This document shows, piece after piece, positions 1 through 64,000 of a DNA stretch of 64,000 bases. Position 1 is the stretch's first letter. Each line of letters opens with the position of its first letter. A model generated the notes under the pieces. That model made no database searches and was not told where the DNA came from. It saw only the letters and a program-made list of their open reading frames with translations. The stretch spans positions 43,783 through 107,782 of the forward strand of contig DATDFV010000230.1 in NCBI GenBank assembly GCA_036522415.1, written 5' to 3'. The stretch comes from Pyrinomonadaceae bacterium (GTDB lineage: Bacteria > Acidobacteriota > Blastocatellia > Pyrinomonadales > Pyrinomonadaceae). The position numbers were made by a program, and so were the translations under genes.

Positions 1-1134
1 GAGGTCGCGCCGCACATCAAGGAGTGGGATGAGAAGCAGCAGTTTGACCCTTCCGTTTTGCGAAAGATGGCGGAACTCAACCTGTTAGGAGTTTGTATTC
101 CAGAGGAATACGGAGGCGCTGGGTTTGACTACATTTCGTTGGGACTCGTGTGTGAAGAGTTGGAAGCTATCGATACGTTCCTGCGTGTTGTGATGTCGGT
201 CCATACCGGTCTGAATTCGTTAACGCTTTTGACCTGGGGAACTGAGGAGCAAAAGCAGAAGTATCTGGTCCCGCAGGCAAGGGGAGAGAAATTTGCGACG
301 TATGGCTTAACGGAACCCGGTGCTGGATCGGATGTGGTCGGAGCGCGGTCGACAGCTCGGCGTGATGGCGACGAATGGATTTTGAACGGCGAAAAAATGT
401 GGATCAGTCTTGCCGACGTAGCCGACAACTTCTTGTTCTTTTGTTGGACTGACGAAGAGAAGAGGCGCAAACGTGATCACAGCGGAATGTCATGCTTCAT
501 TGTCGAACGCACGATGAAAGGATTTTCATCAGGCACAATTCACGGCAAATTGGGAATTAGAGCAGGGAACACCGGTTACTTTTCGCTTCAGGACGTTCGT
601 GTTCCGCAGGCAAACATGGTTGGCGAGGAGGGTGAGGGGTTCAAGATCGCGATGTTCGCCCTGGAACAAGGACGCTACACGGTTGCTTCGGGCGCCACCG
701 GTGTTATTCGCGCTTCGAGAGACGCGGCGGTTGCCTATGCAAATACTCGCGAGACGTTTGGAACGAAGATCGCAAATCATCAACTTGTCAAACAGAAGAT
801 CGCTGAGATGGAAGCTGATTACCAGATGAGCCATCTGCTATGGCTACATGCCGGCTATTTAAAAAATGAGGGCAAGTCAAACGCGAAGGCGACGAGTTTA
901 GCGAAATGGCAGGCCACAACGCGCAGTGAAAAAGCGGCGTCGATGGCCATCGAAGTTCACGGAGCGAATGGCTATTCGAACGACTACCCGGTTGAACGCT
1001 ATTTGAGGAATTGCAAGGCAGCGATCATTTACGAAGGAACGCGTGACATACATACATTGATGCAGGCTGATTGGGCGTTGGGATTGAAGAAAGAGAAACC
1101 TGCGCGAAAGACGCTGCCAGCATGGAAAAAGTAG
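1..1134 (+). CDS. acyl-CoA dehydrogenase (5'-partial, continues upstream of window)
   Basis: Frame 1 is open from position 1 (EVAPHIKEWDEKQQF...). The translation shows the ACAD fold: LTEPGAGSD, a catalytic-region YEGT motif and a C-terminal helical domain. Stop at 1132-1134. Confidence 0.85.
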   Translation, partial: EVAPHIKEWDEKQQFDPSVLRKMAELNLLGVCIPEEYGGAGFDYISLGLVCEELEAIDTFLRVVMSVHTGLNSLTLLTWGTEEQKQKYLVPQARGEKFATYGLTEPGAGSDVVGARSTARRDGDEWILNGEKMWISLADVADNFLFFCWTDEEKRRKRDHSGMSCFIVERTMKGFSSGTIHGKLGIRAGNTGYFSLQDVRVPQANMVGEEGEGFKIAMFALEQGRYTVASGATGVIRASRDAAVAYANTRETFGTKIANHQLVKQKIAEMEADYQMSHLLWLHAGYLKNEGKSNAKATSLAKWQATTRSEKAASMAIEVHGANGYSNDYPVERYLRNCKAAIIYEGTRDIHTLMQADWALGLKKEKPARKTLPAWKK

Positions 1135-1191
1135 ACGCGGCAGACGCGGCTGCAGCGACATCGTAACGCGTATCCATGATCGAATGATTGC

Positions 1192-1765
1192 ATGCAAATA
1201 TCGACGGCTTTAAGCAGAGCTATCGTAGCGTTTGCCGCAACAAACCTGGACGATATTTTTGTCCTCACTTTTTTCTTCGCGCAAAGAATCTCCAAGTCTG
1301 GCGAGTTGTCTTAGGTCAGTATCTGGGAATCGCCGGCCTGGTTCTTGTCAGTCTTGTAGGTTTTTTGCAAGTCTGATTATTCCTTACAAGTGGATTAGTC
1401 TTTTAGGGTTGATTCCAATAGCGATTGGCGTAAGAAAGCTAATTGCGTTGAAAGGAGAGCAGGCGGAGAAAATTGGAGTAAGGCGTGTTGAATCGTCCCT
1501 GACTGTAGCCGCGATAACCTTTGCGAACGGTGGAGACAATGTCGCGATTTATACACCGCTATTTGCAAGCAGCACATGGGCCGCCTTGATTCTTACATTG
1601 ATTACGTTTTCGGTAATGATTGGTTTATGGTGCGTAGCAGGTTATGCGATTGGTAATCACTTCGTTGTGATTCGATTGATAGATCGATATGGCCACATCC
1701 TCGTGCCGTTCATTTTTATTGGACTCGGCGCCTACATTCTTGTCGGCTCTCAAACCCATTTATGA
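1192..1765 (+). pseudogene. cadD: CadD-family cadmium resistance transporter, disrupted by two single-base frameshifts
   Basis: ATG at 1192 gives MQISTALSRAIVAFAATNLDDIFVLTFFFAQRISKSGELS, ending at TAG 1312-1314. CadD-like sequence continues in a second frame (LGQYLGIAGLVLVSLVGF, ending at TGA). It then moves to a third frame (FFASLIIPYKWISLLGLIPIAIGVRKL... to 1765). The second shift sits in a T6 run at 1361-1366 where T7 would restore the frame. Confidence 0.6.
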
Positions 1766-1834
1766 TCAAGACACCAGGAGCTTCCCACCTGCGACAAACA
1801 TCTGTGAAGCTCCTGTAAAACAAGTGTCTGAAGA

Positions 1835-3775
1835 TCAGTTGTGTGAGAGAAAGACGTCCCAGGCCCACCGCGCAATTTTGCCCTCTTGAGTGTCTTTGAC
1901 TTTTGCTCGATACCGAAACTCATTTCCAAACTGATCAGTACGTTTCGATTCCTTAAAATCAAATTCCAACTCTTTGATGTTTTGTGATGCGAGTGTGTGG
2001 AGCTCGCCGGTGTCAACCATTCCGTTGTGATTTGAATCCTGCCACAGCCGTAATCGTGAAAACACAGCATCCTGGCCATTAATTACTCCATCGCCATTTC
2101 CACCGTTCGCATCTGTGTCAAATTCAGCGAGAGCCAGAAATCCATTCTTGTTTGGACTGTCCGGCTGTGGGGTAAAATTTCCGAAAAGCTCAGAACCATC
2201 GTCGATATTTCCATTTCCGTTTCGATCGAGCGCGAGCCAGGCATCGTCTGAGTTAGCACGCGTCCATCCCAATCGATCTCTTGTGCCATTGCCGTTAAGA
2301 TCGAAATCAACGCCGTTAGCTGGATCAGTCAGAGCGATTCCATCTCCGTTCACGTCAATGATCACTGGAGACCCACCGATACACTTACATGTCAAAAAAT
2401 CGAAATCGCCGTCAAGCATCAAGCACTTACTGATTGCCGTTGCGCTGCAAGAACTGGTTGTTGAGAAGCAACATAGTCCCGTTCCATTCGGAGTGCTGCC
2501 CGGCGGACAACTGCCGTCAAAACCTGGAGTGGTGCAGCTACCCCCTGCTGTCGAGCCACCGCTGCAAGTGTGGTTCAGTATTACTTCTCCATTCCATACA
2601 TCGCCACCTACCAGGTGAATGCTGGAACCTGAACCCGACCAGGTTACCGTGAAGCCGCATCCGAGCACAGAACAATTACCCGTGCCAACGCCCCTTGCGC
2701 CGAAGCAAGAGATCTGCGTTGCTTTACTTCCCGTTGCGGTCTGAACTTTGTCCAATACTTTATTAGCGTGGTAGAAGAATAAGTTCGATATCTCTCCGTT
2801 CTCATAGGTGTATACGTCCGTAATACTAACCTGACAGCGCTGCTGGTTATTTGCTTCATCAAAACAAACTCCCTGCATGCCGACGGTTTCTCCATGTGCC
2901 CCGGAGATATGCTCTCTTCTGTCTTCGACTGTTCTCCTAACTATTGGGCCCGAGGTGGTCGCAGATGGGGAATAGTCCCCACCGGAGTTGATTCCGGAAT
3001 CGACACCATCACCATCTCCGCTTGCCATAGCCGAGCTATATGCAGCCACCGGGGGGCTAAAAGGATCGGGATCATTTTGTGACTCCATGACGGGACCCGG
3101 TTCGTTCCACACGTCCGTCACGGTTCCACCCGAGCCAACTATGCTGTCCCAAAACGTTGGTTTCAATGCGCCCTGAAACTTGTAAGGATTGTGAAACAGA
3201 GCCAAAGCCTTGTACGTCTTAGTCTTGCCTTGATAAGTAACGGTGACGACGTAAGCGGCGTACTCGCCGATATCAAAATCTTTGTGAGACTGAAAGCTCA
3301 TCACGTCGGCTATCGTCCATTGCGGTTCAAAGATTGCGGCATACTGTCCTGCGGTCCACTCCGCTTTGTACGAGACTGCAGGTTTGTCTTCATTTTCGCT
3401 TGTTTCTGATCTGATTAAGAGTAGGATCTCGCCAGTTGGCAGAGACACAAGCTCTTCTGCGCGCGTCAATGCAATTTCCTTAATAGGACCCACACGAAAA
3501 TTGGTTAGTTCAAACTTCAATACAGAATTTTCATCTAAAGGTGCCGATTTGGTCCTATCGGAAGTCTGAGCAGCACCATTCAACTTGGTGAGTTTTTCAT
3601 ACGTCGAACGCACAACCATTTCTTCGGGTGTGGGCGCCGTCGCTTTCTGTATTGAAATAGGTGATTTAGTTCGGCGACTCTCTGTTCCAGCAGTTTCCGT
3701 TTGCGCAAACAAAGCTCTGCAACCGATGACGCAAAGGAGTAAAGTGAGACTGAGCAGGCAGGCTTTTTTCTTCAT
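1835..3775 (-). CDS. secreted or lipoprotein, Cys-rich central region with C-terminal EF-hand-like Ca-binding repeats
   Basis: The ORF starts at 3823, but the likely start is MKKKACLLSLTLLLCVIGC (signal/lipobox) with AAGGGA 9-13 nt upstream. The C-terminal 150 aa carries DxNxNG loops (DSNHNGMVDTGE, DRNGNGNIDDGSE, DVNGDGIALTD). Confidence 0.7.
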   Translation of the reverse strand: MKKKACLLSLTLLLCVIGCRALFAQTETAGTESRRTKSPISIQKATAPTPEEMVVRSTYEKLTKLNGAAQTSDRTKSAPLDENSVLKFELTNFRVGPIKEIALTRAEELVSLPTGEILLLIRSETSENEDKPAVSYKAEWTAGQYAAIFEPQWTIADVMSFQSHKDFDIGEYAAYVVTVTYQGKTKTYKALALFHNPYKFQGALKPTFWDSIVGSGGTVTDVWNEPGPVMESQNDPDPFSPPVAAYSSAMASGDGDGVDSGINSGGDYSPSATTSGPIVRRTVEDRREHISGAHGETVGMQGVCFDEANNQQRCQVSITDVYTYENGEISNLFFYHANKVLDKVQTATGSKATQISCFGARGVGTGNCSVLGCGFTVTWSGSGSSIHLVGGDVWNGEVILNHTCSGGSTAGGSCTTPGFDGSCPPGSTPNGTGLCCFSTTSSCSATAISKCLMLDGDFDFLTCKCIGGSPVIIDVNGDGIALTDPANGVDFDLNGNGTRDRLGWTRANSDDAWLALDRNGNGNIDDGSELFGNFTPQPDSPNKNGFLALAEFDTDANGGNGDGVINGQDAVFSRLRLWQDSNHNGMVDTGELHTLASQNIKELEFDFKESKRTDQFGNEFRYRAKVKDTQEGKIARWAWDVFLSHN

Positions 3776-3788
3776 AAATTCCATCCCT

Positions 3789-4871
3789 TCAATTTTGCGA
3801 GGTTGAGGATTTGACTTGAGCACTCTTCAATTCGTGCTCAATCACTTCACTGAATTCTTCAAAGGTAACCGCGCCGCGGAGAACTTTTCCGTTGATTATG
3901 AAAGTTGGGGTTCCTTCAATACCAAGTCTTCGAGCTTCTGCTAGATCGGCCATTACCGCAGTCTGCGATTCCATTGAGGACAGACATTCATTGAACAGTT
4001 CAGAATTAAGCCTCAAGTCACGTCCAATTTGGTTGATGGTGGATTGAGATAGTTCCGCAGCTGCGAATAACGCGTCGTGAACTTGCCAGAAGGCTCCTTG
4101 TTTCCCTCCACAAAAAGCAGCTTTAGCAGCGGGAAAAGCAAATGGATGTGTCTCGATAGGTAGTGATTTGAACTGAAGTTTGACTTGAGGTGCGTAGCCC
4201 TGCATTACACGGCTTATGGTTAGTTGCGCTTCCTTGCAGTAAGGACACTGGAAATCTGAGAACTCCGTGATCACCACTCTTGCGCTTGCTGGACCTTTTG
4301 TTGCCGCGGGATCCTCATTTCTTGAAACGATCAGTCGAGGTTCCTCAAGTAAGACATCTATCTTGGTCTTTTGCCGAAGTGCGGAGATCTCATCACGGTA
4401 TCGTTTGAGACGAACTTGCGACTCGAGATCCATGCGTAATTTTTCCTTTGCTTCGTCCGGATTCATTAGCCCAAACGCGGAGCGATTTTTCAGGTACAGC
4501 TCGTTGACTTGTGCCTCGTCGACCACTACTGGTCCAGACATCCACTTATTCTTAAGCTCATTAACAGATAGCCTTTGCCGGCCTGCCTCTCCTTCTACAA
4601 TTTTTTTTGCTATCAGGTTAGTTAGTGTGGCCCGTCGCAGCGCAAATAATTGTTGTTGGAGGGCATAGATCTGCCCGCTGGCAACCTGATCGATCTCTTG
4701 TTCTGTGATGATCTGCTCTCCCACTCTTGCGACGATGGTTTGCTGGTCCTGTCCTTTGACAGTGGCTGTAACAATGAATAGACCGAGAAATACGATCGAT
4801 GTAGCTCGCACTCGTCGCGATTTCAGAAGAGATTTTTTATTACGCTGAGGGGTCGATGAGGATTTGTACAT
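3789..4871 (-). CDS. DsbA-family thiol:disulfide oxidoreductase with N-terminal membrane anchor and coiled-coil extension
   Basis: CPYC active-site motif (FSDFQCPYCKEAQ) in a thioredoxin fold. N-terminal TM segment LGLFIVTATV. Confidence 0.8.
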   Translation of the reverse strand: MYKSSSTPQRNKKSLLKSRRVRATSIVFLGLFIVTATVKGQDQQTIVARVGEQIITEQEIDQVASGQIYALQQQLFALRRATLTNLIAKKIVEGEAGRQRLSVNELKNKWMSGPVVVDEAQVNELYLKNRSAFGLMNPDEAKEKLRMDLESQVRLKRYRDEISALRQKTKIDVLLEEPRLIVSRNEDPAATKGPASARVVITEFSDFQCPYCKEAQLTISRVMQGYAPQVKLQFKSLPIETHPFAFPAAKAAFCGGKQGAFWQVHDALFAAAELSQSTINQIGRDLRLNSELFNECLSSMESQTAVMADLAEARRLGIEGTPTFIINGKVLRGAVTFEEFSEVIEHELKSAQVKSSTSQN

Positions 4872-5042
4872 TTATCAGGTCTCCAAAACTTGTTGCCACG
4901 CGAAGTAGTACTGATGGCAATTGAGTTTGATTTATTGAAGCCCTGGTGAGGCGACGCGCGACACGATATTTCATGTCCGTTAGTTCGTCAACAATTCTTT
5001 GTTGTCTAAAACGGCTAATTCTTGCCTAATCTGGCTATGCAT

Positions 5043-5390
5043 TCACTTCTTTCGCTTTCCGCTCTTCTTTGGCCCACGGTTCATCAATCGATAAGCGGTG
5101 GGCGACACGCCGTACGTCTTCTTAAAAGCACGTGCAAAATTGCTGCTTGAAGTCATGCCCAGTTGCATGACGATCTCTTTAATCGAAAAGAAAGTTGTTC
5201 TCAGCAAGCCCTCTGCCGCTCGTAATCGTACAGACTTCAAGTACTGGCTCAATGCCGTACCGGTTTCATGTCTGAAGAGGTGACGAAGGCGTGACGGTGA
5301 TAGATGAACCAGTTGCGCTAACTCTGACGGACAACACGTGCCCGGATCACTCTCGATTCGGGAGATAACAAGTATGATTCTTCGATCCAT
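5043..5390 (-). CDS. AraC-type HTH domain protein (stand-alone HTH, 115 aa)
   Basis: Tandem HTH motif typical of the AraC/XylS family (ELAQLVHLSPSRLRHLFR...FFSIKEIVMQLGMTSSSNFARAFKKTYGVSPTAYR). Confidence 0.65.
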   Translation of the reverse strand: MDRRIILVISRIESDPGTCCPSELAQLVHLSPSRLRHLFRHETGTALSQYLKSVRLRAAEGLLRTTFFSIKEIVMQLGMTSSSNFARAFKKTYGVSPTAYRLMNRGPKKSGKRKK

Positions 5391-5508
5391 GGATGAGGAC
5401 TCGGAGCCGAAGACGACTGAGTAGGAGACTGCGTGAGATTACGCGTCCAATTTTCGTTTGTCTACAAAAAACAAGGGCGAGACTAGCTCGCCCTAAGACT
5501 AACAAAAT

Positions 5509-6585
5509 CTACTTTCGGGCTTCGAAGATACGATTGAATGGAGTTTCTGCTGTTCGTCGAAAATCTTTGAAGCCACCTCTCAACACCGTGTCACGAAGAG
5601 CGGCCTCAGTCGCCACTGCGCCCAACGCAGGTCCATTTGAAGCAAGCGAGTTAGATGTGCAACACAGAGTAGAAGCGCCTGCGAACGTTCGTCCAATCGG
5701 ATTGAAGTTCTCCTCCACGCTATTGCCAGCCATCGGTTCAACAATCAACAGTGAGCCATCGGAAGCAAGAACCTCGGCCGCGCGTTTGCATGCACCAACC
5801 GGATCGCCCATGTCGTGCAAACAGTCAAAGAAGGTAATCAAGTCGTATTGATTGTCTGGTACTGATTGAGCGTCGGAGATTTCGAAGTGAATTCGATCGT
5901 TCACACCTGCGCCGGCTGCACGCTCTTTGGCGGAGTTGATCGAAGGTTCGTGATTATCGAAAGCCCAAAACTCTGAATTCGGATAAACCTGGGCCATGAT
6001 GATTGTTGATGCTCCATGCCCGCATCCGACATCAGCGACTCTCGCTCCGGCTTTCAATTTACTTTCAACTCCGGTAAGCGATGGGATCCACGATGCAGTC
6101 AGGTGGGCGGCGTACCCAGGACGGAAGAAACGTTCCGTGCCGACAAAGAGATCGGGATGATGTTCACCCCAAAACATGCCGCCTCCGCTGCGAAAGTGGT
6201 TTTCAATTCGTTCCACAGCTTGAGTCATGGCTTTAATGACATAAAAGCCGCCGCCTACATAGAACGGGCTGTTTTGATCAGTCAGTGCGACGGTCTGCTC
6301 GGCCGAAAGACTGTAGTGACCATTTTCGGCATCGTAATCAACGTAGCCGCCTGCGGCCTGATTTATTAGCCACTCTCTGATGTAACGTTCGTTGGTATTT
6401 GTCTGCCGGGCGAGTTCCTCGGGGGAGATGTGGCCAGCCTTTGCAATGGCCTCGTACAGACCAAGCTTTTGACCGATGTAGGCAAGAGAAGAACTAAGCG
6501 ATGCACCAAAATCGCTTACGACCTTGCCGAGAAACGCGTTCATTTTGTCTTCATTGATTTCTCTGTACTGAATTGTTGATGACAT
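5509..6585 (-). CDS. class I SAM-dependent methyltransferase
   Basis: VADVGCGHGAS SAM-binding motif I. Start chosen at MSSTIQY (ATG 6585) with GGAGG 5 nt upstream. The ORF track extends to 6732 through a His-rich stretch (HPHHNHHHPY) that lacks an RBS. Confidence 0.8.
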   Translation of the reverse strand: MSSTIQYREINEDKMNAFLGKVVSDFGASLSSSLAYIGQKLGLYEAIAKAGHISPEELARQTNTNERYIREWLINQAAGGYVDYDAENGHYSLSAEQTVALTDQNSPFYVGGGFYVIKAMTQAVERIENHFRSGGGMFWGEHHPDLFVGTERFFRPGYAAHLTASWIPSLTGVESKLKAGARVADVGCGHGASTIIMAQVYPNSEFWAFDNHEPSINSAKERAAGAGVNDRIHFEISDAQSVPDNQYDLITFFDCLHDMGDPVGACKRAAEVLASDGSLLIVEPMAGNSVEENFNPIGRTFAGASTLCCTSNSLASNGPALGAVATEAALRDTVLRGGFKDFRRTAETPFNRIFEARK

Positions 6586-6855
6586 AAGACCTCCGGGTGA
6601 ATATGGATGATGATGATTATGATGGGGATGGCTAAGAGTTTCTCCAGAGGACGTTTCGGCGGTCAAGTCGAATGAAGGATTTTTGCTTTGACGATTACTG
6701 AGGCGTTTTTGCAGAGATAAGACCGGGGTCATAGATAAGCAGAGGCTACAAATTTGTAGGTCGCTCTGTTAGTATGGCGCGAGCATTCTTCATCAGTGAG
6801 CGAGCGGCGATTAATCCCGTCTGGCGGCTGACATTTCCCAATCAGGAGCTAATCT

Positions 6856-7905
6856 ATGGGTCACGAGCTTAGGACAGAGCGCGAGCTATCTCTCGACTTC
6901 TTGCGTGTATGCGAGGCGGCGGCGATTGCTGCTGCCAGGACGATGGGCCAGGGCGATCGCAAGTACTCCGACCATGTTGCTGTAGAAGCAATGCGCGAAG
7001 TGATGGACACTGTTCCAATGCGTGGCCGCGTGGTGATCGGCGAGGGTGAACGTGATGAAGCACCCATGCTCTACATCGGTGAAGAGGTTGGTGGCGGATT
7101 CGGCGTTGGTGAGGAAATGGCTGACTCGTGTCCTGAAGTTGATATCGCAGTTGATCCGCTCGAAGGAACCAACCTCTGCGCGCTCGGCGCTAATAATGCA
7201 ATTGCGGTCTTGGCTGCGGCTGAGCGTGGTGGTTTGCTCAACGCGCCTGATATCTATATGGACAAGATCGTCGTGGGTCCATCGTCACGAGGTGTTGTTG
7301 ACATTGATGCGCCAGTCAAAGACAACCTCAAAAATGTTGCGCGTCGTCTGGGACGAGATGTTGAAGATTTGACAGTGATCGTCCTGGATCGCTCTCGTCA
7401 TAAGAAATTGATTGCTGATGTGCGTGAGACAGGTGCGCGTATCCGTTTGATTTCCGACGGTGACTTATCGGCGGGTATATCCGCCGCAGTTGCCGGCACG
7501 AACATTCACGCGTTGATGGGAATTGGCGGAGCGCCGGAAGGCGTCATTACTGCGGCAGCTATGAAGTGTTTGAACGGGGAGATTCAGGCTCGACTCGTTT
7601 TCGATGCTGAAAAGCTTGGCGTTGACAAGGCCAAGGTTCCATCGCATGAAGAAGTGATGGAGAGGCTCGAGTCGATGGGAATTAGAGATCCAAACAAAGT
7701 TTACGATACGGACGACCTGGCGCCCGGAAAGAAGATTATTTTTGCAGCGACGGGTGTGACCGATGGAGCACTCTTAAAAGGCGTACGTTTCTTCGGGGCC
7801 GGCAAACGTACACATTCAATGGTTATGACGACCGAGTCTCGTCATATTCGATTTGTTGATACGTTGCACATCGAAGGTGGTCCGGACACGGTCATAAGGT
7901 TTTGA
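6856..7905 (+). CDS. glpX: fructose-1,6-bisphosphatase class II (GlpX)
   Basis: Full-length GlpX family signature (DxxxVEAMREV, metal-binding [14 protein letters not shown]...DPLEGT). AGGAG RBS upstream. Confidence 0.9.
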
Positions 7906-7994
7906 AGATCTCAGATCTCAGATCCCAGATCTCAGATTTGTTTTTGAGGTTCGTAGTGCCGTTTAGATCTCAGATCTGGGATCTGTGATCTGGG
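7906..7994. repeat. family A palindromic element: inverted tandem AGATCYC heptamer arrays
   Basis: agatctc agatctc agatccc agatctc agat, a 30-nt spacer, then gagatct gggatct gtgatct ggg. It starts 1 nt after the glpX stop. Confidence 0.85.
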
Positions 7995-8008
7995 CATCCG
8001 GATTACAC

Positions 8009-8614
8009 ATGCCGCTTTCACCAACTGAGTATCAATCACAGACTCAACGCTCTGTCGTACCGTTTCTCTTTTGGCTAGGGTGCGTTGCGATTGCTCTCTG
8101 TGTCATTAGTTTGATCGTCGGTGCGCCGTTAGCGGCAGCCTCCAACCATCAGCAATTCGCTGTCGCGATCTACCATTCGTTCAAGACGCTTTGTCATCAA
8201 CTTCCAGAACGATCGTTTTTTATTGCCGGCCACCAGCTTGCGGTCTGTGCTCGATGTACAGGATTGTACGGCGGATTTACCCTGGTATTGTTTCTCTATC
8301 CGTTGCTTCGGAGCTTACATTCCACGGATGTGCCCAAGGTGAAGTGGCTTTTTCTCGCCGCAACCCCGTTAGCAATAGATTTTAGTTTGACGTTGTTTGG
8401 TCTTTGGGAAAACACGCACACCTCACGTTTGTTGACCGGAATGTTGTTGGGTGGCGTTACGGTGTTTTACGTAATGCCTGGAATCCTGGAGCTGGCGCAG
8501 CGTGCTACCCGGGTTAGCCCGCAATCCACGATCGAGGGAACGTTCACGCTGGTTTCTCCCGAGGCGATTGCAGCCGCTCCGAGTGATTACAGCGCACCGC
8601 AGCGGAGAATTTGA
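8009..8614 (+). CDS. DUF2085-like membrane protein
   Basis: CHQLPERSFFIAGHQLAVCARCTGLYGG motif with 4 TM helices. Start moved to MPLSP because the ORF's first 8 codons lie inside the family A repeat. Confidence 0.6.
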   Translation: MPLSPTEYQSQTQRSVVPFLFWLGCVAIALCVISLIVGAPLAAASNHQQFAVAIYHSFKTLCHQLPERSFFIAGHQLAVCARCTGLYGGFTLVLFLYPLLRSLHSTDVPKVKWLFLAATPLAIDFSLTLFGLWENTHTSRLLTGMLLGGVTVFYVMPGILELAQRATRVSPQSTIEGTFTLVSPEAIAAAPSDYSAPQRRI

Positions 8615-8767
8615 ACAGGCTACTGAGTACGACAGGTTAGCCTGTCGTGGTTCGGTTTGGGATGACAGGCTGACAGCGTGTCGTACGTTTCGTGGTTTGG
8701 AGCGGTTAGGTTAGAATCACTGCCGCAATCGAGCGGTCGAAGTGACCAATCAGAGCATTATCTGAGG

Positions 8768-8796
8768 CGCCGTCGGGCAGTAGCTGACGGCGTTTT
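8768..8796 (+). terminator. hairpin + T5 (terminator/attenuator-like) 38 nt upstream of the GT2 gene
   Basis: CGCCGTC, a 10-nt loop, GACGGCG, then TTTTT. Confidence 0.35.
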
Positions 8797-8833
8797 TGGG
8801 TGTAAAGCCTAAGATTCTTGTAGTTAGTTACTT

Positions 8834-10468
8834 ATGATTTTTCAAAGCCCAGCCGCAACCCCCTGGCCAACGCCGATAGGGCCAGGTCCGGACGCCGTTT
8901 TTGCAAAGTACTATCACGACCTCGTTAACAAAACCTGGGCGAACATCAGCCCGCTCTATCAACTCGACACCTTCGACTACATCATTCTCTTTTCCTACTT
9001 TTCCATTCTCTTTCTTTTGGCAGTCTACGGTGCGTACCGCATCAAACAGGTCATTGACTTCTGGCGTTATCGAAACTTTGTTCCCGAGCCTGCCGGACAT
9101 TTCGCTGAGGAAGAACTGCCCGTAATCACGGTTCAACTACCGCTCTTTAACGAGTTGTACGTAGTGGACCGTTTGCTCAAGGCAGTCACAGCTTTCGACT
9201 ATCCGCGCGAGAAGTTGGAGATTCAGGTTCTCGATGATTCAACGGACGAAACCGTAAAAGTGGCTGAAGCCGTAGTTGCGAAATATGCCGCGCAGGGTTT
9301 CGACATTCATTACATCCATCGAACCGACCGCACCGGATTTAAGGCGGGTGCACTCGAAAACGGAAATAGAACCGCAAAAGGCGAGTTGCTCGCGATCTTT
9401 GATGCCGATTTTGTTCCGAAGCCTGATTGCCTGAGAAAGTTAGTTCATTTCTTTACTGATCCTCTAGTCGGCTGCGCCCAAATGCGCTGGGCCCACATCA
9501 ACGGCAATTACAATCTGCTAACTCGCCTGCAGACGATCATGCTTGACGGCCACTTTGTGGTTGAACAAACTACGCGCAACCGGACTGGAGGCTTCTTCAA
9601 CTTCAACGGTACCGCAGGCATCTGGCGCCGGCAGGCGATTGAGATGAGTGGAGGTTGGCAGCACGATACCTTGACCGAAGACACCGACCTCAGCTTCCGG
9701 GCGCAATTGATGGGATGGAGATTCATCTATCTCCTCGATGAGGAAGCTCCGGCCGAAATACCCGTTGAGATTAACGCATTCAAGGCTCAGCAACGGCGTT
9801 GGGCCAAGGGCGTGATGCAGGTTGGCCTGAAGCTATATCCTCGCATTTGGCGCGTGCCACTTCCTTTTCGAGTGAAGCTCGAGATGTTTTTCCGTCTAAC
9901 CGGAAACATCAGTTATCCGCTGATGATTGTGGCAAGTTTTCTGCAGTTTCCACTGTTGCTTGTTCGTTACAACCAACCGTTTTACCACTTAATGATCTTA
10001 GATTTGCCGCTGCTGTTCTTCTCATCGATTTCTGTTGTTTTGTTTTATGGAACCGCTGTCTGGTATCTCGATGATCGACGCACTCCACGTCTATTGCACT
10101 TGCCACTGGTAATGGCGTTGGGTATTGGCCTGGCTTTCTCAAATGCACGTGCTGTCCTCGAGGCGCTCTTAGGTGTTAAGACGGATTTTATTCGCACACC
10201 GAAATATCGTGTTGAAGACACCACTGATGCGACGTGGAAACGAAAGAAGTACAGAAGGAAGCGCGGTCTTTTGCCGTTACTTGAACTCAGCTTCGCGATT
10301 TACTTCCTCTTAGCCATTCTTTACTCGGTTCGGTTACACATGTGGGGAACGATTCCATTTCTCACGCTGTTCTTCTTTGGCTTTGGTTACATGGGTGTGA
10401 TGAGCTTGTTGCAAACTGCCAGTGGGAAGCGGATCGCAGCATTCTGGAAACCGATAAAAGCCCGATAG
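8834..10468 (+). CDS. family 2 glycosyltransferase, processive type
   Basis: DDSTDET, DAD, TED and QQRRW (QxxRW) motifs. Multiple TM helices at both ends. Confidence 0.85.
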   Translation: MIFQSPAATPWPTPIGPGPDAVFAKYYHDLVNKTWANISPLYQLDTFDYIILFSYFSILFLLAVYGAYRIKQVIDFWRYRNFVPEPAGHFAEEELPVITVQLPLFNELYVVDRLLKAVTAFDYPREKLEIQVLDDSTDETVKVAEAVVAKYAAQGFDIHYIHRTDRTGFKAGALENGNRTAKGELLAIFDADFVPKPDCLRKLVHFFTDPLVGCAQMRWAHINGNYNLLTRLQTIMLDGHFVVEQTTRNRTGGFFNFNGTAGIWRRQAIEMSGGWQHDTLTEDTDLSFRAQLMGWRFIYLLDEEAPAEIPVEINAFKAQQRRWAKGVMQVGLKLYPRIWRVPLPFRVKLEMFFRLTGNISYPLMIVASFLQFPLLLVRYNQPFYHLMILDLPLLFFSSISVVLFYGTAVWYLDDRRTPRLLHLPLVMALGIGLAFSNARAVLEALLGVKTDFIRTPKYRVEDTTDATWKRKKYRRKRGLLPLLELSFAIYFLLAILYSVRLHMWGTIPFLTLFFFGFGYMGVMSLLQTASGKRIAAFWKPIKAR

Positions 10469-10591
10469 ATCACAGATCTCAGATCCCAAATCCCAGATCT
10501 CAGAAATGGGTCCTATAGGTCCAATAAGTCCTATCTGTAATTTGAGATCTGGGATCTGGCATATGGCATCTGGGATCTGAGATCTGAGATC
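10467..10591. repeat. family A heptamer-array palindrome with an embedded family G unit
   Basis: agatcac agatctc agatccc aaatccc agatctc, then gggtcctataggtccaataagtcctat, then gagatct gggatct...gggatct gagatct gagatc. It overlaps the GT2 stop. Confidence 0.85.
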
Positions 10592-11495
10592 ATCTTTCCA
10601 GTTCTTTTCGAGGCCAGCCGCCGAGATTCGCACCTGCCTCATAAGTGCTTTCCAGGAACTCCATCAATGCACCATCAGGATCGCTCGCAGCTCTCACGTC
10701 GTCGTACAAGAACAAAAACTCAGCCATATCGGTACTGTAGAAAGCTTTCTCGGGGCGAATCTTCGCCTGACCTAAACCTTCGGGAGCAGGGGCTGTGTAA
10801 GAATAAAAAGCCGGTTTGCCCAATGGACCTTGTCCCGGCCACCAACCATGACTGATCACTTCGTGTGAATACGCTTCGCGAGTAATCGGGTCTGCATCCG
10901 GCCGTGTCGGCGCCGGACGTCCTGAGAAGCGTGTGACTGCAAGATCGAAACTACCCCAAAAGAAATGAACGGGACTGCATTTGCCGATAAATCGCGATCG
11001 AAACTCTTGCAGAACTCGATCGGCATGTTTGAGTACCTGCCAACACTTGTTTGCATATTCAGGATCATAAGATTTATGAACCTCGTCCTGATCGAACGGG
11101 ATCGGATCTGGAATTTCCACCGGCATCTTCCAGATCCGAACAGTCAGGCCAAGGTCATCGAGGGCCGACATGGTTTCTCTGCAGAAAGCAGCGACTGACA
11201 TTGGTCTTAGCGCGATCTTCCGCGAAGCGCCGTCACTACATCTGATCTCAAGATTGTGATCGATAAAGTCAAACTCCATTTCAAAGAACGTCGATCCGTA
11301 CGGCATTGCGGTGGTAGTCAATCCTCTCGCAGAGACGTAGAGAGGAACATTCCACCAATGGTTGACCAGCGGTGTTTGGGCCAGTCTGACTTTACCAACG
11401 ATCTGCGTCCACATGTGCAGCGTCGCTCGTGTGTCTTCCCATGCTTCGAGTGGCAACGTTGGCCATGGTTCTGGAGTTTGGATAGGTTGTGACAT
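10590..11495 (-). CDS. conserved hypothetical protein (DUF5996-like by recollection)
   Basis: 301-aa ORF with good codon usage. N-terminus WPTLPLEAWEDTRATLHMWTQIVGKVRLA resembles the Ava_C0101/DUF5996 family (assigned from memory, unverified). Confidence 0.7.
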   Translation of the reverse strand: MSQPIQTPEPWPTLPLEAWEDTRATLHMWTQIVGKVRLAQTPLVNHWWNVPLYVSARGLTTTAMPYGSTFFEMEFDFIDHNLEIRCSDGASRKIALRPMSVAAFCRETMSALDDLGLTVRIWKMPVEIPDPIPFDQDEVHKSYDPEYANKCWQVLKHADRVLQEFRSRFIGKCSPVHFFWGSFDLAVTRFSGRPAPTRPDADPITREAYSHEVISHGWWPGQGPLGKPAFYSYTAPAPEGLGQAKIRPEKAFYSTDMAEFLFLYDDVRAASDPDGALMEFLESTYEAGANLGGWPRKELER

Positions 11496-11639
11496 GGTTG
11501 GCTCTCTCCTCTATCTGGAAATCTCTGTGTATCTCTTATATATCTGCGTGTCTGTGGTTGGAGAATACGATATCACCACAGAGGCACGGAGACACAGATC
11601 AACTTAGTCCGCAACCAAACCATCCTGAAAGGATGACAG

Positions 11640-11807
11640 TTAATAGCCGTGGGCGAGCGGCTTTGCGCGAAGCCCACGGAAGCAGGCGGTTACTGTCCGA
11701 CCCTGAAGGGGTCAAACCGGGCGGATGTTTGACCCTTTCAGGGTCTTCAATCTTTGCTTGATAACTCCCGTGGGCTTCGCGCAAAACCGCTCGCCCCCGG
11801 CTATTAA
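11640..11807. repeat. 168-bp imperfect long palindrome (candidate structured RNA or MITE)
   Basis: Left arm ttaatagccgtgggcgagcggctttgcgcgaagcccacgg...ccctgaaggggtcaaa. It is the reverse complement, at about 85% identity, of right arm tttgaccctttcagggtc...cccgtgggcttcgcgcaaaaccgctcgcccccggctattaa. Confidence 0.7.
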
Positions 11808-11889
11808 CTTCGGTCCCTTCGGGACGAGAATCTTGCTCAAAAAAACAAGAACTTGTTGGGTAGTTTCACAGAGAGAATCCTGACCCACC

Positions 11890-11919
11890 TTGACACCTGT
11901 TTCAGTTAGCACCTATAGT
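11890..11919 (+). promoter_or_regulatory. sigma70-like promoter (TTGACA-18-TATAGT)
   Basis: TTGACA at 11890-11895 and TATAGT at 11914-11919. It lies upstream of the leader ORF and cysM operon. Confidence 0.5.
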
Positions 11920-11952
11920 TTCGACGTACTAAATCCAGCCCAATTCAGAACC

Positions 11953-12054
11953 ATGAAACTGAAGGCTTGCGCATGTTGTTATTACTGCCCCTGGTGCTGC
12001 TATTTGCAGCGCGACCGGAAGGCCGTGTGCAGGCGTGAGGGGCGGGAGACGTAG
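11953..12054 (+). CDS. candidate Cys-codon-rich leader peptide (33 aa)
   Basis: MKLKACACCYYCPWCCYLQRDRKAVCRREGRET. It has 7 Cys codons including two tandem pairs. It sits between the promoter-like element and the terminator preceding cysM. No clear SD. An overlapping 21-codon ORF starts at 11973. Confidence 0.35.
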   Translation: MKLKACACCYYCPWCCYLQRDRKAVCRREGRET

Positions 12055-12084
12055 CCAAACACCAGCACTAATAAACGGCAGATA

Positions 12085-12118
12085 CCGGTTGCGCTATTTC
12101 GATAGCCGACCGGTTTTT
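12085..12118 (+). terminator. intrinsic terminator (attenuator arm) 18 nt upstream of the cysM start
   Basis: CCGGTTG, a 15-nt loop, CGACCGG, then TTTTT. The 5' arm can alternatively pair with GCGCGACCGG at 12010-12019 inside the leader ORF. Confidence 0.6.
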
Positions 12119-12135
12119 AGTTTTCAACGGTCTTT

Positions 12136-13068
12136 ATGTCACTTAGTGTTTTAGAAGAATGCGGAGTTGCTGCTCCTGGCAGTATCGAATCACGCATCGG
12201 GCATACGCCTCTCTTGCGCTTGCCGCACCTGAATCGCGATTTGCCGGTTGATGTGGAAATTCTCGTCAAAGCCGAACACCTCAACCCGGGCGGTTCTGTA
12301 AAAGACCGACCTGCGCTGTCGATGATCCTCGAGGGTGAACGCAGCGGAAGGCTGCGACCCGGCATGACTATTGTCGATGCGACCAGCGGTAACACTGGAA
12401 TTGCTTACGCTATGATCGGCGCTGCTCGGGGTTATCCAGTCACCGTCTGTTTACCAAAAAACGCAAGTATCCAGCGCAAAAACATCCTGCGAGCGTATGG
12501 CGTTGAGATCATTGAGACTGACCAGATGTTGTCAACCGACGGCGCTCAACGCATCGCGCGCGAGCTTCACGCGGCCGAACCCGACAAATACTTCTACCCC
12601 GATCAATACAACAACGACGCCAACTGGCTGGCGCACTACGAAACGACGGCAAACGAGATCTGGACACAAACCGAAGGACGTGTTACGCACTTCCTGACAG
12701 GTCTCGGCACCTCTGGAACCTTCACGGGTGTTGTTCGCCGCCTGCGTGAGTTAAAACCTGAGCTGAACGCGTTGTCTGTTCAACCGGAATCTCCCTTGCA
12801 CGGGCTCGAAGGTCTGAAACATATGGCAACAGCTTCGCATCCCGGAATTTATGATGAAACTTTGGTGGATCGCGTTATCGAAGTGTCAACAGAAGATGCC
12901 TTTGACATGTCCAGGCGCCTGGCGCGTGAACAAGGTTTATTGGTTGGGCCAAGTTCAGGAGCGAACGTATTTGCCGCCCGAAAACTCGCGCACTCATTGA
13001 GCGTTGACGCAGTAATTGTCACAATACTCTGCGACGGCGGTGAAAGATACTTAAGCGAGATGCTTTGA
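12136..13068 (+). CDS. cysM: cysteine synthase, CysM/CysK family (PLP-dependent)
   Basis: PLP-lysine motif SVKDRPA, glycine-rich loops GNTG and GTSGT. It is the first gene of the operon containing mec and cysO-moeZ. Confidence 0.9.
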   Translation: MSLSVLEECGVAAPGSIESRIGHTPLLRLPHLNRDLPVDVEILVKAEHLNPGGSVKDRPALSMILEGERSGRLRPGMTIVDATSGNTGIAYAMIGAARGYPVTVCLPKNASIQRKNILRAYGVEIIETDQMLSTDGAQRIARELHAAEPDKYFYPDQYNNDANWLAHYETTANEIWTQTEGRVTHFLTGLGTSGTFTGVVRRLRELKPELNALSVQPESPLHGLEGLKHMATASHPGIYDETLVDRVIEVSTEDAFDMSRRLAREQGLLVGPSSGANVFAARKLAHSLSVDAVIVTILCDGGERYLSEML

Positions 13069-14267
13069 TGGCTGACAAGGAACCCACATTCGATATCGCG
13101 ACGAAGCTGGTTCATAGCGGCGAGCGGCAGACCGCATCCGACGCTCAGTCAGTTGCGACGCCGATCTATGCCACTGCCACGTTCACCTACGAATCGATGG
13201 AGGAGATCGATCGCGTGTTCAGCGGCGAAAAGCAGGGCTTTATCTACACGCGCTATGGAAATCCAACTATCGGTGCCCTTGAGAATGCGATTAAAACTAT
13301 CGAGGAAGGTGCAACTGCGTGTGCATATTCCACCGGCATGGCCGCGCTGCACGCAGCGCTATTTGCGTGTGATTTGAAACCCGGTGCCACAATCGTCGCT
13401 TCTCAAGATCTATACGGTGCGACTACTGGCCTTTTGAATACGGTGTTTGGCTCGTTCGGCATCAAGACTGTTGCTACGGATTTCAGTAATCTTGAACAAT
13501 TACGAGCAGCAGTGCTGGAGGCAAAGCCGGCGGTTCTGGTTGCAGAAACTATCTCAAATCCACTACTGAAAGTTTGCGACATCGAGGCCTGCGCTGAAAT
13601 CGCCCGCGAAGTCGGAGCGCGGTTAATCGTGGATAACACGTTTGCTTCGCCATACCTCTGCCAACCTCTAAAGTTCGGAGCTGACCTCGTTGTTCACAGC
13701 GCAACAAAATACCTGGGGGGCCACGCTGATGCGATGGGCGGCCTGGTTGTCTCGCGGGATGAGTTTGATAGCCTGGCACTGGTCGGCGTAATGAAACTGG
13801 TTGGCGGAGTTCTAAGTGTCTGGGACGCGCACCAAATTTCGCGTGGGATTAAAACGCTTGGTGTTCGGCTCGATCGTCAATGTGAGAATGCCAGAGTGCT
13901 GGCGGAACACCTGCGAAAAGACGAACGAATAGATGAGGTTTATTATCCGGGATTTCAGTCGGCAGTTGATTTAGTAGTTACTCGGCGAATGCTGAGAAAG
14001 CCGCACTCGGGTGCGTTGGTATCGATCAAACTGAAGAACGACACCCGCGAAGCTGCGTTTCGATTCATGAATGCTTTGCGGTTGTGTGTGCGTTCGACGA
14101 GTTTAGGAGATGTTTTTACCAGCGTGCTGCACCCATCAACTGCTTCGCACAGAGATTTGACACCAGCTCGAAGGGCGGAGCTTGGGATCGCGGATGGACT
14201 GATTCGGATTTCGGTGGGAATTGAGAGTGTTGATGACATAATTGCAGATATTACACAGGCATTGTGA
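13065..14267 (+). CDS. Cys/Met-metabolism PLP-dependent enzyme (MetB/MetZ/MetY family sulfhydrylase or gamma-synthase)
   Basis: SATKYLGGHAD PLP-lysine motif. Its start overlaps the cysM stop (ATGA). Confidence 0.85.
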   Translation: MMADKEPTFDIATKLVHSGERQTASDAQSVATPIYATATFTYESMEEIDRVFSGEKQGFIYTRYGNPTIGALENAIKTIEEGATACAYSTGMAALHAALFACDLKPGATIVASQDLYGATTGLLNTVFGSFGIKTVATDFSNLEQLRAAVLEAKPAVLVAETISNPLLKVCDIEACAEIAREVGARLIVDNTFASPYLCQPLKFGADLVVHSATKYLGGHADAMGGLVVSRDEFDSLALVGVMKLVGGVLSVWDAHQISRGIKTLGVRLDRQCENARVLAEHLRKDERIDEVYYPGFQSAVDLVVTRRMLRKPHSGALVSIKLKNDTREAAFRFMNALRLCVRSTSLGDVFTSVLHPSTASHRDLTPARRAELGIADGLIRISVGIESVDDIIADITQAL

Positions 14268-14294
14268 ATTGAGCTTTGTGCTTTGGTTCGTGAG

Positions 14295-14323
14295 ATAGGT
14301 CCAATATGTCCTACAGGTCCTAT
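14295..14323. repeat. family G element (ATAGGNCCT-type 9-mer units)
   Basis: ataggtccaatatgtcctacaggtcctat, 17 nt upstream of the mec start. Confidence 0.7.
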
Positions 14324-14339
14324 TCACTGATCACTAAGA

Positions 14340-14771
14340 ATGCTAACACTGACGCCAACACATCTCGCGGAAATCTCAAGTCATGGGGAGCGTGACTACC
14401 CTTATGAATGCTGCGGACTGCTCATCGGCCGATTTGATTCAGTCGAGGAAAAGGTGGTCTTGGAGACATATCCGATCTCAAATGCGCGTGAGGAGAGTGC
14501 GAAACGGAATAGGTTTTTAATTGAACCTGAAGAGTTAATGAAAGGAGAGCGGTACGCGCGAACCAACGATCGTGAGGTCGTCGGTTTCTACCATTCGCAT
14601 CCTGAATCACCTGCGGTGCCGTCGCAGTACGATCTGGAACATGCATGGCCGACGTACTCCTATATTATTGTGTCAGTTATTAAAGAGAGGGCCGGCGACC
14701 TGTTTTCATGGGAACAGGAACCTGACAGATCGAAGTTTACGAAGGAAGATATTAAGATTGCGGGGCTTTGA
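14340..14771 (+). CDS. mec: JAMM/MPN+ metalloprotease, Mec (CysO-Cys hydrolase) type
   Basis: JAMM motif HSHPESPAVPSQYD plus upstream E and CCGLLIG. 143 aa. Confidence 0.85.
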   Translation: MLTLTPTHLAEISSHGERDYPYECCGLLIGRFDSVEEKVVLETYPISNAREESAKRNRFLIEPEELMKGERYARTNDREVVGFYHSHPESPAVPSQYDLEHAWPTYSYIIVSVIKERAGDLFSWEQEPDRSKFTKEDIKIAGL

Positions 14772-14862
14772 TTTTTGTACTTTGTTCTTCGTGCTTTGTT
14801 CTTTGCATATCTACCGCCTTAACATAAAACAAAGCACAAAGCACCAAGTACAAAGCACAAAC
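14772..14862. repeat. family E heptamer-array hairpin (TTTGTNC arms) inside the operon
   Basis: tttgtac tttgttc ttcgtgc tttgttc tttg, then a loop, then caaagcacaaagcaccaagtacaaagcacaaa. Confidence 0.8.
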
Positions 14863-14893
14863 GTAAAAGTATTAAGTTGTTGAGAGGATTGTT

Positions 14894-16345
14894 ATGCCAA
14901 TCAAAATTGCCATTCCAGCTCCATTGCGGCAGTTTGCCAGTGGACATTCCCAAATCGAAGTCGAGGCAAAGACGGCGGGCGAAGCGCTCGATCTCCTAAC
15001 TTCAACGCACGCTCCATTACGCAAGCATCTTTTCAACGAGCAGAACAGGCTCCGCAACTTCGTGAATGTTTACCTGAACGATGAGGACATTCGTCATGCT
15101 TCGGGACCTGACACTCCGTTAAAAGACGGCGATACGCTCATGATTGTGCCGTCGATTGCTGGAGGTGCGGTGATCGAAGAAGAAGTTGGACAAGCGCTTC
15201 CGGAGTTGTCCAACGAAGAGATCCTCCGTTACAGCCGGCATTTGATCATGCCTGAAGTTGGAATGCAGGGTCAGCGAAAGATGAAAGCCTCGAGCGTGTT
15301 GATGATTGGTACTGGTGGACTCGGCGCGCCCGTAGGCATGTATCTGGCAGCGGCCGGCGTCGGTCGAATCGGAATTGTGGATTTCGATGTGGTTGAGGAA
15401 TCGAACCTGCAACGTCAGATTATTCACGGGACCAAAGACCTCGGTCGCCGCAAAATCGAATCGGCCCGTGATCGGTTGCGCGACATCAACCCGCACATTG
15501 AGATCGAGACTCACGAATCGAGACTGACAAGTCAGAACGCGATGGCCCTGTTTCGAAACTACGACATCATAGTCGACGGTACAGACAATTTCCCGACTCG
15601 TTATCTCGTAAACGATGCTTGCGTGTTAACGGGTAAACCGAATGTCTACGGATCGATCTTCAGATTTGAGGGACAGGCCAGTGTGTTCTGGGCCGAGAAG
15701 GGTGCTTGTTATCGCTGTCTTTATCCGGAACCGCCGCCGCCTGGCCTGGTTCCATCATGCGCCGAGGGAGGCGTACTCGGAGTTCTGCCTGGCATTGTTG
15801 GTGCGATTCAGGCAAACGAAACGATCAAGATCATTCTCGGCTCAGAAGATATTCTCGTGAATCGTTTGTTGTTGTTTGATGCCTGGACGATGAAGTTTCG
15901 AGAGTTCAAGTTGCGGAAAGATCCGAAGTGTCCGGTTTGCGGCGAACAACCAACAATTAAAGGTTTGATTGATTACGAAGAGTTCTGCGGTTTGCGAGCG
16001 CAGCCGCCTGTTCCCGAATCAAAGTTGGAACAGATCTCTGCTATGGAACTGAATGCCCGCCGCCTGCGTGGCGACAAGATCCAGATCATCGATGTGCGCG
16101 AACCGCACGAGTTTGAGATCGCTCGTATACCGGGAACAAAACTAATTCCGCTGGGACACGTAGTGAGCAGGATGAATGAAATCGATCAGGAAGTGGACAC
16201 GATTGTTCATTGCAAGGGCGGTGTGCGCAGTGCCAAGGCAATTGAGGCATTGAAACGCGCCGGCTTCAATGGGAAGTTGATCAATCTGAAAGGTGGAATC
16301 ACCGCGTGGTCGGAAGAGGTTGACCCGCGGGTGGCGAAATACTGA
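14894..16345 (+). CDS. in-frame fusion: CysO/ThiS/MoaD-like sulfur carrier (aa 1-91, ending GG) + MoeZ/MoeB E1-like adenylyltransferase + rhodanese
   Basis: N-terminus FVNVYLNDEDIRH...MIVPSIAGG is a CysO-like beta-grasp domain. It then reads without a stop into RYSRHLIMPEVG, GTGGLGAP, CYRC/CPVC and the rhodanese HCKGGVRS. GGA GGT (15161-15166) doubles as an SD for GTG 15170. Confidence 0.8.
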   Translation: MPIKIAIPAPLRQFASGHSQIEVEAKTAGEALDLLTSTHAPLRKHLFNEQNRLRNFVNVYLNDEDIRHASGPDTPLKDGDTLMIVPSIAGGAVIEEEVGQALPELSNEEILRYSRHLIMPEVGMQGQRKMKASSVLMIGTGGLGAPVGMYLAAAGVGRIGIVDFDVVEESNLQRQIIHGTKDLGRRKIESARDRLRDINPHIEIETHESRLTSQNAMALFRNYDIIVDGTDNFPTRYLVNDACVLTGKPNVYGSIFRFEGQASVFWAEKGACYRCLYPEPPPPGLVPSCAEGGVLGVLPGIVGAIQANETIKIILGSEDILVNRLLLFDAWTMKFREFKLRKDPKCPVCGEQPTIKGLIDYEEFCGLRAQPPVPESKLEQISAMELNARRLRGDKIQIIDVREPHEFEIARIPGTKLIPLGHVVSRMNEIDQEVDTIVHCKGGVRSAKAIEALKRAGFNGKLINLKGGITAWSEEVDPRVAKY

Positions 16346-16349
16346 TCAT

Positions 16350-16376
16350 TGGTCTTTGGACTTTGGTCTTAGGCCT
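16350..16376. repeat. family F heptamer array (GGYCTTY), single arm
   Basis: ggtcttt ggacttt ggtctta ggcctt. Confidence 0.5.
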
Positions 16377-16418
16377 TGATGAGATCTAAACCTGCAAAGC
16401 AGGTGAAAGCATAAAGCT

Positions 16419-16605
16419 TGGGGCGCCAGCCCCAGGGTAGAAGTGCGATACGAGCATCGAGCCCGCGGAGCGGGCGAAAGCGGATTGGTTGATGAGGCAT
16501 AACCTCGACCCGCTGTCGCCCGCTTCGCGGGCTCGGTATTTTAATCCATCGTGTCCTGGGGCTAACGCCCCAGGGTTTACGCTTGTCGCCCGCTCCGCGG
16601 GCTAG
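16419..16605. repeat. array of 5 GC-rich hairpins between convergent genes
   Basis: ggggcgccagcccc and ggggctaacgcccc, alternating with three copies of gcccgcKKMgcgggc (gagcccgcggagcgggcga, gtcgcccgcttcgcgggctc, gtcgcccgctccgcgggcta). Confidence 0.7.
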
Positions 16606-18089
16606 TCCACACTGATCCCCAATCGATCAGCACATTTGAAGAGCGATAGACCAAGCACACACGCAATCACGAGGTTGAAGTAGAAGGTGATTGAGCCGTT
16701 GATGAAGTTCGCCACCAGATTGCCTACAAAAGGCAGTGTCAGTGGAGAAAGAATAAGCGCCACGACACCTCCGACTATGAAAGCCGCAATTTGAACGAGC
16801 AACACCATCCCGAACGCTTTGAAGTAGGTCGAGCGCATACGGCGAATGGTGTCCAGTCCAACCAGGGGATTTAGGACTGACAAAAAGCTTTGCGTGTAGC
16901 CGGCGACCGTGAGCGCCATTGGGTAATAGAAAACTCCCCAGGCAATGCCGAGCAACAGGAGAAGAATCAAAAGAATTCCGGCTCCCAGCAAAGGCAACAA
17001 TTGGCCCATCATGCCGGTTGGATCACTGCGAGCAGCTTTTGATCGCTCCGCCTCTTCAGCAATCTGCGAACCCGGTCGCAGTTTTTGATTCATCTTACGG
17101 TCGACTTCCGCCACCTTCTGCGGATCTGCGTTGGGATCGGTCAGCACACTGAGGTCTTCATTGTTCAGGGTCTCTTGCTGATGAGCTGCCTCAACCTGAC
17201 CCATGGGATCCAGCGACGCCCTGCCGCTGTGGATAGCGCCAAACAGCAACGCGACAACCAATACAATCACCGGCCCCCACGAAACGATTGTGATTCCAAC
17301 GCCCAGAAAGATCGGAACAATCAAATCGTCCCATAAAGAGAATGCGCTGAAGTCAGGCATGAAACTGCGATTGAGTCGTCCCCACGCAACTTGACTTATC
17401 ACGTGCGAGATACAACCAAACATAATCATCCAGGCGATAAGGCTTCCACGAAAACCGCCGAGCAGCAGAAAACCATATATCAGAGCACCGCCCAGCAATG
17501 CTGCTTTGTGTTGGAACGGATACTTCACCGCTCTCACAAAATCATCTATGCCAAACCCGGAGCCCTGAAACTCGGCACGTGCTGTTTTTGACGTAACCTC
17601 TTGATATGAGCGGCACAGGTCGCCGCATAGTGGGCACACCGGAATCTTGCTGCTACCCACGAAGCGAGGACAGTCTTCACACAATGCGACTGCACACATA
17701 CGGCAAAGGTACTTCGCGGGAACATCCGTATGGTTGTGACAAACATTGGGTGGTGGGCCTTCTCGAAAAGCCTGACTGTTCGTGGTATTTGGTTCAAAGT
17801 CGGGAGATTCAAACGGTTCTGTACTTCCGAACGGAGGCGGCATTTGCCATGCGTTGGTTGATGACGACGCGTCGGTTGACTCTTCAGGTGGAGGAACTTC
17901 AATTTCGCCATTGAAGGCACTTTTTAGCTTTGGAACACGGCCAGCTTCAATCCAGTTGAGTTTGCCTTTACAAACTTTGTCGGTTGGCAAGACGCAGCCT
18001 TCAACGATCCACTGCTGTAAAGTTTGGAAGTCGGTTTCAAAGACTCCTTCGTAAGTCGAAACACGCCATATTTCTGGTTGTGCACTCAT
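16602..18089 (-). CDS. membrane protein: N-terminal soluble domain, Cys-rich zinc-ribbon/B-box-like segment, C-terminal Yip1-like multi-TM domain
   Basis: CHNHTDVPAKYLCRMCAVALCEDCP...CPLCGDLC plus 5-6 TM helices. Start chosen at MSAQPEIW (the ORF track extends to 18173). Confidence 0.65.
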   Translation of the reverse strand: MSAQPEIWRVSTYEGVFETDFQTLQQWIVEGCVLPTDKVCKGKLNWIEAGRVPKLKSAFNGEIEVPPPEESTDASSSTNAWQMPPPFGSTEPFESPDFEPNTTNSQAFREGPPPNVCHNHTDVPAKYLCRMCAVALCEDCPRFVGSSKIPVCPLCGDLCRSYQEVTSKTARAEFQGSGFGIDDFVRAVKYPFQHKAALLGGALIYGFLLLGGFRGSLIAWMIMFGCISHVISQVAWGRLNRSFMPDFSAFSLWDDLIVPIFLGVGITIVSWGPVIVLVVALLFGAIHSGRASLDPMGQVEAAHQQETLNNEDLSVLTDPNADPQKVAEVDRKMNQKLRPGSQIAEEAERSKAARSDPTGMMGQLLPLLGAGILLILLLLLGIAWGVFYYPMALTVAGYTQSFLSVLNPLVGLDTIRRMRSTYFKAFGMVLLVQIAAFIVGGVVALILSPLTLPFVGNLVANFINGSITFYFNLVIACVLGLSLFKCADRLGISVD

Positions 18090-18265
18090 AGAGGTTGATT
18101 CCTGAAGGCGAACTTCTGTAGGGGCGTTCGCGAAGTGTGGCGACTGTCGCTTGGGACGTGAGGTTGGCGTCAATTGGACAGCTGGGCCAGACGCCTTAGG
18201 AATACTAGACTGTGGCTTTTGGCAGCGTCAATAGTTTGTTTTGACCGAATAGGCGGCCCGACATT

Positions 18266-18394
18266 CCCGGGACCGCAGGCGTCCCCGCCTGCCTCCGTCC
18301 AGCGGAACCAAACCGCGTGCCCTTGTCCGCTTGTTACTTGAACCCGGCTTGGTTCTGCTGGATGTGGGCAGGCGGGGACGCCTGCGCTCCCAGG
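18266..18394. repeat. family C REPIN (inverted REP doublet)
   Basis: cccgggaccgcaggcgtccccgcctgcc...gggcaggcggggacgcctgcgctcccagg. Each REP has a GCAGGCG-TCCC-CGCCTGC hairpin. Confidence 0.85.
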
Positions 18395-18506
18395 ACCAAC
18401 TATATTGAAATACTTAGGTTTATCGCCCTTGACTTCGTCTCGTCCAAAGTTGAGACTTAGGGCCCTCGTCTTTGTACCAAGCACTTCGAAAACAGAGAGG
18501 TATCCC

Positions 18507-21500
18507 ATGCGCGTCGCAAAAGTGCCTACGACCCCGCCTAAACTGCGTTCAGTGGCTGTGGCTTTGACCATAGCTATGCTGCTGACATCGTCGTTTCCAG
18601 CGACGTTTGGGCAGACTGCCGTACAACAACAGCGTGCTCCTGCCAGTACCAAACGGCCGCTGACCCACAAAGACTACGACGCGTGGCGATCAATTCAGGC
18701 AGCCCAAATCTCTCGAGATGGTAAGTTCATCGCGTACGCGTTCATGCCGCAGGATGGTGACGGTGAAATCGTCGTGCGAAACATCGCGGCGGGTACCGAA
18801 TGGCGAGCACCTCGCGGCTATCGACCACCAGTCCCGCCGCCGGATGATCCGGGCGCAAACCTCGTGGAGTTTCAAGCGGGTCAGACACGTTTATTACGTC
18901 CCGTTTTCACTTACGACACGCACTATGTTGTGTTTGGCACCGAGCCGGACAAGGCTGACCTAACGAAGGCGAAGAAGCAGAAGAAGAAACCGGAAGAGAT
19001 GCCAAAGAACGGGTTGGCAATCATGGATCTTGCGAATGGCTCCGTTACCCGCATTGAAAGAGTGAAGAGTTTTCAGGTACCTGAGGAAGGCGCTGGCTTC
19101 ATCGCTTATCTGCGGGAGGCGCCACTTCCAGACAAGTCCACGGAGCCTGCAAAGGATACTGCCGCATCAACTAATCCAGAGACCACATCAGCTCCAAATG
19201 CCAAACCACAAACAGGACCATCCGCTAAGAAGAAGGAATATGGCACCGACCTGGTCTTGCGAGACACGAACACAGGAATCGAGCGAAAATTCGAAGACGT
19301 GCTGGACTTCACCTTCAGTAAAGACGCGAAGTCTCTTGTCTTTGCCACATCGTCAAAAAAAGAGGAAACAAATGGAGTCTTTGCCTTAACTCCCGGAAGT
19401 GATAGTGCGGCAGCTGTGTTGCTGACCGGCAAAGGCAAGTATCAACGATTGACCTGGGACGAAGACAATACGCAGCTGGCATTCATCAGTGATCGAGACG
19501 ATGCAGAAGCGAAACAACCAAAGTTCAAGCTCTATCATTGGAATCGAAAGGATCCTCAAGCAGCTGAAATTGTTTCCTGGCAGACAGAAGGTTTTAGACA
19601 AGACTTTGTGATCAGCGATAAAGGTAATCTGAGCTTTTCACTGGACGGCAGTCGATTGTTCTTTGGAACTGCGCCACCACAGGAACCGGAAAGGAGTGCT
19701 GATGACGAGATCCCGGCGGACGAAAAGGTCCTGGTTGATCTTTGGCACTGGAAGGACGACTACATCCAACCTATTCAGAAGATCCGCGCTGAACAAGACA
19801 GAAACAAGTCATATCGATCGGTGTATAACTTCAATGACAAAAAGTTTGTGCAATTGGCGGACGAGACGATGGAGTCTGTTAGTCCATCGAACGATGGCAG
19901 CTATGCGATCGGTTCTGACAATCGCAAGTATCGCGTTATCTCTGATTACGATCCCGGCTTTGCAGACTATTACCTCGTTAACACTTCCGACGGTTCACGA
20001 AAGCCGTTGTTAGCCAAACAACGAGCAACCTATTCCCTGTCGCCGAAAGCAAAATACGCGATCTACTTTGACGGCAAGGACTGGAATTCCTATTCGGTTG
20101 CCGACGGTCGGGTCGCAAATCTGACGGCGAATATTAAGGCGCAGTTCTTTAACGAAGAAAACGACCTTCCTCAAAGTCCCGGTTCTTATGGAATAGCAGG
20201 CTGGACCAAAGACGATCGTGACGTATTGATCTATGACCGTTATGACATTTGGCAAATCTCACCCGACGGCACTCAAGTCAAAATCCTGACTGACGGCGTC
20301 GGGAGAAAACAGAAGATAGTGCTTCGTTACGTCCGATTGGATCCGAAGGAGCGATTCATCGATCCTGACAAACCGATGCTGTTACAAGCCGACAACGAAG
20401 ATACTCACGACAGTGGATTCTTTCGGGATAAGGTCAACAGTAACGAATGGCCACAGAAACTGCTGATGGCTGCGAAGGACTTCGGAAATCCAACCAAGGC
20501 GCATGACGCGGACGTGCTGATGTTGACCGCGTCTCGTTTTGATCAGTTTCCTGACTTGTGGGTTACGAACGGAGACTTTCGTGAGTTGAAGCGAATGAGT
20601 AACGGAGATGCGCAAAGAGCGCAATTCAACTGGGGAACCGCGGAACTCGTCGCTTACAAAAACACTGACGGTGTGCCGTTGAAAGGTTTGCTTCTCAAGC
20701 CTGACAACTTCGATCCAAAGAAGAAGTATCCGATGATCGTTTACATCTATGAACGCCTAACACAGGGACTTCATACTTTCCGTCCACCTGCGCCGGGTAC
20801 GTCGATCAATCCTACGTTCTACGTAAGCAATGGTTACCTGATCTACATGCCGGACATTGTCTACACCGTTGGTTATCCCGGTCCAAGTGCTCTGAAGTGT
20901 GTCTTGCCTGCTATTCAAGCTGTAGTCGATCGTGGTTTTGTTGATGAGAATGCGATTGGTATTCAAGGGCACAGCTGGGGTGGTTATCAGATCGCCTACA
21001 TGGTGACGCAAACAAATAGGTTTAAAGCAGCGGCTCCAGGCGCGCTTGTCTCGAATATGACGAGCGCATACAGCGGTATTCGATGGGGAACGGGCCTGGC
21101 TCGGCAGTTTCAATACGAGCGGACGCAGTCGCGGATTGGCGGCAGTCTTTGGGATTACCCGCTACGTTTTCTTGATAACTCGCCTCTCTTCCGAGCAGAT
21201 CGTGTGCAGACACCGCTGTTAATGATTGCTAACGACGAAGATGATGCGGTGCCATGGCAGCAGGGAATCGAGTTCTATCTCGCGCTGCGTCGATTGAATA
21301 AAGAAGTCTACATGTTTAGCTACAATGGTGAAAAACATGGACTCCGAAAGCGGATTAACCAGAAAGACTACACGCGACGTCTACAGGAATTCTTCGATCA
21401 TTTCCTGAAAGGAGCGCCGTCTCCCGAATGGATGGAGAAAGGCATTCCGTATTTGCAACGTGAAAAGGAGAAGGAGAAGTATAGAGCGACGGACCAGTGA
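18507..21500 (+). CDS. S9-family serine peptidase (prolyl oligopeptidase/DPP type) with N-terminal beta-propeller, secreted
   Basis: GHSWGG catalytic Ser motif with D and H downstream. Signal peptide from MRVAKV (GAGAGG RBS). The ORF track starts upstream at 18405. Confidence 0.85.
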   Translation: MRVAKVPTTPPKLRSVAVALTIAMLLTSSFPATFGQTAVQQQRAPASTKRPLTHKDYDAWRSIQAAQISRDGKFIAYAFMPQDGDGEIVVRNIAAGTEWRAPRGYRPPVPPPDDPGANLVEFQAGQTRLLRPVFTYDTHYVVFGTEPDKADLTKAKKQKKKPEEMPKNGLAIMDLANGSVTRIERVKSFQVPEEGAGFIAYLREAPLPDKSTEPAKDTAASTNPETTSAPNAKPQTGPSAKKKEYGTDLVLRDTNTGIERKFEDVLDFTFSKDAKSLVFATSSKKEETNGVFALTPGSDSAAAVLLTGKGKYQRLTWDEDNTQLAFISDRDDAEAKQPKFKLYHWNRKDPQAAEIVSWQTEGFRQDFVISDKGNLSFSLDGSRLFFGTAPPQEPERSADDEIPADEKVLVDLWHWKDDYIQPIQKIRAEQDRNKSYRSVYNFNDKKFVQLADETMESVSPSNDGSYAIGSDNRKYRVISDYDPGFADYYLVNTSDGSRKPLLAKQRATYSLSPKAKYAIYFDGKDWNSYSVADGRVANLTANIKAQFFNEENDLPQSPGSYGIAGWTKDDRDVLIYDRYDIWQISPDGTQVKILTDGVGRKQKIVLRYVRLDPKERFIDPDKPMLLQADNEDTHDSGFFRDKVNSNEWPQKLLMAAKDFGNPTKAHDADVLMLTASRFDQFPDLWVTNGDFRELKRMSNGDAQRAQFNWGTAELVAYKNTDGVPLKGLLLKPDNFDPKKKYPMIVYIYERLTQGLHTFRPPAPGTSINPTFYVSNGYLIYMPDIVYTVGYPGPSALKCVLPAIQAVVDRGFVDENAIGIQGHSWGGYQIAYMVTQTNRFKAAAPGALVSNMTSAYSGIRWGTGLARQFQYERTQSRIGGSLWDYPLRFLDNSPLFRADRVQTPLLMIANDEDDAVPWQQGIEFYLALRRLNKEVYMFSYNGEKHGLRKRINQKDYTRRLQEFFDHFLKGAPSPEWMEKGIPYLQREKEKEKYRATDQ

Positions 21501-21545
21501 AACAGACGATTGCCAATTTCCGATTGCCAAGTGCCGATTTGCTTG

Positions 21546-21649
21546 AATGTCCGACGAACTTTAGTTTGTCGTCTGCGGCCAACGAGGTACTCGGAATAAC
21601 ACGAAGTCCGCAAATCCAACGAACGACAAACTAAAGTTCGTCGGACATT
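21546..21649. mobile_element. family B MITE-like element (24-bp perfect TIRs), nested inside an older palindrome 21508-21690
   Basis: TIR ATGTCCGACGAACTTTAGTTTGTCGT ... ACGACAAACTAAAGTTCGTCGGACAT. It is flanked on both sides by TTGAA. The outer arms gattgccaatttccgattgccaagtgccgatttgc and gcaaatcggcaat...cggaaatcggcaatc are inverted. Confidence 0.75.
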
Positions 21650-21685
21650 GAAGCAAATCGGCAATAGACAATCGGAAATCGGCAA

Positions 21686-22480
21686 TCACCTTACCGCTCT
21701 CAATCTCGACTCCAAATTCTCCCGACGGCTGCGGCTGAGCTTCAATTGAATGCCATCTTCGAGCACGACAATGTAGTCGCCGTTGAAATGTGGGTGGAGC
21801 TCTTTGATTCGCTCGAGGTTGACGATGATTGAACGGTGAATTCGAACGAACCGTTGTGGATCGAGTTGTGATTCGAGCTCCTGCATCTTCTCGCGGAGTA
21901 GATGAGCTTTCTTTCCGACATGCAGTTTTGCGTAATTGCCGTCAGCCTCAATCCAATCAATCTGGTCAACACGAAGAAGTATTACCCGGCTGGCAAGCTT
22001 GATCATCACTCGACTTAGATAGGGCTTAGAGCCGGTTGATAGGCCTTTGTGGCTCTCGCGTTCTTCAAGTAGCGCCAAGAGTCGCTTACTCACTTTGTTA
22101 ATTTCGCGACTCTCGATTTGCGACTTAGCGCGCTGGAGTGCTTGTGTAAACCGCAAATCGTCATAGGGCTTGAGAAGATAATCGAGAGCATGGACCTCAA
22201 AAGCCTTGAGCGCATATTGATCAAACGCAGTGACAAAAACGATCGCCTGAACCAGTTCGGGACCAACGCTTTCAAGTACATCAAAGCCATCCATCTCGGG
22301 CATTTGAATATCGAGAAAGATTAAATCTGGTCGAGACGTTTCAATTGCTTTGATAGCTTCTTTACCATTCCGGCACTCACCAAGTATTTCGATTTGTGGA
22401 TCACGCTCGAGCAGCAGACGAAGATTGCGCCGCGCCAGCGGCTCATCATCGACGATTAGTGTTTTGATTCGGTCTGGCAA
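21686..22480 (-). CDS. LytTR-family response regulator
   Basis: REC domain (LIVDDEPLAR...DLIFLDIQMP) plus a C-terminal LytTR DNA-binding domain. Confidence 0.9.
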   Translation of the reverse strand: MPDRIKTLIVDDEPLARRNLRLLLERDPQIEILGECRNGKEAIKAIETSRPDLIFLDIQMPEMDGFDVLESVGPELVQAIVFVTAFDQYALKAFEVHALDYLLKPYDDLRFTQALQRAKSQIESREINKVSKRLLALLEERESHKGLSTGSKPYLSRVMIKLASRVILLRVDQIDWIEADGNYAKLHVGKKAHLLREKMQELESQLDPQRFVRIHRSIIVNLERIKELHPHFNGDYIVVLEDGIQLKLSRSRRENLESRLRAVR

Positions 22481-22527
22481 AGAATTTAAGAGTTAAGATT
22501 TCAGATTGAAGATTGGTTGGGGAAACA

Positions 22528-22555
22528 GGACCTATATGATCTATTGGACCTATAG
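22528..22555. repeat. family G element between the kinase and regulator genes
   Basis: aggacctatatgatctattggacctatag. Confidence 0.7.
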
Positions 22556-23695
22556 TCTTTTGAGGGGCATTACCACCTCCACCTCCACCCCTCCTTGGTC
22601 ACGATTTCTAATATCGAACCGATAATTTTCGCCGTAAAGTTGTTGTAGGCGCGCAATGGTGTTTGCCAGCCCGATTCCACTACTCGTCTTGAGTTGCCAA
22701 TTATTTGGCAACCCGGCGCCGTTGTCTGCGACTGTGATAGACAGTCGGCCATCGCACTTAATGGCGATGATTTTTATCGAACCCGCTTCAGCACTGCGTC
22801 CGACTCCGTGTTTCAAAGCGTTTTCGAGGAGAGGTTGTAACAGAAGATTTGGTACGAGAGCCTGAGTGGTGGACGGGTCGATATCAAAGTCAACCTGCAG
22901 TCGATCTGAGAAGCGCATTTGCTGGATGCTCAAGTAGAGTTTTATGAAATTCAACTCTTCTTTGAGTTCGACCTCTTGTTGATCGGAGTGCTCCAGGGCA
23001 TGGCGCAGCAGATCGCTTAGACCTACGAGCATTGTGACTGCTGCCTGGTTGTTGTTGTCGCGAACCAGTCCAACTATTCCGTTCAGCGTGTTGAACAGAA
23101 AATGCGGATGCAGTTGCATTCGTAAAGAGTCTAACTGTGCTTGGGCCAGCTGTGTTTCCAGTTGCGCAGCTACAAATTCGCGCTCGCGGTATTTACGGTA
23201 GTAGTCGATCGCATAACAGATGCCTACGACTCCGCCGTAGATCAAGAGGTCGGCACCGAGTGAACCTTTGAAGCGCGCGACAAAGCGCGGCCAAAAAGCG
23301 GTTGGGCTCGAGCCCATGTTGTCCCAGGGTTGAACGGTTAAGACGATTGCAACTGCGGCGGCACTATGAAGTGCGGAGAAGAGAACGAATGCCGGGATGT
23401 GAACTGCAAGACCACTTTTCCATGAGCCACCAACGAGCGGAACGCGGCGCGCGAGACTGATCATGGCTGGAGTTAACGGTGCCCACACTAGCCACGTAAG
23501 TATTCCCCATGCAAACACTCTGACAAGTGAATGCACCATCCCCTCTGCTCGGACTTCGAGGTAAATCGGAATCACATAGATGATGCCGAGCAGAAGCCAC
23601 GCGCCGCTAATGACCGACCACTTTAGAAATGAATTGCGTTGCAGCGGACTGGATTGAGGTTGAAATGCGTAGACCGGTGATTCGAAGGTTTCCAT
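22550..23695 (-). CDS. sensor histidine kinase, LytS/YehU-like (5-6 TM + His_kinase + HATPase)
   Basis: HPHFLFNTLN H-box and a GxGL ATPase motif. Confidence 0.85.
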   Translation of the reverse strand: METFESPVYAFQPQSSPLQRNSFLKWSVISGAWLLLGIIYVIPIYLEVRAEGMVHSLVRVFAWGILTWLVWAPLTPAMISLARRVPLVGGSWKSGLAVHIPAFVLFSALHSAAAVAIVLTVQPWDNMGSSPTAFWPRFVARFKGSLGADLLIYGGVVGICYAIDYYRKYREREFVAAQLETQLAQAQLDSLRMQLHPHFLFNTLNGIVGLVRDNNNQAAVTMLVGLSDLLRHALEHSDQQEVELKEELNFIKLYLSIQQMRFSDRLQVDFDIDPSTTQALVPNLLLQPLLENALKHGVGRSAEAGSIKIIAIKCDGRLSITVADNGAGLPNNWQLKTSSGIGLANTIARLQQLYGENYRFDIRNRDQGGVEVEVVMPLKRL

Positions 23696-23744
23696 TTGAC
23701 AGTCTTGGAGTGCGTCAATACCTACCGCACTCCATAATTGTACT

Positions 23745-23846
23745 ATGTCCGACGAACTTTAGTTTGTCGTGGTGATTGCCAGTCCCTCTGATACACGGCA
23801 AAGGTCTGAAATCGCACGCACGACAAACTAAAGTTCGTCGGACATT
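23745..23846. mobile_element. family B MITE-like element
   Basis: ATGTCCGACGAACTTTAGTTTGTCG ... CGACAAACTAAAGTTCGTCGGACAT. Confidence 0.8.
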
Positions 23847-23866
23847 GCTAACATTACGCCCAGGGT

Positions 23867-24946
23867 TCACATGCTGGACGTAGAGTTTCCTGCTGACTTT
23901 CGTTCGACCTTAACGCTCAACGTGTACTGGTTCTTCTGCCCGGCAACGGGACGAACATTCACGACGCCAGTCCACGATCCACCCTTTTCATCATTAAATG
24001 TCCACCACGTTTGTAGTGGGTTCCTGGTGGAGTCCGCAGTTACTCTCGTCCATTTTGCGATGGGCGGTCCGTACGTTCGATTTGAAGCGATAGCGTTGTT
24101 GACTGCTTCGAGCAGATCGGTAGCTGTGGATTCTGTGGTTATGGCCCAGCTGTTCTCCCAGTTATCAACAGAACCAGATCTGGTAAGCGGGCGCCAGCCA
24201 CCTTCAGCGACTTTCACGTCGTAGTTGAATCGCAGGTACTTATCGGCGAGCATTGCACGCACAAACTTGGAGTCAGGATCCCAGTTGTATTCCATACCAA
24301 GAGCGGCCATTTGTGCAGTGCCTCTACCGTAGAGCCGTTCAATCACGTGCAGAGCACCATCGATCCCAGACGACAGACCAGCGGTTGTGATGATGTGGCC
24401 GTTGTCGACGAAGCGTCTGTCGTCAACAACTTTTACTTTTGGTGCTTCTTGTCTCAGCAAGGGTATGAGACCAGCTGTCGTTGTTGCTTCCATTCCATCA
24501 AGCAGACCGGCTTTTGCAAGTATGAAAGCGCCATTACATACGGACATCACAATCTCAGCATTCTTTGACATGTCCTGAACCCACTTCAACACAGTTGGAC
24601 TGTCTACCTGGCTGCGTACATCGCCTCCCGGCACGAGCAGAACGTCGGGCTTAGGCGCGTTTTCGAAACTGAATTTTGGATTCACACTCATGCCCATCGA
24701 AGTTGTGATGGCATTTGTCTTTTCGGAGACGGTGTAAATGTTGAATGCCTGCCCATCGTTACTGTAGGTGTGACCAAATGTTTCATACGGGCCGGTGTAA
24801 TCGATGATTTGCACGCCATCGAAGATCAGAATCGCGAGATTGCGTGGCGGCTTTGATGACTTTGCAGGCGTTTGCGCACATGCAGTTATAACCAACAGAG
24901 CGATTGCCACAATCGCCAACGAGAGACTTAGTTTGATGTGTTTCAT
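23867..24946 (-). CDS. DJ-1/PfpI-family protein with C-terminal extension, lipoprotein signal
   Basis: DJ-1/PfpI fold (ILIFDGVQIIDYTGPYE...SVCNGAFILAKAGLLDG). Start at MKHIKLSL...ITAC (lipobox). The ORF track extends to 25006. Confidence 0.75.
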   Translation of the reverse strand: MKHIKLSLSLAIVAIALLVITACAQTPAKSSKPPRNLAILIFDGVQIIDYTGPYETFGHTYSNDGQAFNIYTVSEKTNAITTSMGMSVNPKFSFENAPKPDVLLVPGGDVRSQVDSPTVLKWVQDMSKNAEIVMSVCNGAFILAKAGLLDGMEATTTAGLIPLLRQEAPKVKVVDDRRFVDNGHIITTAGLSSGIDGALHVIERLYGRGTAQMAALGMEYNWDPDSKFVRAMLADKYLRFNYDVKVAEGGWRPLTRSGSVDNWENSWAITTESTATDLLEAVNNAIASNRTYGPPIAKWTRVTADSTRNPLQTWWTFNDEKGGSWTGVVNVRPVAGQKNQYTLSVKVERKSAGNSTSSM

Positions 24947-24962
24947 AACAACTCCTTTGAAT

Positions 24963-25050
24963 GTTCTCTCTGCGTCTCTGCATCTCTGCGGTGCCATTTG
25001 GCTCAAGGATGATTAACCGCAGAGACGCAGAGAACGCAGAGACGCAGAGG
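24963..25050. repeat. family E hairpin (TCTCTGC-type arms) in the 5' region of the DJ-1 gene
   Basis: gttctctctgcgtctctgcatctctgcgg...ccgcagagacgcagagaacgcagagacgcagagg. Confidence 0.8.
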
Positions 25051-25333
25051 CGTTACCTGCCGCGGATTTGGCGATAAGAAAATTTAGAATTGCGCGCATT
25101 TAAAGGATTGACGACCTGCTCTGTGCGCCTGGTGACCTGGTTAATCATGTGATCAATTTCCGAGCGGAGAAAATGACCGCGAACAACAGGCGCACAGAGA
25201 CCTTTGATATCCAGAGTCTAAGCGCACATCGTTTCGCCGCCATTCACATTGTCACGGGGTGGGCGAATGAGTGTGTAGAATGCGGGTTTGGTGTGACGAA
25301 CCGCAGTTTGGGCAGTTGTCAGTCAAGTGAGCT

Positions 25334-25360
25334 ATAGGACCTATTCGACTCATGGGACCT
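25334..25360. repeat. family G element
   Basis: ataggacctattcgactcatgggacct. Confidence 0.55.
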
Positions 25361-25459
25361 GTTCCAACGACCATTGACCACTGACCCTTTTGCTTGTCCC
25401 TGAATCGGATGCTAACATCAAAAATCAACCCAATATCACTTGCCAAAAGAGCAAAAACC

Positions 25460-25981
25460 ATGCAGGACGAACAACCAACTTTTAAGGTCACTGATCGACG
25501 GCTCTTTAACGCTGACGGAACGCCTCGAGACTTGCCACCGGAAGAGAGCGCCGAGACTGCCGCCGCGGTTCCCGCAAGTGCTCCGGAGCCCGCAAAGGCT
25601 GCAACATCTTCGGCTGAGCACCAGGTCGAAGCTCCTCCGCAACCTAGCGAAGAGTTAGACGATGATGAGGAACTCGAAGGCGCACAAGATCCTGCCAGCT
25701 TCGTAAACTTCCTGATGTCAATCGCCTCAAACGCTGCCTCAGCATTAGGCATGATGGAAAATCCGGTTACTCATCAACGCGAGGTGGATCTTCAGTTGGG
25801 CAAGCAGTGGATTGACGTGCTCGGAATGCTGCAGAAAAAGACGCAAGGGAATCTGACGAAGCAAGAGCAGCAGTTGGTAGAAGGCCTGCTTTCAGATCTG
25901 CGAATGCAGTACGTGTCACTCGCAAACGCGCCGCAAAAAGCCCGGACGTTTTCCGGCAAGGATATTACTGGTGGGAAATAG
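25460..25981 (+). CDS. DUF1844-like protein
   Basis: PASFVNFLMSIASNAASALG...LGKQWIDVLGMLQKKTQGNLT. Start chosen at MQDEQPTF. Confidence 0.6.
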   Translation: MQDEQPTFKVTDRRLFNADGTPRDLPPEESAETAAAVPASAPEPAKAATSSAEHQVEAPPQPSEELDDDEELEGAQDPASFVNFLMSIASNAASALGMMENPVTHQREVDLQLGKQWIDVLGMLQKKTQGNLTKQEQQLVEGLLSDLRMQYVSLANAPQKARTFSGKDITGGK

Positions 25982-26007
25982 AATCTGTTTTTTGGAGGGA
26001 TCGAATC

Positions 26008-26121
26008 ATTTGTCATTTCTCATTTGACATTTTTCAGTTGGTCATTTCTTCAGGATTGAACTCGAAATCAAATTCGTTCAAATGACCAACTGAAAAATGT
26101 CAAATGAGAAATGACAAATGG
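26008..26121. repeat. family H heptamer-array palindrome (TCATTTS)
   Basis: tcatttg tcatttc tcatttg acatttt tcagttg gtcattt, then a 32-nt loop, then the exact inverted array. Confidence 0.85.
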
Positions 26122-26154
26122 CTTCTTAGTTCCCACCCATAAATACCCCATCTT

Positions 26155-26919
26155 ATGAAACTGACCTTTTTAGGCACCGGCACATCCACAGGCGTTCCTT
26201 CAATCGGTTGTGAATGTGAAACCTGCCTTTCGACCGATCCTCATGACAAGCGGCTGCGCGTTTCGGTCATTGTTGAACATGCTGGACGAACGGTTCTGGT
26301 TGATACGTCGTCGGACTTTCGTCAGCAAGCATTGCGCTTTGGTCTGAAGCAACTCGACGCGGTCCTGATCACTCATTGTCATGCAGATCATATCTTTGGA
26401 CTCGACGATATTCGTCCACTCAACTTTCGGTTTGGTGCACTTGGGGTGTATGCAAACGAACGCGCCTGGATCGATATCAAGCGGATCTTCAAATACATCT
26501 TCGAACCGTCACACTTTGGTGGCGGACTGCCACAAGTAATCCCCAACGTGGTCACACCGGGCGCGGCCTTTTGCATAGGAAGGGATTTGGAGATTACTCC
26601 ACTTGAAGTCATTCACGGGCGATTGCCAGTGATGGCTTATCGCTTTAACGACTTCGCATATCTGACAGACCTCAGCGAGATTCCAGTGACCACGATGAAC
26701 GCTCTTCGCGATCTTGATGTCCTTGTTTTGGATTGTCTGCGCTTCAAAGAACATCCAACACATCTTTGGGTTGAGAAGGCCCTGGAGTATGTTGAGCAAT
26801 TACGGCCACGACGAACATTTTTCACGCATATCGCGCACGACATAAAACACGAACGCGATTCGAAGCGACTACCGGCTGGAGTTGAGTTTGCCTACGACGG
26901 AGAAGTGATTTCAGATTGA
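26155..26919 (+). CDS. MBL-fold metallo-hydrolase (PhnP/ElaC-like)
   Basis: HCHADH metal-binding motif and N-terminus MKLTFLGTGTSTGVPS. Confidence 0.8.
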   Translation: MKLTFLGTGTSTGVPSIGCECETCLSTDPHDKRLRVSVIVEHAGRTVLVDTSSDFRQQALRFGLKQLDAVLITHCHADHIFGLDDIRPLNFRFGALGVYANERAWIDIKRIFKYIFEPSHFGGGLPQVIPNVVTPGAAFCIGRDLEITPLEVIHGRLPVMAYRFNDFAYLTDLSEIPVTTMNALRDLDVLVLDCLRFKEHPTHLWVEKALEYVEQLRPRRTFFTHIAHDIKHERDSKRLPAGVEFAYDGEVISD

Positions 26920-26925
26920 AGAAGC

Positions 26926-27009
26926 GGTCTTTGGTCTTTGGTTTTTGGTCTTTGACCTTGGGAAGATCAGAGGCCAAAGACCAAAGGCCAAAGACCAAAG
27001 TCCAAAGAC
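26926..27009. repeat. family F heptamer-array palindrome (GGYCTTY)
   Basis: ggtcttt ggtcttt ggttttt ggtcttt gaccttg...caaagac caaaggc caaagac caaagtc caaagac. Confidence 0.85.
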
Positions 27010-27011
27010 CC

Positions 27012-27965
27012 ATGCGTTTATTCCACGGAACCGATAACGCTGAAATCCAACGACCGACCGTTCTGACCCTCGGTGTGTTTGATGGTCTGCACCTGGGACA
27101 TCAACTGATCATGCGAACGGTCGTTGACAGAGCGCGTGCAGTTGGTGCCATCCCAACAGTAATTACGTTTGATCCGCATCCGCGCGCTGTTCTTCATCCA
27201 GAGTCAGCTCCACCGCTTCTGCAAACATTCGATCAGAAGATCGAAGCCTTTGGAGTGCTCGGTATCGAACAGACAATCGTGGTTCGGTTCACAAAACAGT
27301 TTGCTTCCATTCAGGCCGATCAATTCCTGCGAGACGTCGTGAAGGATCGATTGCATGCAAAAGAGGTTTACCTCGGCAAAGGCTTCGCATTTGGGCACGA
27401 CCGCGAAGGAAACATCGACTTATTGCGCAAGCTTGGGGATGAACTCGGCTTTGTGGCCGGTGAAGTGCCCGAGGTTTGTCTTCGAGGCAAACGTGTCAGC
27501 TCGAGCAAAATCCGTGAGCTGCTGACGCGCGGTCAAGTGAATCTGGCGAGGCGCATGTTAGGTCGCCCCTACGGCGTGGAAGGCCTTGTGGAAAGAGGGG
27601 CGGAGCGCGGCCATAAACTGGGGTTTCCGACAGCCAACCTGCACCCGCATAACCGCGTCATACCCAGGAACGGTGTTTACGTGACGGGAACGTTAATTGA
27701 AGGACAATGGCGGCGCAGCGTGACAAATGTTGGGCTGCGACCAACGTTTGGCGAAGCGACGGAACCTTCGGTTGAGACATACGTAATGAAATGGGACGGG
27801 GATTTGTACGGTGACGTCGTCCGCGTCCGTTTTTTGTATAGGCTCCGCGACGAGCGTAAGTTTGCTTCGATTGACGAGCTGAAAAGTCAGATTGAGCGAG
27901 ACGTCGATCGCGCGAACAGTTATTTTGAGAGGGCCGGCACAAAACATATGCTGGCCGTGATTTGA
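27012..27965 (+). CDS. ribF: bifunctional riboflavin kinase / FAD synthetase
   Basis: VFDGLHLGHQ nucleotidyltransferase motif plus a C-terminal riboflavin-kinase domain. The ORF track starts at 26916 inside the repeat. The ATG at 27012 is preferred. Confidence 0.85.
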   Translation: MRLFHGTDNAEIQRPTVLTLGVFDGLHLGHQLIMRTVVDRARAVGAIPTVITFDPHPRAVLHPESAPPLLQTFDQKIEAFGVLGIEQTIVVRFTKQFASIQADQFLRDVVKDRLHAKEVYLGKGFAFGHDREGNIDLLRKLGDELGFVAGEVPEVCLRGKRVSSSKIRELLTRGQVNLARRMLGRPYGVEGLVERGAERGHKLGFPTANLHPHNRVIPRNGVYVTGTLIEGQWRRSVTNVGLRPTFGEATEPSVETYVMKWDGDLYGDVVRVRFLYRLRDERKFASIDELKSQIERDVDRANSYFERAGTKHMLAVI

Positions 27966-28023
27966 TAATACAAAGAAAAAAGCAAGAGCGATTTTGAACA
28001 AGTACTGTCGACTAGAACAAGTA

Positions 28024-28122
28024 ACGAAGGGCGGTTTACCTCCGCTGGTGCTAAAAGATCAGTTGGGGTTCAATTGGACCAGCTGGGGTAAACCGCCCTT
28101 CGTACTTGTTCTAATTGAGAAG
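28024..28122. repeat. about 100-bp near-perfect palindrome
   Basis: agaacaagtaacgaagggcggtttacc...ggtaaaccgcccttcgtacttgttct. Confidence 0.8.
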
Positions 28123-28157
28123 GCTCTAAAATATTTCTCTGGCAACTGATTCTGTAA

Positions 28158-29855
28158 ATGGAAACAACACAAGCATTAGTAAAACTCGAAAGCAGTAACG
28201 GGCAAAAGGTCCTTGCTCCAGTGGTAAGCAGCCCGAAACAAGTACAGGCACCTCCACCATTAACCGACGAATTAGTCGATCAACTTCTCGATGGTCGCGG
28301 TTTGCATGGCTGGTTACGTGCTGCGCGCGTCTCAATAGTGCTTGGACTTCTGTCGTTGTATCTATTTCTCGACTCCTACGACATCCGAGCAGATTTCAAC
28401 CGCCGGACAATTCAAAGACTTCGCGAGCAGGCGCGTCAAACTAACCGTCGCGAACGCTTGAATCTGTGGATGCGCAGTTGGGTTTATGAGGGCCTCGATC
28501 GGTTCATCAGAATTCTGCGCTATATAACCTTCAGAGGTGCCGAAGGATCAGCACGAAAAGATGCGAGACTTCAGAAACAAGCTGTCTGGTTACGCCAGAG
28601 TCTCATCAACCTTGGTCCCACGTTCATAAAGATCGGCCAGGCACTAGGTACTCGTGCTGATTTGTTACCGCTTCCGTATGTGAAAGAGCTGGCGCTGCTT
28701 CAGGATCAAGTTCCCGCTTATTCAACCGCTGAGGCTTTCGCACGAATCGAATCGGAACTCGGCCGTCCAGTGCACGAAGCCTATACGGAGATTGATAGTG
28801 AGCCTATTGCTTCCGCTTCACTCGGCCAGGTATATCGCGCTCGGCTTTCAAGTGGCGAAGAAGTGGCGGTGAAGGTGCAGCGTCCGGCATTAGCCGAAAC
28901 CATCAGCATCGATGTCGCGATTCTGTATCGCCTGGTGAAGTTGACCAATCGGTTCATGCCGAAGGCAAACGAGAACGCTGATTGGGAAGGGATGCTCCAC
29001 GAGTTTTACTCGACTATCTTTGAAGAGCTTGATTACGTGAAGGAGGGCCGAAACGCCGACAGATTCCGTTATAACTTTCGCACCTGGCGCCCGATTCGAG
29101 TGCCGAAAGTTTTCTGGTCACATACTACTGCGCGCGTTTTGACACTTGAGTTTATTCACGGCACGAAGGTCGTCGACATCGAAGGTCTTCGAGCGCGTCG
29201 TATTTCAGCAGTGAAAGTCAATCGGCTCCTGGTTCGAACGTATCTGAAACAGTTGCTCGAAGATGGTTTCTTTCACGCTGACCCACACCCGGGGAATCTG
29301 CTCGTGATGGACAGTGGTCATCTCGCTTTTTTCGACTTCGGAATGGTCGGACGAATTTCACCTAAGCTCCAATCGCAGATGATCGACGCGTTTTTCCATG
29401 TCGTGGGTCGGGATGTGCAAGGCCTGGGTCAGGACATTATTAATCTCGACTTTTTGAAACCCGGAGTCGATCCGGAAACGGTGCGACCCGTTGTCGAGCG
29501 GCTTTTCAAGAGTTATTTGAATCTCAAACTCGGCGACGTCAACTTCAAAGAACTCACGTACGATCTCGCGGAAGTGATTTATGAGTATCCTTTCCGCTTG
29601 CCGGCTAATTTCACTTACGTGATGCGAGCCTTGATGACTCTCGAGGGTATAGCGATCGTGACAGATCCGGGATTCAGTTTCTTTGAGACCGCGAAGCCTT
29701 ACGCAAAGGAATTCATGCTGCGACGCGAAGGTCGCATCTTTGGTAGGTTGGTGTTGGACAAACTAACCGGACGCGAAAACGGCGATAACAAGATTGCCTG
29801 GTCGCGTGTGTGGAAATTGACAAAGATGGCGGCACAAATGTACCTCGAGAAATGA
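28158..29855 (+). CDS. ubiB: ABC1/UbiB-family atypical kinase
   Basis: ASASLGQVYRARL, the kinase core and the HADPHPGN motif. Confidence 0.85.
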   Translation: METTQALVKLESSNGQKVLAPVVSSPKQVQAPPPLTDELVDQLLDGRGLHGWLRAARVSIVLGLLSLYLFLDSYDIRADFNRRTIQRLREQARQTNRRERLNLWMRSWVYEGLDRFIRILRYITFRGAEGSARKDARLQKQAVWLRQSLINLGPTFIKIGQALGTRADLLPLPYVKELALLQDQVPAYSTAEAFARIESELGRPVHEAYTEIDSEPIASASLGQVYRARLSSGEEVAVKVQRPALAETISIDVAILYRLVKLTNRFMPKANENADWEGMLHEFYSTIFEELDYVKEGRNADRFRYNFRTWRPIRVPKVFWSHTTARVLTLEFIHGTKVVDIEGLRARRISAVKVNRLLVRTYLKQLLEDGFFHADPHPGNLLVMDSGHLAFFDFGMVGRISPKLQSQMIDAFFHVVGRDVQGLGQDIINLDFLKPGVDPETVRPVVERLFKSYLNLKLGDVNFKELTYDLAEVIYEYPFRLPANFTYVMRALMTLEGIAIVTDPGFSFFETAKPYAKEFMLRREGRIFGRLVLDKLTGRENGDNKIAWSRVWKLTKMAAQMYLEK

Positions 29856-29903
29856 TCCCAGATCCCAGATCGCAGATCTCAGAAGAATGATCACAGATTT
29901 CAG
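29854..29903. repeat. family A heptamer array, left arm (AGATCYC orientation)
   Basis: gatccca gatccca gatcgca gatctca g.... Confidence 0.7.
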
Positions 29904-29912
29904 GTTACAGTC

Positions 29913-30116
29913 GTGGCTAACAAATACGAGTTCTCAAAAGGTGAGTCAGTACGCATTAAGGTTGGTGTCTTCCGCGCATTCATAGGTAAGGTCTCAGAAA
30001 TTCACAAAAAGAAAAGTACGCTATCGGTTATTGTTGAAGTGTTCGGGAAATCGCAGCCAATTGAACTTACCTTCCTGGAAGTCGAGAAACTCGACAGACA
30101 ATTATTAAGGCATTAA
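29913..30116 (+). CDS. stand-alone KOW-domain protein (NusG C-terminal-domain-like), 67 aa
   Basis: KGESVRIKVGVFRAFIGKVSEI...LSVIVEVFGKSQPIELTFLEVEKL resembles the NusG KOW domain. It lies between two opposed family A arms. Confidence 0.55.
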   Translation: MANKYEFSKGESVRIKVGVFRAFIGKVSEIHKKKSTLSVIVEVFGKSQPIELTFLEVEKLDRQLLRH

Positions 30117-30148
30117 CTAGCACTGCGGGACTACAGAAGTTCAAATGC

Positions 30149-30186
30149 TATCTGAGATCTGAATCTAGAATCTGAGATCATCTCAG
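30149..30186. repeat. family A heptamer array, right arm (inverted), overlapping the CHRD gene stop
   Basis: atctgagatctgaatctagaatctgagatcatctcag. Confidence 0.7.
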
Positions 30187-30615
30187 TTGTCCCCGAATCG
30201 CACCATTCGGAAACTCTGCATTCGTTACATTAACGTAATAGCGACTCGGGTCTGCGGCTATGTCTGCAATTGTTTGGGCGTCGGCGGAAACACATCCTTG
30301 TGATTGTCCTCTCGTGGGAGCTTCGAGAGCTATAACGACGTTTCCGGTTGAAGAGCTATCGCCGGCATTTATTGTTGCAGCTGTCGCTTCTGTGATACTC
30401 GACGTCGATAATTCATAACATAGCTGGCGCCCCTGACTCTTCACGCTGAATCTAAAGACACCACCACCATCCGCGTCACCGAGATGGTTCACTTCGTTTG
30501 CGCCAGATAAGTTCGTAGTAACAACGCCACTATTCTTAGCTTCCTGCGATGCGACTACAAAGCTGATCACAAGTACAAAACCGATTAGGAGTACCAGAAC
30601 ACCTGGTTGTTTCAT
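30178..30615 (-). CDS. CHRD-domain secreted protein
   Basis: Signal peptide. C-terminal FPNGAIRGQL is a typical CHRD motif. Confidence 0.75.
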   Translation of the reverse strand: MKQPGVLVLLIGFVLVISFVVASQEAKNSGVVTTNLSGANEVNHLGDADGGGVFRFSVKSQGRQLCYELSTSSITEATAATINAGDSSSTGNVVIALEAPTRGQSQGCVSADAQTIADIAADPSRYYVNVTNAEFPNGAIRGQLR

Positions 30616-30732
30616 TGAATCCCCTTGCTCCTGATGGAATAAGCAGGTTGAGAGTTAATGCTGGGCCATTATCATCGATTTGCCGGAAATCAGCTCTTGT
30701 GATTCTTTGTCTTTTTTGTAACGGCTGCCGAG

Positions 30733-30849
30733 TGTCCGACGAACTTTAGTTTGTCGTGGTGGTCCTTACTTGAGTCAGTAGGCATCGGACTTCTGTAATC
30801 ATTTGGATCATAGTTTGGAGACGTCGACAAACTAAAGTTCGTCGGACAT
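30733..30849. mobile_element. family B MITE-like element
   Basis: GTGTCCGACGAACTTTAGTTTGTCG ... CGACAAACTAAAGTTCGTCGGACAT. Confidence 0.8.
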
Positions 30850-30880
30850 CAAAAAAAGAGGCGGACAGAGTGCCCGCCTC
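30850..30880 (-). terminator. intrinsic terminator of the flotillin-like gene
   Basis: On the minus strand: GAGGCGG, a 9-nt loop, CCGCCTC, followed by a T8 run. It lies 25 nt past the stop. Confidence 0.7.
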
Positions 30881-30904
30881 TTCCTTTCAGTAATGTAAAC
30901 GAGT

Positions 30905-33097
30905 CTACTTCAATTGTGCCTTCTCTCCATTTGGTCCGGGCAGGTTTAGTTTTTCGCGGAACAGATTCAGCAACAACAGTGTTCCGATTCCCCCACCACC
31001 TTCTGCTCCGCCTCCTGAAGCCATCACATCCGGTGTAATGCGAACGCCCTTCTCGCCGATAACCTTCAAAGTTTCAACGAGTGCGACGCCTTGCGCACCC
31101 AGCGCGTTCACTTGTTCGTGATAAGCAACACCCTGCGCTTCACCCATTAAGCGCACCTTCTCGGCTTCGGCCTTGCCAGTTTGCAGAATGTAATGAGCTT
31201 CGCCCTCACCCTCAGCCTTGCGCTGTTCGGCGCGTTTGCCGGCGATCTCGACACCAACTGTAGCGGCCATGAGATCTTTCTGATTATCGGCTTGTGACTT
31301 GGTCTTCTCGAATAGAATGCGCTTCTCTTCGGATTCCCGCTGAGCGTTATACATATTCTGCCGCTGTTCCGCGAGAATCTTCTCCGTCTGCGTCTTCATT
31401 AACTCTTCCGGCAAGTGAATGTGACAGATAAGCACGTTAACCACATCCACGTGGTATTTCAACAAGTGCGCGCGCACGCGAGCTTCAGCACGTTCCTGCT
31501 CTTCGTGTCGATTTTGCAAGTAAGCCATGGCTGACGATTCAGAAGCTTGATTGCGGAAAATCGAGTCGATCAGTGGATGCATCACGTTTTGGATCAAACG
31601 TTCGATGCCGCCGATTTTTGCGACCATGAATGGTGCGTCTTCAGGCTTGACACGGAAAACTACACGTACCTCCAACTGCATGGTGAAGCCATCTTTCGAA
31701 ATCACTTCAAATGGATTGAAGGTATTAGTGACCTCACCTGCCGTCCATTCCACTGTCTGGTTTGTGGTTGGAATAATAATGGGCGACACAGCCAGCGTAT
31801 TCACGTAGTAGCGACCCGGACCGACGACACTTTCCTGAATACCACGATAGCCTTCTGGCACAACATAAGCTTCGTGTGCACCCTCGTCGAGACGCCGGTC
31901 CGCGGGATCGCCGCTCATTAACTCGGCTTTTATTTCATCGACCGTGCGGTCGTCGTCAATCTTATCGAGACGAGCCGCCGATTCTTCGGCTTGTTCTCGC
32001 TCTTCACGCTCCATTCTTTGACGAACCTTCGCAGCCATTTCGCGACGAACTTCATCTGATGGATCCTTGCCCACGTTTGAAACAACGACCGCAACCTCGC
32101 CCGGTTTCACTTCCTTTGCAGTCTCCGGAATCACTTTGAAGAGCAGCGGATTGATGTAGTAGGTACCAGGCAAGAGGATGTCCTTCTGTGGTCCACGCTG
32201 ACCACCCTTGCCAATGAACTCGTGACCGTCCTGGAAGTTGTCATGGCCCGCGACTGACTCGGCAACGTAATCTTTTGGATTAAGCGGTGCGCCATCGAGA
32301 GCTTCGACCAGGCCGATCTGGTTCTCATTGATTACCGTCGCATCGAAAAGTCGAACCGTCAAAAGGCCAGGCTTTGCTTCAGTGCCGCCTTCAATCGGTC
32401 CTGACTGAGTCAGGATGCGATAAACACCCGGAGTTAAAATGTCGACTTGTGGACCTTTCTGACCACCGGACGCAATAAACTGTTCTGCATCCTGAAAGTT
32501 TCTATGATCAGAAATCGCTTTACCGAGCAATCGACCTGGATCCAGTGGATCGCCGTCAGCTGCTGTGATCACTCCTACTTTACCCTGAGGAACCATCGTC
32601 GTTTTCGCAACTGAGACGCGGAAGAGATACGGGTGAATTGGCCAGAGTCCCGGAGGCAGTGTGCGTAACTGAATACCTTTCACTCCGCCACGCTTAATGA
32701 ACGCAATTGGATCCTGAAAGTTGTTATGTGCATTCTGTGCGCGATCTGGAGCGAAGATGCGACCCGGCGGCATCGGCTCACCATCGACTGCTTCGATGAT
32801 ACCCATTTCGTCGGCGCCAATTTCGATCAGTGGAACTTTGCGCACAACTTTTTCGAACGGCCATTTGATCAGATGCAAGCCAGGCTTGAGAACGTCTGCC
32901 TGAATCCCGACTTCGCCTTCAGTAGCAACGACGCGTCCTGGCGGCATCTTCGCGCCGAGGTAACGTCGCTCCTTAATGGCAATCTCTCGTGCCCCGACGT
33001 TGACAAAAATCCGTCGCACGATCACGAGGAAGACGATCAATACAACGAATGCCCCAAACAGGATTGGCAGTAAGGTAGTGATATCCAGATTTTGCAT
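30905..33097 (-). CDS. SPFH/band-7 (flotillin-like) membrane protein with N-terminal repeated domains and C-terminal coiled coil
   Basis: N-terminal TM, repeated ...DNFQD... modules, a band-7 core and an EQ-rich coiled coil. Confidence 0.8.
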   Translation of the reverse strand: MQNLDITTLLPILFGAFVVLIVFLVIVRRIFVNVGAREIAIKERRYLGAKMPPGRVVATEGEVGIQADVLKPGLHLIKWPFEKVVRKVPLIEIGADEMGIIEAVDGEPMPPGRIFAPDRAQNAHNNFQDPIAFIKRGGVKGIQLRTLPPGLWPIHPYLFRVSVAKTTMVPQGKVGVITAADGDPLDPGRLLGKAISDHRNFQDAEQFIASGGQKGPQVDILTPGVYRILTQSGPIEGGTEAKPGLLTVRLFDATVINENQIGLVEALDGAPLNPKDYVAESVAGHDNFQDGHEFIGKGGQRGPQKDILLPGTYYINPLLFKVIPETAKEVKPGEVAVVVSNVGKDPSDEVRREMAAKVRQRMEREEREQAEESAARLDKIDDDRTVDEIKAELMSGDPADRRLDEGAHEAYVVPEGYRGIQESVVGPGRYYVNTLAVSPIIIPTTNQTVEWTAGEVTNTFNPFEVISKDGFTMQLEVRVVFRVKPEDAPFMVAKIGGIERLIQNVMHPLIDSIFRNQASESSAMAYLQNRHEEQERAEARVRAHLLKYHVDVVNVLICHIHLPEELMKTQTEKILAEQRQNMYNAQRESEEKRILFEKTKSQADNQKDLMAATVGVEIAGKRAEQRKAEGEGEAHYILQTGKAEAEKVRLMGEAQGVAYHEQVNALGAQGVALVETLKVIGEKGVRITPDVMASGGGAEGGGGIGTLLLLNLFREKLNLPGPNGEKAQLK

Positions 33098-33137
33098 GGT
33101 ATGTCTCTTTCAGAAATTCAAGTGACCAGGTTGATAG

Positions 33138-33797
33138 TTATTCAGTTGTGGGTGGTACGCCTTCAAGTTCGCGCCGCGCAGATGAGAGGGTACGTTTCAG
33201 TACGAAGCCAGTGCCTGAGTTGCGTTCTCCCGAGGAGAGTAACCAGTATTCGCCATTTAATAAAGCCTGAAGTTCCGCTGCAGAAGTATTAGCGAGTTTT
33301 CCCTCTTTAAAGAGTCGAAGCGCGAGCTCAACTACACGATTGAAGAGCTCAGCATTATTTGCCAATGCCGCGAAGTGTATTGCTTTTGCGGTTGTTTGGC
33401 GGTTTGGCGAGTTTTGCCATGAATCAATCATCGCCTCCGCCAATGCGCGGTTTACGGGCAGATCCTTTTGCGAAACATATGACGCGAGTTTTAGCAATTT
33501 CGCTTCAGAGTTCGCTTCAGCAACCGCCGCATTAAGGACATCGGAATAAACATCCGTGTCTCTCGCTTCAAGAACAGCATGTAAGTCGCCATCTGTGGCA
33601 CGAGCTATCAAGTCTCGATGTCCGTTTTCCGCCGGCTGGCTTGCAACAAATTCCTGAGTCTCAGAAAACAAGGCACGCGGTGGAGTCTGTGGCGGAAGCG
33701 AGAGATGTTCGTTTGTGCTTCTCGGTTTTTGCCAAAGGTAAATCGCTATAGCGAATAAGGCTACGAAAACAGCGGAAGTAATGAGAAAGGTGACCAT
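33138..33797 (-). CDS. hypothetical membrane-anchored protein (likely co-transcribed with the flotillin gene)
   Basis: N-terminal TM MVTFLITSAVFVALFAIAIYLW. No recognisable domain. Confidence 0.5.
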   Translation of the reverse strand: MVTFLITSAVFVALFAIAIYLWQKPRSTNEHLSLPPQTPPRALFSETQEFVASQPAENGHRDLIARATDGDLHAVLEARDTDVYSDVLNAAVAEANSEAKLLKLASYVSQKDLPVNRALAEAMIDSWQNSPNRQTTAKAIHFAALANNAELFNRVVELALRLFKEGKLANTSAAELQALLNGEYWLLSSGERNSGTGFVLKRTLSSARRELEGVPPTTE

Positions 33798-33892
33798 TTG
33801 GTCCGGCTAACGGGAAGTTTTGTTGATATCCGTTGCCGCGTATCTGTTTATACGAGAACGGCAGGGAAAAGTTCAAGGGGTTCAATCAGGCC

Positions 33893-34012
33893 CCGTCGTC
33901 CTGGGACCGCAGGCGTCCTCGCCTGCCCGTGTCCCACCTAACACTCTAGGATTAAATCAGAATTGGTTCTTTTCGCCGCGGGCGGCGGGGACGCCTGCGG
34001 TCCCAGCACTAC
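33893..34012. repeat. family C REPIN immediately 3' of the RAYT gene
   Basis: cgtcgtcctgggaccgcaggcgtcctcgcctgcccgtgtccc...gcgggcggcggggacgcctgcggtcccagcactacg. Confidence 0.85.
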
Positions 34013-34015
34013 GAT

Positions 34016-34657
34016 TCACTTTTCAACGATCCACGCGCCTGGCTTGCCGCCGCGCTCTCGGAACCAGGCACTGCTAAAAGGCCAATCCCTTGGATTCGCG
34101 CAGAGTTTTGCCTTGACCGGATTGTTTTCAATGTAGCGAAGAGCTTTATAGAAATGTTCTTCATTGCGAATCTCACGATCGTAATACTCTGCCATCCAAA
34201 ACGAACCTTTGCGATGAAGCAGTTTGTTTGCCTCATGAGCAGTGAATGACTTATGTGCCTGCATGATCGTTTCGAGATCGGTGTTTTCGAAACGAGTCAT
34301 CAACGAATGTTCATGATTAGGCATCACGCACCAGGCGAACAGCGTGTAACGAACGTCATCGTATTTGAGCAACGAGTCTTGCACTAACTTCGCCATGCGT
34401 TGATCGCGTAGATAGCATTCACCATATCCCTGATCGAGATACTTATCGATTCGCTGTCGCATTATCACGCGTCGATGTTCGTCGGTTAAGTGTTGCAGTT
34501 CGTTTTCCCAACGTTCCCTAACCTTTACCGGGATGCTGCCCGCGAGATGAAGATTGATTGTTTGTGGTTTTATTCGACCATCAAAATGAGGTAAGTAGCC
34601 ACGTGTATGCCAGCCTGCTTCATGCAGTACATGTTGGGGATAATCTTTTAGACTCAT
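34016..34657 (-). CDS. REP-associated tyrosine transposase (RAYT, IS200/IS605 Y1 HUH family)
   Basis: RGYLPHFDG, HUH motif VMPNHEHSL, and Y motif YIENNPVKA...DWPFSS. It is flanked on both sides by family C REPINs. Start at MSLKDY (AAGGAAG upstream). The ORF track extends to 34843 through a REP. Confidence 0.85.
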   Translation of the reverse strand: MSLKDYPQHVLHEAGWHTRGYLPHFDGRIKPQTINLHLAGSIPVKVRERWENELQHLTDEHRRVIMRQRIDKYLDQGYGECYLRDQRMAKLVQDSLLKYDDVRYTLFAWCVMPNHEHSLMTRFENTDLETIMQAHKSFTAHEANKLLHRKGSFWMAEYYDREIRNEEHFYKALRYIENNPVKAKLCANPRDWPFSSAWFRERGGKPGAWIVEK

Positions 34658-34726
34658 GTGAGGTATTCGACTTCCTTGTGAGGTTGATAAAGCTGGCCCG
34701 AGTATAACACGAGCGATCCTCCTGGA

Positions 34727-34839
34727 ACCGCAGGCGTCCTCGCCTGCCCGCGTCAAGAAGAACCAACTCCATCTGCAAATAATCCTGGTTAGGTTGGACA
34801 CGGGCAGGCGGAGACGCCTGCGGTCCCAGGACGATGGGG
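34727..34839. repeat. family C REPIN 5' of the RAYT gene
   Basis: cctcctggaaccgcaggcgtcctcgcctgcccgcgtc...ggacacgggcaggcggagacgcctgcggtcccaggacgatgggg. Confidence 0.85.
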
Positions 34840-34846
34840 CCAAATT

Positions 34847-37210
34847 TTATTTGGGAGTTAGGGAATTAAGGAACAGAGGATAAGTTGCGAGTGACTGGCC
34901 GCGGTATTGTGGGCGGAAGCCGAAGAGGATGATGCGGCCTTTGCCCATTGTGACTTCGACGAGGGCCGCTTTGCCTTTGATGCGTTCGCCGCCAAGGAGC
35001 CAGCCGGAAAGGAGTGGATCTTTGTCACGTGGATACCAGCCTATGACCTTGACGTTTGCAGCCGGAACCGCGCTGTTGGAGTTGTTAATAATTTCGAAGA
35101 CTGGAGACTCCTCAGCCCAGGCGATCGATTCCTTCGACATTCCTTTGGCGATGGGATTCGTTGTGTCGAGTTCCAGACGGAGGATTGAACCGGGAACGTA
35201 GAATTGAGTTCGCGGAAGTCCTGCGACGACATTGCGCAACGGGAGTTTGAGTTGATCGATCGCGAATTCGGATGCGCGGTTGAGACAGACGAGAGTGCCA
35301 CCTTCTTCGATGAATTGGCGAATCGCTTTAACACCTTCTTCGCCGAGTCCGCCGGTGAGTTCTGGAGGCATTGTGCCCGCACGGTAGCCGTTCAAGATCA
35401 TGCCCGGTGGTTGATCAGGGATAAGGATTGCTTTTGCATTGGCAGGGAACTTTCCTTCGCGCACTTCGACATCCCCCACAGCGGAATAGTTGTATTGTTG
35501 GTTTCTGAGGACCCACCGGGTCCAGCCTTCGTCATTTGTTGGAACAGACGAACGGAACAGAATGAGATGAATCTCGGTATTGTCGCGCTGACTAGAAGAT
35601 GGGCCTCCGATTTTCATGCGTTGATATCGGATGGGTTCGTAAAAAGGTATTGGCTTAACTCCCATCAACATTGACAAGTTATGTGCTGTCACATCGTACG
35701 GAGCGATAGGATGACCGCTTGAATCACGCAAATCGGGATAATGTTGCGGCTCGAGCAAGGCCTTTGCGAATGCACCGTAAGGTTGATTGAGATTTATTAC
35801 AGCCGAGAGTGCGTCAAGTTTTTGCCCACGATAATTCAAACTAGTTGCCAAACGATCGACTTCCACTCCGGCCGTTTGAAGAATAGCTAGAAATCGTGAC
35901 TCGTCCGTATGGGCTGGCATTATTCCATTTGATGAAGGAATCGGAACAATGAAACCTCTCAACTCTCCGTTCTTACGTGTTCGAACTGCTTGTTTACTGA
36001 TGGCATAGAACTGCTTCAACCAGTGTTGACGATTTTCCGCCGCATTCTTCAATAACAAGAACGCACATGTAGTCATCGTGTTAGTAATGTTTCGCAGTTT
36101 CCATTCACCACCCTTCCACAGTGGCCCAAAGTTCGCCGACTCTTTCTTCGGGTCGTAACCTTCGCGCGAAGTGAGATCGTCAAACTTCACATTGATTGGT
36201 GATGCAAGTCGGGCAGAAGCCGTTTCAGAAAGGATTCGCACGCCGCCGTGATAGTGCGAATACGCACGGGATGGAGACCAGGCGTCGTAAGTTGAGTTTG
36301 TAGTGATTCCCTGGAAACCCTTTGCTCTCATTTCGCGAGCGAGGTAATTGCCGAGCTCTGTGTAACCCTCGACGATCTGTTTTGGAACATTCGGTTCCAC
36401 GGGCTGCATGTAAGGTGGAAGAAAAAGACGCGAGCCAAAGGAACCCTGCTGATGAATGTCGTGCACGATCTGTGGGTGCCAGACGTTGTGAATCTTATCG
36501 ACTGTGATCTGGGTCTCTACTTGAGTGAATGCATACCAATCGCGGTTGTCGTCGTGGCCTGTGTACTTGTGATAAAGCTCCGGTGGATCGGTTCCTTCGT
36601 ATGGAGTACCGAGTGTTTTGTCATACCAGTTCTTAACGATATCAACGCCATCCGGATTCAGAGAAGGAACCAGCAGAATGATTGTGTTGTCGAGAATGTT
36701 TTGAATCTCGGGATCATTCGATGAGGCGAGTCGATGAGCAATCAACATACTCGAAAGATATGAACCCACCTCAGTCGAATGAATTCCACAGGTGATCAGA
36801 ACGATTGTCTTGCCGCGCGCGATTAACTCTGCTGCTTTCTTATCGCGCAGTCCTGGAGGCCCCAACTTACGTGGGTCAGCGAGTTGTTCCTGGATCTTCT
36901 TGTATTCATCCAGCTTCGATAGGTTATCTGGTGAACTGATGGTTGCCATGACGAATGGCTTACCCATCGTTGATTTACCCAACTCTTCAAATACGACTCG
37001 GTCGCTGGCTTGGTCGAGTCGTTTGAAGTAATCGATCACTTGATCCCACGAAGCGAGTTTGCGATCGTCACCCGGCGTGAAGCCGAGAACGTCGGCGAGT
37101 GAGGGAACTGCGAGTTGATTCGCGTGAGTTGGTGGATGTGCGTTGAAAGCGATAGGCGCAGCACTTGCGATTATCGCAAGACAAACCAACGCAAAAGTTC
37201 GGGAACGCAT
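34847..37210 (-). CDS. M14-family zinc carboxypeptidase, secreted, with large C-terminal domain
   Basis: HSTE and NPDG motifs, Zn ligands. Signal peptide from MRSRTFALVCLAIIASAAP. Confidence 0.8.
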   Translation of the reverse strand: MRSRTFALVCLAIIASAAPIAFNAHPPTHANQLAVPSLADVLGFTPGDDRKLASWDQVIDYFKRLDQASDRVVFEELGKSTMGKPFVMATISSPDNLSKLDEYKKIQEQLADPRKLGPPGLRDKKAAELIARGKTIVLITCGIHSTEVGSYLSSMLIAHRLASSNDPEIQNILDNTIILLVPSLNPDGVDIVKNWYDKTLGTPYEGTDPPELYHKYTGHDDNRDWYAFTQVETQITVDKIHNVWHPQIVHDIHQQGSFGSRLFLPPYMQPVEPNVPKQIVEGYTELGNYLAREMRAKGFQGITTNSTYDAWSPSRAYSHYHGGVRILSETASARLASPINVKFDDLTSREGYDPKKESANFGPLWKGGEWKLRNITNTMTTCAFLLLKNAAENRQHWLKQFYAISKQAVRTRKNGELRGFIVPIPSSNGIMPAHTDESRFLAILQTAGVEVDRLATSLNYRGQKLDALSAVINLNQPYGAFAKALLEPQHYPDLRDSSGHPIAPYDVTAHNLSMLMGVKPIPFYEPIRYQRMKIGGPSSSQRDNTEIHLILFRSSVPTNDEGWTRWVLRNQQYNYSAVGDVEVREGKFPANAKAILIPDQPPGMILNGYRAGTMPPELTGGLGEEGVKAIRQFIEEGGTLVCLNRASEFAIDQLKLPLRNVVAGLPRTQFYVPGSILRLELDTTNPIAKGMSKESIAWAEESPVFEIINNSNSAVPAANVKVIGWYPRDKDPLLSGWLLGGERIKGKAALVEVTMGKGRIILFGFRPQYRGQSLATYPLFLNSLTPK

Positions 37211-37320
37211 TGTTGATGCTTCGTAAGAACAGGTTGGTGGAACGAGAGTGAGTTTAAAGGAATTCTGTGCGAAGTCGAAGATAGAAATTATGGACAGCGG
37301 TTGGAATCGAATGAGAACTC

Positions 37321-37662
37321 CCGTCGAACAGAAGGCACTATCCCCTAGCACACGAAAGCTCTTTTGTCGGAGCGCGTCCGTCCTCGGCCGCCCCCGTCCA
37401 ACAGAACCATCACGTAATCCTCATCACTAATGCTGAGATTGATGGAAAAAGAACTCGAGCATCTGAATTTGTACAGAAAAGGAGATCCGAATGTTAACGA
37501 GATGGTTCTGTTGGACGGGGGCGGCCGAGGACGGACGCGCTCCGACTGAAGAGCTTTCGTGTGTTAAGGGATGGGGCTTCTGATCGATGGGGGCGGCCGA
37601 GGACGACCGCGCTCCGACAGGAGAGCTTTCGTGCGTTAGTGGATGGTGCCTTCTAGTCGACG
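37321..37662. repeat. family D REPIN-like composite (one REP unit, spacer, two inverted units)
   Basis: ccgtcgaacagaag...ctcttttgtcggagcgcgtccgtcctcggccgcccccgtccaacag, followed by two inverted units. REP core hairpin GCGGCCG-TCCTC-GGCCGC. Confidence 0.8.
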
Positions 37663-37867
37663 GTAATTTCACAGTACTAACCGAAGATGCAGAGACGAAC
37701 CAAATCTGGGATCTGAAATACTTTGGCAAGCAACCTATCATCCACAAATCACGCTCAAACACTCCAGAATCCAGGCCCACGGCCCTGATAACCTGCTTGC
37801 CGAAGCAGGGGTGCCCGTGTAAAGTAACGAGCGTTTCAAACCCCGCTCTCCCTGTAAACAAAACCTG

Positions 37868-40267
37868 TTGGAGGTCATCCGGATGTCCAGTGAAAGCATC
37901 CCAGCAAACGAGTACCCAGACCGCGTAGGATTCAAACCCGACAACCCATATCTGGCGACATTTCGACCTTACATACCGGCTGGCGTTCGGTTGCGCGAAT
38001 TGACTCCGATACCGCTGGTGATGGGCACCGTACTTGGAATCATCTTCGGAGCCTCGTCACTTTACCTTGTCTTGAAAGTTGGATTAACCGTCAGCGCGTC
38101 GATTCCCGTCGCCGTCATTTCGATCACACTCTTTCGCGTACTTTCGAAGCTCGGACTGCGCGACGCCACGATTCTCGAAAACAACATCGTTCAGACCGCT
38201 GGGTCTGCCGGGGAATCAATTGCATTTGGTATCGGTGTAACTATGCCGGCCATTCTAATCCTCGGCTTCGATCTTGAATTCACGAGAGTGATGCTCGTTG
38301 CAGTGCTCGGCGGATTGCTCGGAATCCTCATGATGATCCCGTTGAGAAGAGCGCTGATAGTTGCTCAGCATGGTTACTTGAAATATCCGGAAGGAACCGC
38401 ATGCGCCGAAGTGCTAAAAGCCGGCGCTTCTGATGAGTCACGGGCTGCCGCTGCGGAGGGTGCAAAAGAGAGCGGAATCATTGATGAAGCCACGACGGGC
38501 GGCAAGACCATAATTACTGGCTTTGGCATCGGGTTTTTATATTACGGCATCGAGCAAATCTGGAAGACGTGGAAAGAATACCCCACGAAAGTTTTCGGTA
38601 AGCCGTTCGAAGGCGGCTCGATTTCGATTGAGAACAATCCCGCACTTCTTGGTGTCGGCTACATCATTGGCCCACGAATCGCCTCTATTATGGTCGGCGG
38701 CGGTGTTCTTGCCTACCTCGTTTTGATTCCGGCGATTAAATACTTCGGCGGCGGTTGGATGACTCCACTTGCTCCCGAAACCACTCACCTGATCAAAGAC
38801 ATGAGCGTCACTCAAATCCAAAAGGGCTACATCCTTTACATCGGTGCAGGCGCTGTCGCTGCGGGTGGAATTATTAGCCTGTTCAGATCGCTGCCAGTTA
38901 TCTGGAGTGGATTGAAAGGTGGATTGGCTGACTTAAGAACTTCTGGTAGTGCCTCAACGGCAAACGCTCCTCGAACAGATCAGGATCTGTCGATGAAGTT
39001 CGTTTTGGGCGGAATCGTCGCATTGATTCTCGTGATCATGGCGGTGCCGCAGCTGAATCTGCGCTTCAACATACTAGGCGCGCTCCTGATCATCGCGTTT
39101 GGTTTCTTGTTCGTGACGGTCTCCTCTCGGTTAACAGGCGAAGTTGGATCGTCTTCAAACCCAATTTCCGGAATGACGGTGGCGACGTTGCTGCTGACAT
39201 GTTTGGTGTTCCTCATCATTAAGTGGACAGCACCTCCGTATTTTGTCACTGCGTTGTCGATTGGAGGAATCGTTTGTATTGCCGCCTCGAACGGTGGAAC
39301 GACGTCGCAGGATCTGAAAACAGGTTTCCTGGTTGGCTCCACTCCGAAGTTTCAGCAAATTGCAATCCTGGTTGGAGCATTAACATCGGCAATTGCTCTG
39401 GGCCCCATTTTGTTGGCGATGAACCAATCGGGCAGTGTTTATGTGCCCGTCGCGCAGAATAAAGATTTTTCGTTCCCCGCTGGTTTCCACTTCAATTCAG
39501 ACGAGTATGTACAGAGTGGCGGGGCTGCCAAGCGAGAAGCGTTGCAAGGTGGTCAGGCAAGTTCCGACAGCAATCAGTATTACGTAGTTCACAAGACCTC
39601 GACAGCATATGGTCCGCCGGGACGCTACCTCGTAAACGATCAGGGCGTGCCGGTGTATCTCGCCGATCCCGGAATAAATGGTATTTACGACAAAGTGCCC
39701 GGCACGAATCAAACAGTCGCGAAGTTTACGGCTCCCAAAGCGACTCTGATGTCTTACATCATCAAAGGCATTTTGAGTCGAGAGCTTCCATGGGGTCTCG
39801 TGCTCCTTGGAGTGTTCATTACGATCGTTTTAGAGCTGAGTGGTGTGCCCTCGCTTGCGTTTGCAGTCGGGGTTTATTTGCCAATTTCAACTTCTGCGCC
39901 GATCTTCGTGGGTGGTGTTGTGCGGTGGTTAGTCGATAAATACCTGCGAAAGAAACCAGAGAACGCTCGCCTTACTGAAGAAGAAATGGCCGCCGAGACT
40001 GATAAAAGTCCGGGAGTGTTGCTCGCATCAGGTTACATTGCCGGCGCAACCTTGGCAGGTGTCATCTATGCTTTCCTGAATTTAAACGAGAAGATCGTTA
40101 CGAAGCTGAAAGGCTATGAAGACTGGGCCACCAATAACAACCCATTCTTTGAAGGACCGCATTCAGACTGGATGGGACTAATTCCGTTTCTGATATTGAC
40201 TGTCTTACTTTACTTTGTTGGCCGGGAATTGTTGCTGACACCGAAACCCTACCGGAGAGAAGAGTGA
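37868..40267 (+). CDS. OPT-family oligopeptide transporter
   Basis: About 16 TM helices with an OPT-superfamily architecture and a large periplasmic insert. Confidence 0.85.
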   Translation: MEVIRMSSESIPANEYPDRVGFKPDNPYLATFRPYIPAGVRLRELTPIPLVMGTVLGIIFGASSLYLVLKVGLTVSASIPVAVISITLFRVLSKLGLRDATILENNIVQTAGSAGESIAFGIGVTMPAILILGFDLEFTRVMLVAVLGGLLGILMMIPLRRALIVAQHGYLKYPEGTACAEVLKAGASDESRAAAAEGAKESGIIDEATTGGKTIITGFGIGFLYYGIEQIWKTWKEYPTKVFGKPFEGGSISIENNPALLGVGYIIGPRIASIMVGGGVLAYLVLIPAIKYFGGGWMTPLAPETTHLIKDMSVTQIQKGYILYIGAGAVAAGGIISLFRSLPVIWSGLKGGLADLRTSGSASTANAPRTDQDLSMKFVLGGIVALILVIMAVPQLNLRFNILGALLIIAFGFLFVTVSSRLTGEVGSSSNPISGMTVATLLLTCLVFLIIKWTAPPYFVTALSIGGIVCIAASNGGTTSQDLKTGFLVGSTPKFQQIAILVGALTSAIALGPILLAMNQSGSVYVPVAQNKDFSFPAGFHFNSDEYVQSGGAAKREALQGGQASSDSNQYYVVHKTSTAYGPPGRYLVNDQGVPVYLADPGINGIYDKVPGTNQTVAKFTAPKATLMSYIIKGILSRELPWGLVLLGVFITIVLELSGVPSLAFAVGVYLPISTSAPIFVGGVVRWLVDKYLRKKPENARLTEEEMAAETDKSPGVLLASGYIAGATLAGVIYAFLNLNEKIVTKLKGYEDWATNNNPFFEGPHSDWMGLIPFLILTVLLYFVGRELLLTPKPYRREE

Positions 40268-40278
40268 GTGCCCGGACC

Positions 40279-40336
40279 TCAGATCGCAGATCCCAGATCT
40301 CAGAATCAGGTTCCCTTGGATCTGAGATCTGAGATC
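40279..40336. repeat. family A heptamer-array palindrome
   Basis: agatcgc agatccc agatctc agaatc...ggatctgagatctgagatc. Confidence 0.8.
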
Positions 40337-40361
40337 AAGTAATAAATCAGCTTCATTCTTT

Positions 40362-41138
40362 ATGTCGCACCGAACTCAAATCTCAGTTTGCCTTCTGCTG
40401 CTTCTAACTTTGGTCGTGACGCCAAGTGTGTTTGGTCAAAACACGCCGCGTTCGCCTAGTGAAACGATGCGTATGTTCTATCAGTTGATGCGCGAGAAGA
40501 AGTTTCGCGAAGCGTTTGCGCTCTCGATCTATCGTTCATCGATCGAAGGCCTGTCGCCGCGGGAGTTTGAAGATCTTCGACCCGATTTCGAGAAAATGGC
40601 CGCCGCCGTTAGTGAAAGGATTCCTGATAAGATCGACATTTCGGGCGAGCAGATCAGCGGTGATCTGGCTACCGTATTTGTGAAAACGGTCGACGCCGAC
40701 GGCAAGGAGACAGTCGAACCTGCCGCCTTAATGAAGATCGATAACAACTGGGTCGTCGGCGATAAAGAAAGCCTCGAAGTGGTGAAGAAGGCGGGGAAGC
40801 AGTTCTTCTTTGAGGCTCGTATAAACGCACATCACAGCGATGTGCAAGACATGCTGACACGGATCTCGCTTGCGGAAGTGGCATACAGCCAGGGTCACAA
40901 CGGACAGTTTGGCAACACGGCTGAGCTGATCACGGGTGGTTTTATTCCGAAAGACCTCGAAAGCACGGAATCTACCGGTTATCGTTTTCAAGTTAACCGG
41001 GCCGTCGACGCCAAAACCTGGTACGCCACGGCTGAGCCTGCGCAGTATGGCCGCACTGGAAGACTGTCGTTCTACCTCGACGCCTCTGGAGTTAGAAGTG
41101 GGGATGTCGGCGGAAAGCCCCTAATCGTTAAGAATTGA
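40362..41138 (+). CDS. hypothetical secreted protein
   Basis: Signal peptide MSHRTQISVCLLLLLTLVVTPSVFGQ. The C-terminal region is pseudopilin-like (TGYRFQV...WYATAEP). Confidence 0.55.
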   Translation: MSHRTQISVCLLLLLTLVVTPSVFGQNTPRSPSETMRMFYQLMREKKFREAFALSIYRSSIEGLSPREFEDLRPDFEKMAAAVSERIPDKIDISGEQISGDLATVFVKTVDADGKETVEPAALMKIDNNWVVGDKESLEVVKKAGKQFFFEARINAHHSDVQDMLTRISLAEVAYSQGHNGQFGNTAELITGGFIPKDLESTESTGYRFQVNRAVDAKTWYATAEPAQYGRTGRLSFYLDASGVRSGDVGGKPLIVKN

Positions 41139-41147
41139 AGCCCTCTT

Positions 41148-41238
41148 ATCCTGGGACCGCAGGCGTCCCCGCCTGCCCGCGTCCAACCTAAGCCCATATT
41201 GGTAACGGGGGCAGGCGGGGACGCCTGCGGTCCCAGCA
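41148..41238. repeat. family C REPIN
   Basis: cctgggaccgcaggcgtccccgcctgcccgcgtcc...gggggcaggcggggacgcctgcggtcccagc. Confidence 0.85.
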
Positions 41239-41372
41239 CGACAGTCGCCTCACATCTCCGATATTTCTATTGCGTCACTCAAGCCCGTTTTCTAGAATGG
41301 ACTTGCGGCCAAATCCCCCATCGCTGCTCATTGCCCTTCCTCAACGGTCCGAGAAAACTTCTTGGTACCTAA

Positions 41373-41816
41373 ATGTCGGGACTTTCGCGCAGGCTTGTAT
41401 CTCATTTACGCCGTTACATTGCTAACCGGCGACGAACTAAACGTGCGCGCGCGAGATTGGACTTTACGCTCAGTTTTGAAGATCCCCGGACAAGCTCAAA
41501 CGGCTGGCGACGTCTGCCATCGTTGAATGGCCACACCCTGGATTTGAGCACGAGTGGGGTTGGTCTGGTCGTGTCTGCCATTCGAATTGGTGAACACTAC
41601 CTGGTTGGTGGAGAACGTCGGTTACACTTGAAACTGAACCTGCCTGATGGCCCGGTGGAATTGAACGTTGTGCCTGTTCGATATGAAAGTCTTGAGGAGG
41701 ATCCGGAGGAAAGCGGTTACTTAATCGGCGCGAGGATCGCTGACGTAAATGAACAGGATCGATCGCGTTTCATTGAATACGTTCAGAAACTGTTACGTAA
41801 ACAGGGTGGAAGCTAA
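41373..41816 (+). CDS. PilZ-domain protein
   Basis: RxxxR...D/NxSxxG pattern (LDLSTSGVGL). Confidence 0.6.
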   Translation: MSGLSRRLVSHLRRYIANRRRTKRARARLDFTLSFEDPRTSSNGWRRLPSLNGHTLDLSTSGVGLVVSAIRIGEHYLVGGERRLHLKLNLPDGPVELNVVPVRYESLEEDPEESGYLIGARIADVNEQDRSRFIEYVQKLLRKQGGS

Positions 41817-41817
41817 G

Positions 41818-42459
41818 TTACTTGAATCTGAGTCGGCCAAACGCTGACGGCACGTGAAAATTTGGTTGCGGCGTTCTCGTCGGTTGCCAGGCGAGATATC
41901 GAGTTTCTTCGTCAGGGCCAACACAGCGAAAGAGATTTATTCCCCAGTAGTCACCGCTTTTGGGTTTTGGGATTTCGTCGCTCCAGGGAATAGTAATACC
42001 AACTCTAATTTGCCGCTCTCCGATTTCAGCGATTGCCGTCATTCCTGATTTGTAGTGCCAATCCGTTTTTCTATCCTGGTCAGTAAGCTCTATTCCCAGG
42101 TCAACCCACTCGCCCGTCGGCGCCGCTTCGAATTCGTAGTACCGCTGCGGTTCTTTGAGATCTGGCGCTAAGAAAACTTCGCAAACATCTCGGTCCCACA
42201 GTCCGATTGTCTTTACGTTTGTCTGAGGATGTTCCGAAATAACAAGCGGCTCATTTTGTTCACAGACAAAACGGATGTGCAATGATTCCTCACTCCAGCA
42301 CGTTCGCACCTCAGCATGACGCGTGGCCGAAGCAAGATCACCTGACCAGTAGCGTTCAATTCGAACAGGCTCACAAGATTCCCAAACGAGATTATTCAGG
42401 ATCGACCCGGCAAGCTCCTTCGCGTAAGAGGCGACAACTATGTTGTTTGAATTAGTCAT
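41818..42459 (-). CDS. hypothetical protein, CBM9-like/DOMON-like fold suggested
   Basis: 213-aa ORF with no clear catalytic motif. Confidence 0.5.
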   Translation of the reverse strand: MTNSNNIVVASYAKELAGSILNNLVWESCEPVRIERYWSGDLASATRHAEVRTCWSEESLHIRFVCEQNEPLVISEHPQTNVKTIGLWDRDVCEVFLAPDLKEPQRYYEFEAAPTGEWVDLGIELTDQDRKTDWHYKSGMTAIAEIGERQIRVGITIPWSDEIPKPKSGDYWGINLFRCVGPDEETRYLAWQPTRTPQPNFHVPSAFGRLRFK

Positions 42460-43007
42460 CCGTTCTTGAGGGCCTCGAAGCAGAGATCGAGTAACTGCTT
42501 TGGATCATCGTTCGTAAATACTCGAGCACCCGTAAGCTTCCCAAATTTCTGTACCAGTGCGTCGGTCTCATCCGCAACTCCTCCTGTGCCGGACAGACTG
42601 CCAATGATCTTTCCTTCGTCGTGAGCAATCGTGAATTCGTTGAGTGAACCCATCTTGCCAGAGATAACCAAAACGATGTCGCACGAGCGTACGAGAACAA
42701 CATTTCTGCCCTTCAGTCCGAAGCCTGTATAGACAATTGCGTCACAAGCATCGAGAGGAAGTTTGTACCTTTCGACATGTTCCTGTTCGTTACTTCCCGG
42801 GGAGATGCCGATATGAAACGTGCCCTCATCGTGTGCGGTTTTGCCCACGATATAAACTACTCCGGTTGTGGCTCCCGTCAACAAAATGGCGTCGCGCTTC
42901 GCGATTGCCCGCGCCAGTGCTTCAGCTTTTTCGGTCAGGGTTTGCGCAGCTTCTGGTCGAGCAGCATCGATAGCGGAACCCCCGATCACTCCAATTTTTG
43001 TTTTCAT
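42456..43007 (-). CDS. LOG/TIGR00725-family Rossmann-fold protein
   Basis: IGVIGGS...GATTGVV...ISGKMGSLNEF motifs. Confidence 0.65.
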   Translation of the reverse strand: MKTKIGVIGGSAIDAARPEAAQTLTEKAEALARAIAKRDAILLTGATTGVVYIVGKTAHDEGTFHIGISPGSNEQEHVERYKLPLDACDAIVYTGFGLKGRNVVLVRSCDIVLVISGKMGSLNEFTIAHDEGKIIGSLSGTGGVADETDALVQKFGKLTGARVFTNDDPKQLLDLCFEALKNG

Positions 43008-43058
43008 AGGTTAACGTCGAGCAATTATGCCGTTCATTTGAAAATGAAACAGCGAGCC

Positions 43059-43268
43059 ACCCGTCGAACAGAAGTCAGTGTCCCTCACACACGAAGACCT
43101 CTTCTGTCGGAGGGCGGCCGTCCTCGGCCGCCCTGTCGAATAGAACTCAGGTACAACGGCAGTGGTTGCTCCGTTTCGGTCTCGCTATTCGGTGGGGGCG
43201 GCCGAGGACGGCCGCGCTCCGACAGAAGAGCTTTCGTGTGATAGGGAGAGTGGCTTCTGTTCGACGGG
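43059..43268. repeat. family D REPIN-like doublet
   Basis: cccgtcgaacagaag...ctcttctgtcggagggcggccgtcctcggccgccctgtcgaatag and inverted ggtgggggcggccgaggacggccgcgctccgacagaagag...tctgttcgacggg. Confidence 0.8.
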
Positions 43269-44552
43269 CGCTCGCACCATCGCTTCGCGGTCCCACAACG
43301 ACCTCGTTAGGAACCAAATGATCCCGGGCAATAAAAAGAAACTGCCAATTCCAATGGTTACTATTCGTGGTGAAATGCTGAACCGATCGAGTAATTCGCC
43401 CGTGACGTAATTCGAAGCCGCCATTGTCAACGTCAGTAGAGCTAACTCCGCGGCGAACACGCGACCTCTGAAATTGTCCTCAACACTTCGCTGCAATAAC
43501 ACTGTGGAAAACACCCAGAGAATACTGCCGCCCATATGCGCAATTCCAAGGACAATCAAAGCAAAAACAAAACTAGTTGCCGCACCGAACGCGATATAAC
43601 CAACGCCGCCGATCAGGAACGCAATCCCTATCGAAACCGTCAGGCTACTCTTTCCCTCGCCGGCCAGGCGCCGCGCTGCAATTGGCCCCACAGCAGTGCC
43701 TATTCCTCTCGCAGCGAAAAGAACACCGATTCCAGTGGCCGCACTTTTACCGACCGGAAAAATGCGTTCCCCGAAAACTGCCAGTAACGTCATTATTCCT
43801 CCGCCCAGGCCCCACGCTGGTTTCACCAGGAGCAGGGCGAGGACGCCAGGGCGTCGTTTGACGTAGCGCGCGCCCTCCAGCGTTTCGGTAATACCCAGTG
43901 CCTGTAAAAGGCTTAACTTGCGTCGTTCACGCTTCGGTCTCTTTGGCAAGCGCACATTGAAAATCAACACCGCTGAGAGCACATAACTTAACGCGTCAAG
44001 AATGAATGCAGCGTTGGTACCGAACCAGCCGGTGATTATTCCACCAATTGCCGCGCCTAAAGTCAGCATCACTGACCATGTCACCGACGATATTGAGTTG
44101 GCAGCTACCAACTCGCGATCGGCAACGAGAGAAGGTACGGCAGCAGTCTTCGCTGGTTCAAAGAATGTGGAGAGCGCAAGTTGGAGGACTGTTAAGACGT
44201 AGATAATCCAAAGTTGATCTGCCCGCCTGACAAACAGGAACCCAAGCACAACCAGTGCGCGCAACAGGTCCGACCAGATCATGATGGTACGCCGACTGAA
44301 CCGGTCGGCGACCACACCGGAAACAGGGCCGAATAGAAAGCTCGGCACGAACCGAGCGACGAGGAGTAATCCCACGTCGCGCCCGGAGCCGGTCAGATTG
44401 AGGATGATCGTGTAGAGCGCAATCGTGTCGAACCAGTCGCCCATCTGGCTGACGACTTGACCCAGCCACAACTGTCTAAAGTTACGATTGCGGCGAAGCA
44501 GATCGATATAGCCGACCGTGTACTCCGGAGTTTTGAAAGGTTTGATTGCCAA
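43185..44552 (-). CDS. MFS transporter, C-terminal tail encoded by a family D REP
   Basis: 12 TM helices. The last ~25 codons (...VEQKPLSLSHESSSVGARPSSAAPTE) read into repeat D2. Confidence 0.75.
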   Translation of the reverse strand: MAIKPFKTPEYTVGYIDLLRRNRNFRQLWLGQVVSQMGDWFDTIALYTIILNLTGSGRDVGLLLVARFVPSFLFGPVSGVVADRFSRRTIMIWSDLLRALVVLGFLFVRRADQLWIIYVLTVLQLALSTFFEPAKTAAVPSLVADRELVAANSISSVTWSVMLTLGAAIGGIITGWFGTNAAFILDALSYVLSAVLIFNVRLPKRPKRERRKLSLLQALGITETLEGARYVKRRPGVLALLLVKPAWGLGGGIMTLLAVFGERIFPVGKSAATGIGVLFAARGIGTAVGPIAARRLAGEGKSSLTVSIGIAFLIGGVGYIAFGAATSFVFALIVLGIAHMGGSILWVFSTVLLQRSVEDNFRGRVFAAELALLTLTMAASNYVTGELLDRFSISPRIVTIGIGSFFLLPGIIWFLTRSLWDREAMVRAPVEQKPLSLSHESSSVGARPSSAAPTE

Positions 44553-44566
44553 CAGTCAAAGTCCCA

Positions 44567-44685
44567 ATGTCCGACGAACTTTAGTTTGTCGTTGCGACCA
44601 ACTCAGATCGATGATTGATATGGGAACGCAGAAAACTCACGCCGTGTGATTCGCGCACCACGACAAACTAAAGTTCGTCGGACAC
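44567..44685. mobile_element. family B MITE-like element
   Basis: ATGTCCGACGAACTTTAGTTTGTCG ... CGACAAACTAAAGTTCGTCGGACAC. Confidence 0.8.
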
Positions 44686-45076
44686 CTTGTCAAACCGTTG
44701 TTCACAACCACCTTGACCGAAATTATCAATCTGACCTGTCAACTCGCTCAGACTGACCAGCAATGATGAATCAGTCCGCTGAAAAACGAGTTTTCACTCG
44801 CATTTCTCGCCTTATCTCAACGGCACACCACTTGAGAATAAGAAAAGGGCGGCTCAGAGGCTTCCGAGCCTCGCGGGCTCTCCGCACGGAGCTCGTAGCC
44901 GCCAAGTTTCAAATGTCTTGTCATCTCACCCAGCGCGGCGGCTCGAAACAAAAGGGCCGCCACCTTGCCCAATTCGCCGGAGGCGCATCTGAGTTGCTCC
45001 CAGATCGTCTCCGGCAACCTACGTTGAGATGACTTGCTGGAGTTGAGAACAGAAGGTCGAGTTCGCAGGAGAACAA

Positions 45077-47089
45077 ATGCTGCTATCCCCCTCCCAACAC
45101 AACCGCTCAGGGGTGGTTAATGCCTCTCTGCGTGACTCTTTGCTTGTTTGGTGGCAGAAATATCAACTTGCTGTTTCGTGGACATTACTGGTTGTACCGC
45201 TAGCTGCCGCCATGTTCTACAGCACTACTCTTCAGCCTCTCTTGCCCTATCTCTTCATTTCTCCAGTATCGATATTCGCAGGCTACCTGATTTATCGCGG
45301 CACTGTTTCACGATTAAAGATAAAAACAAGCGAGGTTGAAGCGCTAAGCAAACTTCATCTCGCAACCGCCGAGGCGCTTGCGACAGCAATCGACGCAAAG
45401 GATCAGATTACACATTGTCACGTTCGCCGCGTGCAGGTTTACGCCGCGCGGATGGGCGAGGTTTTTGGCCTGTCAGATAACGAAATCTCAGCCTTGAAAG
45501 CTGGTGCGGTGCTGCACGACATCGGCAAGCTCGCCGTGCCTCCACATATTTTGAACAAACCGGGGCGGCTGACCCCCGCAGAGTTTGAGAAGATGAAGAT
45601 TCATACGGTTGTGGGTGCGCAAATCCTGAGTCGGGTGGACTTTCCTTATCCCATCGTACCGATAATCCGTCATCATCACGAACGCTGGGACGGCCGCGGA
45701 TATCCGGATCGCCTGAAGGGTGAACAGATCCCAATAACGGCAAGAATCATTTCTGTCGTTGATTGCTTTGATTCGGTTCGTGAAGACCGGCCGTTTCGTC
45801 GTGGTATGACAATCGACGAGGCCACTGCATTGCTGCGACGTGGCTCGGGGATTCATTTCGACCCTCACGTCGTGGATCAATTTCTGAGACATCTGTCCGA
45901 GTTTGACGCGGAAATAGCAGCTCTTGGTCTACAGCCTGCATCGACCGGCTCAGTTCATGATCAGCCAATGCATCTCAGTGACGTGGATATGACACAGACG
46001 CGAGAACGCGGCTCTTACATGGCCTACGATCAGATCAAGAAAGCACACGGCGAGGTCTACGCCCTGTATGAGATTGCGCGAACCTTCGGAACGTCGCTGG
46101 ATCTTGAACACACGCTCGAGAGTATGGTCGATAAGGTTGGACACGTCGTTCCCTTTGATAGCTGCGTCGTTTATTTCTACGATGAACTAAAGGGTTACGC
46201 GACTGCACGTCACGCTGTGGGCAAATACTCAGACCTGCTTAAAGGTCGATGTATTGCTCCAGGCGAGGGCGTGACAGGTTTTGCTCTCGCAAATCGTAGT
46301 GCTGTCAATCAACTTCATCCCAGCCTCGACTTTACCGATCTAAACCCGGCCGCCGGAATCAAATTCCAGGCAATGGCTTCATTGCCGTTGTTCAAAGATG
46401 ATTTGTTGCTCGGTGCCCTGTCAGTCTATTCGAACGATCTCGAGCAATATACTCACGATCACATGCGCCTGCTCGAGACCGTCACGAGACTCGCATCGGA
46501 TGCTCTTGCCAACGCAATGCAACACGCCGAAGCCGAGTCGCATGCGCTTACCGATGCGATAACCGGCTTGCCAAACTCTCGTTCTCTGTCAGTTCGCTTT
46601 GAGGAAGAGGCTGCGCGTGCACGACGAACGGGACGTAGCTTCCAGGTTGTGATGCTCGATCTGGACGAGTTCAAGAACGTCAACGACAGCTATGGCCACA
46701 AGCTTGGCGACAAGATGCTTCGAGAAGTTGCCTCATTGATTCAAAATCAACTTCGCGAATACGACTTTCTATGTCGTTATGCGGGTGATGAATTCGTTGC
46801 GCTTGTGCAGGAAGTTGTCGGTCTGCAAGTGGACGAACTCTGTCTGCGCATCGAAAATGTGGTTTCAAAGTTCTCTTTATCTGTTGGTCGCAATAAGCAG
46901 GCGCGCGTCGGCATCAGCATTGGAACCGCCACGTTTGGCACCGACGGCGACACGTTGGATCAGCTACTCAACGCCGCGGACGATAAGATGTACAGAATGA
47001 AGTCGATCCATCGCCTTGAGCGGAGTATGCCACCATTGCCACCGGCGTCAGATCCGAAGGAAGTATTGCCAGGAGCGGCGAGTAGTTAA
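45077..47089 (+). CDS. membrane-anchored HD-GYP phosphodiesterase + GAF + GGDEF (AGDEF variant) c-di-GMP signalling protein
   Basis: HD motif (HDIGK) and HHERWDGRGYP (GYP motif), a GAF segment, and RYAGDEFVAL in the GGDEF domain. Confidence 0.8.
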   Translation: MLLSPSQHNRSGVVNASLRDSLLVWWQKYQLAVSWTLLVVPLAAAMFYSTTLQPLLPYLFISPVSIFAGYLIYRGTVSRLKIKTSEVEALSKLHLATAEALATAIDAKDQITHCHVRRVQVYAARMGEVFGLSDNEISALKAGAVLHDIGKLAVPPHILNKPGRLTPAEFEKMKIHTVVGAQILSRVDFPYPIVPIIRHHHERWDGRGYPDRLKGEQIPITARIISVVDCFDSVREDRPFRRGMTIDEATALLRRGSGIHFDPHVVDQFLRHLSEFDAEIAALGLQPASTGSVHDQPMHLSDVDMTQTRERGSYMAYDQIKKAHGEVYALYEIARTFGTSLDLEHTLESMVDKVGHVVPFDSCVVYFYDELKGYATARHAVGKYSDLLKGRCIAPGEGVTGFALANRSAVNQLHPSLDFTDLNPAAGIKFQAMASLPLFKDDLLLGALSVYSNDLEQYTHDHMRLLETVTRLASDALANAMQHAEAESHALTDAITGLPNSRSLSVRFEEEAARARRTGRSFQVVMLDLDEFKNVNDSYGHKLGDKMLREVASLIQNQLREYDFLCRYAGDEFVALVQEVVGLQVDELCLRIENVVSKFSLSVGRNKQARVGISIGTATFGTDGDTLDQLLNAADDKMYRMKSIHRLERSMPPLPPASDPKEVLPGAASS

Positions 47090-47127
47090 TAGGACCTATA
47101 TGACCAATAGGACCCATATGACCTATT
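47088..47127. repeat. family G element (9-mer period)
   Basis: aataggacct atatgacca ataggaccc atatgacct att. Confidence 0.75.
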
Positions 47128-47268
47128 GCCGCTGAGACTGACCAGTGCCACCCCCGATCATTCATCTTGACACAATCCGTCCTCATCGCTTTCAATCGAG
47201 CCTGAGCACTCTTCCAAGTGCTTGCCCCGTAGGGATCCTGCAACTTGTTAGTTCCGGCCCGTTGAAGC

Positions 47269-49305
47269 ATGGCAGCTCCTGCCGAAAATCAAAGCGCCAC
47301 TCTCCTAATTGTTGACGACGACCAATCGACTCGGGAGAGGCTGCGCGAAATCTTCGAAAATGCCGATTATCGCGTCGTAACCGCGACCGAGGCGTCGTCT
47401 GCCCTGCGGGTCTTGAAAGGCGTTCGGTGTGATCTTGTAGCTCTTGACCTCGAAATGCCTGGAGTAGACGGCCTCGCACTGTGCAAGTTACTCCGTGCGC
47501 AACCCATCACTGGCAAACTGCCGATCATCGCCCTATCAGAAAGTGATGACGAGACTCGCAAAGTGCAGGCATTTACCGCCGGAGCCGACGACTACATCAC
47601 TAAACCCTCAACCCCCGGTGAACTCCTCTCCCGCGTTAGCCTGCACGTTCGGACCTCGCAACGAGAGTGGGCACTGATTGGAAGCAATCGTGAATTGCGC
47701 TTTCTGTCCGATCTTGGTCGTGGACTATTGCGCGCGTTGGAACCCGAACAACTTGTGAGACGAGTCGCCGGGGCTACGTACGATGCGATGGACGCATCGC
47801 TATGTGCGGCCTATGTAAATGTCGGTCGCGACAAACACGTGGTTTGTGTTTTCGATCGAGAGGGAAGCGCCGACGATCCTTCTCTACTGAACGACGGGAG
47901 CTTGCATGACTGGCTGAGGTCTTCAAGTTCGGCGAGCTCATTAATGTTAACCGAAAAGAATGAGCTGCTACTTCAGGATGATCTGCATGCGATCGAGTAT
48001 GTCGCGCCGTTTCGGTTCGCGGGTCGCGCAAAGGGAGCATTGATTGTTGCCTTCGATCGTCGTGAAGACTGCAATGAAATAGAGCGGCGATTGATTGATG
48101 CGGCCGCTCAACAGACTTCACTTGCCGCGCATATCTGTTCGCTGTATCAGGCAGCGCGCGACACATCGTTCAGTCTGGCGAAAGAAGTTGAAAGACGAAC
48201 TGCTGAGAGTGAAGCGCAGAAGAGATTCATTGAAGCAATTATCGACAGCCTTCCCCTGTCGCTCTATGCAGTCGATCGTGATTACCGTGTAGTCGCGTGG
48301 AACCGCAACCGCGAACTTGGTGAACTCGGTATACCTCGCGGTTCAGCGATCGGCCAAAACGTTTTCAAAGTCTTGACGCGCCAACCGCGAGACGTTTTGG
48401 AACAGGAATTTTGTCGTGTCTTTGAGAGTGGCGAAATCGAACGCATCGAGCAGGAAACTATAACGGCGAAAGGCGAAGTAAGGTACTGGCTGATTAGTAA
48501 GATACCGATGTGGGCGGATACAAGCGGCGAAGTTACTCACGTGATAACCGTTGGCGAAGAAGTAACGGATCGGGTCGAAGCGAATCGCGCCGTTGCCCGC
48601 GCGGAAAAACTGGCGGCCGTTGGCCGTCTGGCTGCGGGCGTGGTCCACGAAATCAATAATCCACTAGCCACAATCTCAGCCTGTGCTGAATCGCTCGAGG
48701 CTCGTTTGAATGAGGGTGCATTTGATAACTCGCCGGAGGTGGAGGATCTGCGTGAATATCTCGGTTTGATTCGCAGTGAAGCCTTTCGTTGCAAGTCGAT
48801 CACCAATGGACTTCTTGACTTCAGTCGCACTCGTGCGTCCGATCATTCCTTCGTCAACCTCGGTGAAGTAATTACCTCTGCAATTCGACTCCTATCGCAT
48901 CAGAAACGTAGTTCAGCCGTCGAGTTCAAAGTCGAAATCGCTGAGAATCTGTTACCCGTATCCGGTGATCCGGGCCAATTGCAACAAGCGATCATCGCGC
49001 TCGCGACCAATGCGCTTGATGCGATGGTCATCAATGGCGTGCTGACCATCGTCGCAAAGAACAGTGCTAACAAAGTCGTGGTTGAAGTAATCGACAATGG
49101 CGTGGGCATAGAGGCAGAAAACCTTACTAAGATCTTCGAGCCCTTCTTTACGACGAAAGAGATTGGAAAGGGAACTGGTCTCGGCCTCGCAGTGTGTTAT
49201 GGTATCTTAACTGAGCATGGCGGTACGTTGGACGTGCAATCGACCCAGGGTGTTGGAACCACATTCACGATTACTCTTCCCGCAATTGGTCTAAACGAGG
49301 AATAG
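47269..49305 (+). CDS. hybrid sensor: N-terminal receiver + GAF + PAS + histidine kinase
   Basis: REC ([14 protein letters not shown]...DLEMPGVDG), H-box [11 protein letters not shown], and G-box GTGLGL. Confidence 0.85.
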
Positions 49306-49310
49306 AAGGC

Positions 49311-50711
49311 TTGAGTGAACAACAACAGCCGCGAATTTTGATTGCCGAAGACGAAGCCAACCTCAGGCTGGTGCTGCAGAAGGAACTCGAACGATTAGGT
49401 TATCGAGTTCAAGCGGCGGCGGACGGTGAGGCAGCTCTTAGAAAGCTCGAGGAAAGTAACGTTGATGTGCTGTTATGTGATATCAACATGCCTCGTATGG
49501 ACGGCATGGAACTTCTACGACGAGTCCATGAGCGGCCAAATCCCCCTGAAGTAATTATGCTCACTGGCCAGGCCACTGTTGAAACAGCAGTGGAAGCCAT
49601 GAAGTTGGGAGCTTACGACTACCTCACAAAACCATATCGAATTACTGAGCTCGACGTTCGAGTCAAGCAGGCAGCTGACAAGCGTAAGCTTCGCGTTGAT
49701 AACGTGAGGCTACGTGAACAACTCGCCCGGCAATCAGCGTTACCGGAAATCGTTTCTGTTTCGGAAGTCATGAAAGAAGCGATCCGACTGATTGAGCGAG
49801 TTGCTCCCTCTGAGGCGTCGGTGTTGATTACGGGAGAGTCAGGAACTGGTAAAGAACTGGTGGCGCATGCCATTCACCGTCTGTCCAGTCGTTCCGATGC
49901 TTCCTTCGTGGATTTGAACTGCGCTGCGTTTCAGGAATCGTTGCTTGAATCGGAATTGTTTGGCTACGAAGCAGGCGCCTTTTCCGGAGCGAAAGGAAGA
50001 AAGCTTGGTCTTATTGAGCTTGCGGATGGTGGCACATTATTCCTGGACGAAGTTACTGAACTGCCCGCTCAGCTTCAGGCAAAACTCTTGCGGGCCATTG
50101 AAACCCGCACATTCTTTCGTGTAGGTGGAGTTCGGAAAGTTGAAGTGAATGTACGGATTGTTGCGGCCACGAATCGCAATCTGGAAGCGGTTGTTAACGA
50201 TGGTATCTTTCGATCCGATCTGCTTTACCGCGTCAATGGATTTCAGATCAGCCTTGCGCCTTTACGTGAGCGTCCCGAAGACATCGAACCACTTGCTCGC
50301 CATCTTCTTAAGCAAGTCGGCGGCACCAATCCGCCGGAGCTTACGCCGGACGCATTCGCGGCGTTGCGAGCCTATAATTGGCCGGGTAACGTTCGACAGT
50401 TGAAGAACTGTTTGGAGCGTGCGGTGATTCTTTCAAACAACGGCAGGATTACTGTCTCAGAATTGCCACCGGAAGTTCTCAGACCGGTTGTAGCAACACC
50501 GGGAGCAATTGCTGTTTCGGTTAGTGCGGAAGTTCCTGTCGCCCCTGGTTCCGCTTCTCCAGGTTCTCTCCGCGAAGTTGAGCGTCAGCAGATCCTTGCT
50601 GCTCTCGAACAAACTGGCTGGCACCGGGGCAAGACCGCTGAAATCTTAGGTATCTCTCCTTCAACACTCTACCGCCGACTGCGCGACTACGATCTGGAGC
50701 GGAGAAGATAG
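49311..50711 (+). CDS. sigma-54-dependent response regulator (NtrC family)
   Basis: REC + AAA+ (GESGTGKE, GAFSGA, ESELFG) + C-terminal Fis-type HTH. Confidence 0.9.
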   Translation: MSEQQQPRILIAEDEANLRLVLQKELERLGYRVQAAADGEAALRKLEESNVDVLLCDINMPRMDGMELLRRVHERPNPPEVIMLTGQATVETAVEAMKLGAYDYLTKPYRITELDVRVKQAADKRKLRVDNVRLREQLARQSALPEIVSVSEVMKEAIRLIERVAPSEASVLITGESGTGKELVAHAIHRLSSRSDASFVDLNCAAFQESLLESELFGYEAGAFSGAKGRKLGLIELADGGTLFLDEVTELPAQLQAKLLRAIETRTFFRVGGVRKVEVNVRIVAATNRNLEAVVNDGIFRSDLLYRVNGFQISLAPLRERPEDIEPLARHLLKQVGGTNPPELTPDAFAALRAYNWPGNVRQLKNCLERAVILSNNGRITVSELPPEVLRPVVATPGAIAVSVSAEVPVAPGSASPGSLREVERQQILAALEQTGWHRGKTAEILGISPSTLYRRLRDYDLERRR

Positions 50712-50831
50712 AGCGTCCACAGATTACACAGATTTCTTTTATTGAATTCAGGGTAAAGTTCTTGTCGGTGAGAATGAAGGCGTCGAAGTCTGAGTAAAAG
50801 AATCTGCGTAATCTGCGTAATCTGCGGATAG

Positions 50832-52400
50832 CTAGTCTTGCTTGAGTTTTTTGCGATCTGTCTTGCCGCGATCGTTTTTAGGAATGCTGTCAATGAACTC
50901 GATCCAACGCGGATATTTGTATGCGGCAATCCTCGTCTTAACGAAGAGCTTTATTTCCTCAGCTAGTTGCTCATCAGCAGCATACCCTTCCCTCGGAACA
51001 ACGAACGCCTTCGGTTTGGTCAATCCGTCTACTTCATGACCCACTACTGCACACTCAAGAACAGCTGCATGCTGTAGCAAACAGTTCTCAATTTCGGCGG
51101 GAGCGACGTAAATTCCCGAAACCTTCAGCATGTCGTCGGTACGACCGTGATACCAGTAATATCCATCCTGGTCCACGTGAAATTGATCACCACTTGTGCA
51201 CCAGTCACCAGCGAACGTCTCTTTTGATTTTTCATGGGCCTGCCAGTAACAAAGCGCCGCTGAGTCACCCTTTATCTTCAACGTGCCCATCTCTCCCACA
51301 CCGACTTCCGTTCCGTCGCCGTCCACTATCTTTGCCTCATAACCCTCGACGATTCTTCCGAGGCTGCCCGGCTTTATGTCGCCTGGCCTGTTCGTTATGT
51401 AGATATGAAACATCTCCGCTGAACCAATGCCATCACAAATCTCTACGCCGAACGTCCTGGTCCAACGTTCATACAACTCAATCGGTAGTGCTTCGCCGGC
51501 TGAGTAACAGAAACGCAAGCTCTTAACGTCATCAGCCGATGCGTCATCTACATTCAGCATCGAATTGATCATCGTCGGTACGGTCGTAAGGATGGTGGGT
51601 CTGTAACGTTTGATAACTTCAAACATCTTCTCGGGGGTAGAACGCTCTGCAAACAGTGCAGTAGCGCCGCCGACCGCAAACGGAAACAAGAGGTTCGTGC
51701 CTGTTGCGTAACCGAAGAAGAGTTTCGGTACCGACACTGTCAGATCCGCAGCATTAACTCCCATCGTGGCTTTTGCAAACACTTCCGTGTTGTAAGGCAA
51801 ATCGTGTTGTAGATGGACCGCGCCTTTTGGATGACCCGTTGATCCTGAAGTGAAAAGCCATATCGCAATATCGTCGCGGCGGGTATCGGCTCGTGGACAT
51901 CGATCACTCGCGGAAGTCACCAATTCGTCAAACTTCGCCCACTTGATACACGACCGGCTGTCAGCCTGTCGTTTTGCGGTTTCACCCACCACGAGCACAG
52001 CACGCAGATGCCGACTATCTTTCACTGCTTCTGCAAACGTTTCGGCGATTGAATGATGCACAACAGCGACTCGTGCGCGCGTGTAGTCGAGATAGTATTG
52101 ATAATCGCTCGCCGGAAGCATTGGGTTCACCATCGTAATAACTGCCCCAATGCGGGCCGCTCCAAACCACGTCCAAACAAATTCGGGACAGTCCGGCAGA
52201 ACCATCAGGATTCGTTCCTCGACGTCAAGTCCGAAATCACGCAGCACGCTTCCGGTCTTGTTTGACAAAGACGCAACTTCACCATAGGTCCATTTGCTAT
52301 CTTCAAAGTACAGGCAGACTTTCTCATTACGACCTTCATCAAGATTGTGATAAAGGAAGTAGTCGGACATGTTGAAATGTTCGGGGAAGGTTAACGGCAT
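50832..52400 (-). CDS. aromatic acid-CoA ligase of the benzoate/2-aminobenzoate-CoA ligase family
   Basis: AMP-binding motif TSGSTGHPKG. N-terminal FLYHNLDEGRNEKVCLYFED...WTYGEV is typical of benzoate-CoA ligases. Co-located with kynA/kynU. Confidence 0.8.
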   Translation of the reverse strand: MPLTFPEHFNMSDYFLYHNLDEGRNEKVCLYFEDSKWTYGEVASLSNKTGSVLRDFGLDVEERILMVLPDCPEFVWTWFGAARIGAVITMVNPMLPASDYQYYLDYTRARVAVVHHSIAETFAEAVKDSRHLRAVLVVGETAKRQADSRSCIKWAKFDELVTSASDRCPRADTRRDDIAIWLFTSGSTGHPKGAVHLQHDLPYNTEVFAKATMGVNAADLTVSVPKLFFGYATGTNLLFPFAVGGATALFAERSTPEKMFEVIKRYRPTILTTVPTMINSMLNVDDASADDVKSLRFCYSAGEALPIELYERWTRTFGVEICDGIGSAEMFHIYITNRPGDIKPGSLGRIVEGYEAKIVDGDGTEVGVGEMGTLKIKGDSAALCYWQAHEKSKETFAGDWCTSGDQFHVDQDGYYWYHGRTDDMLKVSGIYVAPAEIENCLLQHAAVLECAVVGHEVDGLTKPKAFVVPREGYAADEQLAEEIKLFVKTRIAAYKYPRWIEFIDSIPKNDRGKTDRKKLKQD

Positions 52401-52406
52401 AACATT

Positions 52407-52600
52407 CTTTGTATTTTGTGCTTTGTGCCTGGTGTCCCGGGATCAACCGATTCTTCTCTGCGCCACCTCTGCGTTCTCTGAGTCTCTGCGGTAGTAGAAT
52501 GCAGGTGCCCGATCCTTACCGCAGAGACGCAGAGAACGCAGAGGTGGCGCAGAGAAGAATCGGTTGATCCCGGGACACCAAGCACAAGTACAAAGATCAA
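52407..52600. repeat. family E composite nested palindrome (TTTGTNC and TCTCTGC modules) between pilZ and the ligase gene
   Basis: ctttgtattttgtgctttgtgcc...ctctgcgccacctctgcgttctctgagtctctgcgg, a 28-nt loop, then the inverted copy ...ggcacaagtacaaag. Confidence 0.85.
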
Positions 52601-52923
52601 AGCTCACGGGCCGATTGTTGCGCGATGTAATCAACCAGCATTTTTTCATCGTCATCAGAAATGGAATTGAATCTAACCGCGAAACCAATCTCTGATGCGG
52701 CATCAACAACCTCGCACCACATATGAATCCACGGCTGGTTCGGAAGTTGAATCTCCAAAGAAATCAGCTCACGCACCTCAACAGTCCCGCCAGTTAAAAC
52801 GAAACATCCATTAACACTCAGATCCGTAACGGCGGCCTCGGTGCGGTTCAGCACGCCTTCCCAACGGGCAGGCAAATTAACGCGAATCCGCGGTGCGTTT
52901 CTCCTGTCCTTATTCATAGTCAT
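52597..52923 (-). CDS. PilZ-domain protein
   Basis: RIRVNLPARW...DLSVNGCFV (RxxxR and DxSxxG). Confidence 0.7.
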   Translation of the reverse strand: MTMNKDRRNAPRIRVNLPARWEGVLNRTEAAVTDLSVNGCFVLTGGTVEVRELISLEIQLPNQPWIHMWCEVVDAASEIGFAVRFNSISDDDEKMLVDYIAQQSAREL

Positions 52924-52938
52924 TTTCTCGAATCGAAT

Positions 52939-53793
52939 TTACTGACTTGCAAAAGGGCAACCGCTCTTGCCGTGATTGAGGTCGAGGTACGTCCGCGCTT
53001 CCCAAAGTTCGGGAAAAAACTTTTTGTCGAGCGTTGTCTTTAAGTAACCGATACCTTCAGACCCTCCTGTTCCCTTCTTGGCGCCGACCATTCGTTCCAC
53101 CATTTTGATGTGGTGTGATCGCCAGAGCGAAAAGTATTCATCATGTTCCAGGAGCGCTTCCGTTAATTGAAACTCTTCATAGCGTTCCTCGAAGTGTGTG
53201 AGAATCTCGAGTATCGCCTCCGTTCGCTTACCGTAATTGCTCCTTTGCGTATTTGGATCATCTCCGACATCCCGGGGCACATTGAATCCGCGTTTTTCCA
53301 GTGCTGCAAAAAACGCGTCAGCTAGTGAAGGATTAGCCGCACGAACCTTCAGACGTTCGTACGCGAAGCTATCTCGCGCAAACTCTTCGAGAATGTGCTG
53401 GTCCGTTAAACCGGATGAGAACTCGATTTCTCTGAACTGCATTGATTGAAAACCGCTGGCCGGGTTCAGTTGATCTCTAAACGCCAGGAAACTAATCGGC
53501 GTCATACTCTCGAGAATATGAATCTGATTCACAAGCAGCTTTTCAATCTCGACCACTCTTTTTATGGCACGTGTGGCAACAGGAATACGGTCATCGTTGA
53601 GTGAAGCAATTGCTGCATCGAGTTCGTGAAGAATCTGCTTGAACCAGAGTTCGTAGGCCTGATGGACTGTAATGAAAAGCAGTTCGTCATGATGAACCGG
53701 ATCTGAGAGACAGTTCTGGAGGTTAATGAGATCCGGAACGCGCAAGTACTGGTTGTAACTGAGTGGTGGATTATCGCCGTAGTCTTTAGGCAT
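52939..53793 (-). CDS. kynA: tryptophan 2,3-dioxygenase
   Basis: TDO family (LSYNQYLRVPDLINLQ..., heme-pocket motifs). Confidence 0.85.
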   Translation of the reverse strand: MPKDYGDNPPLSYNQYLRVPDLINLQNCLSDPVHHDELLFITVHQAYELWFKQILHELDAAIASLNDDRIPVATRAIKRVVEIEKLLVNQIHILESMTPISFLAFRDQLNPASGFQSMQFREIEFSSGLTDQHILEEFARDSFAYERLKVRAANPSLADAFFAALEKRGFNVPRDVGDDPNTQRSNYGKRTEAILEILTHFEERYEEFQLTEALLEHDEYFSLWRSHHIKMVERMVGAKKGTGGSEGIGYLKTTLDKKFFPELWEARTYLDLNHGKSGCPFASQ

Positions 53794-53813
53794 TTCGTTC
53801 GTGGTCTTGGCTT

Positions 53814-53914
53814 AGATCTCAGATCCCAGATCCCAGATCCCAGATCTCAGATTCCAGATGGACCCGCAGATCTGCGTTCTGAGATCTGGGATCTGTGATC
53901 TGAGATCTGAGATC
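53814..53914. repeat. family A heptamer-array palindrome between kynU and kynA
   Basis: agatctc agatccc agatccc agatccc agatctc agattcc...gagatct gggatct gtgatct gagatct gagatc. Confidence 0.85.
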
Positions 53915-55100
53915 AAAACGCTGCTCCCGCGGTCTCGTGCAGTTCAAATGCTCGAGTTTCTCGAATCTTCTTCATCTCCTCGATCACCAGCTTTAACTCA
54001 TCGTCCGTTGTATAAAAGTGCGGCGAGATTCGAACACCGGCGCCGGGCCGATAGTCAATGACGAATTCGCGCCGTACAAGTTCCTTCGCCATCGACGATG
54101 CATTTTCGTGCGCAACAGTGACGGTGCCTCCACGACGCGCTGACTCTTTTGGACTGGTTACCTCAAAGCCTGCTTCCTCTGCCAGCGCGATTAACAAATC
54201 CGTCTGACGGATACTCTTCTGTCTTATGCGATCTAGGCCTATCTCATTAATGATTTTGTAACCAGATTGGGCTGCGTACAAAGCTGGAATTGCCGGCGAA
54301 CCATGGAGAAAGCGGGTGATGTTTGGGGCATAACGCAGTGAGGTGTCGAATGCGAAAGGTGATTCGTGCGCCATCCATCCAGTTGTTTTAGGCTCAAGCT
54401 TTTGTTGCAGGTCCGGCCTGACGTAAAGATAGCCGGCGCCTGGGCCACCGCAAAGCCACTTAACAGAACCTCCGGTAGCAAAGTCAGCATTCAACTCTTT
54501 GACACTAAATGGAACTGTACCGGCGGACTGATACGTATCCAGGACTACCATCGCTCCAACTTCATGAGCACGATCGATAATCGCTTTTGCGTCCTGAAGG
54601 AACGCGCTCTTGAAGAGAACATGCGAGAACGGAACAAGCAGAGTTGATTCATCAATCGCTTCCAGCATTCGCTCGAGCGGTATCGTAATTCCATCATCCG
54701 ATTTGACTGTTTCAATGCGCATCCTGCCGTCACGAGCATGCGCCTCGTACACGTACATGACTGAAGGGAAGTTTAGTTCTGAATAAACGATCTTGTTCCG
54801 CTGAGGTGTTGGCTCGAGACATGAAATAATCAATGACTCGCAAATAGAAACGTTCTGATGCATCACGACCGTACCCGGATCGGCGCCGATGATCCGAGCG
54901 ACTTCATCACCGACAGTTACTGGCATGTCCCACCAACCTTCAGCCCATGCACGCACACCGCGCGTTGCCCAAATGTCGGCGTATTCGTGTAGTCGATCGT
55001 AGGTTTCCCTGGGCATAGCCCCGAGACTATGCGAAATCAGGTAGACAGTTTTATCGAGGATCGGAAACTCGCGTCGCCAGTGTAAAAGTTCGTCGGTCAA
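53913..55100 (-). CDS. kynU: kynureninase
   Basis: Class V aminotransferase fold with a kynureninase-type N-terminus (WRREFPILDKTVYLISHSLG) and a PLP lysine region. Confidence 0.85.
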   Translation of the reverse strand: MTDELLHWRREFPILDKTVYLISHSLGAMPRETYDRLHEYADIWATRGVRAWAEGWWDMPVTVGDEVARIIGADPGTVVMHQNVSICESLIISCLEPTPQRNKIVYSELNFPSVMYVYEAHARDGRMRIETVKSDDGITIPLERMLEAIDESTLLVPFSHVLFKSAFLQDAKAIIDRAHEVGAMVVLDTYQSAGTVPFSVKELNADFATGGSVKWLCGGPGAGYLYVRPDLQQKLEPKTTGWMAHESPFAFDTSLRYAPNITRFLHGSPAIPALYAAQSGYKIINEIGLDRIRQKSIRQTDLLIALAEEAGFEVTSPKESARRGGTVTVAHENASSMAKELVRREFVIDYRPGAGVRISPHFYTTDDELKLVIEEMKKIRETRAFELHETAGAAF

Positions 55101-55171
55101 AAGAGTCCTCCTGAGCTTTACTTTAGCACAGCGGCAGTTGGGAAGGGTGCAAGCGGCGAATGTCGGATATG

Positions 55172-55344
55172 CTTTAGAGGCTCTTGCAAAAAGGCCCCAC
55201 GGTCCTGGGAGCGCAGGCGTCCTCGCCTGCCCGTGTCCCGTCTAACCAACAACCATTGAAGGAGTTGGTTGCGCTGGACACGGGCAGGCGAGGACGCCTG
55301 CGCTCCCAGGACCGTGGGGCCTTTTTGTAAGAGCCTCTTTAGCT
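55172..55344. repeat. family C REPIN, about 170-bp near-perfect palindrome
   Basis: ctttagaggctcttgcaaaaaggccccacggtcctgggagcgcaggcgtcctcgcctgcccgtgtcc...ggacacgggcaggcgaggacgcctgcgctcccaggaccgtggggcctttttgtaagagcctctttag. Confidence 0.9.
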
Positions 55345-55492
55345 TGTCGTGACTTGAAAGCGGACCCGATCGGTTTCAATGATCGCTCGTGTTGGTCACA
55401 TACCGACAAGACAGACGCATATCGAACACTCGCCGCTTGCCTCCTTCCCGACTGCGCATTCAATTGTGTCGTGGTAAATTGCTTGTGATCCA

Positions 55493-56974
55493 ATGTGGAA
55501 GTTTCCCAAGCCCATTCGTCATTCGATTCCAGATACAGTCTGGCCAACAGCCGATGAGGCAGCCGAGTCGCTACTCTTTCAACCGATTCAGATTGGACCT
55601 CTGACTGCAAGAAGTCGAACCTGGGTTCCAGCGATGGTTCCCTGGCGAGCTACCGAAGATGGCTTTGTAACCCCTCAAAACCTGGACTGGTATCGTCGTT
55701 TCGCTGAAGGCAAACCCGGAGTTCTGGTTGTTGAGGCAACAGGCGTTCGCGATATTCCCAGTGGCCCTTTGCTTCGTATCGGAGATGATCGGTTCCTCCC
55801 TGGATTACGCAAGTTAGTGGAGGTTGTTAAGGAGGCGAGTGATGGAGAAACGTTGCTGTTTATTCAGATCATTGATTTCCTTGCCGTGAAGAGACGTCCC
55901 GAGAAAGACAAGTACTTAGATCGTTTTCTGAAAATCAATGACTCGCATCGAGAAGCGTTGGTCCACCTGAGCGGTAATGAGCAATGGCAAACTGCCTCAG
56001 ACATTCAAGTGCAGGAGTTCCTGAAGAATACGTCCGATGAAATCCTCGACCAGGTTTTGAGTGAACGAGAGATCGAAGCACTGAGATTTGGATATCGAGA
56101 GCGGGTTACGGACATTCATCTCCCACACATTAAGAACCTTCCAAACGAGTTACCCGCGATCTTTTCAGCAGCGGCGGAACGCGCGCGTTTGGCTGGCTTC
56201 GATGGAGTTGAGCTTCATTACGCACACGCTTACACGATGGCTGGGTTTCTCAGTGCGCAAAACGATCGTAATGATGGATATGGCGGTTCTCGAGAGAATC
56301 GAGTTCGGTTACCGATTGAAGTTTATCGCGACGTGCGTAAGTGCGTGGGTGACGATTATGTGGTTGGTGTTCGCTTTCTCGCCGACGAGGTGATCACCGG
56401 AGGCAGTCGGATTGAAGATGCTGCGTTTTATGCGGTCGAGTTTGCGTGTGCGGGGTTTGATTTCCTTTCACTCTCAAAGGGTGGCAAGTTTGAAGACGCT
56501 CAACAGCCGAAAGTCGGACAGGCGGTTTATCCATACACGGGACAAAGTGGTTACGAGTGTATGCCGACGGTGTTGTCAGATGAAAGAGGTCCATTCGGAA
56601 GAACTGTTCCGTTAGTTGAGATCATTAAGACGCGCGTAAACGGTGCGGACTTTAAGACACCCATTGTCGCGACCGGTGGAATAAGTACCTTTGCGCAGGC
56701 TGAGGCAATATTGAGGAACAAGCAAGCTGACATTGTTGGTATGGCAAGGCAAGCGCTCGCTGATCCCGATTGGTTCATAAAAGTGAAACTGGGACGGGGT
56801 GATGAAGTGCGAAGGTGTACTTACACAAACTACTGTGAGGCACTCGATCAAGCGCATCGACCAGTAACGTGCAAGCTATGGGATCGCGTTGATCTGGATG
56901 AAGATGGAATAGCCCTGATTGACGATGGTCGTCGCCGATTGGAACCGCCCAGTTGGAATTCGCTTCGGCGGTGA
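55493..56974 (+). CDS. Old Yellow Enzyme-family FMN oxidoreductase (2,4-dienoyl-CoA-reductase-like, extended)
   Basis: LLFQPIQIGPLTARSRTWVPAMV N-terminus and a TIM-barrel OYE signature (HYAHAYTMAGFLS). Confidence 0.75.
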   Translation: MWKFPKPIRHSIPDTVWPTADEAAESLLFQPIQIGPLTARSRTWVPAMVPWRATEDGFVTPQNLDWYRRFAEGKPGVLVVEATGVRDIPSGPLLRIGDDRFLPGLRKLVEVVKEASDGETLLFIQIIDFLAVKRRPEKDKYLDRFLKINDSHREALVHLSGNEQWQTASDIQVQEFLKNTSDEILDQVLSEREIEALRFGYRERVTDIHLPHIKNLPNELPAIFSAAAERARLAGFDGVELHYAHAYTMAGFLSAQNDRNDGYGGSRENRVRLPIEVYRDVRKCVGDDYVVGVRFLADEVITGGSRIEDAAFYAVEFACAGFDFLSLSKGGKFEDAQQPKVGQAVYPYTGQSGYECMPTVLSDERGPFGRTVPLVEIIKTRVNGADFKTPIVATGGISTFAQAEAILRNKQADIVGMARQALADPDWFIKVKLGRGDEVRRCTYTNYCEALDQAHRPVTCKLWDRVDLDEDGIALIDDGRRRLEPPSWNSLRR

Positions 56975-57046
56975 ATTGTAGTTGTTAACTCGCTGCCAGA
57001 ATAGAACAGTAAGGAAGGGTGGTTACCCCCGCCGTTCCCCGACGAA

Positions 57047-58219
57047 TCACATCGGCAAAAGCGGGGGTAAACCACCCTTCCTCACTTGTTCTTCGTCCAA
57101 GTTGACTTCATACGCAGCAACGAATTCGGGATCTCGCTTCTTCAATTCCTCGAAACTGACTCGCCCACTCCTCATCATCACAGAAAGTGCGAGTTCGTAC
57201 GGGGAAAGGTGCATATAGCTTCCGGCATTTTCAAACCAGATCATGCTGTCAAACGCAGCGGCTTGATAGTCTTCAATGACAGGTTTTCGTTTCTGCTCAA
57301 AGCTCCTCAATGCGTCTTTGACGATCGGAGTTTCGGCGAAGCATTGCGCAAGCTCGATCGAGTCTTCCATAGCCAGCTTCGTTCCCGAGCCAATTGAAAA
57401 GTGTGCGGTGTGAAGAGCGTCGCCGAGAAGTACGACGTTCTCAAACCACCACGCGCGGTTCTTAACTAACAGGAAATTGAGCCACTTCGAATTATTTGAA
57501 AGGAGAGGTTCTCCTTCAAGATCCTTTCCGAAAACACCAGCCAGGTATGCACGAGCGTCATCATCGGTCATCTCTGCGAAACGCGCGTTGTTCCATGTCT
57601 GCGGATCGCATTCAACAATGAACGTGCTGGTATCGTGGTTGAATTTGTAAGAGTGCGCGGCGAATGTTCCCGCTGCGTTTTGACGAAAGGTCAGTGTCAG
57701 ACCGTGAAACAAATGACGAGTGCCATACCAGATGTAACGGTGAGCACGGAGATCGAGTGTCGGGTTGAACTCATCCGCGTGGCGATTTCGAATGAGGCTG
57801 TTTACACCGTCGGCGCCCACCAACAGATCGCAGTCTTGTCTCAAAGTGTCAAAGTCGCTGATTTCACTGCGAAAGTTAATTTCAACACCCAGGTCGAGCG
57901 CTCGCTGCTGGAGAATTTTCAGAAGGCGGAGACGTGCAATGCCAGAGAAACTGTTTCCGTGAATCGAGATCTTGCTGTCGTGGTGAACGACATCAACGTT
58001 GTCCCAGGCCTCGAACTCTCTCGTGATAGCTGCATGTGATTCCTCATCGGCAGCACGCAGGTTCGCCAGCGTTTTACCTGAAAAGACAACACCCCAACCA
58101 AATGTGTCGTCAGCACCATTACGTTCGAAGATACTGATCTCCTGAGCCGGCTGCGCCTTCTTCATGAGGATCGCGAAGTACAAACCTGCCGGCCCACCAC
58201 CGATGATGTTGATTTTCAT
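57047..58219 (-). CDS. class A FAD-dependent monooxygenase (aromatic hydroxylase type)
   Basis: GGGPAGL dinucleotide fold, DG motif (LVGADGVNS), GD motif (LLGDALH). Confidence 0.85.
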   Translation of the reverse strand: MKINIIGGGPAGLYFAILMKKAQPAQEISIFERNGADDTFGWGVVFSGKTLANLRAADEESHAAITREFEAWDNVDVVHHDSKISIHGNSFSGIARLRLLKILQQRALDLGVEINFRSEISDFDTLRQDCDLLVGADGVNSLIRNRHADEFNPTLDLRAHRYIWYGTRHLFHGLTLTFRQNAAGTFAAHSYKFNHDTSTFIVECDPQTWNNARFAEMTDDDARAYLAGVFGKDLEGEPLLSNNSKWLNFLLVKNRAWWFENVVLLGDALHTAHFSIGSGTKLAMEDSIELAQCFAETPIVKDALRSFEQKRKPVIEDYQAAAFDSMIWFENAGSYMHLSPYELALSVMMRSGRVSFEELKKRDPEFVAAYEVNLDEEQVRKGGLPPLLPM

Positions 58220-58225
58220 CTCTTT

Positions 58226-58795
58226 TCAAGTCGCTTCCCGAATTGCCTTCAGGAGGAGGTCGTTTAGTCCTAACTTATTGGCCCAACTCGTCATGTAGGA
58301 CAGATCTAACTGATTACGGTTAATAGCAAGGACACCTACAACGTCAGTCCATTGAGTATTTGACGTTTCATTCCCGACACGATACCAGTTGAGCTTTGCG
58401 AGCACTGTGTCCTCTGCGCTTATGACGAAGATCTTATGTTCCGTGCCTGGTATCTCCCTCAATTGTCTTCGTTGCAACTGGGCAGTCGAAAAGTCATCAC
58501 GAGGAGAGATGAAGATGTCTACTTTGAAAACAGCCTCATAATGGATGGCATTAAAAGATCGTCGCTGAGCGATTGCCTCGCGAATTACTCGCTCATCCAC
58601 ATAGAACTCGTCGCGAAGTGTGATAAACAAACTCGTTGCTTGCGACATTTCAACATCTGCAAGAAGATCGATGTCAGCGGTTGATCGATACAGTCCGTGG
58701 ATTGAACTGGCGAGCGACCCAACGAGTGCATAGGTGATTCCCTGTCCTTCCAGGGCTGAAGTTACCTGGGCCAGCACTGATATTGCCAACCCCAT
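58226..58795 (-). CDS. minimal nucleotidyltransferase (Pol-beta superfamily) domain protein
   Basis: GS...DID motif (LVGSLASSIHGLYRSTADIDLL). 189 aa. Its start overlaps the upstream gene's stop by 1 nt. Confidence 0.6.
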   Translation of the reverse strand: MGLAISVLAQVTSALEGQGITYALVGSLASSIHGLYRSTADIDLLADVEMSQATSLFITLRDEFYVDERVIREAIAQRRSFNAIHYEAVFKVDIFISPRDDFSTAQLQRRQLREIPGTEHKIFVISAEDTVLAKLNWYRVGNETSNTQWTDVVGVLAINRNQLDLSYMTSWANKLGLNDLLLKAIREAT

Positions 58796-59055
58796 CAGCG
58801 ATCCTCGGTGTCCGGATCGAAGCCAAACACATGAATAACTTCCTCGCGAGATAAAACGCGCGCAATGAATTTGCGTCGGAGTGTTGCCTCATCCGCGTTA
58901 GGATTTCGGTACTGAAGATCAGCCATAATAAGTGCACGCGTCGCTTCAGTGAGATCCAGTGCTAGTTTGAGGCGTTGTGCAGGAGAGAGACTGCGCATCA
59001 TTTCATAATGCTTCAGCTGAGCCTCTGGTGATGTGTCCGGTGAGAGTGGTTTCAT
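58795..59055 (-). CDS. small helical protein (86 aa), translationally coupled partner of the nucleotidyltransferase
   Basis: TGATG overlap with the downstream nucleotidyltransferase gene. No recognisable domain. Confidence 0.45.
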   Translation of the reverse strand: MKPLSPDTSPEAQLKHYEMMRSLSPAQRLKLALDLTEATRALIMADLQYRNPNADEATLRRKFIARVLSREEVIHVFGFDPDTEDR

Positions 59056-59067
59056 AAAGCACCGTGT

Positions 59068-60216
59068 TTACGGACTCTTTTCTTTCAGCAACTGGCTCGC
59101 AATCACAATCTTCTGAATCTCGGAAGTGCCTTCGTAGATCCGAAGCGCGCGCACGTCGCGATAAAGGCGTTCAACAACACTGCCACGCACTAAGCCGGAG
59201 CCACCATGGATTTGCACCGCGCTATCAATAATTCGACCAGCCGCTTCGGTCGCAAATAATTTCGCCTCGCTTGCCTCGCGTGTCACTCTTTGCGAGCCAG
59301 TGTCTTTCTGATAAGCGGCGCGATAGACGAGCAGACGAGCGGCATCCAGTTCAGTAATCATGTCAGCCAGCTTTTCCTGAACCAGCTGATGTTCCGCGAG
59401 TAAACGTCCGAATTGTTTTCGTGACGATGCGTAACGGACGGCTTCGTCGAGTGCACGTTGCGCCATTCCGCACGCTGCTGCTCCCACGCTGGGACGAAAC
59501 ACATCGAGCGTCTCCATCGCCAAAGCAAATCCGTCGCCTTCGTTACCAATCATATCTTCCATTGGCACCCGGCAATTCTCGAATTGAATTTCGCCGATTG
59601 GATGAGGTGACATTAAGGCGGTACGTTCGACCACTGTTACACCCGGCACCTTCGCACCGACAACAAACGCGGACAAAGCTGCGCGTCCACCTTCACGAGT
59701 TCCGGTTCGCGCAAACACCGTGTAGAAGTCGGCAATGCCTGCGTTTGAAATAAACCGCTTGCGGCCATTGATAACGTAAGTATCACCGTCAGCTTGGGCC
59801 GTGGTTTGTATTGCGGACACGTCTGAGCCTGCTTCCGGCTCCGTTAATGCAAAGGCTGCGATTGCCCGACCACCAGAGGCGCGGGTAAGCCAAAATTCTC
59901 GGATGTGATCGTGCGCTGCCTGACTAATTGCATACGTGCCGAGTCCCTGCATGACGAAAGCCAGATCCGCCAGCGACGATGAAGAGGCCAGTTTTTCGCG
60001 TATCAAGCAGACCGTGCGACTGTCGATCTTGGTTTCGAGTGGGACACAGCAGCCGAGCAAACCAGCTTTCGCCAATACTTCGACGAAATGACGTGCAAGC
60101 TCCTCAATGTCTTGTTCGTCATTAGCATGTGGTTCGATCTCGCGCTTTACAAACTCGTCGACATCCTTTGCGAGCTTTCGATGTTCGGGAGTGAAAAAGG
60201 GTAGTGTTTCGATCAT
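59068..60216 (-). CDS. acyl-CoA dehydrogenase
   Basis: ACAD motifs (LTEPEAGSD, catalytic region YEGTSEIQ). Confidence 0.9.
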
Positions 60217-60237
60217 AATTCTTCGTCAGTTGCTGAT

Positions 60238-60360
60238 TTGGCCTTTGGCCTTCGGTCTTCGGTCTTTGGCCTTCGGTCTTCGGTCTCGACCTGAAGCAGG
60301 TTTCAAATCTGGGAAAGACCGACGAGCAAGACCGAAGGCCAAAGACCGAAGGCCAAAAGC
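60238..60360. repeat. family F heptamer-array palindrome (GGYCTTY)
   Basis: ggccttt ggccttc ggtcttc ggtcttt ggccttc ggtcttc ggtctcg, then a loop, then the inverted array. Confidence 0.85.
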
Positions 60361-60362
60361 CA

Positions 60363-61157
60363 TCATTGAAATCTCGGTTTCCGCTTCTCAACAAACGCTT
60401 GGTAGGCTTCGCGATAATCCGGGTGCTGCATACAAATAGCTTGAGCGAGCGCCTCCGCTTCCAGTGCTGTATCGAGACTGCTGAAGAGCTCACGGTTCAG
60501 CATCTCTTTCGTCTTCGCCAAAGCGAACGCCGGACCCTCTGCCAGTCGTTCGGCAAATTCGCGCGTTGTACTTGCTAGCTGATCGATGGAAACCACGCGA
60601 TTGTAAAGACCAACTCGTTCGGCTTCGACTGCGGAAATGAATTCGCCCATGTAGAGAAGTTCGGTCGCCTTTGCAAGTCCAATCACCCTTGGTAGCAGAT
60701 AAGCCGCACCCATATCCGCACCAGACAATCCTACTTTTACAAACAGGAACGCGATCTTGGCCTCTTCGCTCGCAATGCGAATGTCTGAAGCTAATGCGAT
60801 GCACGCACCTGCTCCTGCTGTTGTGCCGTTCAAGCTCGCGATGACGGGTTGGGGCGCAGCACGAATGTTATGAACTAGCTCGCAAGTCATTCGTGTGAAC
60901 TCGAGCAAGCCTTCCATATCGCGATTGAAGAGTTCACCAATGATGTCATGAACGTCTCCACCTGAGCAGAACGCTCGCCCGGCTCCGGTGATCACGGTTA
61001 CCCGGATGTTCGTTTCAGTGCGAAGATCCGCGAAGAAAGCTGTCAATTCACGGTACACGTCAAACGTCAGCGCGTTCAAACGCTCTGGTCGATTGAGCGT
61101 TATCGTTGCGATGCCTTTCGAGTCTACTTCGAACTGGAAATGCAAAGGCTGCTTCAT
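60363..61157 (-). CDS. enoyl-CoA hydratase/isomerase (crotonase family)
   Basis: ITLNRPERLNAL, oxyanion-hole GAGRAFCSGGD. Confidence 0.9.
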   Translation of the reverse strand: MKQPLHFQFEVDSKGIATITLNRPERLNALTFDVYRELTAFFADLRTETNIRVTVITGAGRAFCSGGDVHDIIGELFNRDMEGLLEFTRMTCELVHNIRAAPQPVIASLNGTTAGAGACIALASDIRIASEEAKIAFLFVKVGLSGADMGAAYLLPRVIGLAKATELLYMGEFISAVEAERVGLYNRVVSIDQLASTTREFAERLAEGPAFALAKTKEMLNRELFSSLDTALEAEALAQAICMQHPDYREAYQAFVEKRKPRFQ

Positions 61158-61180
61158 GTTTTTTTTGGTTTGGCAGACAG

Positions 61181-61582
61181 TTAGCTCAACACAGCAATAG
61201 CTTCAATTTCAACCTTCGCAGCTCCGTCTAACAGGCCTTTCACTTCCAGCAAGACCATTGCGGGGTAATGTTTGCCCATGTGTTTTCGATAACGTTGACC
61301 GACCTCTTTTGTGCTTGCCAGGTATTCTGCTTTATTAGTCACGTAGATCCCGAGACGCGTGATGTTGGTTGGATTGCCGCCCGCTTCAGTTAAAACAGAA
61401 ATCACATTAGCGAGAGCTTGGTCAAACTGTTCGACGAAATTATCGCTCACGATCTGCTGGTCCTCATTCCAGGCAATCTGGCCGGCAATGAACAGCAACT
61501 TACCACTCCCATTAACCAGAATTCCGTTTGAGTAACCCCGCGGAAAACCGAGCGCGGTGGGGTTTATTGTTTTGGATGACAT
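61181..61582 (-). CDS. ridA: RidA/YjgF-family reactive-intermediate deaminase
   Basis: 133 aa, full RidA fold (GKLLFIAGQIAW...). Confidence 0.85.
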   Translation of the reverse strand: MSSKTINPTALGFPRGYSNGILVNGSGKLLFIAGQIAWNEDQQIVSDNFVEQFDQALANVISVLTEAGGNPTNITRLGIYVTNKAEYLASTKEVGQRYRKHMGKHYPAMVLLEVKGLLDGAAKVEIEAIAVLS

Positions 61583-61635
61583 CGGCCCTGAAGGTTAAAG
61601 GTTGAGAGATGAATAGTAAATAGGGCTTTGAGGTT

Positions 61636-61693
61636 GGTCAGTGGTTATGGTGTTATAGGTCCTATGCGTCCTATAGGTCCTATCCACTGACCG
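61636..61693. repeat. family G element flanked by a 9-bp inverted repeat
   Basis: ggtcagtgg...ttataggtcct atgcgtcct ataggtcct at...ccactgacc. Confidence 0.75.
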
Positions 61694-61694
61694 T

Positions 61695-61727
61695 CAAAAC
61701 AAAAGAGCTGCCCGGTTGGCAGCTCTT
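61695..61727 (-). terminator. intrinsic terminator of the TlpA-like gene
   Basis: Minus strand: AAGAGCTGCC-ACCG-GGCAGCTCTT followed by TTTTGTTTT. Confidence 0.65.
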
Positions 61728-61750
61728 TAGTTTCGAACAATGCGCCCGCT

Positions 61751-62278
61751 TCACAGAATCCGATCGAGTCGGGAAGCTAACTGAGTGGTCAAGTTGCCAT
61801 TTGGATCCAGACCGCCAATTGGACCGCCAACAATATTGCCTTGCTTGTCCAGAATGATTATTGACGGCAATTGATCCACACCCATGCGTTTCGATACCAC
61901 ACCGTCAGGGTCACGCAGCACGGTGACCTTCAAACCATATTTCTGTGCGAAGCCGCGCAATTGATCGTCACTCGCGTAATTCTTTGACTTTGAATCTTCT
62001 GATTCAGTGCTGACCCAATAAACCACCACGCCGCGTTCGCTGTAGTCATCGGCCAACTTCCGAACACCCTGGAGCTGTGTCTTTGATAACGGTAACCAGG
62101 ACGCGCCAAAGGCCATAACTACAACCTCGCCACGCAAGCTATCTGAGGTTACAGTCTGGCCATCGATAGACCGCAGCGAAAAATCCGCTGGAGCGTGGTT
62201 CTGTGCACCCAAAGCGAGGCATCCAGCCAACAACAGTAGCGAGCCCGCGATAAAGTGATTTCGTTTGCTCAGAAGCAT
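61751..62278 (-). CDS. TlpA/redoxin-like thioredoxin-fold protein lacking both active-site cysteines
   Basis: AFGASWLPLS aligns with the canonical FWASWCGPC (C to L and C to S). Signal peptide from MLLSKRNHFIAGSLLLLAGC, GGAGA RBS. The ORF track extends to 62443. Confidence 0.7.
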   Translation of the reverse strand: MLLSKRNHFIAGSLLLLAGCLALGAQNHAPADFSLRSIDGQTVTSDSLRGEVVVMAFGASWLPLSKTQLQGVRKLADDYSERGVVVYWVSTESEDSKSKNYASDDQLRGFAQKYGLKVTVLRDPDGVVSKRMGVDQLPSIIILDKQGNIVGGPIGGLDPNGNLTTQLASRLDRIL

Positions 62279-62345
62279 TCTCGTCTCCTCTGCCGAAAGC
62301 TTTGTTGAGTCTTTCGGCAATGCTTTAGATGAGCCCGCGCGACTT

Positions 62346-62987
62346 TTAGTTGGAATTGGGCCCACTGCGAGCCGGCGCGCATACACCGAAGATTTCCGAG
62401 TGAAGACGGTCGTAATCATCCCACGTATCGAGGTCTCGGGCAACGTAGGGGGAATCTACCTCGACGCGTCGAACGTCAGCCTTGTGACGTTCAAACAAAC
62501 CTTTCAAACCGGTTGCAGGTTCAAGCTCCAGCAGGTCAGCCCGAAAACTAAGATCGACGAGCACCGGGTGTCCGCCATCGCCTTGCCACGTAGGCTTTAC
62601 CAGGCGATAACCTCTTGACCATTCACTCAAAATGGAGGCGATTACCGCCGGCGGAATTGCCGGGTAATCAGCAGGCGAGATCAAGACAGCGCCGGTAGAG
62701 GCTGGAAGCTGTCGGACTCCAGCTGCAATAGAAGCCGCCATTTCACTTGCAGGATCGGAATTGACTGCAAACAGAACTGGATAGTTGGAGAGTTGTTTGC
62801 GAATGTCATCAGCGCGATAGCCAACAACGACTACCACGGAATCAACGCCGCCGGTTGTCAGGTAATTGATGCAGGACTCAATGACAGTGGTTTTGCCAAA
62901 AGGAAGAAGCGGCTTGAACGCACCCATCCGACGCGATTGTCCGGCAGCGAGAAGAATGGCTGAGACAGAACCAAGATCAGGTGACAT
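62346..62987 (-). CDS. MobA/MocA-like molybdenum cofactor nucleotidyltransferase
   Basis: LLAAGQSRRMG...KPLLPF nucleotidyltransferase motif. Start at MSPDLG. The upstream ORF-track extension is a translated family D repeat. Confidence 0.75.
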   Translation of the reverse strand: MSPDLGSVSAILLAAGQSRRMGAFKPLLPFGKTTVIESCINYLTTGGVDSVVVVVGYRADDIRKQLSNYPVLFAVNSDPASEMAASIAAGVRQLPASTGAVLISPADYPAIPPAVIASILSEWSRGYRLVKPTWQGDGGHPVLVDLSFRADLLELEPATGLKGLFERHKADVRRVEVDSPYVARDLDTWDDYDRLHSEIFGVCAPARSGPNSN

Positions 62988-63059
62988 TTTGCTTTGGGTG
63001 TTTGGTCTTTGAACCGGGGCCTCTGTCTTGGATGAAGTCTCGCGTCCATCCTCGGGTAC

Positions 63060-63296
63060 TCCGTCGAACAGAAGCACCCAAATTGGATATACGCAAGCTC
63101 CTCTGTCGGAGCGCGGCCGTCCTCGGACGCCCCCGTCGAACAGAACCACCAAAATCGGATCGCGTAAGTCAGCGGCTGAGAGAAAGTTGAACAGTGTATT
63201 CCAGTTCAAGTGGTTTTGTTCGACGGGGGCGGCCGAGGACGGCCGCGCTCCGACAGAAGAGCTTGCGCGTATCCGATTCCGATGCTTCTGTTCGAC
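63060..63296. repeat. family D REPIN-like doublet
   Basis: ccgtcgaacagaag...ctcctctgtcggagcgcggccgtcctcggacgcccccgtcgaacag and inverted cgacgggggcggccgaggacggccgcgctccgacagaagag...ttctgttcgacg. Confidence 0.8.
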
Positions 63297-63378
63297 GCGG
63301 TGCCTCGAGAAACGCACGCCGAAGTAGCACACCGTCAAAATGCTCAAAAATCCAGGGCCAAACGCCCAAAGTCAAGAC

Positions 63379-64000
63379 CTAGCCCCCAACCAACTCATTA
63401 AGTGCCTTGATCGTGTACTGTCGCGCCATCTGTTTTCGCCATTGATACACGAAGTCAGTGTTATCCAGTGGGCGTGCTTTGACGTACGCAGCCTCGGCTG
63501 CCGCTTGAATGTTGTCGTTGTCGAGTGGCTTGCCGATAAGTGCGGTTGCCGCTTCCTTAACCTCGATTGGTGAAGGGGCGATGCCACCCAGCACAACCCT
63601 TGCCTCACTTACAGCATGTCGATCGTGTTTGACATAAGCAGCCACACCAAGGACCGGAAAATCGAAGGCGCCGCGACGTCTCAGTTTTTGATACGAGGCA
63701 CGCCAACCATTCGTCGCAGGTAATTCGATACTGACGAGCAGTTCGTCAGGACGCTTACTCAAGTAGTCGATACCGTCGTCGTTGTATAGCCCTGCGGCAT
63801 GAACAACACGATCTCCGAGAGTCGACGTGAACCGGAGCTTGGCACCGATTGCGACCATTACCGGAACAAGATCGGATGACTGAACCGCCCAACACTTGGA
63901 ACTACCAGGCGCGACCCAACAGACGTCGCCATCTTTCTTCAGACAGAAGTTAATGCCTTTGCGCCACTCGAAGTTTTGATCGTAATAATTACATCTCGTG
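63379..64000 (-). CDS. xanthine dehydrogenase/CO dehydrogenase-family FAD-binding subunit (CoxM-like), N-terminally truncated by the window end
   Basis: FAD-binding-domain motif (VLGGIAPSPI) and CO-DH flavoprotein C-terminal domain. The reading frame stays open to position 64000. Confidence 0.7.
   Translation of the reverse strand, partial: TRCNYYDQNFEWRKGINFCLKKDGDVCWVAPGSSKCWAVQSSDLVPVMVAIGAKLRFTSTLGDRVVHAAGLYNDDGIDYLSKRPDELLVSIELPATNGWRASYQKLRRRGAFDFPVLGVAAYVKHDRHAVSEARVVLGGIAPSPIEVKEAATALIGKPLDNDNIQAAAEAAYVKARPLDNTDFVYQWRKQMARQYTIKALNELVGG

Follow-up and report, generated by a model that had tools for sequence, protein, structure and literature searches.

INTRODUCTION

To our knowledge, REPIN-RAYT systems have so far been studied almost wholly in Gammaproteobacteria. 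REPs normally carry a 5′ GT[AG]G tetranucleotide 0 to 2 nt from the foot of a hairpin (PMC6006769, PMC3733652), and in the RAYTs (REP-associated tyrosine transposases), as class 2 enzymes, the centre of the HUH motif, between its histidines, is one of the hydrophobic residues L, V, I, F, Y, and M (PMC6006769). Subclass 2.4 is recognized by the signature NH[IFV]H, WQ, and YIxNNP and by a variable insertion between β3 and αC (PMC6006769). Bertels et al. (2017), who detected REP association by way of flanking 16-mers, saw highly abundant ones for RAYT Groups 2 and 3 only (PMC5581495). For the Acidobacteria, tyrosine transposase homologues called TIRYTs are on record, whose flanks were described as long terminal inverted repeats unrelated to REPs (PMC3733652).

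Here, we describe a 64,000-nt stretch of DNA (the window) that probably holds a REPIN-RAYT system of an uncultured Pyrinomonadaceae bacterium (Acidobacteriota), in which one repeat family, C, is served by the RAYT encoded in the window and a second family, D, by a paralogue. A planctomycete origin of the window was considered and rejected, since MoeB homologues with 84 to 87% identity bear the name Pyrinomonadaceae. In soil, the Pyrinomonadaceae are a dominant family of bacteria that have hardly been cultured. Systems of this kind are well known; the phylum and the enzyme subfamily are little studied.

RESULTS

The RAYT gene

The intact ORF at positions 34016 to 34657 (minus strand) encodes a TnpA_REP-like Y1 HUH enzyme of 213 aa that starts with MSLKDYP. 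A preliminary description had ascribed to this ORF the hallmarks of RAYTs and Y1 HUH transposases; its coordinates and all of the named motifs (RGYLPHFDG, VMPNHEHSL, and YIENNPVKA...DWPFSS) were found again in the ORF list and the translation. The HUH motif is H115-E116-H117, and Y175 in YIENNP is the catalytic tyrosine. The equivalog model NF047646 of NCBIfam (REP_Tyr_transpos) matched residues 86 to 195 with 90.1 bits (E = 1.2e-25; cut-off, 80 bits), and Pfam Y1_Tnp matched with 31.5 bits (cut-off, 23 bits). The top PDB match by sequence was 4ER8, the E. coli TnpA_REP (E = 9e-7). In the alignment, H115 and H117 fall on the H-M-H of 4ER8 and Y175 falls on Y115 of the E. coli enzyme (YIYINP), which is the class 2 signature Y---NP; the HUH histidines and Y---NP are invariant or nearly so across 96 relatives. 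An AF2 model built from 96 diverse sequences reached a pLDDT of 91.7, compared to only 57 in an earlier prediction from 21 close homologues. In a Foldseek search of the PDB with this model, 4ER8_A ranked first (E = 1.9e-8; target-normalised TM, 0.71) and outranked the IS200, IS608, and ISDra2 TnpA structures, the second match being IS200 2F4F (E = 7e-5; TM, 0.58). The model has an extra N-terminal β-hairpin and a two-helix insertion between β1 and αA. With the equivalog match above the cut-off and 4ER8 ranking first in the sequence as well as in the fold comparison, the gene is a member of the RAYT family.

The gene is preceded by a conserved leader (positions 34658 to 34706, minus strand) that begins with a −10-like TATACT (34701 to 34706) and runs on as ACCTCAC...GAAGTCGAATACCTCAC-ATG. 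The same leader recurs upstream of homologues that are 58 to 100% identical (L001, L120, L116, L119, L202, L195, L122, and L201). Its TATACT may serve as a −10 element. A generic sigma-70 scan did not have the TATACT of the leader among its reported sites, a generic promoter and terminator scan of the RAYT locus gave nothing above shuffle expectation, and an Rfam scan of the whole 64-kb window gave no matches. A longer ORF of 275 aa, which starts from TTG at 34843 and runs through the upstream REPIN, was rejected, since the ATG at 34657 is where all homologues start.

The residue between the two histidines, Glu116, lies outside the hydrophobic range of class 2, and therefore, the activity of the enzyme is not to be presumed. 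Among the 120 closest homologues (90% clusters), the position is occupied by S in 40, E in 29, V in 26, and T in 21, whereas V is found in 117 of 150 representatives of 50% clusters. Hence, the nonhydrophobic centre is a derived feature of the clade of this RAYT. Despite the glutamate, the HEH clade is under purifying selection: dN/dS was 0.09 against L120, the 82% identical orthologue, dS being saturated in every other pair. We also considered the HUH centre as a marker of REP type and dismissed it, since L202 is HTH and yet is flanked by CTGGGACC-GCGGGCG repeats.

The family C REPINs

The pattern GCAGGCG-N4-CGCCTGC has nine matches in the 64-kb window, compared to 0.02 expected from shuffles; they make up the doublets 18275/18368, 34730/34804, 41159/41211, and 55213/55284 and a single hairpin at 33909. 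The family C REP consists of a tag, CTGGGA(C/G)C, followed by the stem GCAGGCG, the loop TCCY, and the stem CGCCTGC, or CTGGGACC joined to GCAGGCGTCCTCGCCTGC. REPINs of this family had been reported on both sides of the gene, and this is borne out. One (33884 to 34013) lies directly 3′ of the gene, 3 bp past the stop codon. Its left REP, found by pattern search, has the tag CTGGGACC at 33901 to 33908 and the hairpin at 33909 to 33926; its right REP (33980 to 34006) is degenerate. The arms of this doublet (30 nt) are 90% complementary, and it folds as single-stranded DNA with −42.4 kcal/mol (z = −7.5). The other (34716 to 34846; hairpins at 34730 to 34747 and 34804 to 34821) is located about 60 to 70 bp upstream of the ATG, has arms of 50 nt with 80% complementarity, and folds with −39.1 kcal/mol (z = −6.5).

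The three further REPINs that had been claimed for the window are present as well, at 18257 to 18398 (hairpins at 18275 to 18292 and 18368 to 18385; −52.4 kcal/mol; z = −9.3), at 41141 to 41241 (41159 to 41176 and 41211 to 41228; −50.7 kcal/mol; z = −11.8), and at 55192 to 55321 (55213 to 55230 and 55284 to 55301; −81.6 kcal/mol; z = −19.5), the last of these being a nearly perfect palindrome of 130 nt. These three are 6 to 20 kb distant from the RAYT gene. All five doublets, a density of five per 64 kb in this window, are intergenic and can be aligned end to end; a REPIN population as a rule numbers between tens and hundreds in a genome. Each is composed of two inverted REPs with a short spacer and folds as one long single-stranded hairpin, as is required of a REPIN, with energies of −39 to −82 kcal/mol and z values of −6.5 to −19.5; none of 200 shuffles folded as well. 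The preliminary description placed the hairpin GCAGGCG-TCCY-CGCCTGC in each REP half; it is perfect in 9 of the 10 halves but not in that at 33980 to 34006, because one stem base is lost there; moreover, one loop (34804 to 34821, other strand) reads TCTC instead of TCCY. Among the five, degeneration is greatest in the two doublets that adjoin the gene. Among the four contigs of the population, which are 99.7 to 99.8% identical, no REPIN differed in presence or absence, and therefore, there is no sign of recent REPIN movement.

The tag departs from the norm. In CTGGGACC-GCAGGCG, the tetranucleotide GGA(G/C), 1 nt from the foot, holds the position of GTAG, but its second base is G rather than T, so that the canonical GT[AG]G is missing. 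In other phyla, the same hairpin does come with GTAGC tags.

Inheritance of the gene

The RAYT gene lies between genes for an M14 peptidase and a 219-aa protein without a Pfam match. The same site, flanked by the M14 and hyp219/Band_7 genes, carries the gene in the window and in L120, L116, and L202, so that it occupies one chromosomal site in four Pyrinomonadaceae lineages; in L116, the unit is inverted at the orthologous site. Compared to the window, the identities of the RAYT are 82% (L120), 72% (L116), and 62% (L202), those of Band_7 are 94, 90, and 88%, and those of M14 are 73, 75, and 71%. Divergence of the RAYT is thus comparable to that of the adjoining M14 gene and in step with its neighbours. 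The window has one copy of the gene, the exact protein was found on 4 contigs, always at the same locus, and no TnpB adjoins it. A genome scan for the C hairpin, which was informative for the related MAG SMAG_U400, gave at least 111 loci, and a RAYT gene was present at none of the 111 matches listed.

These data bear on the question whether gene and hairpin ends move together as an autonomous IS200-like insertion sequence, of which the dispersed repeats would be miniature derivatives. The outermost arms around the RAYT unit (59 nt, 90% complementary) do enclose the whole unit as an inverted repeat, the unit is inverted in L116, the two RAYTs of the related MAG GCA_036518995.1 are found at other loci, and the fold is common to IS200 and IS608 TnpA. 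However, a mobile element of this kind is hard to reconcile with a shared site in four lineages and divergence in step with the neighbours, with a single copy in the window and four exact-protein contigs that represent one locus, with the absence of the gene from the listed C-hairpin loci, or with a tyrosine motif of the class 2 type, Y---NP, instead of the Y---Q of class 1 (PMC6006769). The locus shows none of the features by which IS200/IS605 elements are recognized, that is, many near-identical copies, Y---Q, and, often, an adjoining tnpB, and we hold this explanation to be exceedingly unlikely. We regard the RAYT as a functional, resident, single-locus, and vertically inherited gene.

Association of RAYT and hairpin type in relatives

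The homologue family comprises 412 clusters of 50% identity at E ≤ 1e-30. Hairpins of the same design, with GGA(G/C)C as the tag, GCNNNC(G/A) as the 7-bp stem, and a loop of pyrimidines, were found within 400 bp at 72 of 86 homologue loci (55 of 66 if only loci with full flanks are counted); 14 of the 86, some of which have short flanks, had no such hairpin within this distance. Hairpin density was 3.50 per kb near the RAYT and 0.09 per kb farther off, a difference of about 40-fold. Pairing of the stem is not evidence in itself, because perfect stems were a search criterion. In a tag-free search of 73 loci, positions −5 to −1 were G (71), G (71), A (69), G/C (62), and C (72). Stem positions 1, 2, and 6 were invariant across these loci, and positions 3 to 5 and 7 varied to give 16 stem types, which co-cluster with the RAYT tree. 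The association of gene and repeat is conserved, and the repeats covary with the enzyme lineage.

The family D repeats of the window form a cluster of three REPs at 37352 to 37666 (hairpin starts at 37374, 37521, and 37593) and two REPINs, at 43092 to 43271 (43114 and 43198) and at 63091 to 63302 (63113 and 63229). Their tag is GTCGGAGC; the 5-nt TCCTC loop that had been assigned to them proved to be mistaken, the actual design being a 7-bp stem with a 4-nt loop (GCGGCCG-TCCT-CGGCCGC). Families C and D are alike in tag core, stem length, and loop and, in relatives, also in a 3′ extension, GTCGAACAGAACCA. In L120 and L202, the orthologous region between the genes lacks the D cluster at 37352 to 37666, a sign of repeat turnover, with the cluster gained in one lineage. 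Further intergenic palindromes of the window fall into several families that have no transposase close by.

Which enzyme, then, serves family D? The window has only one RAYT, and it might read the features common to both families, namely, the GGAS-C tag, G1, C2, and C6 of the stem, and the YCCY loop, and so mobilise C and D alike; a second RAYT would therefore be unneeded. The shared tag core, stem length, loop, and 3′ extension, as well as the positions that are invariant in all stem types, fit this explanation. The related MAG GCA_036518995.1 speaks against it. Of its two RAYT paralogues, P0027, an HEH protein, goes with C-type REPs and P0101, an HTH protein, with those of the D type, and each is flanked solely by its own type (L119, 7 C and 0 D; L201, 0 C and 7 D). 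The C hairpins elsewhere in this genome number at least 38, dispersed over at least 17 other loci. Furthermore, L152, a metagenome RAYT of the HTH clade with 81% identity to the HTH RAYT of this MAG, is followed by a D-type repeat that is 88% identical to positions 37504 to 37614 of the window. Together with the tracking of RAYT clade by stem type across the 73 loci, this makes a single enzyme for both families unlikely. The search for a RAYT paired with D hairpins was thus successful (P0101 and also L152), and the expectation that family D has a RAYT of its own is substantiated in a related MAG. We assign the D cluster at 37352 to 37666 to the same REP class as family C, not as a substrate candidate of the RAYT in the window.

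DISCUSSION

In sum, our data point toward a REPIN-RAYT system in which the family C repeats and the RAYT of the window belong together. The earlier proposal that this RAYT is the mobilising enzyme of family C gains support as far as the link is concerned, from the 72 of 86 loci and from the co-clustering of stem and tree; mobilisation itself we infer. By analogy with the E. coli TnpA_REP, the enzyme would bind the family C hairpin in single-stranded DNA and read the tag beside the foot of the hairpin. Tyr175 would then make the cut, His115 and His117 would hold the metal, and the REP doublets would in this manner be excised and re-inserted. The C copies that adjoin the gene may be old resident copies of the REPIN population. 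For family D, which has the same design with another tag and stem, the most likely enzyme is a further RAYT, a paralogue encoded at another place in the genome.

It is also imaginable that the hairpins belong to the host, where they would terminate transcription or stabilise mRNA and would spread or persist independently of the RAYT; the latter would be a nuclease domesticated for some other role, and gene and hairpin would be adjacent because the hairpins regulate the RAYT. Every copy is intergenic, the upstream doublet abuts the conserved leader with its putative −10 element, recent mobility was not seen among the four contigs, and the window has other intergenic palindromes without a nearby transposase, all of which would agree with such a role. 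However, T-runs do not follow the hairpins, apart from one weak terminator-like site, and a pure terminator role does not predict that the stem co-diversifies with the enzyme lineage. In addition, the D cluster was gained in one lineage, and the closest solved relative is a nuclease that was crystallised on its REP hairpin. We therefore consider host hairpins a very unlikely explanation and keep to a system in which family C is served by the RAYT of the window.

The locus and its relatives represent a clean, vertically inherited REPIN-RAYT system in the Pyrinomonadaceae. They offer dozens of natural enzyme/hairpin pairs that differ at just four stem positions, a resource for learning how a Y1 HUH nuclease reads a hairpin, which may also be used for the engineering of orthogonal single-strand DNA tags. 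Furthermore, they show that an enzyme on which purifying selection acts can have Glu, Ser, or Thr as its "hydrophobic" HUH centre. For annotation, the RAYT system accounts for many of the intergenic palindromes in Pyrinomonadaceae MAGs.

A bolder and rather doubtful reading is that the RAYT stands for a subclass outside the schemes of Bertels et al. (2017) and Quentin et al. (2018), one that would be large and common in soil Acidobacteria. It would be marked by the N-terminal RGYLPHFDG β-hairpin, by the two helices inserted between β1 and αA, by an HUH centre at which E, S, T, and A are all allowed, and by the reading of a GGAS tag instead of GTAG. If so, stem positions 3 to 5 and 7 would encode specificity in a natural way and diversify together with the enzyme, and such a code would let two orthogonal RAYT-REPIN pairs share one genome.

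Comparison with known systems

The E. coli TnpA_REP (YafM; 4ER8) with its REPtron, subclass 2.2 or Group 2 of Bertels, is closest in both sequence and fold. Both enzymes have HUH and Y---NP motifs, both genes are chromosomal and single-copy, the RAYT gene as judged from the 64-kb window, and both are flanked by REP doublets that are also dispersed. Identity in the structural alignment is just 18%, and the RAYT is 48 aa longer, owing to the N-terminal β-hairpin (GWHTRGYLPHFDG) and the two β1-αA helices. The HUH motif is HEH instead of HMH, and of the residues with which the E. coli enzyme recognizes GTAG, Q95, E100, and H101 are replaced by M, D, and R; E100 is likewise replaced by D, and H101 sometimes by R, in subclasses 2.5 and 2.7 (PMC6006769). 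The REPs differ, too: a plain stem of 7 bp with 4 nt in the loop and GGAS as the tag stands against a bulged long hairpin with GTAG.

The REPIN-RAYT systems of P. fluorescens and P. putida (GTAG-1 REPs; subclass 2.5 or Group 3) share with the locus short GC-rich REPs, vertical inheritance, and several RAYT paralogues per genome, each with its own REPIN family. Their tag also runs on into GGAGC; that of P. putida is GTAGGAGC, from the published 35-bp REP consensus. They come from another phylum than the Acidobacteriota, and their enzymes have DH[LF]H and YI[VI]ANP where the RAYT has NHxH and YIENNP. The latter is longer, with insertions, and the GT of the tag is not conserved here.

Subclass 2.4 (Quentin et al. 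2018; Group 4 of Bertels), which we compared by its published signature (PMC6006769, Table 1), is similar in YIxNNP and in the form NHxH and is known from various nonproteobacterial phyla. YIENNP fits the signature, and NHEH and WM deviate from it; the conserved Trp is followed by Met in the RAYT and by a variable residue in its family. Moreover, the insertion is located between β1 and αA and not between β3 and αC, no REP is found within the RAYT gene, and the REPs are short, neither long nor of the "double foot" type.

The TnpA enzymes of IS200/IS605 (IS608 and ISDra2) have the Y1 HUH fold in common with the RAYT and recognize a subterminal hairpin and an adjacent guide sequence (PMC6006769). 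They are far weaker structural matches (E of about 1e-4; TM, 0.5 to 0.6) and have Y---Q instead of Y---NP, and unlike them, the RAYT is single-copy in the window, syntenic, and without TnpB, with repeats that occur without the gene. Finally, the TIRYTs of Acidobacteria (Di Nocera et al. 2013) are tyrosine transposase homologues of the same phylum with flanking inverted repeats (PMC3733652). Unlike theirs, the flanks of the RAYT described here are genuine REP doublets that are part of a dispersed family.

RESULTS

Translation of the ORF at 34016-34657 (minus strand; 213 aa, start MSLKDYP) gave the motifs GWHTRGYLPHFDG, CVMPNHEHSL, and RYIENNPVKAKLCANPRDWPFSS, the hallmarks by which the preliminary description had recognized a REP-associated tyrosine transposase (RAYT). 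That assignment is borne out by NF047646, the NCBI equivalog model for REP-associated tyrosine transposases (90.1 bits; cut-off, 80), by Pfam Y1_Tnp (31.5 bits; cut-off, 23), and by TnpA_REP of Escherichia coli (4ER8), the only significant PDB relative in the sequence search (E 9e-7) and the first by fold. H115-E116-H117 aligned on H-M-H of 4ER8 and Y175 (YIENNP) on Y115 of the E. coli enzyme (YIYINP). With 21 close homologues as input, AF2 gave a poor model (pLDDT 57); with 96 diverse relatives, pLDDT rose to 91.7. On the latter model, Foldseek ranked 4ER8 first in the PDB (E 1.9e-8; target-normalised TM 0.71), followed by TnpA of IS200, IS608, and ISDra2 (E ~1e-4). The 165-aa chain of 4ER8 lacks two elements that the model shows, a β-hairpin at the N terminus (RGYLPHFDG motif; residues 16-25) and a pair of helices (44-75) ahead of a predicted helix 86-98, which, judged by its position, would be αA of 4ER8. 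In automated annotation, the names "REP element-mobilizing transposase RayT" and "REP-associated tyrosine transposase" are already attached to close homologues. The subfamily is large: clustering at 50% identity gives 412 clusters for E <= 1e-30 and 4082 for E <= 1e-10.

Upstream of the ATG lies a leader (34658-34706, minus strand) that is conserved in homologues down to ~58% identity. In seven compared loci (L120, L116, L119, L202, L195, L122, and L201), it reads TATACT(G), ACCTCAC, and then GAAAGTYGA..CTCAC abutting the ATG; a Shine-Dalgarno-like GGAGG is absent from the leader in homologues of this range. It may be a promoter plus regulatory leader.

The family C hairpin, GCAGGCG-N4-CGCCTGC, occurs 9 times in 64 kb (0.02 expected from shuffles), and the hits fall into five inverted doublets (REPINs). 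Two of them bracket the gene, as had been described: 33884-34013, ending 3 bp past the stop codon, and 34716-34846, ~60-70 bp upstream of the ATG. The three more distant REPINs were also found, at 18257-18398, 41141-41241, and 55192-55321, the last being near-perfect (−81.6 kcal/mol). The observation at the RAYT locus was thus confirmed, with two corrections of detail: the hairpin is present in 9 of the 10 REP halves, the half-site 33980-34006 having lost one stem base, and the loop is TCCY except for one TCTC. All five doublets can be aligned end to end, with a CTGGGA(C/G)C tag 5′ and CCG(T/C)GTCC 3′ of each hairpin, and each folds into a single long ssDNA hairpin (z −6.5 to −19.5). The outermost arms of the two RAYT-flanking doublets (59 nt) are 90% complementary.

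We then considered relatives of the gene, a set of 86 loci (80 from a metagenome scan with family alignment, 48-82% identity, and 6 from exact-protein look-ups). A hairpin of the same design lies within 400 bp of the RAYT homologue in 72 of them, and in 55/66 of those whose flanks reach 200 bp or more on each side. Hairpin density is 3.50 per kb adjoining the gene and 0.09 per kb at distances beyond 600 bp; as the distant sequence is mostly coding, enrichment over intergenic DNA is lower than this 40-fold ratio suggests. In a set of 73 hairpins, each representing one locus, the tag, which the search did not require, reads G (71), G (71), A (69), G/C (62), and C (72) at positions −5 to −1. A perfect 7-bp stem was demanded, so pairing itself is no evidence; stem positions 1, 2, and 6 are invariably G, C, and C, and positions 3, 4, 5, and 7 vary, giving 16 stem types. 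Loops are mostly TCC, TCT, TCCT, TCCC, and CCCT, pyrimidine-only being a search criterion. In a neighbour-joining protein tree, loci with identical stems group together; for example, GCAGGCG marks the clade that includes the window and has Glu at the HUH centre (HEH), and GCGGGCG, GCGGACG, GCCCGCA, GCAAGCG, and GCGGACA mark separate clades. Such a pattern is to be expected were every lineage of the enzyme to keep a hairpin of its own. The relatives thereby support the proposed tie between family C and this RAYT; that the enzyme mobilises the repeats, we infer. In place of a single doublet, several homologues have tandem REP arrays on their downstream side, with 3-6 units of ~35-125 bp (L119, 6641-7000; L120, 4660-4920; and downstream of the gene in L193).

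The host is an uncultured member of the Pyrinomonadaceae (Acidobacteriota, Blastocatellia), because the MoaD-MoeB fusion protein encoded in the window shares 84-87% identity with Pyrinomonadaceae MAG proteins; this taxonomic marker is a MoaD-MoeB-rhodanese fusion of 483 aa (14894-16345). G+C content is 51%. Four soil metagenome contigs encode the identical RAYT protein, each with the same neighbours; they match the window at 99.7-99.8% identity, and no REPIN has been gained or lost among them. The gene had been proposed to be single copy, not a multi-copy IS200, and indeed tblastn found one copy in the 64-kb window. No TnpB or other transposition gene adjoins it among the same-locus neighbours checked. 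At the orthologous site in L120, L116, and L202, the RAYT also has an M14 peptidase on one side and a 219-aa protein with Band_7 on the other; identities of RAYT, Band_7, and M14 are 82, 94, and 73% in L120, 72, 90, and 75% in L116, and 62, 88, and 71% in L202, and therefore the RAYT diverges roughly in step with its neighbours. It is resident at its site, not hopping. dN/dS between window and L120 is 0.09, synonymous sites being saturated for all other pairs. In L116 (5971-6631 versus window 34030-34684), RAYT plus leader are inverted between the same flanking genes, the product that recombination between inverted flanking REPs would yield. The flanking REPs of L116 have the stem variant GCGGGCG/CGCCCGC (A:T to G:C at stem position 3).

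Family D has a design like that of family C (tag GTCGGAGC, stem GCGGCCG, loop TCCT), with seven hairpins at 37374-37610, 43114-43215, and 63113-63246; the 5-nt TCCTC loop first described has to be corrected to 4 nt, GCGGCCG-TCCT-CGGCCGC. A C-type REP of L120 has the 3′ extension GTCGAACAGAACCA, the same as family D of the window. A second RAYT for family D had been predicted, and relatives bear this out. In GCA_036518995.1 (the Pyrinomonadaceae MAG SMAG_U400) there are two RAYT genes: P0027 (HEH, sharing 66% identity with the window protein), with 7 C-type and 0 D-type hairpins in its flanks, and P0101 (Thr at the HUH centre [HTH], 58% identical), with 7 D-type and 0 C-type hairpins; at least 38 further C hairpins lie at at least 17 other loci. 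Furthermore, metagenome fragment L152 carries a RAYT 81% identical to P0101 and, after it, a D repeat that matches window 37504-37614 at 88% identity over 112 bp. A D-specific paralogue thus exists in relatives, and one is likely in the window's own genome. Neither L120 nor L202 has the D cluster (37352-37666) in its orthologous intergenic region; the difference reflects a gain or, less parsimoniously, two losses, over evolutionary time.

Other repeats were noted. Intergenic arrays of the heptamer CAGATCY followed by inverse RGATCTG arrays form long palindromes (7898-8012, 10466-10592, 29845-29911, 40266-40340, and 53799-53929), unrelated to REP families C and D and with no associated gene seen in the window. 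A second heptamer palindrome, intergenic as well, is (GGTCTTT)n ... (AAAGACC)n (14760-14806, 16348-16380, 26930-27020, 60244-60371, and 62987-63019). ATGTCCGACGAACTTTAGTTTGTCG and its complement make four REPIN-like inverted doublets, ~65-80 bp apart and without a GC-rich hairpin (21547-21650, 23745-23847, 30732-30851, and 44567-44687), and the 9-mer ATAGGACCT or AGGTCCTAT forms short intergenic arrays (10506-10534, 14294-14324, 22524-22554, 25333-25363, 47088-47136, and 61654-61684). The C hairpin 19-mer GCAGGCGTCCYCGCCTGCC recurs exactly, among the matches listed, in MAGs of distant phyla: Thermoanaerobaculia (L005, L023, L028, and others), Armatimonadota (L102), Calothrix (L067), and Thermoguttaceae (L017, L050, L071, L080, and L101). 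There, its tags are GTAGC or GTGGG, and it is often half of a double hairpin, e.g., with GCGGACG-TCCT-CGTCCGC, which suggests that REPs with CG-closed YCCY loops are a very widespread design.

DISCUSSION

E. coli TnpA_REP has been crystallised with its own REP hairpin (4ER8), and by homology we infer that, on single-stranded DNA, the window RAYT would bind the 7-bp stem together with its tetraloop, read the tag beside the hairpin foot, and cleave via a 5′-phosphotyrosine intermediate at Y175, with H115 and H117 presumably holding the metal; REP doublets would be excised and re-inserted. In E. coli, W94, Q95, E100, H101, and R104 are reported to contact GTAG (PMC6006769). W94 and R104 are kept in the window RAYT as W154 and R164, whereas E100 is replaced by D and H101 by R, as in subclasses 2.5 and 2.7 (PMC6006769), and Q95 by M, a position variable across the family. 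These changes fit an altered tag: the tag here is GGA(G/C), 1 nt from the hairpin foot, compared to the published GT[AG]G.

It is established that REPINs are what is mobilised and that one genome can have several RAYT-REPIN pairs, as reported for Pseudomonas. That RAYTs are flanked by REPs is likewise established (PMC3733652, PMC6006769, PMC5581495). Class 2 enzymes are reported to have L, V, I, F, Y, or M at the HUH centre (PMC6006769); the Glu of the window RAYT is outside this range, and S, E, or T is found in 90/120 closest cluster representatives versus V in 117/150 more distant ones. The TIR-flanked "TIRYTs" of Acidobacteria in the 2013 survey (PMC3733652) do not match the REP-flanked locus here. 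By motif comparison, the Tyr motif resembles YIxNNP of subclass 2.4/Group 4, but the WQ motif of that subclass is absent. We found no RAYT subclass for which the N-terminal β-hairpin and the two-helix β1-αA insertion are described; between β1 and αA, subclass 2.3 carries an insertion of 10 aa. We know of no description of a RAYT-REP association in Acidobacteriota or in this enzyme subfamily, and there is a modest chance, well below even, that the subfamily deserves to be set apart as a new RAYT subclass defined by a tag of its own. In sum, the interpretation first given stands together with the observation: this is a genuine REPIN-RAYT locus, a typical example of an already known type of system, with some unorthodox sequence features.
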